From: Eledone cirrhosa
Lineage: Eukaryota
Direction: 5' to 3'
Assembly: GCA_964016885.1 (NCBI GenBank)
Contig: OZ024764.1
Location: 27,528,001-27,592,000 of the forward strand
DNA: 64,000 nucleotides
Under the pieces are notes generated by a model. The model worked only from the letters and a program-made list of their open reading frames with translations. It made no database searches and was not told the origin of the DNA. Every line of letters starts with the position of its first letter. Position 1 is the first letter of the stretch. The position numbers and the translations under genes are program-made. Shown here piece after piece: positions 1 to 64,000 of this stretch.

Positions 1-3000
1 TCGTTTCATCTCGCTCTCACTCTCTCGTTTCATCTCGCTCTCACTCTCTCGTTTCATCTCGCTCTCCCTGTCTCGTTTCATCTCGCTCACACTCTCTCAT
101 TTCATCTCGCTCTCTCTCTCTTCTTTCAACACTCTAATCCCTCACTTGTTTCATCTCTCTCAGAATTATTAGCCACAGGGGCAGAGATGACCATAACATT
201 ACATGTCAGAATTATTAGCCACAGGGGCAGAGATGTCCATAACATTACATGTCAGAATCATTAGCCACAGGGGCAGAGATGTCCATAACATTACATGACA
301 GAATTATTAGCCACAGGGGCAGAGATGACCATAACATTACATGACAATTATTAGCCACAGGGGCAGATATGTCAATAACATTACATGACAGAGTTTCATC
401 TCGCGCTCTCTCTCTCTCTCGTTTCCTCTCGCTCTCTCTCTCTCTCGTTTCATCTCTGTCTTCCTCTCTCTCTTCCTCTCTCTCGTTCCATCTCTCTCTT
501 CCTCTCTCTCGTTTCATCTGTCTCTCTCTCTGTCGTTTCATCTCGCGCTCTCTCTCTCTCGTTTCATCTCGCGCTCTCTCTCTCTCATTTCATCTCGCTC
601 TCTCTCTCTCTCGTTTCATCTCTGTCTTCCTCTCTCTCTTCCTCTCTCTCGTTCCATCTCTCTCTTCCTCTCTCTCGTTTCATCTCTATCTCCCTCGTTT
701 CATCTCTCTCTCGCTCTCTCGTTTCATCTCTCTCTCCCTCTCGTTTCATCTCGCTCTCTCTCTTCTGTTTCATCTCGCTCTCTACTCTCGTCTCCTCTCT
801 GTCGTTTCCTCTCTGTCTCGTTTCATCTCGCTCTCCCTGTCTCATTTCATCTCGCTCTCTCTCTCTCTCTTCCTCTCTGTCTCTTGTTTCAACACTCTAA
901 TCCCTCACTTGTTTTATCTCTCTCTAATCCCTCACTTGTTTCATCTCTCTTAGAATTATTAGCCACAGGGGCAGAGATGTCCATAACATTACATGTCAGA
1001 ATTATTAGCCACAGGGCAGAGATGTCCATAACATTACATGTCAGAATTATTAGCCACAGGGGCAGAGATGTCCATAACATTACATGACAGAGTTTCATCT
1101 CGCTCTCTCTCTCTCTCGTTTCATCTCTATCTCCCTCCTTTCATCTGTCTCTCTCTTGCTCTCTCTCGTTCCATCTCTATCTTCATCTCTCTCGTTTCAT
1201 CTCTATCTCCCTCCTTTCATCTGTCTCTCTCTCTGTCGTTTCATCTCGCGCTCTCTCTCTCTCGTTTCATCTCGCGCTCTCTCTCTCTTTCTCTCTCTCG
1301 TTTCATCTCTATCTCCCTCGTTTCATCTGTCTCTCGCTCTCTCGTTTCATCTCTCTCTCCCTCTCGTTTCATCTCGCTCTCTACTCTCGTTTCCTCTCTC
1401 TCGCGTTCCATCCCGCTCTCTCTCTCTCTCATTACATCTCGCTCTCTCTGTCTCGTTTCATCTCGCTCTCTCTCTCTCTCGTTTCATCTCGCTCTCACTC
1501 TCTCGTTTCATCTCGCTTCTCTCACTCTCGTGTTTCATCTCGCTCTCCCTGTCTCATTTCATCTCGCTCTCTCTCTCTCTTCCTCTCTCTCTCTTGTTTC
1601 AACACTCTAATCCCTCACTTGTTTCATCTCTCTCAGAATTATTAGCCACAGGGGCAGAGATGTCCATAACATTACATGTCAGAATTATTAGCCACAGGGC
1701 AGAGATGTCCATAACATTACATGTCAGAATTATTAGCCACAGGGGCAGAGATGTCCATAACATTACATGACAGAATTATTAGCCACAGGGGCAGAGATGT
1801 CCATAACATTACATGTCAGAATTATTAGACACAGGGCAGAGATGTCCATAACATTACATGTCAGAATTATTAGCCACAGGGGCAGAGATGTCCATAACAT
1901 TACATGTCAGAATTATTAGCCACAGGGGCCGAGATGTCCATAACATTACATGAAAGAATTATTAGCCACAGGGGCAGAGATGTCCATAACATTACATGAC
2001 AGAATTATTAGCCACAGGGGCAGAGATGTCCATAACATTACATGACAATTATTAGCCCCAAGGGCAGATATGTCCATAACATTACATGACAGAGTTTCAT
2101 CTGGCGCTCTCTCTCTTCCTCTCTCTCGTTTCATCTCTGTCTTCCTCTCTCTCGTTCCATCTCGCTCTTCCTCTCGCTCGTTCCATCTCTCTCTTCCTCT
2201 CTCTCGTTTCATCTCTATCTCCCTCCTTTCATCTGTCTCTCTCTCTGTCGTTTCATCTCGCGCTCTCTCTCTCTCGTTTCATCTCGCGCTCTCTCTCTCT
2301 CGTTTCATCTCTCTCTCTCTCTCGTTTCATCTCTGTCTTCCTCTCTCTCGTTCCATCTCTCTCTTCCTCTCTCTCGTTTCATCTCTATCTCCCTCGTTTC
2401 ATCTCTCTCTCCCTCTCGTTTCATCTCGCTCTCTCTCTCCTGTTTCATCTCGCTCTCTACTCTCGTTTCCTCACTCTCGTTTCCTCTCTCTCTCGTTTCC
2501 TCTCTGTCTCGTTCCATCCCGTTCTCTCTCTCTCTCATTTCATCTCGCTCTCTCTCTCTCTCTTCCTCTCTGTCTCTTGTTTCAACACTCTAATCCCTCA
2601 CTTGTTTTATCTCTCTCTAATCCCTCACTTGTTTCATCTCTCTCAGAATTATTAGCCACAGGGGCAGAGATGTCCATAACATTACATGTCAGAGTTATTA
2701 GCCACAGGGGCAGAGATGTCCATAACGTTACATGACAATTATTAGCCCCAAGGGCAGATATGTCCATAACATTACATGACAGAGTTTCATCTCGCGCTCT
2801 CTCTCTCTCGTTTCATCTCGCGCTCTCTCTCTTCCTCTCTCTCGTTTCATCTCGCTCTCTCTCTCTCGTTTCAACTCTGTCTTCCATCTCTCTCTTCCTC
2901 TCTCTCGTTCCATCTCACTCTTCCTCTCTCTCATTTCATCTCTCTCTCTCGTTTCATCTCTATCTCTCTCTCTCGTTTCATCTGTCTCTCTCTCTGTCGT

Positions 3001-6000
3001 TTCATCTCCCTCTATCTCTCTCTCCCTCTCGTTTCATCTCGCTCTCTCTCTCCTGTTTCATCTCGCTCTCTCTCTCTCCTGTTTCATCTCGCTCTCTACT
3101 CTCGTTTCCTCTCTCTCTCCCTCCTGTTTCATCTCGCTCTCTCTCTCTCGTTTCATCTCGCTCTCACTCTCTCGTTTCATCTCGCTCTCTCTCTGTCTCG
3201 TTTCATCTCGCTCTCTCTCTCTCATTTCATCTCGCTCTCTCTCTCTCATTTCATCTCGCTCTCTCTCTCTCGTTTCATCTCGCTCTCACTCTCTCGTTTC
3301 ATCTCGCTCTCACTCTCTCGTTTCATCTCGCTCTCCCTGTCTCGTTTCATCTCGCTCACACTCTCTCATTTCATCTCGCTCTCTCTCTCTTCTTTCAACA
3401 CTCTAATCCCTCACTTGTTTCATCTCTCTCAGAATTATTAGCCACAGGGGCAGAGATGACCATAACATTACATGTCAGAATTATTAGCCACAGGGGCAGA
3501 GATGTCCATAACATTACATGTCAGAATCATTAGCCACAGGGGCAGAGATGTCCATAACATTACATGACAGAATTATTAGCCACAGGGGCAGAGATGACCA
3601 TAACATTACATGACAATTATTAGCCACAGGGGCAGATATGTCAATAACATTACATGACAGAGTTTCATCTCGCGCTCTCTCTCTCTCTCGTTTCCTCTCG
3701 CTCTCTCTCTCTCTCGTTTCATCTCTGTCTTCCTCTCTCTCTTCCTCTCTCTCGTTCCATCTCTCTCTTCCTCTCTCTCGTTTCATCTGTCTCTCTCTCT
3801 GTCGTTTCATCTCGCGCTCTCTCTCTCTCGTTTCATCTCGCGCTCTCTCTCTCTCATTTCATCTCGCTCTCTCTCTCTCTCGTTTCATCTCTGTCTTCCT
3901 CTCTCTCTTCCTCTCTCTCGTTCCATCTCTCTCTTCCTCTCTCTCGTTTCATCTCTATCTCCCTCGTTTCATCTCTCTCTCGCTCTCTCGTTTCATCTCT
4001 CTCTCCCTCTCGTTTCATCTCGCTCTCTCTCTTCTGTTTCATCTCGCTCTCTACTCTCGTCTCCTCTCTGTCGTTTCCTCTCTGTCTCGTTTCATCTCGC
4101 TCTCCCTGTCTCATTTCATCTCGCTCTCTCTCTCTCTCTTCCTCTCTGTCTCTTGTTTCAACACTCTAATCCCTCACTTGTTTTATCTCTCTCTAATCCC
4201 TCACTTGTTTCATCTCTCTTAGAATTATTAGCCACAGGGGCAGAGATGTCCATAACATTACATGTCAGAATTATTAGCCACAGGGCAGAGATGTCCATAA
4301 CATTACATGTCAGAATTATTAGCCACAGGGGCAGAGATGTCCATAACATTACATGACAGAGTTTCATCTCGCTCTCTCTCTCTCTCGTTTCATCTCTATC
4401 TCCCTCCTTTCATCTGTCTCTCTCTTGCTCTCTCTCGTTCCATCTCTATCTTCATCTCTCTCGTTTCATCTCTATCTCCCTCCTTTCATCTGTCTCTCTC
4501 TCTGTCGTTTCATCTCGCGCTCTCTCTCTCTCGTTTCATCTCGCGCTCTCTCTCTCTTTCTCTCTCTCGTTTCATCTCTATCTCCCTCGTTTCATCTGTC
4601 TCTCGCTCTCTCGTTTCATCTCTCTCTCCCTCTCGTTTCATCTCGCTCTCTACTCTCGTTTCCTCTCTCTCGCGTTCCATCCCGCTCTCTCTCTCTCTCA
4701 TTACATCTCGCTCTCTCTGTCTCGTTTCATCTCGCTCTCTCTCTCTCTCGTTTCATCTCGCTCTCACTCTCTCGTTTCATCTCGCTTCTCTCACTCTCGT
4801 GTTTCATCTCGCTCTCCCTGTCTCATTTCATCTCGCTCTCTCTCTCTCTTCCTCTCTCTCTCTTGTTTCAACACTCTAATCCCTCACTTGTTTCATCTCT
4901 CTCAGAATTATTAGCCACAGGGGCAGAGATGTCCATAACATTACATGTCAGAATTATTAGCCACAGGGCAGAGATGTCCATAACATTACATGTCAGAATT
5001 ATTAGCCACAGGGGCAGAGATGTCCATAACATTACATGACAGAATTATTAGCCACAGGGGCAGAGATGTCCATAACATTACATGTCAGAATTATTAGACA
5101 CAGGGCAGAGATGTCCATAACATTACATGTCAGAATTATTAGCCACAGGGGCAGAGATGTCCATAACATTACATGTCAGAATTATTAGCCACAGGGGCCG
5201 AGATGTCCATAACATTACATGAAAGAATTATTAGCCACAGGGGCAGAGATGTCCATAACATTACATGACAGAATTATTAGCCACAGGGGCAGAGATGTCC
5301 ATAACATTACATGACAATTATTAGCCCCAAGGGCAGATATGTCCATAACATTACATGACAGAGTTTCATCTGGCGCTCTCTCTCTTCCTCTCTCTCGTTT
5401 CATCTCTGTCTTCCTCTCTCTCGTTCCATCTCGCTCTTCCTCTCGCTCGTTCCATCTCTCTCTTCCTCTCTCTCGTTTCATCTCTATCTCCCTCCTTTCA
5501 TCTGTCTCTCTCTCTGTCGTTTCATCTCGCGCTCTCTCTCTCTCGTTTCATCTCGCGCTCTCTCTCTCTCGTTTCATCTCTCTCTCTCTCTCGTTTCATC
5601 TCTGTCTTCCTCTCTCTCGTTCCATCTCTCTCTTCCTCTCTCTCGTTTCATCTCTATCTCCCTCGTTTCATCTCTCTCTCCCTCTCGTTTCATCTCGCTC
5701 TCTCTCTCCTGTTTCATCTCGCTCTCTACTCTCGTTTCCTCACTCTCGTTTCCTCTCTCTCTCGTTTCCTCTCTGTCTCGTTCCATCCCGTTCTCTCTCT
5801 CTCTCATTACATCTCGCTCTCTCTGTCTCGTTTCATCTCGCTCTCTCTCTCTCTCGTTTCATCTCGCTCTCACTCTCTCGTTTCATCTCGCTTCTCTCAC
5901 TCTCGCGTTTCATCTCGCTCTCCCTGTCTCATTTCATCTCGCTCTCTCTCTCTCTTCCTCTCTCTCTCTTGTTTCAACACTCTAATCCCTCACTTGTTTT

Positions 6001-6275
6001 ATCTCTCTCTAATCCCCCACGTGTTTCATCTCTCTCAGAATTCTTAGCCACAGGGGCAGAGATGTCCATAACATTACATGTCAGAATTATTAGCCACAGG
6101 GCAGAGATGTCCATAACATTACATGTCAGAATTATTAACCACAGGGGCAGAGATGTCCATAACATAACATGACAGAATTATTAGCCACAGGGGCAGAGAT
6201 GTCCATAACATTACATGACAGAATTATTAGCCACAGGGGCAGATATGTCCATAACATTACATGACAGAGTTTCAT
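1..6275 (+). repeat. Composite satellite array: blocks of 46-bp monomer AGAATTATTAGCCACAGGGGCAGAGATGTCCATAACATTACATG(T/A)C alternating with CT-rich tracts of (CT)n-GTTTCATCTC units
   Basis: Eight 46-mer blocks (about 163-390, 953-1090, 1636-2092, 2645-2782, 3431-3660, 4221-4358, 4904-5360, 6037-6268) separated by 0.5-0.7 kb pyrimidine tracts with fixed linkers. A 3269-bp higher-order duplication is seen in the ORF track (245/3514, 1946/5215). Confidence 0.97.
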
Positions 6276-6316
6276 CTGGTTGGAGTAATAACAGTCTTGT
6301 TTATGTATATACACAC

Positions 6317-6355
<39 letters not shown>

Positions 6356-6940
6356 TGTTCTTGTATTTCTATAGAAAAGGTAAAGAAAAGAAGAATGCTC
6401 TATGTATTGTACAGAGCTATTTAATTACATAATAAACAACAGAATATAATTATTCCATGCAAATAGACTTAGAATGGAAAACATTCAGACAGAGAAGAAT
6501 GGATAATGAGCGTCGTAAGAGAAATTGGCCAACAATTAATATTAATGGAAATCTAGAAGAATTTCATATTAGTGATATGAATGTTTCGTGTGATCACTGT
6601 GAAGCTTTGAAATTTAGAAATGAAAATTGTAACTGTTGTAATAAAGGAAAGGTTGTGTTGCCTCCATTGCAAATATACCCCGAGAGACTGAGAAATCTCT
6701 TTGAAAGAGGCCAGGAAGCAGTTGATTTCACAGAAACGTCAGCAATTAAAACTACATTTATTTCACTTCATTTGGTGTTACCACCCGGCAGAGGCCCGTA
6801 TAGCTTTCATATTCAGGGTCAAACATATCACTACACCCCCATCTCTGTAACCTGCAGAAAATACACCACAATATGGCCAGTTATATATTATTGATGGGAA
6901 CGAAGGTGTGTAGCACAGATTGGAAGTACGACCAAATAAT

Positions 6941-7109
6941 TGTTTCTGGCACAAGGCCAGCAATTACTGGTACTTTATTCTATCGACCTCATAAGGATGA
7001 AAACAAAGTCAACCTTGGAGGGATTTGAACCCAGAACGTAAAGGGCCATAACCCTATGCTGCAAAGCATGGTGTCTGACGCTCTACCGATACTGCCAATC
7101 CACCGCCCT
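6941..7109 (-). mobile_element. tRNA-derived SINE inserted in the Helitron; same insertion at 16709-16877, 37938-38106, 47235-47403, 59788-59956
   Basis: The minus strand reads GGCGGTGGATTGGCAG..CTTTACGTTCTGGGTTCAAATCC..GACTTTGTTTTCATCC..GTCGATAG (B-box GTTCAAATCC). Flanked by imperfect 16-bp direct repeats AGTACGACCAAATAAT (6925-6940) and AGTACCAACAAATAAT (7110-7125). Confidence 0.85.
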
Positions 7110-8825
7110 AGTACCAACAAATAATGAGTGCTCACCACAAAAAATGGCTATGATAAGAGAGGTGTTGCGTGATGTAATCCATATGTCGAAGTGTACAATA
7201 CAATGCATGGCATCAAACAGCAAAGTGCAAGAAGAGAAAATTCTTGTGTACAGAACTGTAAATTAAGATTTAGAAGAGGATCAGATATGAGCTGCTATAA
7301 TTTACCAACTAGTAATGATAGCTGTTGTTTTGTGGGGGATTGAGGGCACACCACCTGTACAAAGAGATATTATCATCTTTCCTAAAGACCATCCTCCTCA
7401 GAATATATCACATAATTCATGCCACTTGGACCTCATGACCAACCCATAATGGTGAATTTTGGTGGCATAGTGACATGGAGAGGAATGCAGGACCTGTGTT
7501 TGCAATAGACTGACAATGCAGGAGTATTACATATACAGTATAGCATATAGAGGAGGATTTAGTGCGATATATAGGGCAGGTAAATTATTTTAGCAGTATT
7601 TAGTGGAAGCCTATATGAAAGTAGGGGGATGCAGGCTTCAATATTTGAGGAACAATCAAGCCCAATTGTGAGTGGATGAGTATAATGGTTTAATGAATTA
7701 TCTAAACAGATGATAACAGTGAGCCTTAAGAAATGAAGACAAGATAAGAAACAGAGAAGACATTGACAGAATCGTGTCAGCAGAAATACCTGCATTGGAA
7801 GATGATCAAGTACTACATGAGCAGGTTTAAAAGTTTATGATACACGGGCCATGTGGTTCTGGAAACCCTTTTCCCCCATTTATACAAAATGGATTTTTCC
7901 AAAAGAACTATCCAAAAACCTACGGAAGGGAAACATTATTGAACCTAAATGGATACCCAGAGTACAGGAGGTGCAAGACAGGAACTGCAGTGTAAATTGG
8001 ATGACATTCAGTAGATAACAGGAATGTTGTGCCATTTAATGCCTTTTTGCTTAAGAAATATTGTGCATATATTAATGTTGAAGTTTGCGCTTCTGTAAAA
8101 AGTGTCAAGTACCTCTTTAAATATGTTACATGGGGCATGATTGTACATCTATAGAAGTAACGAATAATGCATTACCTAATGAGGCTCAGAACCAACACAA
8201 CCATGATGAAATAAGAACCTATCTTTGTTGCAGGTATGTGTCTCAGCCAGAAGCAGTGTCGTGTCTGTCCGAATTTAAGCTTCATGGTACATCACATACA
8301 TTATACAGCCTAGCCACACACCTGGAGAACAAACAGAGTTTACTTTCAAAGAGGCAATGCTCAGGTTGTGGTAGAAATGCAGGGACCCTTGCTGCCTGGT
8401 TCAAGCTAAATGAACTTGCTTACACCTTCTGGGATGCCGCCTCACAAACTCCAATTAAAAGCAGGATCAATAATAATGCTTCTATGGAATATTTCAATCC
8501 AGAACAGATTATGTAATGGCACAAGATTAGAAGTAGTAGAACTGCATAAACATTTTATCAAAGCTTCTCATATCTATGGTCCTTTGATGGGCAGGTGTGT
8601 TTTGATCCTAAGACTGAAGTTAGCCCCCAGTGGTGCCAACATCCTTTTTACTTTGGAAAGACCCCAGTTTCCATTAAGACTGTCATATGCCATGACAATC
8701 AACAAGAACCATGGTCAAATACATGATAAAGTGGGTCTGTTCCTCCCTGAGCAAGTATTTAACCCTGGACAATTGTATGTTGCTTTTTCAAGAGTTCACA
8801 GACAGATGTAAAAATTAATCCTAGC

Positions 8826-9244
8826 AAACCCCCACCACTCCTACAACTGTTAGCTGTTAGCCCACCCCCAGCATCACCCAACCTCCGTTCTAGTCCCACC
8901 GTTAGAACCAATGCTGCTTACCCTGCCTCTTTTACTAGTTCACTCCGTCGCTCGAATTTCAAAGCTGGCCCTCTACACTTGGTCGTTGCCAGCTCACCAC
9001 CTGGTTGTGCTCTCTGTGTCCGCACTAGCCGGTACCTAAACACAATAAAATGTCACCTGTGCTACCAAAACTACCACAGGAACTCTGTCGGCATCAGCAA
9101 GGCTCAAGCCGAAAGGCTTCAATACTAGACCTGTAATCAGGGCCACTTTACCTCCGACGACCAGCTTTCTACCGAGTGTGTGTTGATGGAGGGGACATGA
9201 GACCAGCAAAGTCCTAGGAGTAGAGACTAGTAAATAATAAACGG
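8826..9244 (+). mobile_element. 419-bp insertion with degenerate PHD-finger coding remnant, flanked by a 7-bp direct repeat TCCTAGC; copies at 39766-40162 and 49120-49537
   Basis: TCCTAGC at 8819-8825 and 9245-9251. 9003-9143 translates GCALCVRTSRYLNTIKCHLCYQNYHRNSVGISKAQAERLQY*TCNQG (C4HC3 spacing). Confidence 0.7.
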
Positions 9245-9383
9245 TCCTAGCTATGTTAAGAATATATATAATAAAAATGTTCTATACATTTAAGAAGACA
9301 AGAGAAATAAATATTTACCTCTTTCATGTAGGTAATATAGCGGTGTTATAAAAGTATAATAACTGATGCGGGTAGTTTGTTTC

Positions 9384-10026
9384 AAACTATAACACATATA
9401 ACTCTATCAGTGAAGCCCTTTAGTATAGGTCAACTGGGAAACTATAACACATATAACCCTATCAGTGAAGTCCTTTAGTATAGGTCAACTGGGAAACTAT
9501 AACACATATAACCCTATCAGTGAAGTCCTTTAGTATAGGTCAACTGGGAAACTATAACACATATAACCCTATCAGTGAAGTCCTTTAGTATAGGTCAACT
9601 GGGAAACTATAACACATATAACCCTATCAGTGAAGTCCTTTAGTATAGGTCAACTGGGAAACTATAACACATATAACCCTATCAGTGAAGCCCTCTGGGA
9701 AACTATAACACATATAACTCTATCAGTGAAGCCCTTTAGTATAGGTCAACTGGGAAACTATAACACATATAACCCTATCAGTGAAGTCCTTTAGTATAGG
9801 TCAACTGGGAAACTATAACACATATAACCCTATCAGTGAAGTCCTTTAGTATAGGTCAACTGGGAAATTATAACACATATAACCCTATCAGTGAAGTCCT
9901 TTAGTATAGGTCAACTGGGAAACTATAACACATATAACCCTATCAGTGAAGTCCTTTAGTATAGGTCAACTGGGAAACTATAACACATATAACCCTATCA
10001 GTGAAGTCCTTTAGTATAGGTCAACT
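9384..10026. repeat. 55-bp minisatellite, about 12 units (AACTATAACACATATAACCCTATCAGTGAAGTCCTTTAGTATAGGTCAACTGGGA)
   Basis: Period 55 read directly (9442 to 9497). One truncated monomer at about 9690. Confidence 0.97.
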
Positions 10027-10074
10027 AACAGAAGTATTACGGGTATGGAAAAAATTCTAAATAAGCCTACAACA

Positions 10075-10154
10075 GTCATTGCGGGCCACTCTGACTGGTC
10101 AGGTGGGCTCGATTGTGGCCCGCGGGCCGCCTGTTGTACGCCCCTCCTTTAGAC
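10075..10154 (+). mobile_element. hAT (Charlie-like) MITE right-end remnant; partial copy at about 50169-50221
   Basis: GGCCCGCGGGCCGCCTGTTG..CCCCT followed by CTTTAGAC, which resembles the NTCTAGAN target consensus of hAT-Charlie elements. Confidence 0.55.
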
Positions 10155-10194
10155 AGAATATCTATCACTGTTAAGTAATAATGTGATCTGTCGG

Positions 10195-10389
10195 CCAACT
10201 ACATTTTCCAGCCTGTGGCGTTTGGGGGAGTCGGGATACTGACTGCGAGATTCCTATCTTCACTGGCAGCTAGCCTGACGAAGGTGACTGGTGAAGCTCG
10301 TGAGGGCACTTGGTTGTTCCAGCTCCTCAGCCTCGCCATCGCCCGAGGTAACGCTGCAGACGTGCTGGCTTGCCTAAAAAATCATTAGA
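10195..10389 (+). pseudogene. C-terminal remnant of a CRE-like (restriction-like endonuclease) non-LTR retrotransposon; copy at about 50263-50455
   Basis: Translates NYIFQPVAF / GILTARFLSSLAASLTKVTGEAREGTWLFQLLSLAIARGNAADVLAC, matching the ..QRLSLAIQRGNAASVLG C-terminus typical of CRE-like elements. Confidence 0.75.
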
Positions 10390-10469
10390 GAGGTTTCCCA
10401 GTGCTCCTCGCGATACTGTTAACTTTTGATCTAGTAGCAGCTCGTTTGTCCACCCCTTTCGCCTGCCTT

Positions 10470-10652
10470 TGGTTGTATGTCGTCCTAGATGTGTGTATTA
10501 CCTGCTTGTGTGTTGTATGTGGTCCTAGATGTGTTATTACCTGCTTATGTGGTCCTAGATGTATGTATTACCTGCTGGTGTGTTGTATGTGGTCCCAGAT
10601 GTGTGGATTACCTGTTTTTGTGTTGTATGTGGTCCCAAATGTGTGTGCTACC
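10470..10652. repeat. Short degenerate tandem repeat of about 26-38 bp (GTGTTGTATGTGGTCCTAGATGTGTGTATTACCTGCT); copy at 50538-50720
   Basis: Five diverged units visible downstream of the CRE-like stop codon. Confidence 0.85.
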
Positions 10653-11243
10653 CGCTTCTGTGATTTGTTTCTTCTTCCTCTCTTCCGAGAAACAATCGTG
10701 TATTTTTTAAATCTATTCCATGCGTTAAGTAATTAGCAGCAACAACAAACTGATTTTCAGTTGTAAAAAGAATCTTTAAACCTTCACCATTTACATTAAC
10801 ACATACCATACGTTGTCCCAGCCACAAATAAACAGTAAAAAAAACTTACTTTGCGGTTAAATTCGTCACAATTAAAAGAAAAATATTTCTAACACGTTTC
10901 TAGACAACACCAAGTTTACACCTTCAATATCCGGTAAAAGTAAAAACAAATTCTGGAGACATTTAACGAAACGAAACTATGTAAAGAAAAACGAAAATTA
11001 AACGAAGACAAATAGTAAATTTTAATTTTTATTAAATAAAATACCAGTAATTCACTGCAGTAGATTTAATCAACTTTACTCTCTCTGCACAAAAGAAGAA
11101 AAAAATTCCTGACTTAGTGCTTAATATATAGAGAGGGGGAGAGTTTGGTGTTTCTTCATATAGAGAGGGGTATTGGAAGAGAGTGCCGTGTAGTAGATAT
11201 AGAGAGGGAGAGAGTTAGTGCTAATTGATATAAAGAGGGGGAT

Positions 11244-12280
11244 ATTCAAATTATCCCCTGTGGGGCGTGCACCCCACGTTGAGAATACCTCATAGATAAA
11301 TATATGTGAGTGTGTTTCTATGACTGCTATTTCTAGCAGGTTTACTGCAGTCCTGTAGACGCACAACAAAAACCGGAAGTGGCAGCCATTAAAAAACTTT
11401 GGCTTAAAATCAGGCAAAAGTTTTTTAACAATTTGCCAAGAAAGATAACTCTTGTCTTACTTAATCGCAAAAATCGAGGCAAAAATGTTGCGGGTGTGCA
11501 GTTTGTTTGGTGTATTTGACTGCTATTTCTAGCATGTATGGACACTTTAGAAATAGCAGCGAAAAACGGAAAACAGCAGAAAGAAGGACACACACCTATA
11601 TATATATATATATATACCAGCTATACACTCACCCATACATATATATATATATATACCAGCTATACACACACCCATATCTACGTATAGGTGTGTGTGCGCG
11701 CGTGTATGTATATATAAATATATATATTTAAATGTATATATCTGTGCATATATATATGTATATATGTATATATATATATATATATACAGATACATAATTA
11801 TATATATATATATACGTGTGTGACCTTCTTTCTTATGTTTCCCGTGTTTTGCTGCTATTTCTAAAGTGTCCATATATGCTAGAAATAGCAGTCAAATACA
11901 CCAAACAAACTGCACACCCGCAACATTTTTGCCTCGATTTTTGCGATTAAGTAAGACAAGAGTTATCTTTCTTGGCAAATTGTTAAAAAACTTTTGCCTG
12001 ATTTTAAGCCAAAGTTTTTTAATGGCTGCCACTTCCGGTTTTTGTTGTGCGTCTACAGGACTGCAGTAAACCTGCTAGAAATAGCAGTCATAGCAACACA
12101 CTCACATATATTTATTTATGAGGGATTCTCAACGTGGGGTGCACGCCCCACAGGGGATAATTTGAATATAATAGGGGTCAATTTGAAAGTCATATAATAC
12201 GACCCAACTCCCTGTTACACTTCGTATACACATGTTATCGTGTATCTGGCAGCACCTGCGAGAAGTTTGTTTACATTAAT
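11244..12280. mobile_element. Fold-back element 1: about 320-bp inverted arms around a (TA)n/(CA)n core
   Basis: 11244-11563 is the reverse complement of about 11850-12166. The ORF track gives mirrored peptides (11121..11417 minus and 11994..12197 plus). Confidence 0.85.
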
Positions 12281-12302
12281 AAAAACGATGATTCGTTGTC
12301 TT

Positions 12303-13353
12303 CAGTAGTTCCAAACCTTTTTTGCTCCATGCCCCACCTCAACGTTTAAAAATTAGGTTTATGTTCCCCTTTAATATAGAAATAAACCGAGTCTTGTAAA
12401 AGTGTTACTACTGTAATATAAAGTAGAAATGCTTTAATTAAACAAAGCTACGATGCCGCGATGATCAAAACAAACTTCAAAATATAAACAAACTTCTCGT
12501 AGCTGCTGCCAGATACACGATAACATGTGAACAAAGTGTAACTGGAAGTTTGGTCGTATTATATCACTTTCTAATTGGCCCCTATTAAATTCAAATTGCC
12601 CCCTGTGGGGCGTGTACCCTTCGTTGAGAATCCCTGATATATAAATATACATAAGTGTGTTGTTATGACTGCTATTTCTAGTAGGTTTCTGGCTGTCCTG
12701 TAGACGCACAACAAAAACCGGAAGTGGCAGCCATTAAAAAACTTCGGCTTAAAATCAGCCAAAAGATTTTCAATAATAGTAAAATTTTATTTTTGACAAG
12801 GACGATAACTTTTGTCTTACTTAATCGCAAAAATCGAGGCAAAAATTTTGCAGGTGTCCAGTTAACACGCTAAAATAAACCTGCTAGAAATAGCAGTCAT
12901 AGCCACTCACATATATTTATATATCATATATATATATATATATATATATATCAGCCAAACACACACACTTATATATGTACGTGTGTGTGTGTTGACCGCT
13001 ATATATATATATAGCAGCCAAACACATACACAGACACACATATATATATATATACATGTGTGTGTCCTCCTCTCGTCTATGGCTGTTATTTTTACATTGT
13101 CCTTTTTGTTATTTTTCTCGGGATTTGCCCGGATTCGAACATGCGACCACCTATTTACAATATAGAATCTTTACAGCTTTACTGACTTTTAAGTAATCCA
13201 AGTTGTAACCCCGGATTTAGGGGTGTTTAATTTATTTTGAAGTATTTTATTATTGGTCTTAGTTAGACGATCGTCCAAGACCATGCTGGGGCATATATAT
13301 ATATATGTATATATATGTGTGTGTGTGTGTGTATGCTGGGGCATATATATATA

Positions 13354-13399
<46 letters not shown>

Positions 13400-14095
13400 C
13401 TGGGGCATATATATATATGTGTGTGTGTGTATATATATATATGTGTGTGTGTGTGTGTCCTTTCTGTTATTCGCTGCTATTTCTAAAGTGTCCATATATA
13501 TATCATATATATATATATATGATATATAAATATATGTAAGTGAGTTGCTATGACTGCTATTTCTAGCAGGTTTATTTTTAGCGTGTAAACTGCACACCCT
13601 CAAAATTTTTGCCTCGATTTTTGCGATTAAGTAAGACAAAAGTTATCGTCCTTGTCAAAAATAAAATTTTACTATTATTGAAAATCTTTTGGCTGATTTT
13701 AAGCCAAAGTTTTTTAATGGCTGCCACTTCCGGTTTTTGTTGTGCGTCTACAGGACTGCAGTAAACCTGCTAGAAATAGCAGTCATAGCAACACACTCAC
13801 ATATATTTATTTATGAGGGATTCTCAACGTGGGGTGCACGCCCCACAGGGGATAATTTGAATATAATAGGGGTCAATTTGAAAGTCATATAATACGACCC
13901 AACTCCCTGTTACACTTCGTATACACATGTTATCGTGTATCTGGCAGCACCTGCGAGAAGTTTGTTTACATTTTGGGGTTTGCTTTGATGATCGCTGCAT
14001 CGCAGCTTTGTTTAAATAAAGGGTTTCTACTTTATATTACAGTAATAACACTTTTACAAGACTCGGATTGTTTTTATATTAAAGGGGACATGTTT
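12303..14095. mobile_element. Fold-back element 2 (same family, about 570-bp inverted arms, hAT-like left terminus); copy at 52860-54645, single-arm pieces at 45915-46520 and 51465-51648
   Basis: 12355-12920 is the reverse complement of 13530-14092. It starts CAGTAGTTCCAAACCTTTTT, and the 51465 piece starts CAGTGGTCGCCAAACTTTT. The core is (TA)n/(TG)n microsatellite plus a tRNA B-box-like fragment at about 13127-13150. Confidence 0.8.
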
Positions 14096-14736
14096 TTTAA
14101 ACTCTGAACTCAGCATCTTTCTGTTGTTCTCCGGGATTCTAGCAAAGTATAAAAATATATATATATATATATAGATATATATATATATATCTGGCAGTCA
14201 ACCTCAGACTCGAAAAAGCCGCCGCTAATCGTGATCGTTGGGGTTACAATTAGACTAAAGTGCTTCCACTGGGCACCATTAGCTGGTTGTGATCATTGGA
14301 GAATTCTTTCTGCGCTGAAAGAGCCTAGGACAAAAATATATATATATAGATGTCGAAACGGCAGTAGCACAGCCGTTGGGGTCCTGAATATTTTCACATC
14401 TATATATGTGTGTGTATTCTGCGACATTTATAATTACATAAGCAAGCATATTTGAATAACAAAATTTGAGGTTTAAATACTTTATTTTTTACCAATAACA
14501 TAGAGAAAGGCATGAACAACACCACATGTTAATTACTTTAATATTGAAAGTAGGCTTATAAATATTAAAAAAGCAGATTTTTGTATCTTTCATGGTGGTC
14601 TGGTGGGTGATACCAGAGATGGTGGTAGTCCTGGTTTCGGTTTCAATCCTGGTCATGGGTTACATATAAGGTCTCATTTTTTTTTTTCTTTCTTTCAGTT
14701 TTCTTCTTATCTCTAGATATAAATATATATACATAA

Positions 14737-14845
14737 GGTAATTTGGTAGAATTGTTAGAACATCAGATAGAATTCTTTGCAGTATTTTTCCTGTTCTTTA
14801 CTCTGAGTTCAACTTTACCTTTCTTCCATTCGGTGTCGATAAGTC
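14737..14845 (+). mobile_element. Diverged tRNA-derived SINE; copies at about 55272-55380 and 57778-57885
   Basis: GGTAATTTGGTAGAATTGTTAG..CTTTACTCTGAGTTCAACTTTACCTTTCTTCCATTCGGTGTCGATAA, homologous to the SINE inside the Helitron. Confidence 0.7.
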
Positions 14846-15532
14846 TTGAATATGTCTAACGTAGCAATAACTGGAGCTACTTAACCAAGTTTTCCCAACC
14901 TAGTCGATGTCACCTACTGGTTGGCGATTTAAACTGTTGGCTGGGACAATGACCAACTAATCAGTCAGATTCCAACTCACTATGTCTGGCATATATTTTA
15001 TATTTTATATTTGAATGAAGTTCTGTAAGTAACCTGGTGGCTTAGATGGCAATACTGCTCGAATAGATGGCTTCTATTATGAAGTTATAAGTTCATTCCC
15101 TATCCAGGATTGTAGAATTAATTTTATTTAGTTATTATTTAATCAATTGTTTTAACAAACAAATTCTGTCTATAAAACGCCAAATATAGTGAGTTCAAAT
15201 CTGACTGACATGCATGGTATATATTTATGTTTCATTATACAGCGACACAATACACAGGAACTTATAAAGATATGTATATATTGTCCAGGAGTTTCGAGTT
15301 TAGTGGGAATTGGTACAACTCTCAATTGGAGCTAGTCCCTGCAAGACCAGCATAAATAATGTTATACCTTTTCATGAAATCTTGCACACCCGATATTTTA
15401 TACATGATTATCTAAAGGTGAACAAAAACCAAAGAACATTGTGCAGCATTTCTCAACCTTTCTACCCATGTCGATCTCTTGAAATAGTTTTTATGTCTCA
15501 GGGAAGCCCTGCATAAAATATACTTTTTCTAT

Positions 15533-15600
15533 CTCTAGAGCAGTGGTTCCCAAATCGTGTGCTGCGAGATGAAACAAGATGAGCTGCAAAAGACTAAGAT
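15533..15600 (+). mobile_element. hAT-Charlie-type left terminus with target-site consensus; copies near 36748, 56069, 58560
   Basis: CTCTAGAG (NTCTAGAN) immediately followed by CAGTGGTTCCCAAA at 15541. Confidence 0.65.
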
Positions 15601-15659
15601 TAAGTTTTATGATGTGAAAAATATAAAACTGAAATTTCATATAAAAGTTCAAATATAGC

Positions 15660-15880
15660 TACAGCCACAAACCTAGGCTCCACACCCCGCAATGCAGAGG
15701 ATAGTAAGATAGTACCAAGGCCTGACTCACCTCTTCCACTCCATTGAGACCTCTGCCATACTTGGTCCCTGTACTGCTGATTTCCTCCATAAAGTCGGGA
15801 GGAAAGATGACAGGAGCCTCATGAGGAGGGGCGACTATTGTAGCAGGTGTCTCTGGCCTTGCTCCGAGGTAACGCTTTTA
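15660..15880 (+). pseudogene. Second CRE-like C-terminal remnant; copies at about 36875-37095, 56195-56415, 58685-58905
   Basis: Frameshifted translation ATNLGSTPRNAEDSK / YQGLTHLFHSIETSAILGPCTADFLHKVGRK / EPHEEGRLL*QVSLALLRGNAF. Confidence 0.65.
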
Positions 15881-16239
15881 CGTTTCTTCCACAGGTTGCG
15901 GCTGAGGGACCACTTAGACTGGGGTGAAGTGTTTGTCCCTCCCCCGACTTCTTACTTCTTTTTTTTTCTCCTTTTCATTTTCTTTTCTCTTCTTGCTTAT
16001 CTCTGCTATACCACGGCATCAAAAACATATATGATATATGTATGTATGGTATAGGTGTATTTATATTTAGGATAGTTATCAAAGGTAAATAGACTGGTTG
16101 GAGCAATAACAGTCTTGTTTATGTATATACATATATATATATATTTACATGTTTGTTCTTGTATTTCCATAGAAAAGGTAAAGAAAAGAAGAGTGCTCTA
16201 TGTATTGTACAGAGCTATTTAATTACATAATAAACAACA

Positions 16240-16984
16240 GAATGGAAAACATTCAGACAGAGAAGAATGGATAATGAGCGTTGTAAGAGAAATTGGCCAA
16301 CAATTAATATTAATGGAAATGTAGAAGAATTTCATATTAGTGATATGAATGTTTCGTGTGATCACTGTGGAGCTTTGAAATTTAGAAATGAAAATTGTAA
16401 CTGTTGTAATAAAGGAAAGGTTGTGTTGCCACCATTGCAAATATACCCTGAGAGACTGAGAAATCTCTTTGAAAGAGGCCAGGAAGCAGTTGATTTCACA
16501 GAAACATCTGCAATTAAAACTACATTTATTTCACTTCATTTGGTGTTACCACCCGGCAGAGGCCCGTATAGCTTTCATATTCAGGGTCAAACATATCACT
16601 ACACCCCCATCTCTGTAACCTGCAGAAAATACACCACAATATGACCAGTTATATATTATTGATGGGAACGAAGGTGTGTAGCACAGATTGGAAGTACAAC
16701 CAAATAATTGTTTCTGGCACAAGGCCAGCAATTACTGGTACTTTATTCTATCGACCTCATAAGGATGAAAACAAAGTCAACCTTGGAGGGATTTGAACCC
16801 AGAACGTAAATGGCCATAACCCTATGCTGTAAAGCATGGTGTCTGGCGCTCTACCGATACTGCCAATCCACTGCCCTAGTACCAACAAATAATGACTGCT
16901 CACCATAAAAAATGGCTATGATAAGAGAAGTGTTGCATGAACGTAATTCATATGTCGAAGTGTACAATACAATGCATGGCATCA
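16240..16984 (+). pseudogene. Helitron copy H2 (5' part), interrupted at ATGCATGGCATCA by the satellite-bearing insert
   Basis: Near-identical to 6474-7214. ORF 16267..16644. Confidence 0.9.
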
Positions 16985-17559
16985 CAAATGAATATATATA
17001 TATATATATATATATATACTACTAAAGTGTATGTAAAATTTTAAAATAAATACTTAAATTCAATTTGTATAATTACACATACAATATGTTTTGTTGTAAA
17101 ACCCTAAATAATGATTTAAGAAATGATGTCAATCTCTTTGTACAGAGAAAAACAATTTATATATATGCATTGTGTGCGCGTGTATACTCCATTTAAGACA
17201 TTGAAAAACCTAGTACCTCCTTCAAAGAATGCCAAATAGTTTATGCCTAAGGTGTAACACTAATTAAGTTACCGGTGTAGATATTTCAGTTGAACCCTGC
17301 TTCAAACATGCATATTATTATTATATATTTTCAAACACACTTACATACATTATATTTATACACATAGAAATAATAAGTTAAAACTAAAGTATAATGATAT
17401 AACAACAGTATATAATAGTTTTCTTCACTTTATTGAAATGCAATCGTTTTAAAGAAAAAACATGACAGTATAAGAAATATTTAATATGATAACATAATAT
17501 TTCAGGTAGGATGGTGGTTTCTCTATGATGGTGGTTTCTCTTTGAACTAATAATTGTTT

Positions 17560-17695
17560 CTATTTTAGGCACAAGGTCAGTAATTAACCAGTACATTACT
17601 AGTACTTTATTTTATCGACCCCGTAAGGATGAAAGGCAAAGTTGACCTCGGATCGTAAAGGGACGTAACTATGCTGGAAAGCATGGCATCAGACC
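17560..17695 (-). mobile_element. tRNA-derived SINE, truncated by satellite; more complete copy at 60600-60765
   Basis: TACTTTATTTTATCGACCCCGTAAGGATGAAAGGCAAAGTTGACCTCGG, the same family as 6941-7109. Confidence 0.8.
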
Positions 17696-20600
17696 CGAGA
17701 GACAGAGAGAGCGAGATGACACGAGACAGAGAGCGAGATGAAATGAGAGAGAGAGAGAGAGAGATGAAACGAGAGAGAGAGTGCGAGATGAAACGAGAGT
17801 GAGAGAGCGAGATGAAACGAGAGAGTGAGAGCGAGATGAAATGAGAGAGAGAGAGAACGAGATGAAATGAGAGAGAGAGAGAGCGAGATGAAATGAGACA
17901 TAGAGAGATGAAACGAGAGAGAGATGAAACGAGAAAGAGAGGAAACGAGAGAGAGGAAACGTGAGTAGAGAGCGAGATGAAACAGGAGAGAGAGAGCGAG
18001 ATGAAACGAGAGGGAGAGAGAGATGAAACGAGAGAGCGAGAGAGAGATAGAGGGAAATGAAACGACAGAGAGAGAGACAGATGAAACGAGGGATATAGAG
18101 ATGAAACGAGAGAGAGAGATGAAACGAGAGAGAGGAAGAGAGAGATAGAACGAGAGAGAGGAAGAGAGAGATGAAACGAGAGAGAAGAAGACAGAGGTGA
18201 AACGAGAGAGAGAGAGAGCGAGATGAAACGAGAGAGAGAGCGAGATGAAACGAGAGAGAGGAAGAGAGAGAGCGAGAGATGAAACTCTGTCATGGACATA
18301 TCTGACCCTGGGGCTAATAATTGTCATGTAATGTTATGGACATCTCTGCCCCTGTGGCTAATAATTCTGTCATGTAATGTTATGGACATCTCTGCCCCTG
18401 TGGCTAATAATTCTGTCATGTAATGTTATGAAAATCTCTGCCCCTGTGGCTAATAATTCTGACATGTAATGTTATGGAATCTCTGCCCCTGTGGCTAATA
18501 AATCTGTCATTTAATGTTACGGACATCTCTGCCACTGTGGCTAATAAATCTGTCATGTAATGTTATGGACATCTCTGCCCCTGTGGCTAATAATTCTGAC
18601 ATGTAATGTTATGGACATCTCTGCCCCTGTAGCTAATAATTCTGACATGTAATGTTATGGACATCTCTGCCCCTGTGGCTAATAAATTCGTCATGTAATG
18701 TTATGGACATCTCTGCCCCTGTGGCTAATAAATCTGTCATGTAATGTTATGGACATCTCTGCCCCTGTGGCTAATAATTCTGACATGTAATGTTATGGAC
18801 ATCTCTGCCCCTGTGGCTAATAATTCTGACATGTAATGTTATGGACATCTCTGCCCCTGTGGCTAATAATTCTGAGAGAGATGAAACAAGTGAGGGATTA
18901 GAGAGAGATGAAACAAGTGAGGGATTAGAGTGTTGAAACAAGAGAGAGAGAGGAAGAGAGAGTGAGAGCGAGATGAAATGAGAGAGAGAGAGCGAGATGA
19001 AATGAGAGAGAGAGAGCGAGATGAAACGAGACAGAGAGAGCGGGATGAAACGTGACAGAGAGAGCAAGAGCGAGATGAAACGAGACAGAGAGAGCGAGAT
19101 GAAACGAGAGAGAGAGAGCGAGATGAAATAAGAGAGAGAGAGCGAGATGAAATGAGAGAGAGAGAGCGAGATGAAACGAGAGAGTGAGAGCGAGATGGAA
19201 CGAGACAGAGAGAGCGAGATGAAACGAGAGTAGGAGAGCTAGATGAAACGAGAGAGAGAGGAAACGAGAGATACGAAACGAGAGAGAGGAAACGAGAGTA
19301 GAGAGCGAGATGAAACAGGAGAGAGAGAGCGAGATGAAACAGGAGAGAGAAAGCGAGATGAAACGTGAGGGAGAGAGAGATGAAACGAGAGAGCGAGAGA
19401 GAGATAGAGGGAGATGAAACGACAGAGAGAGAGACAGATGAAACGAGGGAGATAGAGATGAAACGAGAGACAGAGATGAAACGAGAGAGAGGAAGAGAGA
19501 GATGGAACGAGAGAGAGGAAGAGAGAGATGGAACGAGAGAGAGGAAGACAGAGATGAAACGAGAGAGAGAGAGAGCAAAATGAAACGAGAGAGAGGAAGA
19601 GAGAGATGGAACGAGAGAGAGGAAGAGAGAGATGGAACGAGCGAGAGGAGGACAGAGATGAAACGAGACAGAGAGAGATCGAGATGAAACGAGAGAGAGG
19701 AAGAGAGAGAGCGCAAGATGAAACGAGAGAGAGAGAGAGAGCGAGATGAAACGAGAGAGAGGAAGAGAGAGAGCGCGAGATGAAACGAGAGAGAGGAAGA
19801 GAGAGAGCGCGAGATGAAGTGAGAGAGAGAGAGCGAGATGAAATGAGAGATTGAGAGTGAGATGAAACGAGAGAGTGAGAGAGAGCGAGATGAAATGACA
19901 GAGAGAGAGCGAGATGAAATGAGAGAGAGAGAGCGAGATGAAATGAGAGAGAGAGAGCGAGATGAAACGAGACAGAGAGAGCGGGATGAAACGAGACAGA
20001 GAGATCGAGATGAAATGAGAGAGAGAGAGCGAGATGAAATGAGAGAGAGAGAGCGAGATGAAACGAGAGAGTGAGAGCGAGATGGAACGAGTCAGAGAGA
20101 GCGAGATGAAACGAGAGAGTGAGAGCTAGATGAAACGAGAGAGAGAGGAAACGAGAGAGAGAGGAAACTAGAGAGAGGAAACAAGAGAGAGGAAACGAGA
20201 GTAGAGAGCAAGATGAAACAGGAGAGAGAGAGAGCGAGATGAAACCGGAGAGAGAGAGCGAGATGAAACGAGAGGGAGGGAGAGATGAAACGAGAGAGCG
20301 AGAGAGAGATAGAGGGAGATGAAACGAGAGAGTGATAGCTAGATGAAACGAGAGAGAGAGGAATAGAGAGATGGAACGAGAGAGAGGAAGACAGATATGA
20401 AACGAGAGAGAGAGAGAGCGAGATGAAACGAGAGAGAGGAAGAGAGAGAGCGCGAGATGAAACGAGAGAGAGAGAGCGAGATGAAACGAGAGAGAGAGAG
20501 CGAGATGAAACGAGAGAGAGAGAGCGAGATGAAACGAGAGAGAGGAAGAGAGAGAGCGCAAGATGAAAGTCTGTCATGTAATGTTATGGACATATCTGCC

Positions 20601-23600
20601 CTTGGGGCTAATAATTGTCATGTAATGTTATGGACATATCTACCCTTGGGGCTAATAATTGTCATGTAATGTTATGTACATCTCTGCCCCTGTGGCAAAT
20701 AATTCTGTCATGTAATGTTATGGACATCTCTGTCCCTGTGGCTAATAATTATGTCATGTAATGTTATGGACATCTCTGCCCCTGTGGCTAATAATTCTGT
20801 CATGTAATGTTATGGACATCTCTGCCCCTGTGGCTAATAAATTTGTCATGTAATGTTATGGACATCTCTGCCCCTGTGGCTAATAAATCTGTCATGTAAT
20901 GTTATGGACATCTCTGCCCCTGTGGCTAATAATTCTGACATGTAATGTTATGGATATCTCTGCCCCTGTGGCTAATAATTCTGAGAGAGATGAAACAAGT
21001 GAGGGATAAGAGAGAGATGAAACAAGTGAGGGATTAGAGTGTTGAAACAAGAGAGAGAGAGGAAGAGAGAGTGAGAGCGAGATCAAACGAGAGAGAGAGA
21101 GCGAGATGAAATGAGAGAGTGAGAGCGAGATGAAACGAGAGAGAGAGAGCGAGATGAAATGAGAGAGAGAGAGCGAGATGAAATGAGAGAGAGAGAGCGA
21201 GATGAAACGAGACAGAGAGAGCGAGGTGAAACGAGAGAGAGAGAGAGCGAAATGAAACGAGACAGATTAGAGCGAGATGAAACGAGAGAGAGAGAGCGAG
21301 ATGAAATGAGAGAGAGAGAGCGAGATGAAACGATAGAGTGAGAGCTAGAGGAAACGATAGAGAGAGGAAACGAGAGAGAGAGGAAACGAGAGAGAGGATA
21401 CGAGAGAGAGGAAACGAGAGTAGAGAGCGAGATGAAACAGGAGAGAGAGAGCGAGATGAAACAGGAGAGAGAGAGCGAGATGAAACGAGAGGGAGAGAGA
21501 GATGAAACGAGAGAGCGAGAGAGAGATAGAGGGAGATGAAACGACAGAGAGAGAGACAGATGAAACAAGTGAGGGATAAGAGAGAGATGAAACAAGTGAG
21601 GGATTAGAGTGTTGAAACAAGAGAGAGAGAGGAAGAGAGAGTGAGAGCGAGATCAAACGAGAGAGAGAGAGCGAGATGAAATGAGAGAGTGAGAGCGAGA
21701 TGAAACGAGAGAGAGAGAGCGAGATGAAATGAGAGAGCGAGAGCGAGATGAAATGAGAGAGAGAGAGCGAGATGAAACGAGACAGAGAGAGCGAGATGAA
21801 ACGAGAGAGAGAGAGAGCGAAATGAAACGAGACAGATTAGAGCGAGATGAAACGAGAGAGAGAGAGCGAGATGAAATGAGAGAGAGAGAGCGAGATGAAA
21901 CGAGAGAGTGAGAGCTAGAGGAAACGAGAGAGAGAGGAAACGAGAGTAGAGAGCGAGATGAAACAGGAGAGAGAGAGCGAGATGAAACAGGAGAGAGAGA
22001 GCGAGATGAAACAGGAGAGAGAGAGCGAGATGAAACAGGAGAGAGAGAGCGAGATGAAACGAGAGGGAGAGAGAGATGAAACGAGTGAGCGAGAGAGAGA
22101 TAGAGGGAGATGAAACGACAGAGAGAGAGACAGATGAAACGAGGGAGATAGAGATGAAACGAGAGAGAGAGATGAAACGAGAGAGAGGAAGAGAGAGATG
22201 GAACGAGAGAGAGGAAGAGAGAGATGGAACGAGAGAGAGGAAGACAGAGATGAAACGAGAGAGAGAGAGAGCGAGATGAAACGAGAGAGAGGAAGAGAGA
22301 GAACGCGAGATGAAACGAGAGAGAGAGAGAGCAAGATGAAACGAGAGAGAGGAAGAGAGAGAGCGCAAGATGAAACGAGAGAGAGAGAGCGCGAGATGAA
22401 AGTCTGTCATGTAATGTTATGGACACATCTGCCCTTGGGGCTAATAATTGTCATGTAATGTTATGGAAATCTCTGCCCCTGTGGCTAATAATTCTGTCAT
22501 GTAATGTTATGGGCATCTCTGCCCCTGTGGCTAATAATTCTGTCATGTAATGTTATGGACATCTCTGCCCCTGTGGCTAATAAATCTGTCATGTAATGTT
22601 ATGGACATCTCTGCCCCTGTGGCTAATAATTCTGACATGTAATGTTATGGACATCTCTGCCCCTGTGGCTAATAAATATGACATGTAATGTTATGGACAT
22701 CTCTGCCCCTGTGGCTAATAATTCTGTCATGTAATGTTATGGACATCTCTGCCCCTGTGGCTAATAAATTTGTCATGTAATGTTATGGACATCTCTGCCC
22801 CTGTGGCTAATAAATCTGTCATGTAATGTTATGGACATCTCTGCCCCTGTGGCTAATAATTCTGACATGTAATGTTATGGATATCTCTGCCCCTGTGGCT
22901 AATAATTCTGAGAGAGATGAAACAAGTGAGGGATAAGAGAGAGATGAAACAAGTGAGGGATTAGAGTGTTGAAACAAGAGAGAGAGAGGAAGAGAGAGTG
23001 AGAGCGAGATCAAACGAGAGAGAGAGAGCGAGATGAAATGAGAGAGTGAGAGCGAGATGAAACGAGAGAGAGAGAGCGAGATGAAATGAGAGAGAGAGAG
23101 CGAGATGAAATGAGAGAGAGAGAGCGAGATGAAACGAGACAGAGAGAGCGAGGTGAAACGAGAGAGAGAGAGAGCGAAATGAAACGAGACAGATTAGAGC
23201 GAGATGAAACGAGAGAGAGAGAGCGAGATGAAATGAGAGAGAGAGAGCGAGATGAAACGATAGAGTGAGAGCTAGAGGAAACGATAGAGAGAGGAAACGA
23301 GAGAGAGAGGAAACGAGAGAGAGGATACGAGAGAGAGGAAACGAGAGTAGAGAGCGAGATGAAACAGGAGAGAGAGAGCGAGATGAAACAGGAGAGAGAG
23401 AGCGAGATGAAACGAGAGGGAGAGAGAGATGAAACGAGAGAGCGAGAGAGAGATAGAGGGAGATGAAACGACAGAGAGAGAGACAGATGAAACAAGTGAG
23501 GGATAAGAGAGAGATGAAACAAGTGAGGGATTAGAGTGTTGAAACAAGAGAGAGAGAGGAAGAGAGAGTGAGAGCGAGATCAAACGAGAGAGAGAGAGCG

Positions 23601-26600
23601 AGATGAAATGAGAGAGTGAGAGCGAGATGAAACGAGAGAGAGAGAGCGAGATGAAATGAGAGAGCGAGAGCGAGATGAAATGAGAGAGAGAGAGCGAGAT
23701 GAAACGAGACAGAGAGAGCGAGATGAAACGAGAGAGAGAGAGAGCGAAATGAAACGAGACAGATTAGAGCGAGATGAAACGAGAGAGAGAGAGCGAGATG
23801 AAATGAGAGAGAGAGAGCGAGATGAAACGAGAGAGTGAGAGCTAGAGGAAACGAGAGAGAGAGGAAACGAGAGTAGAGAGCGAGATGAAACAGGAGAGAG
23901 AGAGCGAGATGAAACAGGAGAGAGAGAGCGAGATGAAACAGGAGAGAGAGAGCGAGATGAAACAGGAGAGAGAGAGCGAGATGAAACGAGAGGGAGAGAG
24001 AGATGAAACGAGAGAGCGAGAGAGAGATAGAGGGAGATGAAACGACAGAGAGAGAGACAGATGAAACGAGGGAGATAGAGATGAAACGAGAGAGAGAGAT
24101 GAAACGAGAGAGAGGAAGAGAGAGATGGAACGAGAGAGAGGAAGAGAGAGATGGAACGAGAGAGAGGAAGACAGAGATGAAACGAGAGAGAGAGAGAGCG
24201 AGATGAAACGAGAGAGAGGAAGAGAGAGAACGCGAGATGAAACGAGAGAGAGAGAGAGCAAGATGAAACGAGAGAGAGGAAGAGAGAGAGCGCAAGATGA
24301 AACGAGAGAGAGAGAGCGCGAGATGAAAGTCTGTCATGTAATGTTATGGACACATCTGCCCTTGGGGCTAATAATTGTCATGTAATGTTATGGAAATCTC
24401 TGCCCCTGTGGCTAATAATTCTGTCATGTAATGTTATGGGCATCTCTGCCCCTGTGGCTAATAATTCTGTCATGTAATGTTATGGACATCTCTGCCCCTG
24501 TGGCTAATAAATCTGTCATGTAATGTTATGGACATCTCTGCCCCTGTGGCTAATAATTCTGACATGTAATGTTATGGACATCTCTGCCCCTGTGGCTAAT
24601 AAATATGACATGTAATGTTATGGACATCTCTGCCCCTGTGGCTAATAAATCTGTCATGTAATGTTATGGACATCTCTGCCCCTGTGGCTAATAATTCTGA
24701 CATGTAATGTTATGGACATCTCTGCCCCTGTGGCTAATAATTCCGAGATAGATGAAACAAGTGAGGGATTAGATAGAGATGAAACAAGTGAGGGATTAGA
24801 GTGTTGAAACAAGAGAGAGAGAGGAAGAGAGAGTGAAAGCGAAATCAAACGAGAGAGAGCGAGATGAAATGAGAGAGTGAGAGCGAGATGAAACGAGAGA
24901 GAGAGAGAGAGCGAGATGAAATGAGAGAGAGACAGCGAGATGAAATGAGAGAGAGAGAGCGAGATGAAACGAGACAGAGAGAGCGGGATGAAACGAGACA
25001 GAGAGAGCGAGAGCGAGATGAAACGAGACAGAGAGAGCGAGATGAAACGAGAGAGAGAGAGCGAGATGAAACGAGAGAGTGAGAGCGAGATGGAATGAGA
25101 CAGAGAGAGCGAGATGAAACGAGAGTGGGAGAGCTAGATGAAACGAGAGAGAGAGGAAACGAGAGAGACGAAACGAGAGAGAGGAAACGAGAGTAGAGAG
25201 CGAGATGAAACAGGAGAGAGAGAGCGAGATGAAACAGGAGAGAGAGAGCGAGATGAAACGAGAGGGAGAGAGAGATGAAACGAGAGAGCAAGAGAGAGAT
25301 AGAGGGAGATGAAACGACAGAGAGAGATACAGATGAAACGAGGGAGATAGAGATGAAACGAGAGAGAGAGATGAAACGAGAGAGAGGAAGAGAGAGATGG
25401 AACGAGAGAGAGGAAGAGAGAGATGGAACGAGAGAGAGGAAGACAGAGATGAAACGAGAGAGAGAGAGAGCAAGATGAAACGAGAGAGATGTAACGAGAG
25501 AGAGGAAGAGAGAGATGGAACGAGAGAGAGGAAGAGAGAGATGGAACGAGCGAGAGGAAGACAGAGATGAAACGAGACAGAGAGAGATCGAGATGAAACG
25601 AGAGAGAGGAAGAGAGAGAGCGCAAGATGAAACGAGAGAGAGAGAGAGAGCGAGATGAAACGAGAGAGAGGAAGAGAGAGAGCGCGAGATGAAACGAGAG
25701 AGAGGAAGAGAGAGAGCGCGAGATGAAATGAGAGAGAGAGAGCGAGATGAAATGAGAGATTGAGAGTGAGATGAAACGAGAGAGTGAGAGAGAGAGAGCG
25801 AGATGAAATGAGAGAGAGAGAGCGAGATGAAACGAGACAGAGAGAGCGGGATGAAACGAGACAGAGAGATCGAGATGAAATGAGAGAGAGAGAGCGAGAT
25901 GAAATGAGAGAGAGAGAGCGAGATGAAACGAGAGAGTGAGAGCGAGATGGAACGAGTCAGAGAGAGCGAGATGAAACGAGAGAGTGAGAGCTAGATGAAA
26001 CGAGAGAGAGAGGAAACGAGAGAGAGGAGACGAGAGAGAGGAAACGAGAGAGAGGAAACGAGAGTAGAGAGCAAGATGAAACAGGAGAGAGAGAGAGCGA
26101 GATGAAACCGGAGAGAGAGAGCGAGATGAAACGAGTGGGAGGGAGAGATGAAACGAGAGAGCGAGAGAGAGATAGAGGGAGATGAAACGAGAGAGTGATA
26201 GCTAGATGAAACGAGAGAGAGAGGAATAGAGAGATGGAACGAGAGAGAGGAAGACAGATATGAAACGAGAGAGAGAGAGCGAGATGAAACGAGAGAGAGG
26301 AAGAGAGAGAGCGCGAGATGAAACGAGAGAGAGAGCGAGATGAAACGAGAGAGAGAGAGAGCGAGATGAAACGAGAGAGAGGAAGAGAGAGAGCGCGAGA
26401 TGAAAGTCTGTCATGTAATGTTATGGACATATCTGCCCCTGGGGCTAATAATTGTCATGTAATGTTATGGACATATCTGCCCTTGGGGCTAATAATTGTC
26501 ATGTAATGTTATGTACATCTCTGCCCCTGTGGCAAATAATTCTGTCATGTAATGTTATGGACATCTCTGCCCCTGTGGCTAATAAATTCGTCATGTAATG

Positions 26601-28122
26601 TTATGGACATCTCTGCCCCTGTGGCTAATAAATCTGTCATGTAATGTTATGGACATCTCTGCCCCTGTGGCTAATAATTCTGACATGTAATGTTATGGAT
26701 ATCTCTGCCCCTGTGGCTAATAATTCTGAGAGAGATGAAACAAGTGAGGGATAAGAGAGAGATGAAACAAGTGAGGGATTAGAGTGTTGAAACAAGAGAG
26801 AGAGAGGAAGAGAGAGTGAGAGCGAGATCAAACGAGAGAGAGAGAGCGAGATGAAATGAGAGAGTGAGAGCGAGATGAAACGAGAGAGAGAGAGCGAGAT
26901 GAAATGAGAGAGAGAGAGCGAGATGAAATGAGAGAGAGAGAGCGAGATGAAATGAGACAGAGAGAGCGAGATGAAACGAGAGAGAGAGAGAGCGAAATGA
27001 AACGAGACAGATTAGAGCGAGATGAAACGAGAGAGAGAGAGCGAGATGAAATGAGAGAGAGAGAGCGAGATGAAACGAGAGAGTGAGAGCTAGAGGAAAC
27101 GAGAGCTAGAGGAAACGAGAGAGAGAGGAAACGAGAGAGAGGATACGAGAGAGAGGAAACGAGAGTAGAGAGCGAGATGAAACAGGAGAGAGAGAGCGAG
27201 ATGAAACAGGAGAGAGAGAGCGAGATGAAACGAGAGGGAGAGAGAGATGAAACGAGAGAGCGAGAGAGAGATAGAGGGAGATGAAACGACAGAGAGAGAG
27301 ACAGATGAAACGAGGGAGATAGAGATGAAACGAGAGAGAGAGATGAAACGAGAGAGAGGAAGAGAGAGATGGAACGAGAGAGAGGAAGAGAGAGATGGAA
27401 CGAGAGAGAGGAAGACAGAGATGAAACGAGAGAGAGAGAGAGCGAGATGAAACGAGAGAGAGGAAGAGAGAGAACGCGAGATGAAACGAGAGAGAGAGCA
27501 AGATGAAACGAGAGAGAGGAAGAGAGAGAGCGCAAGATGAAACGAGAGAGAGAGAGCGCGAGATGAAAGTCTGTCATGTAATGTTATGGACATATCTGCC
27601 CTTGGGGCTAATAATTGTCATGTAATGTTATGGAAATCTCTGCCCTTGTGGCTAATAATTCTGTCATGTAATGTTATGGACATCTCTGCCCCTGTGGCTA
27701 ATAATTCTGTCATGTAATGTTATGAACATCTCTGCCCCTGTGGCTAATAAATCTGTCATGTAATGTTATGGACATCTCTGCCCCTGTGTCTAATAATTCT
27801 GACATGTAATGTTATGGACATCTCTGCCCCTGTGGCTAATAAATATGACATGTAATGTTATGGACATCTCTGCCCCTGTGGCTAATAAATCTGTCATGTA
27901 ATGTTATGGACATCTCTGCCCCTGTGGCTAATAATTCTGACATGTAATGTTATGGACATCTCTGCCCCTGTGGCTAATAAATCTGTCATGTAATGTTATG
28001 GACATCTCTGCCCCTGTGGCTAATAATTCTGACATGTAATGTTATGGACATCTCTGCCCCTGTGGCTAATAATTCTGACATGTAATGTTATGGACATCTC
28101 TGCCCCTGTGGCTAATAATTCT
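17696..28122 (-). repeat. Composite satellite array, inverted orientation (GA-rich on + strand)
   Basis: Reverse complement of the 1-6275 units. 46-mer blocks at about 18287-18873, 20571-20982, 22404-22910, 24331-24743, 26408-26728, 27571-28122. Internal 1927-bp duplication (ORFs 20892/22819, 21604/23531). Confidence 0.97.
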
Positions 28123-28123
28123 G

Positions 28124-31100
28124 ATTTATTAGCCACAGGGGCAGAGATGTCCATAACATTACATGACAGAATTATTAGCCACAGGGGCATAGATTTCCAT
28201 AACATTACATGTCAGAATTATTAGCCACAGGGGCAGAGATGTCCATAACATTACATGTCAGAATTATTAGCCACAGGGGCAGAGATGTCCATAACATTAC
28301 ATGACAGAATTATTAGCCACAGGGGCAGAGATGACCATAACATTACATGACAATTATTAGCCACAGGGTCAGATATGTCAATAACATTACATGACAGAGT
28401 TTCATCTCGCGCTCTCTCTCTCTCGTTTCATCTCGCTCACCCTCTCTCTCGTTTCATCTCTGTCTTCCTCTCTCTCGTTTCATCTCGCTCTCTCTCTCTC
28501 TCGTTTCATCTCTGTCTTCCTCTCTCTCGTTCCATCTCTCACTTCCTCTCTCTCGTTCCATCTCTCTCTTCCTCTCTCTCGTTTCATCTCTATCTCCCTT
28601 CTTTCATCTGTCTCTCTCTCTGTCGTTTCATCTCGCGCTCTCTCTCTCTCTCGTTTCATCTTGCGCTCTCTCTCTCTCTCGTTTCGTCTTGCTCTCTCTC
28701 TCTCTCTCGTTTCATCTCTGTCTTCCTCTCTCTCGTTCCATCTCTCTCTTCCTCTCTCTCGTTCCATCTCTCTCATCCTCTCTCTCGTTAAATCTCTATC
28801 TCCCTCCTTTCATCTGTCTCTCTCTCTGTCGTTTCATCTCGCGCTCTCTCTCTCTCGTTTCATCTTGCGCTCTCTCTCTCTCGTTTCATCTCGCTCTCTC
28901 TCTCGTTTCATCTCTGTCTTCCTCTCTCTCGTTCCATCTCTCTCTTCCTCTCTCTCGTTCCATCTCTCTCTTCCTCTCTCTCGTTTCATCTCTATCTCCC
29001 TTCTTTCATCTGTCTCGCTCTCTGTAGTTTCATCTCGCGCTCTCTCTCTCTCGTTTCATGTCGCGCTCTCTCTCTCTCGTTTCATCTCGCTCTCTCTCTC
29101 TCGTTTCATCTCTGTCTTCCTCTCTCTCGTGCCATCTCTCTCTTCCTCTCTCTCGTTCCATCTCTCTCTTCCTCTCTCTCGTTTCATCTCTATCTCCCTT
29201 GTTTCATCTCTCTCTCGCTCTCTCGTTTCATCTCTCTCTCCCTCTCGTTTCATCTCGCTCTCTCTCTCCTGTTTCATCTCGCTCTCTCTCTCTCGTTTCA
29301 TCTCTGTCTTCCTCTCTCTCGTTCCATCTCTGTCTTCCTCTCTCTCGTTCCATCTCTCTCTTCCTCTCCCTCGTTTCATCTCTCTCTCGCTCTCTCGTTT
29401 CATCTCTCTCTCCCTCTCATTTCATCTCGCTCTCTCTCTCCTGTTTCATCTCGCTCTCTACTCTCGTTTCCTCTCTCTCTCTCGTTTCATCTCTCTCTCC
29501 CTCCCGTTTCATCTCGCTCTCTCTCTCTCATTTCATCTCGCTCTCTCTCTCTCGTTTCATCTCGCTCTCCCTCTCTCGTTTCATCCCGCTCTCACTCTCT
29601 CATTTCTTCTCGCTCTCTCTCTCTTGTTTCAACACTCTAATCCATCACTTGTTTACTATCTCTCAGAATTATTAGCCACAGGGACAGAGATGACCATAAC
29701 ATTACATGTCAGAATTATTAGCCACAAGGGCAGAGATGTCCATAACATTACATGACAGAATTATTAGCCACAGGGGCAGAGATGACCATAACATTACATG
29801 AAAATTATTAGCCACAGGGGCAGATATGTCAATAACATTACATGACAGAGTTTCATCTCGCGCTCTCTCTCTCTCGTTTCATCTTGCGCTCTCTCTCTCT
29901 CTCGTTTCATCTTGCTCTCTCTCTCGTTTCATCTCTGTCTTCCTCTCTCTCGTTCCATCTCTCTCTTCCTCTCCCTCGTTCCATCTCTCTCATCCTCTCT
30001 CTCGTTTCATCTCTATCTCCCTCCTTTCATCTGTCTCTCTCTCTGTCGTTTCATCTCGCGCTCTCTCTCTCTCGTTTCATCTCGCGCTCTCTCTGTCTCG
30101 TTTCATCTCGCTCTCTCTCGTTTCATCTCTGTCTTCCTCTCTCTCGTTCCATCTCTCTCTTCCTCTCTCTCGTTTCATCTCTATCTCCCTCGTTTCATCT
30201 CTCTCTCGCTCTCTCGTTTCATCTCTCTCTCCCGCTCGTTTCTTCTCGCTCTCTCTCTCCTGTTTCATCTCGCTCTCTACTCTCGTTTCCTCTCTCTCAT
30301 TTCCTCTCTCTCTCGTTTCATCTCTGTCTCGTTTCATCTCGCTCTCTCTCTTTCTCGTTTGATCTCGCTCTCACTCTCTCGTTTCATCTCGCTTCTCTCA
30401 CTCTCTTGTTTCATCTCGCTCTCTCTCTCTTCCTCTCTCTCTCTTGTTTCAACACTCTAATCCCTCACTTGTTTTATCTCTCTCTAATCCCTCACTTGGT
30501 TCATCTCTCTCAGAATTATTAGCCACAGGGGCAGAGATGTCCATAACATTGCATGTCAGAATTATTAGCCACAGGGCAGAGATGTCCATAACATTACGTC
30601 AGAATTATTAGCCACAGGGGCAGAGATGTCCATAACATTACATGTCAGAATTATTAGCCACAGGGGCAGAGATGTCCATAACATTACATGACAGAATTAT
30701 TAGCCACAGGGGCAGAGATGTCCATAACATTACATGTCAGAATTATTAGCCATAGGGGCAGAGATGTCCATAACATTACATGACAATTATTAGCCCCAAG
30801 GGCAGATATGTCGATAACATTACATGAGAGAGTTTCATCTCGCGCTCTCTCTCTTCCTCTCTCTCGTTTCATCTCTGTCTTCCTCTCTCTCGTTCCATCT
30901 CCCTCTTCCTCTCTCTCGTTCCATCTCTCTCTTCCTCTCTCTCGTTTCATCTCTATCTCCCTCCTTTCATCTGTCTCTCTCTCTGTCGTTTCATCTCGCG
31001 CTCTCTCTCTCTCGTTTCATCTTGCGCTCTCTCTCTCTCGTTTCATCTCGCTCTCTCTCTCTCTCGTTTCATCTCTGTCTTCCTCTCTCTCGTTCCATCT

Positions 31101-34100
31101 CTCTCTTCCTCTCTCTCGTTTCATCTCTATCTCCCTCGTTTCATCTCTCTCTCGCTCTCTCGTTTCATCTCTCTCTCCCTCTCGTTTCATCTCGCTCTCT
31201 ACTCTCGTTTCCTCTCTGTCTCGTTCCATCCCGCTCTCTCTCTCTCTCATTACATCTCGCTCTCTCTGTCTCGTTTCATCTCGCTCTCACTCTCTCGTTT
31301 CAACACTCTAATCCCTCACTTGTTTTATCTCTCTCTAATCCCCCACTTGTTTCATCTCTCTCAGAATTATTAGCCACAGGGGGAGAGATGTCCATAACAT
31401 TACATGTAAGAATTATTAGCCACAGGGGCAGAGATGTCCATAACATTACATGACAGAATTATTAGCCACAGGGCCAGTGATGTCCATAACATTACATGAC
31501 AATTATTAGCCCGAAGGGCAGATATGTCCATAACATTACATGACAGAGTTTCATCTCGCGCTCTCTCTCTTGCTCTCTCTCGTTTCATCTCGCTCTCTCT
31601 CTCTCTCGTTTCATCTCGCTCTCTCGTTTCATCTCGCTCTCTCTCGTTTCATCTCTGTCTTCCTCTCTCTCGTTCCATCTCTCTCTTCCTCTCTCTCGTT
31701 CCATCTCTCTCTTCCTCTCTCTCGTTCCATCTCTCTCGTCCTCTCTCTCGTTTCATTTCTATCTCCCTCCTTTCATCTGTCTCTCTCTCTGTCGTTTCAT
31801 CTCGCGCTCTCTCTCTCTCGATTCATCTCGCGCTCTCTCTCTCTCGTTTCATCTCGCTCTCTCTCTCTCTCGTTTCATCTCTGTCTTCCTCTCTCTCGTT
31901 CCATCTCTCTCTTCCTCCCTCTCTTCCTCTCTCTCGTTTCATCACTATCTCCCTCGTTTCATCTCTCTCTCCCTCTCGTTTCATCTCGCTCTCTCTCTCC
32001 TGTTTCATCTCGCTCTCTACTCTCGTTTCCTCTCTGTCTCGTTCCATCCCGCTCTCTCTCTCTCTCATTACATCTCGCTCTCTCTGTCTCGTTTCATCTC
32101 GCTCTCTCTCTCTCTCGTTTCATCTCGCTCTCACTCTCTCGTTTCATCTCGCGTTTCATCTCACTCTCCCTGTCTCATTTCATCTCGCTCTCTCTCTCTC
32201 TCTTCCTCTCTCTCTCTTGTTTCAACACTCTAATCCCTCACTTGTTTTATCTCTCTCTAATCCCTCACTTGTTTCATCTCTCTCAGAATTATTAGCCACA
32301 GGGGCAGAGATGTCCATAACATTACATGTCAGAATTATTAGCCACAGGGCAGAGATGTCCATAACATTACATGTCAGAGTTATTAGCCACAGGGGCAGAG
32401 ATGTCCATAACATTACATGTCAGAATTATTAGCCACAGGGGCGGAGATGACCATAACATTACATGACAATTATTAGCCACAGGGGCAGATATATCAATAA
32501 CATTACATGATAGAGTTTCATCTCGCGCTCTCTCTCTCTCGTTTCATCTTGCTCTCTCTCTCTCTCGTTTCATCTCTGTCTTCCTCTCTCTCGTTCCATC
32601 TCTCTCTTCCTCTCTCTCGTTCCATCTCTCTCATCCTCTCTTTCGTTTCATCTCTATCTCCCTCCTTTCATCTGTCTCTCTCTCTGTCGTTTCATCTCGT
32701 GCTCTCTCTCTCTCGTTTCATCTCGCGCCCTCTCTGTCTCGTTTCATCTCGCTCTCTCTCTCTCTCGTTTCATCTCTGTCTTCCTCTCTCTCGTTCCATC
32801 TCTCTCTTCCTCTCTCTCTTCCTCTCTCTCGTTTCATCTCTATCTCCCTCGTTTCATCTCTCTCTCGCTCTCTCGTTTCATCTCTCTCTCCCTCTCGTTT
32901 CATCTCGCTCTCTACTCTCGTTTCCTCTCTGTCTCGTTCCATCCCGCTCTCTCTCTCTCACATTACATCTCGCTCTCTCTGTCTCGTTTCATCTCGCTCT
33001 CTCTCTCTCTGGTTTCATCTCGATCTCACTCGCTCGTTTCATCTCGCTTCTCTCACTATTGCGTTTCATCTCGCTCTCCCTGTCTCATTTCATCTCGCTC
33101 TCTCTCTCTCTCTTCCTCTCTCTCTCTTGTTTCAACACTCTAATCCCTCACTTGTTTTATCTCTCTCTAATCCCTCCCTTGTTTCATCTCTCTCAGAATT
33201 ATTAGCCACTGGGGCAGAGATGTCCATAACATTACATGTCAGAGTTATTAGCCACAGGGGCAGAGATGTCCATAACATTACATGACAATTATTAGCCCCA
33301 AGGGCAGATATGTGCATAACATTACATGACAGAGTTTCATCTCGCGCTCTCTCTCTCTCGTTTCATCTCGCGCTCTCTCCCTTCCTCTCTCTCGTTTCAT
33401 CTCGATCTCTCTCTCTCTCGTTTCACCTCTGTCTTTCATCTCTCTCTTCCTCTCTCTCGTTCCATCTCTCTCTTCCTCTCTCTCGTTTCATCTCTATCTC
33501 CCTCCTTTCATCTGTCTCTCTCTCTGTCGTTTCATCTCGCGCTCTCTCTCTCTCCTTTCATCTCGTGCTCTCTCTCTCTCGTTTCATCTCGCTCTCTCTC
33601 TCGTTTCATCTCTGTCTTCCTCTCTCTCGTTCCATCTCTCTCTTCCTCTCTCTCTTCCTCTCTCTCGTTTCATCTCTATCTCCCTCGTTTCATCTCTCTC
33701 TCCCTCTCGTTTCATCTCGCTCTCTCTCTCCTGTTTCATCTCGCTCTCTACTCTCGTTTCCTCTCTCTCGTTTCCTCTCTGTCTCGTTCCATCCCGCTCT
33801 CTCTCTCTCTCATTACATCTCGCTCTCTCTGTCTTGTTTCATCTCGCTCTCTGTCTCTCTCGTTTCATCTCGCTCTCACTCTCTCGTTTCATCTCGCGTT
33901 TCATCTCACTCTCCCTGTCTCATTTCATCTCGCTCTCTCTCTCTCTTCCTCTCTCTCTCTTGTTTCAACACTCTAATCCCTCACTTGTTTTATCTCTCTC
34001 TAATCCCTCACTTGTTTCATCTCTCTCAGAATTATTAGCCACAGGGGCAGAGATGTCCATAACATTACATGTCAGAATTATTAGCCACAGGGCAGAGATG

Positions 34101-36181
34101 TCCATAACATTACATGTCAGAATTATTAGCCACAGGGGCAGAGATGTCCATAACATTACATGTCAGAATTATTAGCCACAGGGGCGGAGACGTCCATAAC
34201 ATTACATGACAGAATTATTAGCCACAGGGGCAGAGATGACCATAACATTACATGACAATTATTAGCCACAGGGGCAGATATATCAATAACATTACATGAT
34301 AGAGTTTCATCTCGCGCTCTCTCTCTCTCTCGTTTCATCTTGCGCTCTCTCTCTCTCGTTTCATCTTGCTCTCTCTCTCTCTCGTTTCATCTCTGTCTTC
34401 CTCTCTCTCGTTCCATCTCTCTATTCCTCTCTCTCGTTCCATCTCTCTCATCCTCTCTCTCGTTTTATCTGTATCTCCCTCCTTCAATCTGTCTCTCTCT
34501 CTGTCGTTTCATCTCGTGCTCTCTCTCTCTTGTTTCATCTCGCGCTCTCTCTGTCTCGTTTCATCTCGCTCTCTCTCTCTCTCTCGTTTCATCTCTGTCT
34601 TCCTCTTTCTCGTTCCATCTCTCTCTTCCTCTCTCTCGTTTCATCTCTATCTCCCTCGTTTCATCTCTCTCTCGCTCTCTCGTTTCATCTCTCTCTCCCT
34701 CTCGTTTCATCTCCCTCTCTACTCTCGTTTTCTCTCTGTCTCGTTCCATCCCGCTCTCTCTCTCTCTCATTACATCTCGCTCTCTCTGTCTCGTTTCATC
34801 TCGCTCTCTCTCGCTCTCGTTTCATCTCGCTCTCACTCTCTCGTTTCATCTCGCTTCTCTCACTATTGCGTTTCATCTCGCTCTCCCTGTCTCATTTCAT
34901 CTCGCTCTCTCTCTCTCTCTTCCTCTTGTTTCAACACTCTAATCCCTCACTTGTTTTATCTCTCTCTAATCCCTCACTTGTTTCATCTCTCTCAGAATTA
35001 TTAGCCACAGGGGCAGAGATGTCCATAACATTACATGTCAGAGTTATTAGCCACAGGGGCAGAGATGTCCATAACATTACATGACAATTATTAGCCCCAA
35101 GGGCAGATATGTCCATAACATTACATGACAGAGTTTGATATCGCGCTCTCTCTCTCTCGTTTCATCTCGCGCTCTCTCTCTTCCTCTCTCTCGTTTCATC
35201 TCGCTCTCTCTCTCTCTCGTTTCACCTCTGTCTTCCATCTCTGTCTTCCTCTCTCTCGTTCCATCTCACTCTTCCTCTCTCTCATTTCATCTCTCTCTCT
35301 CTCGTTTCATCTGTCTCTCTCTCTGTCGTTTCATCTCCCTCTATCTCTCTCTCCCTCTCGTTTCATCTCGCTCTCTCTCTCCTGTTTCATCTCGCTCTCT
35401 CTCTCTCATTTCATCTCGCTCTCTCTCTCTCATTTCATCTCGCTCTCTCTCTCTCGTTTCATCTCGCTTTCACTCTCTCGTTTCCTCTCGCTCTCACTCT
35501 CTCGTTTCATCTCGCTCTCCCTGTCTCGTTTCATCTCGCTCACACTCTCTCATTTCATCTCGCTCTCTCTCTCTTCTTTCAACACTCTAATCCCTCACTT
35601 GTTTCATCTCTCTCAGAATTATTAGCCACAGGGGCAGAGATGTCCATAACATTACATGTCAGAATTATTAGCCACAGGGGCAGAGATGTCCATAACATCA
35701 CATGTCAGAATTATTAGCCACAGGGGCAGAGATGTCCATAACATTACATGTCAGAATTATTAGCCACAGGGGCAGAGATGTCCATAACATTACATGACAG
35801 ATTTATTAGCCACAGGGGCAGAGATGTCCATAACATTACATGGCAGATTTATTAGCCACAGGGGCAGAGATGTCCATAACATTACATGTCAGAATTATTA
35901 GCCACAGGGGCAGAGATGTCCATAACATTACATGACAGATTTATTAGCCACAGGGGCAGAGATGTCCATAACATTACATGACAGATTTATTAGCCACAGG
36001 GGCAGAGATGTCTATAACATTACATGACATAATTATTAGCCACAGGGGCAGAGATGTCCATAACATTACATGACAGATTTATTAGCCATAGGGGCAGAGA
36101 TGACCATAACATTACATGACAGAATTATTAGCCACAGGGGCAGAGATGTCCATAACATTACATGACAGAATTATTAGCCAC
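28124..36181 (+). repeat. Composite satellite array, forward orientation
   Basis: Same 46-mer and CT-tract units. Nine 46-mer blocks from 28125 to 36181. Confidence 0.97.
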
Positions 36182-36409
36182 ATGTAATGTTATGGACATC
36201 TCTGCCCCTGTGGCTAATAATTCTGTCATGTTATGTTATGGACATCTCTGCCCCTGTGGCTAATAATTCTGACATGTAATGTTAGGGACATCTCTGCCCC
36301 AGTGGCTCATAATTCTGACATGTAATGTTATGGACATCTCTGCCCCTGTGGCTAATAATTCTGTCATGTAATGTTATGGACATCTCTGCCCCTGTGGCTA
36401 ATAATTCTG
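36181..36409 (-). repeat. Five inverted 46-bp monomers terminating the array
   Basis: Orientation flips at TTATTAGCCA-CATGTAATGTTATGG (36171-36195). Confidence 0.93.
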
Positions 36410-37469
36410 TTCAAATCTGACTGACATGCATGGTATATATTTATGTTTCATTAGACACCGCCACAATACACAGGAACTTATAAAGATATGTATATATTGT
36501 CCAGGAGTTTCGAGTTTAGTGGGAATTGTACAAATCTCAATTGGAGCTAGTCCCTGCAAGATCAGCATAAATAATGTTATACCTTTTCATGAAATCTTGC
36601 ACACCCGATATTTTATACATGATTATTTAAAGGTGAACAAAAACCGAAGAACATTGAGCAGCATTTCTCAACCTTTCTACCCATGTTGATCTCTTGAAAT
36701 AGTTTTTATGTCTCAAGGAAGCCTTGCATAAAATATACTTTTTCTATCTCTAGAGCAGTGGTTCCCAAATCGTGTGCTGTGAGATGAAACTAGATGAGCT
36801 GCAAAAGACTAAGATTAAGTTTTAAGATGTGAAAAATATAAAACTGAAATTTCATATAAAAGTTCAAATATAGCTACAGCCACAAACCTAGGCTCCACAC
36901 CCCGCAACGCAGAGGAGAGTAAGATAGTACTGAGGCCTGACTCACCTCTTCCACTCCATTGAGACCTCTGCCATACTTGGTCCCCCTACTGCTGATTTCC
37001 TCCATAAAGTCGGGAGGAAAGACGGCAGGAGCCTCGTGAGGAGGGGCAACTATTGTAGCAGGTGTCTCTGGCCTTGTTCCGAGGTAACGCTTTTACGTTT
37101 CTTCCACGTGTTGCGGCTGAGGGACCACTTAGACTGGGGTGAAGTGTCTGTCCCTCCCCCGACTTCTTACTTCCTTTTTTTTCTCCTTTTCAATTTCTTT
37201 TCTCTTCTTGCTTATCTCTGCTATACCACGGCATCAAAAAGATATATGATATATGTATGTATGGTATAGGTGTATTTATATTTAGGATAGTTATCAAAGG
37301 TAAATAGACTGGTTGGAGTAATAACAGTCTTGTTTATGTATATACACACATATATACATATATATATATATATATATATGTTTGTTCTTGTATTTCTATA
37401 GAAAAGGTAAAGAAAAGAAGAGTGCTCTATGTATTGTACAGAGCTATTTAATTACATAATAAACAACAG

Positions 37470-40180
37470 AATGGAAAACATTCAGACAGAGAAGAATGGA
37501 TAATGAGCGTTGTAAGAGAAATTGGCCAACAATTAATATTAATGGAAATGTAGAAGAATTTCATATTAGTGATATGAATGTTTCGTGTGATCACTGTGGA
37601 GCTTTGAAATTTAGAAATGAAAATTGTAACTGTTGTAATAAAGGAAAGGTTGTGTTGCCACCATTGCAAATATACCCTGAGAGACTGAGAAATCTCTTTG
37701 AAAGAGGCCAGGAAGCAGTTGATTTCACAGAAACATCTGCAATTAAAACTACATTTATTTCACTTCATTTGGTGTTACCACCCGGCAGAGGCCCGTATAG
37801 CTTTCATATTCAGGGTCAAACATATCAATACACCCCGATCTCTGTAACCTGCAGAAAATACACCACAATATGGCCAGTTATATATTATTGATGGGAATGA
37901 AAGTGTGTAGCACAGATTGGAAGTACAACCAAATAATTGTTTCTGGCACAAGGCCAGCAATTACTGGTACTTTATTCTATCGACCTCATAAGGATGAAAA
38001 CAAAGTCAACCTTAGAGGGATTTGAACCCAGAACGTAAAGGGCCATAACCCTATGCTGCAAAGCATGGTGTCTGACGCTCTACCGATACTGCCAATCCAC
38101 CGCCCTAGTACCAACAAATAATGACTGCTCACCACAAAAAATGGCTATGATAAGAGAGGTGTTGCATGAATGTTATCCATATGTCGAAGTGTACAATACA
38201 ATGCATGGCATCAAACAGCAAAGTTCTAGAAGAGAAAATTGTCGTGTACAGAACTGTGAATTAAGATTTAGAAGAGGATCAGATATGAGCTGCTATAATT
38301 TACCAACTAGTAATGATAGCTGTTGTTTTGTGGGGGATTGAGGGCACACCACCTGTACAAAGAGATATTATCATCTTTCCTAAAGACCATCCTCCTCAGA
38401 AAATACCACATAATTCATGCCACTTGGACCTCATGACCGACCGATAATGGTGAATTTTGGTGGCATAGTGACATGGAGAGGAATGCAGGACCTGTGTTTG
38501 CAATAGACTGACAATGCAGGAGTATTACATATACTGTATAGCATATAGAGGAGGATTTAGTGCGATATATAGGGCAGGTAAATTATTTTAGCAGTATTTA
38601 GTGGATGCCTATATGAAAGTAGAGGGATGCAGGCTTCAATATTTGAGGAACAATCAAGCCCAATTGTGAGTGGATGAGTATAATGGTTTAATGAATTATC
38701 TAAACAGATGATAACACTGAGCCTTAAAAAATGAAGACAAGATATGAAACAGAGAAGACATTGACAGAATCGTGTCAGCAGAAATACCTGCATTGGAAGA
38801 TGATCCAGTACTACATGAGCAGGTTTAAAAGTTTATTATCCACAGGCCATGTGGTTCTGGAAACCCTTTTCCCCCATTTATACAAAATGGATTTTTCCAA
38901 AAGAACTATCCAAAAACCTACAGAAGGGAAACATTATTGAACCTAAATGGATACCCAGAGTACAGGAGGTGCAAGACAGGAACTGCAGTGTAAATTGGAT
39001 GACATTCAGTAGATAACAGGAATGTTGTGCCACTTAATGCCTTTTTGCTTAAGAAATATTGTGCACATATTAATGTTGAAGTTTGCACTTCTGTAAAAAG
39101 TGTCAAGTACCTCTTTAAATATGTTACATGGGGCATGATTGTACATCTATAGAAGTAACGAATAATGCATTACCTAATGAGGCTCAGAACCAACACAACC
39201 ATGATGAAATAAGAACCTATCTTTGTTGCAGGTATGTGTCTCAGCCAGAAGCAGTGTTGTGTCTCTCAGAATTTAAGCTTCATGGTACATCACATACAGT
39301 ATACAGCCTAGCCACACACCTGGAGAACAAACAGAGTTTACTTTCAAAGAGGCAATGCTTACACCTTCTGGGATGCCGCCTCACTAACTCCAATTAAAAG
39401 CAGGATCAATAATAATGCTTCTATGGAATATTTCAATCCAGAACAGATTATTTTATTGGCACAAGATTAGAAGTAGTGGAACTGCATAAACATTTTATCG
39501 AAGCTTCTCATATCTATGGTCCTTTGATGGGCAGGTGTGTTTTGATCCGAAGACTGAAGTTAGTTCCCAGTGGTGCCAACATCCCTTTTACTTTGGAAAG
39601 ACCCCAGTTTCCATTAAGACTGTCATATGCCATGACAATCAACAAGAACCATGGTCAAATACATGATAAAGTGGGTCTGTTCCTCCCTGAGCAAGTATTT
39701 AACCCTGGACAATTGTATGTTGCTTTTTCAAGAGTTCACAGACAGATGTAAAAATTAATCCTAGCAAACCCCCACCACTCCTACAACTGTTAGCTGTTAG
39801 ACCACCCCCAGCACCACCCAACCTCCGTTCTAGTCCCACCGTTAGAACCAATGCTGCTTACCCTGCCTCTTTTACTAGTTCACTCCTTCGCTCGAATTTC
39901 AAAGCTGGCCCTCTACACTTGGTCGTGCTCTCTGTGTCCGCACTAGCCGGTACCTAAACACAATAAAATGTCACCTGTGCTACCAAAACTACCACAGGAA
40001 CTCTGTCGGCATCAGCAAGGCTCAAGCCGAAAGGCTTCAATACTAGACCTGTAATCAGGGCCACTTTACCTCCGACGACCAGCTTTCTACCGATTGTGTG
40101 TTGATGGAGGGGACATGAGACCAGCAAAGTCCTAGGAGTAGAGACTAGTAAATAATAAACGGTCCTAGCTATGTTAAGAA
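37470..40180 (+). pseudogene. Helitron copy H3 with additional small deletions
   Basis: Colinear with H1. Extra deletions at about 39359 (TGCT microhomology) and 40179 (TTAAGAA microhomology). Confidence 0.92.
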
Positions 40181-40639
40181 GACAATAGAAATAAATATTT
40201 ACCTCTTTCATGTAGGTAATATAGCGGTGTTATAAAAGTAATTATACGACCGGTGTAACAGTCGGTATAAATGAAAGATGTAGAAATGAAAGTTGCAACA
40301 ATGACATGAATAAATATACAGTAATTTAATATGAGCAAGAATAAATATTTAATGGAATTAATTAAGTGTAATTTAATAAGAAATAAGAAATAAGTAAAAC
40401 AGTAAAAGAAACAATAACAAACAAAATGGAGTCACATAAAATTTGGTTTATCTTTATAAAGCTTATTTTAAACGCGATTTTCCTTTTAAATCCGTAGCTC
40501 CGCTTACTAACCTTAGGGCTGTAACGTTACATGGTTCGAATCTTACACTCTTCTCTATAGTGCCACACGAGTTATCTCCTAGTCTTTTTATATAGTTTCA
40601 CTGTTTAGTGAAAGAGGGCGCTACGAACAGTTACTTATG

Positions 40640-40717
40640 TAGATGGGTGGTTAGCGATTCGGCTTACAAACATTAGCATCATGACGTTACATGGGTTCGA
40701 ACCCTTCCGGCGCCTCA
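40640..40717 (+). mobile_element. tRNA-derived fragment (pseudo-tRNA or SINE head)
   Basis: A-box-like GGTGGTTAGCG and B-box GGGTTCGAACCC. A related degenerate unit lies at about 40490-40545 (GTTACATGGTTCGAATC). No complete cloverleaf. Confidence 0.5.
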
Positions 40718-41526
40718 ATTTTTCAAATAGAGTTATCACCCATGGTTCTTTAGAGTTTCATTGCTTACTCGAAAGATGGCGCGGGGATCATCTTTTACGA
40801 TGAGTAGTAAGAGACAATAATACATGGAAGGAGGAGAAATAGAGAGAGATAGAAAGACGAATGTGTCACACACTCAATTCTCTCACCCTCTCTTTACTTT
40901 TATTACTCTATCTACCTCTACTTTCTCACCCTCTCTTTTTTTCTATTACACTTTCTTCCTCGTATTTCTCACCCTCTCTTTATTTCTATTACTCTATCTA
41001 CCTCATATTTCTCACCTTATCTTTACTTCTTTTATTCTTTCTTCTTTGTATTTCTCACCCTCTATCTATCTCTTATTTCTCATCTCTCTTTACTTCTGAC
41101 AGAGTGATAGATGTAAAGAGAAGGTGAGAAATAAGAGGTTGATAGATTTGGCTGTTATTTTTAACATTTTCTAATCATATGAGAGAGAGAGAGAGAGTAT
41201 AAGATATATAGAGAGGGGGAAATCGCCGATGTTTACGTTGAGAAAACCTTATAAAATGTTATAAATGGGTTTATAAAGAACAGAATGAGATAAACAAGAC
41301 AAAGACAGATAAAATAAAATCAGCGATTTATTTATAATATTTTAATATATTTTTCCTGGTCGTCTGCTTCCATTGATAGAGAGAGGAGTGGTGGGAGGTA
41401 GCCATAACAACCGTGGTAGCAACACTGTGGTTTTTAAAGAAGTGAATACAAGAAAAACTAAACAAGCAACAAATTTAATTTACTAAAATTAGTTTAAACA
41501 TCTAAATCTTAAGAATATTAAATCTC

Positions 41527-41742
41527 TTACCCCTTTAGCATTCACATTACTCTATATATACTATTGTATTTTCACAGTAACGGCTTTATCTCACATAATA
41601 TCGAATCTATGAGATTTCGATATTATTTATTTTCAGAACAATACTTTAACATCAGTATGAGTGGTTAATTAGGGCTGGTTTGAACAGAAAGAGGTGAGAG
41701 AATTCTGGCCGGTTACAGCTGGTTTTAATGCTAAGGGGTTAA
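41527..41742. mobile_element. piggyBac-type MITE (about 208 bp)
   Basis: TTAC-CCCTTTAGCATT ... AATGCTAAGGGG-TTAA: 12-bp imperfect TIRs with CCC/GGG ends and a TTAA target site (left copy TTAC). Confidence 0.75.
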
Positions 41743-41748
41743 GCCCTT

Positions 41749-43990
41749 CAAGATGTGTATGACGAGAAAGAAGCCGTTTTAGAATCGTATGACATAGATA
41801 ATAACTGGAATTTCTTATGTGACAACTTACTGCAGGCTGCTGAAGACACTTGTGGCTGGAGCAGAGCTCCGACCAGACAGAGAGTGACCTGGTGGTGGGA
41901 CAACACGGTAGATAAGGCCATTAGAGACAAAAGACTAGCATGGAACACTTGGATAAATGGTGGGAGTAGAGACCGATGCACAGCCGCTAAGAAAGAAGCT
42001 AGACGTCAGGTGTACTTAGCACGCAGGGAGGCTGAGAATAGGAGGGTTGCCAATGTTCTGTGACGGGAAGATCAAAGACGTGCGGTGTTCCGCATTGCAA
42101 GCCAGTGTGTCAGTGTAAATCGGGATGTTGTTGGAGATAAATGTGTCCGGAATGATGCTGGTGTACTCAGTGTCAATAATGATCAGAAAAAGGAGGCCTG
42201 GAAATGCCATTATGAGAGGCTGATGAATTTAGAGAATGAATGGGAGAGAGAGAAACTACCCACATTTGACCGAACAGAGGGACCAGCTATTGAGATTGTT
42301 GACTATAGGGTCAAAGAGGCAATTAAAGAAAGGAAAAATGGTAAGGCAGCTGGACCATCAGGGATAGTTGCTGAGATGCTGAAGGCATGAGGAGAAGTAG
42401 GTACTAAACTGGTTGCAAGCATAATCAATCAAGCTATATATGGCGGAGTCATACCCAAAGACTGGTGCAGCAGTATTCTCATAAATTGCTACAAAGGTAA
42501 AGGGGATGCTCTGGAGAGGATCAATTATAGAGGCAGAAAACTGATGGATCAGGTTATGAAAGTGGCAGAAAGGATATTAGAGCAACTAATTAGAGAAAGA
42601 GTCAAACTAGATGAGATGCAGTTTGGTTTTGTGCCTGGGAAAAGTACAACCGATGCCCTCTTCTTAGAGAAGAATAAGCCATTATACTTAGCTTTTGTTG
42701 ACCTAGAGAAAGCCTTTGATAGTGTACCCCAGTCTGTCATCTGGTGATCCCTAAGGAAACTAGGTGTTGAGGAATGGCTTGTGAGGACAGTACAAGCTTT
42801 GTACAGAGGTACTGTCTGTAAAGTGAGGGTAGGAATGGAGTTTAGTGAGGAATTCCAGATACAAGGAGGAGTCCATCAGAGTTCGGTCCTCAGCCCGCTC
42901 TTCTTCATTATAGTCCTCCAAGCCATAACAGAGGAGTTTAAGACTAGCTGCCCATGGGAACTTCTCTATACTGACAATCTGGTTTTTATAGCAGAATCAG
43001 TAGAGGAGCTAGAGAATAAATTCTGGCTATGGAAACAGCAGTTGGAATTAAGAGGACTGAGAGTGAACCCAGCTAAAACAAAAGTGTTGATAAGTAGAAA
43101 AAAGGACAAAACTCTGATGGCCATGTTCGATATGCAGAAAAGGAACTGGCATACATTCTATAAAATGTACACAATGCAGATCTTGGGTACACACGAGATG
43201 TAGTGGGATAGCAGGCAAACTAACAGGTAGGGAAAACTACGTATGCAGTAGATGTACAGGGAAATTTGACAGTAGAAGTTGCATTGATAGACACATTTTT
43301 CAAATGCAAGTTGGTTCTATAAAAGTGGTTGATAGCTTCAGTACCTAGGTGATCAGATTAGTATGGGAGGGGGGGGGGGGGGGTGTTCCGAGGCCATAGT
43401 ATCTAGAATAAGGACGGGCTGGAAGAAGTTTAGGGAGCTGCCTCCTCTGGTGACAAAGAGGGTTTCTCCCTGCATACAAAAGGTTGGTTGTTTGATGCCT
43501 GTGTGAGATGCACAATGTTGCATGGTAGTGAGACATGGGCAGCAACTGCAGAGGATATGCGAAGGCTGAAGAGAAATGAAGCAAGCATGCTCCATTGGAT
43601 GTGCAATGTCAATGTGCGTGAAAGACCAAGCATGGACGAGTTGAGAGTGAAACTCTATAAGAAGGATAAACTGCAGTGTGCGGGAGAAAAGACTGCGTTG
43701 GTATGGCCATGCGATGCGTATGCAGGATTACCGCAGGGTGAAGAAGTGCCAAGTAATCCCAGTGGGAGGAATATGCAGTAGAGGAAGACCAAGGAAGATA
43801 TGGGCAGAGGTAGTGAGAGCTGACCTCAGATCGTTGAAGCTCAGAGGAGATGATGAAGGAGAGATGCTGCGCTGAAGAGGATCTGTCCCACCCTTATAAG
43901 CAGGGAAAAGTGGATGTATAATGATGATGATATATATATATGTCCCACCCTTGCAAACAGGGAAAAGCAGACGTAAAATGAAAATGATGA
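41749..43990 (+). mobile_element. 5'-truncated, degraded RTE-clade LINE (reverse transcriptase pseudogene) with duplicated 3' tail
   Basis: KAAGPSGIVAEMLKA, KGKGDALERINYRG, EMQFGFVPGKSTTDA, LYLAFVDLEKAFDSVP, GVHQSSVLSPLFF, WELLYTDNL (YADD motif mutated), LRWYGHAMR, RGRPRKIW. In-frame stops and a poly-G frameshift at 43369-43383. (ATG)n tail at 43920. Confidence 0.95.
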
Positions 43991-44013
43991 TATATATATA
44001 GATAGATAGATAG

Positions 44014-44066
<53 letters not shown>

Positions 44067-44082
44067 CTTATACGTCATGGTG

Positions 44083-44240
44083 GCTACAGGTGCCAAGAGG
44101 AAGAAGCCGGACAATCCTCTGATATTTGTTTATCTTCCTTTCCTTCGTGGGCCGCGGTACCCGGGTTTGTGGCCGAAGCGACCAAGTTGAAATCGGCCAC
44201 CGGTGGTTGATATCACCAGGTTAGGAAACCCTGGTTTAGT
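44083..44240 (-). pseudogene. Third CRE-like endonuclease remnant; partial copy at 51781-51853
   Basis: The minus strand translates with frameshifts to NLVASATNPGTAAHE / ERKINKYQR / LSGFFLLAPVATMT, homologous to STNPSIAARLADEHKINKFRCL..APAAVET at 45378-45483. Confidence 0.65.
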
Positions 44241-44424
44241 CGCTCCAGTTATTACTTCGTTAGACATAGTCAGTAATTGAAATTAAAGCCTAAAGGTGTA
44301 CTAAAGCCACAAACGTTTTTCTATCTATGAATTATTAGTGGTGTAAACAGATGAATTAAAGTCAAAGCTAACAAATATATCACCAAGAAGAATATCTAAG
44401 GATTTCCAAAGTGTAAAGTCAGCT

Positions 44425-44635
44425 CAAGCCTGGAGACTTATCAAGCAGGTGCCTGTCCCAGTTCCTCTAGCGTAAAGGGACTGAGAGTACATGACTTCCC
44501 TCTGGACATGATGTCAGTCCATCGCAGGGTTAACCCCCCACCTATGTGAAATTAAGTTTTTGCTCAAGTAAAACAACTAACAACACGGTCCAGGAATCGA
44601 ATACACATATGATCGTAAGACCACGGGCCTCCACT
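44425..44635 (-). mobile_element. Diverged tRNA-derived SINE of a second family
   Basis: CCATCGCAGGGTTAACCCC..TTGCTCAAG..GGTCCAGGAATCGAA (reverse-complement B-box TTCGATTCC). Confidence 0.6.
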
Positions 44636-45234
44636 ATCGAAGGATCTACCCTTCATTAAAGAATAAATTAGACTTATGCTTACATCGCCGACATAATTAT
44701 GGTCGGAAAGGACATTACTGAAAATAAGGAATGAACAACTAAAGGAAGACAGAAACGGTCCCTCCTATCTGAAATATTAAGGAAGGAATCTACACAGGAG
44801 GGCCCATCTTCCTACCAAAAGAATTATTTTAACAAGCCTACATCCTACTGAGCCAAAGAAAGGGGCCTCATAACTAGAACATGCTTCATTTGTCCTAAAT
44901 ACGGAGCTGACTTTACATATAATTATATATATGTATATATATATAGTATGTGTGTGTGTGTATGAAGATGTATGACCCCTAGCAAGCCAAACTACAGTTA
45001 CTCCCCAACATGGATAGCAAATTAAAACATTACCTGTTAGAGACAAACGTGAAATGATTTGTTAGTGAACTACCGGTGTAACAGTAATTATGTTACCGGT
45101 GTAACTATTTCTGTTTACCTTATTTTTAAATCACACTCCTATATTAGTTTAGTGACCTTTCAATTCAAATAAATTCTTGATGATGATTGAACTCGCATCG
45201 GAGTAGCCCAACGCCTTGGCCTCCGCGTGTGTGA

Positions 45235-45600
45235 GCCACATAAATGCTCTCAACGACATAGTGAGAAGAAGCCTGGACGCAGCTGAATTTCCATCTCAAC
45301 TGGAGCCAGCAGGCCTAGGCCGCGGAGATGGCAAGCACCCCGAGGGAATCACCCTCTTCCCATTCGAAGGAGGTAGATCCACAAACCCCAGCATCGCTGC
45401 CCGTCTCGCAGATGAACATAAAATAAACAAATTCCGGTGTTTGTCCTGGAGCCTCTTCTAAGCACCAGCCGCCGTCGAGACCCCGGGCCAACTTGGACCC
45501 ATTACAGCCGAGCTCCTCCGCAACATCGCAGTGTCTGTGGCCCGTCTGAGGATGGAGTCCCACGAGGTTGGATGCCTGTTGCAGCAGGTGTCACTGTCCT
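45235..45600 (+). pseudogene. Fourth CRE-like remnant covering the restriction-like endonuclease domain; copy at 52154-52520
   Basis: HINALNDIVRRSLDAAEFPSQLEPAGLGRGDGKHPEGITLFPFEGGRS (consensus LEP.GL.R.DGKRPDG.TL.PW..GR), followed by AARLADEHKINKF..APAAVETPGQLG..LLQQVSLS. Confidence 0.85.
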
Positions 45601-45717
45601 TACATATATATACGTAAATGTTCCCTTGACTGCTATTTCTAGCATATATTAATAGACACTTTAGAAACAGCAGCTAAAAATCAAGAAACAACAGTGTGTG
45701 TCTGTATATATATACAC

Positions 45718-45776
<59 letters not shown>

Positions 45777-45860
45777 AGCCAAAGACACGCACACACGCAC
45801 ATACACATACACACAGGTGTATGTCTGCGTGTATGTATATATATGTGTGTGTCTTTTCGT

Positions 45861-45899
<39 letters not shown>

Positions 45900-46750
45900 C
45901 AGTGATCCCCCTCGCAACCTTTAATTGAACAAACCTGCGATGAGGCGATGATCAAAATAAACACCAAAGTGTAAACAAACAGCCCATAGGTGCTGCCGGA
46001 TACACGATAACATGTGTAGACGAAGTAAAACTTTTATTACTGTAATATAAAGTAGAAACCCTTTATTTAAACAAAGCTGCGTGGCAGCGATGATCAAAAC
46101 AAACTTCAAAGTGTAAACAAACCTCTCGTAGGTGCGGCCAGATACACGCTAACATGTGTATACGAAGTGTAACAGGGAGTTGGGTCGTATTATATGACTT
46201 TCAAATTGACCCCTATTATATTCAAATTATCCCCTGTGGGGCGTGCACCCCACGTTGAGAATCCCTCATAAATAAATATATGTGAGTGTGTTGCTATGAC
46301 TGCTATTTCTAGCAGGTTTACTGCAGTCCTGTAGACGCACAACAAAAACCGGAAGTGGCAGCCATTAAAAAACTTTGGCTTAAAATCAGGCAAAAGTTTT
46401 TTAACAATTCGCCAAGAAAGATAACTCTTGTCTGACTTAATCGCAAAAATCGAGGCAAAAATTTTGCGGCTGTGCAGTTTGTTTGGTGTATTTGACTGCT
46501 ATTTCTAGCATGTATGGACGTATGTACGGTATAGGTGTATTTATATTTAGGATAGTTATCAAAGGTAAATAGACTGGTTGGAGTAATAACAGTCTTGTTT
46601 ATGTATATACACACATATATACGTATATATATATATATATATATATGTTTGTTCTTGTATTTCTATAGAAAAGGTAAAGAAAAGAAGAATGCTCTATGTA
46701 TTGTACAGAGCTATTTAATTACATAATAAACAATAGAATATAATTATTCC

Positions 46751-49586
46751 ATGCAAATAGACTTAGAATGGAAAACATTCAGACAGAGAAGAATGGATAA
46801 TGAGCGTCATAAGAGAAATTGGCCAACAATTAATATTAATGGAAATCTAGAAGAATTTCATATTAGTGATATGAATGTTTCGTGTGATCACTGTGAAGCT
46901 TTGAAATTTAGAAATGAAAATTGTAACTGTTGTAATAAAGGAAAGGTTGTGTTGCCTCCATTGCAAATATACCCCGAGAGACTGAGAAATCTCTTTGAAA
47001 GAGGCCAGGAAGCAGTTGATTTCACAGAAACATCTGCAATTAAAACTACATTTATTTCACTTCATTTGGTGTTACCACCCGGCAGAGGCCCGTATAGCTT
47101 TCATATTCAGGGTCAAACATATCACTACACCCCCACCTCTGTAACCTGCAGAAAATACACCACAATATGGCCAGTTATATATTATTGATGGGAACGAAGG
47201 TGTGTAGCACAGATTGGAAGTACGACCAAATAATTGTTTCTGGCACAAGGCCAGCAATTACTGGTACTTTATTCTATCGACCTCATAAGGATGAAAACAA
47301 AGTCAACCTTGGAGGGATTTGAACCCAGAACGTAAAGGGCCATAACCCTATGCTGCAAAGCATGGTGTCTGACGCTCTACCGATACTGCCAATCCACCGC
47401 CCTAGTACCAACAAATAATGACTGCTCACCACAAAAAATGGCTATGATAAGAGAGGTGTTGCATGAATGTTATCCATATGTCGAAGTGTACAATACAATG
47501 CATGGCATCAAACAGCAAAGTGCAAGAAGAGAAAATTGTCGTGTACAGAACTGTGAATTAAGATTTAGAAGAGGATCAGATATGAGCTGCTATAATTTAC
47601 CAACTAGTAATGATAGCTGTTGTTTTGTGGGGTTTGAGGGCAGACCACCTGTACAAAGAGATATTATCATCTTTCCTAAAGACCATCCTCCTCAGAAAAT
47701 ATCACATAATTCATGCCACTTGGACCTCATGACTGACCCATAATGGTGAATTTTGGTGGCATAGTGACATGGAGAGGAATGCAGGACCTGTGTTTGCAAT
47801 AGACTGACAATGCAGGAGTATTACATATACAGTATAGCATATAGAGGAGGATTTAGTGTGATATATAGGGCAGGTAAATTATTTTAGCAGTATTTAGTGG
47901 ATGCCTATATGAAAGTAGAGGGATGCAGGCTTCTATATTTGAGGAACAATCAAGCCCAATTGTGAGTGGATGAGTATAATGGTTTAATGAATTATCTAAA
48001 CAGATGATAACACTGAGCCTTAAAAAATGAAGACAAGATAAGAAACAGAGAAGACATTGACAGAATCGTGTCAGCAGAAATACCTGCATTGGAAGATGAT
48101 CCAGTACTACATGAGCAGGTTTAAAAGTTTATGATCCACAGGCCATGTGGTTCTGGAAACCCTTTTCCCCCATTTATACAAAATGGATTTTTCCAAAAGA
48201 ACTATCCAAAAACCTACAGAAGGGAAACATTATTGAACCTAAATGGATACCCAGAGTACAGGAGGTGCAAGACAGGAACTGCAGTGTAAATTGGATGACA
48301 TTCAGTAGATAACAGGAATGTTGTGCCATTTAATGCCTTTTTGATTAAGAAATATTGTGCACATATTAATGTTGAAGTTTGCGCTTCTGTAAAAAGTGTC
48401 AAGTACCTCTTTAAATATGTTATATGGGGCATGATTGTACATCTATAGAAGTAACGAATAATGCATTACCTAATGAGGCTCAGAACCAACACAACCATGA
48501 TGAAATAAGAACCTATCTTTGTTGCAGGTATGTGTCTCAGCCAGAAGCAGTGTCGTGTCTCTCGGAATTTAAGCTTCATGGTACATCACATACAGTATAC
48601 AGCCTAGTCACACACCTGGAGAACAAACAGAGTTTACTTTCAAAGAGGCAATGCTCAGGTTGTGGTAGAAATGCAGGGACCCTTGCTGCCTGGTTCAAGC
48701 TAAATGAACTTGCTTACACCTTCTGGGATGCCGCCTCACAAACTCCAATTATAAGCAGGATCAATAATAATGCTTCTATGGAATATTTCAATCCAGAACA
48801 GATTATGTAATGGCACAAGATTAGAAGTAGTAGAACTGCATAAACATTTTATCAAAGCTTCTCATATCTATGGTCCTTTGATGGGCAGGTGTGTTTTGAT
48901 CCCAAGACTGAAGTTATCCCCCAGTGGTGCCAACATCCCTTTTACTTTGGAAAGACCCCAGTTTCCATTAAGACTGTCATATGCCATGACAATCAACAAG
49001 AACCATGGTCAAATACATGATAAAGTGGGTCTGTTCCTCCCTGAGCAAGTATTTAACCCTGGACAATTGTATGTTGCTTTTTCAAGAGTTCACAGACAGA
49101 TGTAAAAATTAATCCTAGCAAACCCCCACCACTCCTACAACTGTTAGCTGTTAGCCCACCCCAGCACCACCCAACCTCCGTTCTAGTCCCACCGTTAGAA
49201 CCAATGCTGCTTACCCTGCCTCTTTTACTAGTTCACTCCGTCGCTCGAATTTCAAAGCTGGCCCTCTACACTTGGTCGTTGCCAGCTCACCACCTGGTTG
49301 TGCTCTCTGTGTCCGCACTAGCCGGTACCTAAACACAATAAAATGTCACCTGTGCTACCAAAACTACCACAGGAACTCTGTCGGCATCAGCAAGGCTCAA
49401 GCCGAAAGGCTTCAATACTAGACCTGTAATCAGGGCCACTTTACCTCCGACGACCAGCTTTCTACCGAGTGTGTGTTGATGGAGGGGACATGAGACCAGC
49501 AAAGTCCTAGGAGTAGAGACTAGTAAATAATAAACGGTCCTAGCTATGTTAAGAATATATATAAGAAAAATGTTCTATACATTTAA
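46751..49586 (+). pseudogene. Helitron copy H4, colinear with H1
   Basis: ORFs 46751..47188, 47438..47743, 48424..48810, 48770..49105 mirror H1. Same SINE and PHD insertions. Confidence 0.93.
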
Positions 49587-49676
49587 GAAGACAAGAGAAA
49601 TAAATATTTACCTCTTTCATGTAGGTAATATAGCGGTGTTATAAAAGTATAATAACTGATGCAGGTAGTTTGTTTC

Positions 49677-50154
49677 AAACTATAACACATATAACTCTAT
49701 CAGTGAAGCCCTTTAGTATAGGTCAACTAGGAAACTATAACACATATAACCCTATCAGTGAAGTCCTTTAGTATAGGTCAACTGGGAAACGATAACACAT
49801 ATAACCCTATCAGTGAAGTCCTTTAGTATAGGTCAACTGGGAAACTATAACACATATAACCCTATCAGTGAAGTCCTTTAGTATAGGTCAACTGGGAAAC
49901 TATAACACATATAACCCTATCAGTGAAGCCCTCTGGGAAACTATAACACATATAACTCTATCAGTGAAGCCCTTTAGTATAGGTCAACTGGGAAACTATA
50001 ACACATATAACCCTATCAGTGAAGTCCTTTAGTATAGGTCAACTGGGAAACTATAACACATATAACCCTATCAGTGAAGTCCTTTAGTATAGGTCAACTG
50101 GGAAATTATAACACATATAACCCTATCAGTGAAGTCCTTTAGTATAGGTCAACT
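49677..50154. repeat. 55-bp minisatellite, about 9 units
   Basis: Same monomer and same truncated unit as 9384-10026. Confidence 0.97.
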
Positions 50155-52636
50155 AACAGAAGTATTAAGGTGGGCTCGATTGTGGCCCGCGGGCCGCCTG
50201 TTGCACGCCCCTCCTTTAGACAGAATATCTATCACAGTTAAGTAATACTGTGATCTGTCGGCCAACTACATTTTCCAGCCTGAGGCGTTTGGGGGAGTCG
50301 GGATACTGACTGCGAGATTCCTATCTTCACTGGCGGCTAGCCTGACGAAGGTGACTGGTGAAGCTCGTGAGGGCACTTGGTTGTTCCAGCTCCTCAGCCT
50401 CGCCATCGCCCGAGGTAACGCTGCAGACGTGCTGGCTTGCCTAAAAAATCATTAGAGAGGTTTCCCAGTGCTCCTCGCGATACTGTTATCTTTTGCTCTA
50501 GTAGCAGCTCGTTTGTCCACCCCTTTCGCCTGCCTTTGGTTGTATGTCGTCCTAGATGTGTGTATTACCTGCTTGTGTGTTGTATGTGGTCCTAGATGTG
50601 TGTATTACCTGCTTATGTGGTCCTAGATGTATGTATTACCTGCTGGTGTGTTGTATGTGGTCCCAGATGTGTGCATTACCTGTTTTTGTGTTGTATGTGG
50701 TCCCAAATGTGTGTGCTACCCGCTTCTGTGATTTGTTTTGTTCCTTCTTTCTCTCTTCCGAGAAACAATCCTGTATTTTTTTAATCTATTCCATGCGTTA
50801 AGTAATTAGCAGCAACAACAAACTGATTTTCAGTTGTAAAAAGAATCTTTAAACCTTCACCATTTACATTAACACATACCATACGTTGTCCCAGCCACAA
50901 ATAAACAGTAAAAAAAACTTACTTTGCGGTTAAATTCTTCACAATTAAAAGAAAAATATTTCTAACACGTTTCTAGACAACACCAAGTTTACACCTTCAA
51001 TATCCGGTAAAAGTAAAAACAAATTCTGGAGACATTTAACGAAACGAAACTATGTAAAGAAAAACGAAAATTAAACGAAGACAAGTAGTAAATTTTAATT
51101 TTTATTAAATAAAATACCAGTAATTCACTGCAGTAGATTTAATCAACTTTACCCTCTCTGCACGAAAGAAGAAAAAAATTCCTGACTTAGTGCTTAATAT
51201 ATAGAGAGGGGGAGAGTTTGGTGTTACTTCATATAGAGAGGGGTATTGGAAGAGAGTGCCGTGTAGTAGATATAGAGAGGGAGAGAGTGTGTGCTAATGG
51301 ATATAAAGAGGGGGATTTGCACCCCCCCCCCCCCCCACCCCCGCCGCCTAGAAAAATTCTGAAATGCTTCGACCTCCCTGTACATATATATATATATATA
51401 GTATACACACACAGACATATATATGTATATATTATATATATAGTAAATAAATGTGTGTGTGTATCAGTGGTCGCCAAACTTTTCTGTTCCACACCCCTCC
51501 TCTAAAATATGTTTATGTTCCCCTTTAATATAAAAACAATCCGAGTATTCTGAAAGTATTATTACTGTAATATAAAGTAGAAACCCTTTATTTAAACAAA
51601 GCTACGATGCAGCGATGATCAAAACAAACTTCTCGTAGGTGCTGCCAAGCGGGGAAAAGTGGATGTATAATGATGATGATATATATATATATGCCCCACC
51701 CTTGCAAACAGGGAAAAGCAGACGTAAAATGAAAATGATGATATATATATAGATAGATAGATATGTATTTATACTTATACGTCATGGTGGCTACAGGTGC
51801 CAAGAGGAAGAAGCCGGTCAAATCCTCTGATATTTGTTTATCTTCCTTTCCTTTGTATATATATATATAGTATGTGTGTATGAAGATGTATGACCCCCTA
51901 GCAAGCCAAACTACAGTTACTCCCCAACATGGAGAGCAAATTAAAACATTACCTGTTAGAGAGGAACGTGAAATGAATTGTTAGTGAACTACCGGTGTAA
52001 CAGTAATTATGTTACCGGTGTAACTATTTCTGTTTACCTTATTTTTAAATGACACTCCTATATTAGTTTAGTGACCTTTCAATTCAAATAAATTCTTGAT
52101 GATGATTGAACTCGCATCGGAGTAGCCCAACGCCTTGGCCTCCGCGTGTGTGAGCCACATAAATGCTCTCAACGACATAGTGAGAAGAAGCCTGGACGCA
52201 GCTGAATTTCCATCTCAACTGGAGCCAGCAGGCCTAGGCCGCGGAGATGGCAAGCACCGCGAGGGAATCACCCTCTTCCCATTCGAAGGAGGTAGATCCA
52301 CAAACCCCAGCATCGCTGCCCGTCTCGCAGATGAACATAAAATAAACAAATTCCGGTGTTTGTCCTGGAGCCTCTTCTAAGCACCAGCCGCCGTCGAGAC
52401 CCCGGGCCAACTTGGACCCATTACAGCCGAGCTCCTCCGCAACATCGCAGTGTCTGTGGCCCGTCTGAGGATGGAGTCCCACGAGGTTGGATGCCTGTTG
52501 CAGCAGGTGTCACTGTCCTTACATATATATACGTAAATGTTCCCTTGACTGCTATTTCTAGCATATATTAATAGACACTTTAGAAACAGCAGCTAAAAAT
52601 CAAGAAACAACAGTGTGTGTCTGTATATATATACAC

Positions 52637-52693
<57 letters not shown>

Positions 52694-52772
52694 AGCCAAA
52701 GACACGCACACACGAACATACACATACACACAGGTGTATGTCTGCGTGTATGTATATATATGTGTGTGTCTT

Positions 52773-52842
<70 letters not shown>

Positions 52843-53459
52843 GTCAGTGATCCCCCTCGCAACCTTTAATTAAACAAACCTGCGATGAGGCGATGATCAA
52901 AATAAACACCAAAGTATAAACAAACAGCCCATAGGTGCTGCCGGATACACGATAACATGTGTAGACGAAGTAAAACTTTTATTACTGTAATATAAAGTAG
53001 AAACCCTATATTTAAACAAAGCTGCGATGCAGCGATGATCAAAACAAACTTCAAATAACATGTGTATACGAAGTGTATCTGGAAGCTTGGTCGTATTATA
53101 TGACTTTCAAATTGACCCCTATTATATTCAAATTATCCCCTGTGGGGCGTGCACCCCACGTTGAGAATCCCTCATAAATAAAAATATGTGAGTGTGTTGC
53201 TATGACTGCTATTTCTAGCAGGTTTACTGCAGTCCTGTAGACGCACAACAAAAACCGGAAGTGGCAGCCATTAAAAAACTTTGGCTTAAAATCAGCCAAA
53301 AGATTTTCAATAATAGTAAAATTTTATTTTTGACAAGGACGATAACTTTTGTCTTACTTAATCGCAAAAATCGAGGCAAAAATTTTGCGGGTGTGCAGTT
53401 TACACGCTAAAATAAACCTGCTAGAAATAGCAGTTATAGCAACTCACATATATTTATAT

Positions 53460-53493
<34 letters not shown>

Positions 53494-53904
53494 CCAAACA
53501 CACACCCTTATATATGTACGTGTGTGTGTGTTGACCGCTATATATATATATAGCAGCCAAACACATACACAGACACACATATATATATATATACATGTGT
53601 GTGTATATGTGTGTGTCCTCCTCTCGTCTATGGCTGTTATTTTTACATTGTCCTTTTTGTTATTTTTCTCGGGATTTGCCCGGATTCGAACATGCGACCA
53701 CCTATTTACAATATAGAATCTTTACAGCTTTACTGACTTTTAAGTAATCCAAGTTGTAACCCCGGATTTAGTAGTGTTTAATTTATTTTGAAGTATTTTA
53801 TTATTGGCCTTAGTTAGACGATCGTCCAAGACCATGCTGGGGCATATATATATATATGTATATATATGTGTGTGTGTGTGTGTATGCTGGGGCATATATA
53901 TATA

Positions 53905-53956
<52 letters not shown>

Positions 53957-56800
53957 CTAGGGCATATATATATATGTGTGTGTGTGTATATATATATATA
54001 TGTGTGTGTGTCCTTTCTGTTATTCGCTGCTATTTCTAAAGTGTCAATATATATATCATATATATATATATATGATATATAAATATATGTAAGTGAGTTG
54101 CTATGACTGCTATTTCTAGCAGGTTTATTTTTAGCGTGTAAACTGCACACCCTCAAAATTTTTGCCTCGATTTTTGCGATTAAGTAAGACAAAAGTTATC
54201 GTCCTTGTCAAAAATAAAATTTTACTATTATTGAAAATCTTTTGGCTGATTTTAAGCCAAAGTTTTTTAATGGCTGCCACTTCCGGTTTTTGTTGTGCGT
54301 CTACAGGACTGCAGTAAACCTGCTAGAAATAGCAGTCATAGCAACACACTCACATATATTTATTTATGAGGGATTCTCAACGTGGGGTGCACGCCCCACA
54401 GCGGATAATTTGAATATAATAGGGGTCAATTTGAAAGTCATATAATACGACCCAACTCCCTGTTACACTTCGTATACACATGTTATCGTGTATCTGGCAG
54501 CACCTGCGAGAAGTTTGTTTACATTTTGGGGTTTGCTTTGATGATCGCTGCATCGCAGCTTTGTTTAAATAAAGGGTTTCTAGTTTATATTACAGTAATA
54601 ACACTTTTACAAGACTCGGATTGTTTTTATATTAAAGGGGACATGTTTTTTAAACTCTGAACTCAGCATCTTTCTGTTGTTCTCCGGGATTCTAGCAAAG
54701 TATAAAAATATATATATATATATAGCTGGCAGTCAACCTCAGACTCGAAAAAGCCGCCGCTAATCGTGATCGTTGGGGTTATAATTAGACTAAAAGTGCT
54801 TCCACTGGGCACCATTAGCTGATTGTGATCATTGGAGAATTCTTTCTGCGCTGAAAGAGCCTAGGACTAAAAGATATATATATAGATGTCGAAACGGCAG
54901 TAGCACAGCCGTTGGGGTCCTGAATATTTTCACATCTATATATGTGTGTGTATTCTGCGACATTTATAATTACATAAGCAAGCATATTTGAATAACAAAA
55001 TTTGAGGTTTAAATACTTTATTTTTTACCAATAACATAGAGAAAGGCATGAACAACACCACATGTTAATTACTTTAATATTGAAAGTAGGGTTATAAAGA
55101 TTAAAAAAGCAGATTTTTTAATCTTTCATGGTGGTCTGGTGGGTGATACCAGAGATGGTGGTAGTCCTGGTTTCGGTTTCAATCCCGGTCATGGGTTACA
55201 TATAAGGTCTCATTTTTTTTTTTCTTTCTTTCAGTTTTCTTCTTATCTCTAGATATAAATATATATACATAAGGTAATTTGGTAGAATTGTTAGAACATC
55301 AGATAGAATTCTTTGCAGTATTTTTCCAGTTCTTTACTCTGAGTTCAACTTTACCTTTCTTCCATTCGGTGTCGATAAGTCTTGAATATGTCTAACGTAG
55401 CAATAATTGGAGCTACTTAACCAAGTTTTCCCAACCTAGTCGATGTCACCTACTGGTTGGCGATTTAAACTGTTGGCTGGGACAATGACCAACTAATCAG
55501 TCAGATTCGAACTCACTATGTCTGGCATATATTTTATATTTTATATTTGAATGACGTTCTGTAAGTAACCTGGTGGCTTAGATGGCAATACTGCTCGAAT
55601 AGATGGCTTCTATTATGAAGTTATAAGTTCATTCCCTATCCAGGATTGTAGAATTAATTTTATTTAGTTATTATTTAATCAATTGTTTTAACAAACAAAT
55701 TATATCTATAAAACGCCAAATATAGTGAGTTCAAATCTGACTGACATGCATGGTATATATTTATGTTTCATTATACAACGACACAATACACAGGAACTTA
55801 TAAAGATATGTATATATTGTCCAGGAGTTTCGAGTTTAGTGGGAATTGGTACAACTCTCAATTGGAGCTAGTTCCTGCAAGATCAGCATAAATAATGTTA
55901 TACCTTTTCATGAAATCTTGCACACCCGATGTTTTATACATGATTATTTAAAGGTGAACAAAAACCAAAGAACATTGTGCAGCATTTCTCAACCTTTCTA
56001 CCCATGTCGATCTCTTGAAATAGTTTTTATGTCTCAGGGATGCCCTGCATAAAATATACTTTTTCTATCTCTAGCGCAGTGGTTCCCAAATCGTGTGCTG
56101 CGAGATGAAACAAGATGAGCTGCAAAAGACTAAGATTAAGTTTTAAGATGTGAAAAATATAAAACTGAAATTTCATATAAAAGTTCAAATATAGCTACAG
56201 CCACAAACCTAGGCTCCACACCCCGCAATGCAAAGGATAGTAAGATAGTACCAAGGCCTGACTCACCTCTTCCACTCCATTGAGACCTCTGCCATACTTG
56301 GTCCCTGTACTGCTGATTTCCTCCATAAAGTCGGGAGGAAAGACGACAGGAGCCTCATGAGGAGGGGCGACTATTGTAGCAGGTGTCTCTGGCCTTGCTC
56401 CGAGGTAACGCTTTTACGTTTCTTCCACAGGTTGCGGCTGAGGGACCACTTAGACTGGGGTGAAGTGTCTGTCCCTCCCCCGACTTCTTACTTCTTTTTT
56501 TTTCTCATTTTCATTTTCTTTTCTCTTCTTGCTTATCTCTGCTATACCACGGCATCAAAAACATATATGATATGTGTATATATGGTATAGGTGTATTTAT
56601 ATTTAGGATAGTTATCAAAGGTAAATAGACTGGTTGAAGCAATAACAGTCTTGTTTATGTATATACACACATATATATATATATATATATATATCTGTTT
56701 GTTCTTGTATTTCCATAGAAAAGGTAAAGAAAAGAAGAATGCTCTATGTATTGTACAGAGCTATTTAATTACATAATAAACAACAGAATATAATTATTCC

Positions 56801-57053
56801 ATGCAAATAGACTTAGACTGGAAAACATTCAGACAGAGAAGAATGGATAATGAGCGTCGTAAGAGAAATTGGCCAACAATTAATATTAATGGAAATGTAG
56901 AAGGATTTCATATTAGTGATATGAATGTTTCGTGTGATCACTGTGGAGCTTTGAAATTTAGAAATGAAAATTGTAACTGTTGTAATAAAGGAAAGGTTGT
57001 GTTGCCACCATTGCAAATATACCCTGAGAGACTGAGAAATCTCTTTGAAAGAG
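56801..57053 (+). pseudogene. Helitron copy H5, truncated at a fold-back hairpin
   Basis: ORF 56801..57091 matches H1 up to RLRNLFER and then diverges. Confidence 0.9.
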
Positions 57054-57073
57054 ATTTCTCAGTCTCTCAGGGT

Positions 57074-57695
57074 ATATATTCCCGCCGTTGAAATAAAAAT
57101 TTTAATAGAAAAACGGCGGGAATATATGTTACAACCCAATCTATATATATTTAGGTTGTAACATATATTCCCGCCGTTGAAATAAAAATTTTAATAGAAA
57201 AACGGCGGGAATATATGTTACAACCCAATCTACATATATTTGGGTTGTAACATATATTCCCGCCGTTGAAATAAAAATTTTAATAGAAAAACGGCGGGAA
57301 TATATGTTACAACCCAATCTACATATATTTGGGTTGTAACATATATTCCCGCCGTTGAAATAAAAATTTTAACATAAAAACGGCGGGAATATATATTACA
57401 ACCCAAACATATATAGGTTGGGTTGTAACATATATTCCCGCCGTTTTTCTATTAAAATTTTTATTTCAACGGCGGGAATATATGTTACAACCCCAAAATA
57501 TGTAGCTTGGATTGTAACATATATTCCCGCCGTTTTTCTATTAAAATTTTTATTTCAACGGCGGAAATATATGTTACAACTCAAATATATATAGATTGGG
57601 TTGTAACATATATTCCCGCCGTTTTTCTATTAAAATTTTTATTTCACCGGCAGGAATATGTTACAACCCAAATATATATATATTGAGTTGTAACA
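57074..57695. repeat. 89-bp self-palindromic minisatellite, 7 units
   Basis: CCCGCCG recurs at 57081, 57170, 57259, 57348, 57437. Each unit holds GGGTTGTAACATATATTCCCGCCGTT and its reverse complement. Confidence 0.95.
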
Positions 57696-59155
57696 TGGGT
57701 TACATATAAGGTCTCATTTTTTTTCTTTTCTTTCTTTCAGTTTTCTTCTTATCTCTAGATATAAATATATATACATAAGGTAACTTGGTAGAATTGTTAG
57801 AACATCAGATAGAATTCTTTGCAGTATTTTTCCAGTTCTTTACTCTGAGTTCAACTTTACCTTTCTTCCATTCAGTGTCGATAAGTCTTGAATATGTCTA
57901 ACGTAGCAATAACTGGAGCTACTTAACCAAGTTTTCCCAACCTAGTCGATGTCACCTACTGGTTGGCGATTTAAACTGTTGGCTGCGACAATGACCAACT
58001 AATCAGTCAGATTCGAACTCACTATGTCTGGCATATATTTTATATTTTATATTTGAATGAAGTTCTGTAAGTAACCTGGTGGCTTAGATGGCAATACTGC
58101 TTGAATAGATGGCTTCTAGTTCATTCCCTATCCAGGATTGTAGAATTAATTTTATTTAGTTATTATTTAATCAATTGTTTTAACAAACAAATTATATCTA
58201 TAAAACGCCAAATATAGTGAGTTCAAATCTGACTGACATGCATGGTATATATTTATGTTTCATTATACAGCGACACAATACACAGGAACTTATAAAGATA
58301 TGTATATATTGTCCAGGAGTTTCGAGTTTAGTGGGAATTGGTACAACTCTCAGTTGGAGCTAGTCCCTGCAAGATCAGCATAAATAATGTTATACCTTTT
58401 CATGAAATCTTGCACACCCGATATTTTATACATGATTATTTAAAGGTGAACAAAAACCAAAGAACATTGTGCAGCATTCTCAACCTTTCTACCCATGTCG
58501 ATCTCTTGAAATAGTTTTTATGTCTCAGGGAAGCCCTGCATAAAATATACTTTTTCTATCTCTAGAGCAGTGGTTCCCAAATCGTGTGCTGAGAGATGAA
58601 ACAAGATGAGCTGCAAAAGACTAAGATTAAGTTTTATGATGTGAAAAATATAAAACTGAAATTTCATATAAAAGTTCAAATATAGCTACAGCCACAAACC
58701 TAGGCTCCACACCCCGCAATGCAGAGGATAGTAAGATAGTACCAAGGCCTGACTCACCTCTTCCACTCCATTGAGACCTCTGCCATACTTGGTCCCTGTA
58801 CTGCTGATTTCCTCCATAAAGTCGGGAGGAAAGACGACAGGAGCTTCATGAGGAGGGGCGACTATTGTAGCAGGTGTCTCTGGCCTTGCTCTGAGGTAAC
58901 GCTTTTATGTTTCTTCCACAGGTTGCGGCTGAGGGACCACTTAGACTGGGGTGAAGTGTCTGTCCCTCCCCCGACTTCTTACTTCTTTTTTTTTCTCATT
59001 TTCATTTTCTTTTCTCTTCTTGCTTATCTCTGCTATACCACGGCATCAAAAACATATATGATATATGTATGTATGGTATAGGTGTATTTATATTTAGGAT
59101 AGTTATCAAAGGTAAATAGACTGGTTGGAGCAATAACAGTCTTGTTTATGTATGT

Positions 59156-59202
<47 letters not shown>

Positions 59203-59303
59203 TGTTCTTGTATTTCCATAGAAAAGGTAAAGAAAAGAAGAATGCTCTATGTATTGTACAGAGCTATTTAATTACATAATAAACAACAGAATATAATTAT
59301 TCC

Positions 59304-60063
59304 ATGCAAATAGACTTAGAATGGAAAACATTCAGACAGAGAAGAATGGATAATGAGCGTCGTAAGAGAAATTGGCCAACAATTAATATTAATGGAAATG
59401 TAGAAGAATTTCATATTAGTGATATGAATGTTTCGTGTGATCACTGTGGAGCTTTGAAATTTAGAAATGAAAATTGTAACTGTTGTAATAAAGGAAAGGT
59501 AGTGTTGCCACCATTGCAAATATACCCTGAGAGACTGAGAAATCTCTTTGAAAGAGGCCAGGAAGCAGTTGATTTCACAGAAACATCTGCAATTAAAACT
59601 ACATTTATTTCACTTCATTTGGTGTTACCACCCGGCAGAGGCCCGTATAGATTTCATATTCAGGGTCAAACATATCAATACACACCCATCTCTGTAACCT
59701 GCAGAAAATACACCACAATATGGCCAGTTATATATTATTGATCGGAACGAAGGTGTGTAGCACAGATTGGAAGTACAACCAAATAATTGTTTCTGGCACA
59801 AGGCCAGCAATTACTGGTACTTTATTCTATCGACCTCATAAGGATGAAAACAAAGTCAACCTTAGAGGGATTTGAACCCAGAACGTAAAGGGCCATAACC
59901 CTATGCTGCAAAGCATGGTGTCTGACGCTCTACCGATACTGCCAATCCACTGCCCTAGTCCCAACAAATAATGACTGCTCACCACAAAAAATGGCTATGA
60001 TAAGAGAGGTGTTGCATGAATATAATCCATATGTCGAAGTGTACAATACAATGCATGGCATCA
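59304..60063 (+). pseudogene. Helitron copy H6 (5' part up to the insertion point)
   Basis: ORF 59304..59741. Homology to H1 stops at ATGCATGGCATCA (60051-60063). Confidence 0.9.
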
Positions 60064-61609
60064 CAAATGAATATATATATATATACTACTAAAGTGTATG
60101 TAAAATTTTAAAATAAATACTTAAATTCAATTTGTATAATTACACATACAATATGTTTTGTTGTAAAACCCTAAATAATGATTTAAGAAATGATGTCAAT
60201 CTCTTTGTACAGAGAAAAACAATTTATATATATGCATCGTGTGCGCGTGTATACTCCATTTAAGACAGCGAAAAACCTAGTACCTCCTTCAAAGAATGCC
60301 AAATAGTTTATGCCTAAGGTGTAACACTAATTAAGTTACTGGTATAGATATTTCAGTTGAACCCTGCTTCAAACATGCATATTATTATTATATATTTTCA
60401 AACACACTTACATACATTATATTTATACACATAGAAATGTTAAAACTAAAGTATAATGATATAACAACAGTATATAATAGTTTTCTTCACTTTATTGAGA
60501 TGCAATCGTTTTAAAGAAAAAACATGACAGTATAAGAAATATTTAATATGATAACATAATATTTCAGGTAGGATGGTGGTTTCTCTTTGAACTAATAATT
60601 GTTTCTACTTCAGGCACAAGGCCAGCAATTAACCAGTACATTACTGGTACTTTATTTTATCGACCCCGTAAGGATGAAAGGCAAAGTTAACCTCGGATCG
60701 TAAAGGGACGTAACTATGCTGGAAAGCATGGCGTCAGACCCTCTACCGATACTGCCAATTCACCATACAGTATAATTATACAAATATGCATATAGATAGC
60801 AATATATATACACTAATATGTATGTACATATTTATACATATATACATATATATAGGGAGAGAGAGAGACACATGTATGTATATATATATACACATGCGTG
60901 TATGTATGTGTTTATGTACATTCTTCGGTATATATATATGAGTCACGGTTTATTACACATTGGAGACACAGAGAGAAAGAGTTGAAACGAGAGGTGAGAG
61001 AGTTGAAACAAGAGAGGAGAGAGTTGAAACGAGAAAAGAGAGAGAGAGTTGAAACGAGAGGAGAGAGAGAGAGAGTTGTAACGAGAGGAGAGAGAGAGAG
61101 AGAGTTGAAACGAGAGGAGAGAGAGTTGAAACGAGGAGAGAGTTGAAACAAGAGGGTGAGGGGAGAGAGGGGAGAGAGTGATGAAACGAGTCGGAGATAG
61201 AGTGTGAAAGAGAGAGAGAGAGGAAGAGAGAGAGAGAGAGGAAGAGAGAGAGAGAGGAAGAGAGAGAGAGAAAGAGAGAGAGAGAGGAAGAGAGAGAGAG
61301 GAAGAGAGAGAGAGGAAGAGGGAGAGGGGGGATGAAACAAGAGGGTGAGGGATGAAACAAGAGAGAGAGGGGAGAGAAAGAGAGAGGGGAGAGAAAGAGA
61401 GAGAGAGAGAGAGAACGAATTGAAACAAGAGAGAGATGAAACAAGTGAGGGATTAGAGTGTTGAAACAAGAGAGAGAGGAAGAGAGAGAGAGAGCAAGAT
61501 GGAACGAGAGAGAGAGAGCGAGATGAAATGAGAGCGAGATGAAACGAGAGAGAGAGAGAGTGAGATGAAATGAGAGAGAGAGAGAGCGAGAGAGAGAGCG
61601 AGATGAAAC

Positions 61610-61641
<32 letters not shown>

Positions 61642-62671
61642 TGAAATGAGACAGAGAGAGCGAGATGAAACGAGAGAGAGAGAGAGCGAGATGAAATGAG
61701 AGAGTGAGTGCGAGATGAAATGAGAGAGAGTGAGAGCGACATGAAATGAGAGAGAGAGAGCGAGATGAAACGAGAGAGAGAGAGAGCGAGATGAAATGAG
61801 AGAGAGTCAGAGCGAGATGAAATGAGAGAGTGAGAGCGAGATGAAATGAGAGAGAGAGAGCGAGATGAAATGAGAGAGAGTGAGAGCGAGATGAAATGAG
61901 AGAGAGAGAGCGAGATGAAATGAGAGAGAGAGGAAACGAGACTAGAGAGCGAGATGAAACAGGAGAGAGAGAGCGAGATGAAACAGGAGAGAGAGAGCGA
62001 GATGAAACAGGAGAGAGAGAGCGAGATGAAACGAGAGGGAGAGAGAGATGAAATGAGAGAGCGAGAGAGAGATAGAGGGAGATGAAACGACAGAGAGAGA
62101 GACAGATGAAACGAGAGAGAGAAATAGAGATGAAACGAGAGAGAGTGATGAAACGAGAGAGAGGAAGAGAGAGATGGAACGAGAGAGAGGAAGAGAGAGA
62201 TGGAACGAGAGAGAGGAAGACAGAGATGAAATGAGAGATAGGAAGACAGAGATGAAACGAGAGAGAGAGAGAGCGAGATGAAACGAGAGAGAGAGAGCGC
62301 GAGATGAAACTCTGTCATGTAATGTTATGGACATATCTGCCCCTGGGGCTAATAATTGTCATGTAATGTTATGGTCATCTCTGCCCCTGTGGTTAATAAT
62401 TCTGTCATGTAATGTTATGGTCATGTCTGCACCTGTGGCTAATAAATCTGTCATGTAATGTTATGGTCATCTCTGCCCCTGTGGCTAATAATTCTGTCAT
62501 GTAATGTTATGGACATCTCTGCCCCTGTGGCTAATAATTCTGACATGTAATGTTATGGACATCTCTGCCCCGGTGGCTAATAATTCTGACATGTAATGTT
62601 ATGGACATCTCTGCCCCTGTGGCTAATAATTCTGACATGTAATGTTATGGACATTGCTATCTTGTTTCATC
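60064..62671. mobile_element. 2.6-kb insert in the Helitron: AT-rich segment, SINE and one composite satellite monomer
   Basis: Flanked by TCA (60061-60063 and 62672-62674). Joining the flanks restores the uninterrupted GGCATCAAACAGCAAAG seen in H1, H3 and H4. Confidence 0.75.
60965..62654 (-). repeat. Single extended composite satellite monomer (GA tract plus about 7.5 copies of the 46-mer)
   Basis: GA tract at 60965-62310 and 46-mer block at 62311-62654. Confidence 0.95.
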
Positions 62672-64000
62672 TCAAACAGCAAAGTGCAAGAAGAGAAAAT
62701 TGTCGTGTACAGAACTGTGAATTAAGATTTAGAAGAGGATCAGATATGAGCTGCTCTAATTTACCAACTAGTAATGATAGCTGTTGTTTTGTGGGGGATT
62801 GAGGGCACACCACCTGTACAAAGAGATATTATCATCTTTCCTAAAGACCATCCTCCTCAGAAAATACCACATAATGCATGCCACTTGGACCTCATGACCG
62901 ACCGATAATGGTGAATTTTGGTGGCATAGTGCCATGGAGAGGAATGTAGGACCTGTGTTTGCAATAGACTGACAATGCAGGAGTATTACATATACTGTAT
63001 AGCATATAGAGGAGGATTTAGTGCGATATATAGGGCAGGTAAATTATTTTAGCAGTATTTAGTGGATGCCTATATGAAAGTAGAGGGATGCAGGCTTCAA
63101 TATTTGAGGAACAATCAAGCCCAATTGTGAGTGGATGAGTATAATGGTTTAATGAATTATCTAAACAGATGATAACACTGAGCCTTAAAAAATGAAGACA
63201 AGATAAGAAACAGAGAAGACATTGACAGAATCGTGTCAGCAGAAATACCTGCATTGGAAGATGATCCAGTACTACATGAGCAGGTTTAAAAGTTTATGAT
63301 CCACAGGCCATGTGGTTCTGGAAACCCTTTTCCCCCATTTATACAAAATGGATTTTTCAAAAAGAACTATCCAAAAACCTACAGAAGGGAAACATTATTG
63401 AACCTAAATGGATACCCAGAGTACAGGAGGTGCAAGACAGGAACTGCAGTGTAAATTGGATGACATTCAGTAGATAACAGGAATGTTGTGCCATTTAATG
63501 CCTTTTTGCTTAAGAAATATTGTGCACATATTAATGTTGAAGTTTGCGCTTCTGTAAAAAGTGTCAAGTACCTCTTTAAATATGTTACATGGGGCATGAT
63601 TGTACATCTATAGAAGTAACGAATAATGCATTACCTAATGAGGCTCAGAACCAACACAACCATGATGAAATAAGAACCTATCTTTGTTGCAGGTATGTGT
63701 CTCAGCCAGAAGCAGTGTCGTGTCTCTCGGAATTTAAGCTTCATGGTACATCACATACAGTATACAGCCTAGCCACACACCTGGAGAACAAACAGAGTTT
63801 ACTTTCAAAGAGGCAATGCTCAGGTTGTGGTAGAAATGCAGGGACCCTTGCTGCCTGGTTCAAGCTAAATGAACTTGCTTACACCTTCTGGGATGCCGCC
63901 TCACTAACTCCAATTATAACAGGATCAATAATAATGCTTCTATGGAATATTTCAATCCAGAACAGATTATGTAATGGCACAAGATTAGAAGTAGTAGAAC
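62672..64000 (+). pseudogene. Helitron copy H7 (continuation of H6; runs off the window end)
   Basis: Colinear with 7212-8542 of H1. Confidence 0.92.

What the first reader, a model, noticed from the sequence alone, without database searches (positions are those of the whole stretch)
60061..62674. Satellite-carrying insert caught in both unexpanded (2.6 kb) and expanded (about 19 kb) states
Seen: intact Helitron copies read GGCATCAAACAGC. H6 stops at GGCATCA (60063) and H7 resumes at TCAAACAGC (62672) with no loss, so 60064-62671 is a clean insert flanked by TCA. It holds one composite satellite monomer. The sister copy H2 has the same insert starting at 16985, but there the satellite runs to 36409 with about 15 monomers and two inversions. 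Inference: a non-autonomous element seeds this composite satellite. The junction can be read as a 3-bp TSD, or as a Helitron-type A|TC...|T insertion without a CTRR end. Helitron/Helentron seeding of satellites is established in Drosophila (DINE-1) and oysters. I do not recognise this family.
Basis: partly seen in the sequence, partly recalled or inferred. Interest (0 to 1): 0.75.

Follow-up and report, generated by a model that had tools for sequence, protein, structure and literature searches.

The report
Patchwork insertion that bred a satellite
The insert is real, but every copy checked sits in the same spot of one dead transposon fragment, so it is most likely a single DNA-repair patch that was copied along with a large repeated block and in which a new satellite probably grew, not a jumping element.

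Summary
The 2.6-kb insert and its junctions are real. It does not behave like a mobile element. All 20 left-end and 30 right-end loci fetched lie at the same base of one dead Helitron fragment, inside a tandemly amplified block family on contigs C1, C18, C20, C25 and C644. No TIR, subTIR or CTRR end was found. The left 0.9 kb is a reordered mosaic of a 6.2-kb tandem unit on C22 plus a SINE. The 'TSD' is mostly microhomology: CA lies in the donor, TC in the satellite. The 19-kb 'expanded' copy is not the same insert grown. It lacks about 750 bp and ends at another junction, restarting 1.8 kb upstream. Of 46 right ends, 45 close a short insert; one holds 14.7 kb between both ends and looks recombinant. 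Best reading: one template-switch insertion, then one tandem duplication that made the composite monomer, one fold-back inversion, and unequal exchange. Whether the short form is the ancestor is unresolved. The scan's notes held no look-alike of this DNA. Ordinary mechanism, unusually complete record.

The parts
57694..60063 (+). Host: left part of a dead Helitron fragment (N-terminal RepHel remnant, already broken by a SINE at about 59782-59950)
   Evidence: Paralogous frame 46730-47185 matches Helraiser 115-223; collinear copies
60061..60063 (+). Left junction J1; TCA, of which CA is also donor sequence
   Evidence: 17 of 17 C22 units and the C18:33.63 Mb locus read CACAAATG; 2 of 3 C22 loci printed read TCACAAATG; 99 exact J1 copies
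60062..60372 (+). Mosaic piece A = C22 unit 1205-1524 (91%); 96% to C18:33.63 Mb
60369..60587 (+). Mosaic piece B = C22 unit 3280-3547 (77%), joined to A across a 1.75-kb gap with short shared letters
60594..60764 (-). High-copy SINE-like repeat (octopod SINE by recall; family not tested)
   Evidence: 73% to the SINE at 59782-59950; very high depth in public runs
60765..60976 (+). Mosaic piece C (AT2) = C22 unit about 2660-3013, placed out of order
   Evidence: 69% BLAST match to unit 2794-3013; alignment
60977..62310 (+). GA-rich block built on GAGATGAAAC; leader to about 61425, then the part that repeats in arrays
   Evidence: leader motif has 37 copies, 36 in the clusters and 1 at C18:33.63 Mb
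62311..62654 (+). 46-bp minisatellite, about 7.5 copies
   Evidence: 2666 exact 45-mers in the genome
62653..62674 (+). Right junction J2: 10 nt inverted from 60794-60803, then 13 nt of inverted GA satellite, then host TCA
   Evidence: 46 exact copies
62672..64000 (+). Host Helitron fragment resumes (Rep and Pif1 helicase remnants)
   Evidence: 98.6% to 47508-48836
16985..17687 (+). Sister copy (class LB): left part of the insert, cut inside the SINE
17690..36409 (.). Long array, class LB: 6 forward monomers, fold-back inversion, 8 inverted monomers, second inversion
36409..38213 (+). Junction J3 and restart at the 58221 equivalent, leading through an empty site
   Evidence: 26 exact J3 copies
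1..6275 (-). End of a 43-kb array, class LA, joined (J4) to the 59121 equivalent
47504..47516 (+). Empty site (also 7209 and 38207)
   Evidence: 128 copies at up to 1 mismatch

Best explanation
The insert is a mosaic of repeat DNA found at one fixed site of a dead Helitron fragment; it likely arose once, by microhomology-mediated template-switch repair, and was likely copied passively as the surrounding block amplified. SHOWN: one site, mosaic make-up, short shared letters at J1-J4, one clade, three classes inside a larger repeating unit of roughly 100-125 kb. INFERRED steps: (1) a broken end in one Helitron copy copied pieces of a C22-family unit, a SINE, the GA block and the 46-mer, and rejoined the host through two short inverted snippets; (2) one tandem duplication from the 27-bp GA element to the end of the 46-mer block made the composite monomer; (3) one fold-back switch inside the 46-mer inverted the array; (4) further 2-bp-microhomology joins (J3, J4) fused arrays to empty copies; (5) unequal exchange or conversion changed array length (16-43 kb) and spread the block in tandem and between chromosomes. 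The short class most likely keeps the original pair of ends but is a sister lineage, not the literal ancestor. No function is indicated.
For: Same flank in 20 of 20 left loci and 30 of 30 right loci fetched. All 99 J1, 46 J2, 26 J3 and 93 AT2 matches were listed and lie in the clusters. The 42 insert copies form one clade (100/97), sister to C18:33.63 Mb, with 17 C22 units outside. Filled versus empty left flanks: 3 changes against 19.5 when shuffled, 28 filled and 31 empty rows; one origin not ruled out. Donor pieces in changed order. Inverted 10-mer at J2 matches 60794; simulated chance 0.004-0.016. One monomer junction: 170 exact and 53 near variants against 1 other type among the 25 classes printed; one fold-back junction in 9 of 10 long arrays of the 474 kb and also on C18, C20, C644. 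Contigs from two other public runs bridge the A/B mosaic join.
Against: No locus with the complete mosaic outside the Helitron was found, so it is not shown whether the mosaic formed during insertion or before. The source of the 46-mer was not found; a diverged tandem relative in another organism's run (X2) suggests it is older. Short copies carry private derived changes (two substitutions, a 5-bp loss) and nest inside the insert tree, with weak support (bootstrap not settled). The 10-mer test was chosen after seeing the match. Pattern counts miss diverged copies (some C20 AT2 copies are absent). 16 of 46 right flanks were not read. A 3-copy 46-mer piece sits alone on C7, so satellite bits can leave the block.
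Confidence: 0.62

Rival explanations
1. Same non-mobile origin, but the short form is secondary: J1 with a long array came first, and J2 arose later by aborted gene conversion or contraction between a filled and an empty copy. J2, J4 and J3 would then be one class of event, duplicating 3, 943 and 1843 bp of host.
For: J3 and J4 have that form. Short copies are near-identical, nest in the tree and carry derived changes. The tip of J2 is inverted satellite, as in long arrays. Recombinants with a long-class left half and J2 exist (C20:27.045-27.061 Mb, C25:26.533 Mb). In run X5 nearly all depth at 60340 and 60344 shows the long-class/donor letters.
Against: J2 returns to within 3 bp of J1, unlikely for an independent break. 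Short copies keep donor states lost in the LA class (AT2 end). Short and long flanks form sister clades (99/96 and 99/97).
Confidence: 0.22
2. Helitron machinery captured the pieces in trans and rolling-circle replication amplified the host fragment with its cargo.
For: The host is a Helitron remnant. Helitrons capture host fragments and form tandem arrays (PMC12628747 passages). Insert-free host copies form 8.2-8.6-kb tandem arrays on C23. Mosaic pieces lie in one orientation.
Against: The repeating units include LINE and other flank DNA and the C23 units break off before the helicase end. No hairpin-CTRR end was seen at the two places inspected. The host frames are broken. Copies are clustered, not dispersed.
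Confidence: 0.08
3. One reading: a non-autonomous DNA element (3-bp TSD type, or Helitron/Helentron-like) that seeds the satellite.
For: TCA on both sides; precise empty allele; one locus with both ends and 14.7 kb of satellite; precedent in oyster HINEs.
Against: No second insertion site in 50 flanks read. Longest inverted word shared by the two 80-bp ends is 5 nt exact, 7 nt with one mismatch; no terminal CTRR in either orientation. The left end falls mid-way in a C22 tandem unit.
Confidence: 0.03
4. The array structure or copy numbers are assembly artefacts.
For: Many copies are 99-100% identical. No long reads were available to me.
Against: Copies differ by class-specific SNPs and indels and array lengths vary. 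The mosaic left part, the 46-mer, the monomer junction and the empty site occur in contigs of other runs.
Confidence: 0.05

Closest known systems
Oyster Cg_HINE / Drosophila DINE-1 non-autonomous Helentrons carrying tandem repeats (PMC7492417; 9 passages seen)
   Same: Tandem repeats tied to fixed flanking segments, near Helitron sequence; an empty allele exists; array length varies.
   Different: HINEs are dispersed, insert at TT without TSD, and have subTIR, IR and 3' palindrome. This insert has one site, none of these end structures, and long arrays that lose the right end.
Templated complex insertions by iterative template switching (FoSTeS/MMBIR; PMC5120786, abstract and outline seen) and fold-back inverted insertions at breaks (PMC11724301, abstract and outline seen)
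   Same: 2-3-bp microhomologies, short inverted templated snippets at a junction, several pieces from one donor locus, fold-back inversion.
   Different: Those are fresh events in patients or yeast. Here the event is germline-fixed in an assembly, amplified about 100-fold, and its enzymes cannot be assigned.
'Shuffled' satellite-Helitron loci and satellites arising in transposon graveyards (PMC12628747; 10 passages seen)
   Same: Truncated Helitron parts, arrays in both orientations, arrays with element sequence on one side only.
   Different: Here the source of most pieces, the single monomer junction and the single fold-back junction can be named.
Macrosatellites and subtelomeric duplicon blocks, such as D4Z4 (recalled, not tested)
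   Same: Multi-kb units in tandem, shared between chromosomes; the C25 cluster lies within 3 Mb of the contig end.
   Different: The unit is nested (8-9-kb Helitron unit, insert classes, roughly 100-125-kb higher-order repeat) and no intact gene was seen.

Membership tests
Non-autonomous Helentron (HINE/DINE-1) | 11-12-bp subterminal repeats plus adjacent IR | tested here: not met
   Best shared word between the 80-bp ends: 5 nt exact inverted, 7 nt with one mismatch, inverted or direct; feature
Non-autonomous Helentron (HINE/DINE-1) | 3' palindrome after the array | tested here: not met
   Last 90 nt fold only into short 46-mer stems, -7.9 kcal/mol in total, no shuffle control
Non-autonomous Helentron (HINE/DINE-1) | Insertion at TT, no TSD | tested here: not met
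   Site is GGCATCA/AACAGC
Non-autonomous Helentron (HINE/DINE-1) | Dispersed copies in unrelated flanks | tested here: not met
   20 of 20 and 30 of 30 flanks are one site
Canonical non-autonomous Helitron | 5' TC, insertion between A and T (features recalled) | tested here: inconclusive
   The junction can be written A|TC...|T, but TC/CA is shared with host, donor and satellite
Canonical non-autonomous Helitron | 3' hairpin and CTRR (recalled) | tested here: not met
   Nearest CTRR words are about 40 bp inside, in the 46-mer; none at the other end on the minus strand
Cut-and-paste element with 3-bp TSD (CACTA, PIF/Harbinger; features recalled) | Terminal inverted repeats | tested here: not met
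Cut-and-paste element with 3-bp TSD (CACTA, PIF/Harbinger; features recalled) | Different TSDs at different sites | tested here: not met
   Only one site found
Templated complex insertion (MMBIR/FoSTeS/TMEJ type) | Microhomology at junctions | tested here: met
   J1 CA, J2 TC, J3 GT, J4 CT, A/B join
Templated complex insertion (MMBIR/FoSTeS/TMEJ type) | Short templated, often inverted, junction snippets | tested here: met
   Inverted 10-mer from 60794 and inverted 13-mer of satellite; chance 0.004-0.016, post hoc
Templated complex insertion (MMBIR/FoSTeS/TMEJ type) | Formed in one repair event by a named pathway | not testable with these tools
   No complete pre-insertion donor found; enzymes cannot be inferred from sequence
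Composite satellite within a higher-order macrosatellite | Long head-to-tail arrays in repeated larger units | tested here: met
   10 long arrays of 15.7-43.2 kb make up 50% of 474 kb; LA, LB and short classes recur in order

The most novel reading that the evidence does not exclude
One genome holds nearly every stage in the birth of a composite satellite: the donor macrosatellite without satellite (C22), a derivative in which the GA block has appeared (C18:33.63 Mb), the one-monomer insertion, forward-only arrays (C1), fold-back arrays, and a roughly 100-kb higher-order repeat, each step marked by a single junction. Birth and spread of a satellite could then be ordered and dated by junction across individuals and species, without any transposon carrier.
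Probability: 0.4. Interest if true: 0.48.

Novelty: new member of a known kind. Interest (0 to 1): 0.3.

Why it matters
It is a caution: a clean empty allele plus a 3-bp 'TSD' can come from microhomology repair inside a duplicated block, and 'caught expanding' can be paralogues of one event. It also gives a young satellite whose junctions (J1-J4, monomer junction, fold-back) are countable markers, so the order of steps in satellite birth is testable with population long reads. The mechanisms themselves are known and no function is indicated.

Tried and rejected
Raw self-BLAST was swamped by satellite and repeated masked. Progenitor of the 46-mer: best local scores against the C22 unit, U1, Helitron region, insert left part and C18:33.63 were 25-35, against 30 +/- 2.8 (max 39) for shuffled queries on the C22 unit. 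A search with a diverged variant gave 164 matches; the 100 listed were all in the clusters. Rfam hits on 4 loci were all below gathering scores and are AT-repeat noise. No tRNA in 7 loci. Pfam found no Helitron-specific family in 6 frames, only Pif1_2B and RVT_1 above cut-off; PDB search settled the host. The LINE at the C1 array start does not resume at the far end of the stretch examined. Public runs: only Logan contigs were laid, no long reads. No listed record bridges J1. Small shares X2 and X3 are not used for habitat or identity. Papers: five searches. The search octopus + satellite DNA + Helitron gave 4 papers, seen as listings only, none on this family by title or abstract start. Supplements and repeat libraries were not read and could already name the family. 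'Octopod' rests on my recall of the SINE and was not tested. Earlier-findings look-ups near the locus and by sequence were empty.
Full report
OBSERVATION. The window is G000:C25:27,528,001-27,592,000. The empty site occurs at 7209, 38207 and 47504, and the filled copy stops at 60063 and resumes at 62672 with TCA on both sides. The host is a broken Helitron: three frames of the empty paralogue match Helraiser. The copy at 16985 shares the left junction, and its array has 14 GA and 16 46-mer blocks with two inversions. It lacks about 750 bp, and at 36409 it restarts at the equivalent of 58221 instead of resuming the host. A third array at 1-6275 ends at a further junction (59121 equivalent).

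IS IT MOBILE? Exact counts in the genome: left junction 99, right end 46, J3 26, AT2 motif 93 at up to 3 mismatches. All these places were listed, and all lie on C1 212.6 Mb, C18 25.0-25.1 and 34.9-35.8 Mb, C20 26.8-27.35 Mb, C25 14.7 and 26.4-29.1 Mb, or C644. I read flanks for 20 of the 40 scored left-end hits and 30 of the 46 right ends; every one continues in the same Helitron sequence. A few copies have lost J1 by later deletion or SINE insertion (C25 14.7 Mb, C25 27.378 Mb, C644) but remain inside the block. The ends share no inverted word above 5 nt exact and have no terminal CTRR. The empty host has 128 copies, including insert-free tandem arrays of 8.2-8.6 kb on C23 (100 places listed).

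SHORT AND LONG FORMS. In 474 kb around the window there are 4 short inserts and 10 long arrays of 15.7-43.2 kb, in two classes: LA (one inversion, ends at J4) and LB (two inversions, ends at J3). They recur in order in a unit of roughly 100-125 kb, and long arrays make up half the DNA. Of the 46 right ends, 45 lie within 4 kb of an AT2 motif (median 1873 bp). The exception, C20:27.045-27.061 Mb, has both termini around 14.7 kb of satellite, with an LA-type left half and a short-type right end, so it looks recombinant.

WHERE THE INSERT CAME FROM. A mismatch search showed one copy outside the clusters among 100 listed of 115, at C18:33.63 Mb. It shares piece A at 96% with a different upstream flank, then carries other DNA and a homologous GA block without 46-mers. 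Its middle part led to a 6.2-6.3-kb tandem unit in several arrays on C22. The insert's left part is that unit in changed order: 1205-1524, 3280-3547, a SINE, then about 2660-3013. All 17 C22 units in the tree read CACAAATG at the left end, so CA of the 'TSD' is donor sequence. On the right, TTTCATCTC is the satellite's own word (479 times in the window; the full TCA version 7 times, junction included), so TC is satellite sequence. Just inside J2 lie 10 nt inverted from 60794 (simulated chance 0.004-0.016, post hoc) and 13 nt of inverted satellite. J3 and J4 each show 2 bp of shared letters. The source of the 46-mer was not found.

TREES. On piece A, 42 insert copies form one clade (100/97), sister to C18:33.63 Mb, with C22 units outside; the bootstrap had not settled, and four copies lacking piece A could not be included. 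On 760 bp of left flank, 28 filled and 31 empty copies need 3 changes against 19.5 when shuffled; short-class and long-class flanks are sister clades; one origin is not ruled out, nor proven. Short copies keep one donor state that LA lost and carry private changes of their own, so neither form is the literal ancestor.

HOW THE SATELLITE GREW (inferred). The step from a 46-mer block back to the GA block is one junction type: 170 exact and 53 near variants against 1 other among the 25 classes printed. One forward-to-inverted junction, a fold-back inside the 46-mer, is shared by 9 of 10 long arrays in the 474 kb and by arrays on C18, C20 and C644. The C1 array is forward-only. This fits one tandem duplication, one fold-back, then unequal exchange. 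Of 2666 exact 46-mer words, the 100 listed fall in the clusters except 2 on C7, where a 3-copy piece lies alone; 428 lie in the 474 kb. Scaling that density over the clusters gives roughly the total, which is my estimate and not a count.

INDEPENDENT DATA. Only Logan contigs were laid. A 544-nt contig (X1) and a 472-nt contig (X4) bridge the A/B mosaic join. X1, X4 and X6 show the empty site, X1 and X6 the monomer junction, and X2 a diverged tandem 46-mer relative. No listed record bridged J1 or J2; long-read confirmation is open.

COMPARISON. It fails the HINE features given in PMC7492417 (passages) and the recalled Helitron and TIR-element features. It works like the templated insertions described in PMC5120786 and PMC11724301 (abstracts) and resembles the shuffled satellite-Helitron loci reviewed in PMC12628747 (passages). 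I found no paper on this family (listings only; supplements not read). The scan's own notes had no look-alike; two notes on other mosaic arrays in this genome are unchecked context.

VERDICT. A real, probably undescribed satellite family, most likely born in a one-off patchwork insertion inside a macrosatellite. Not a non-autonomous transposon. Interest 0.3; the main value is the junction-by-junction record.

Noticed in passing
L067:1-1800 (G000:C1 about 212.608-212.610 Mb): A degenerate telomere-like array (TTAGGG-containing units) sits beside the C1 copy of the block, near the middle of a 443-Mb contig; it may mark an old chromosome end or a scaffold join.
   Followed up: no
L071:4760-4895 (G000:C7 42.17 Mb): About three 46-mer copies lie alone inside what looks like a SINE (recalled), without GA block or insert flank; a small templated transfer of satellite.
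   Followed up: partly
L142, L161-L174 (G000:C22 15.1-15.2, 16.4, 18.26, 30.5-30.7 Mb): A 6.2-6.3-kb AT-rich macrosatellite with a long central palindrome (unit about 2050-2400); no tRNA or Rfam family found; function unknown. Diverged, mostly inverted pieces of it (73-89%) also lie at window 44236-45139.
   Followed up: partly
L141 (G000:C18 33.63 Mb): In this C22-family derivative the GA block begins right after the left arm of the palindrome, at a word resembling the GA unit; the GA repeat may have been born there.
   Followed up: partly
L128-L134 (G000:C23 8.6, 15.2, 17.45-17.57 Mb): Insert-free 8.2-8.6-kb tandem arrays of the same Helitron fragment plus flank.
   Followed up: partly
window 9384-10026 and 49677-50154; 57054-57693; 40873-41085: Three other minisatellites (55, about 89 and 43 bp) of variable length in the same block; another precedes the C18 25.0 Mb and C644 copies.
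   Followed up: no
window 41743-43203: Broken LINE reverse-transcriptase frames (Pfam RVT_1) inside the repeated unit.
   Followed up: no
L068:9255-9439; G000:C25 27,378,331: Later SINE insertions into single insert copies, usable as dating markers.
   Followed up: no
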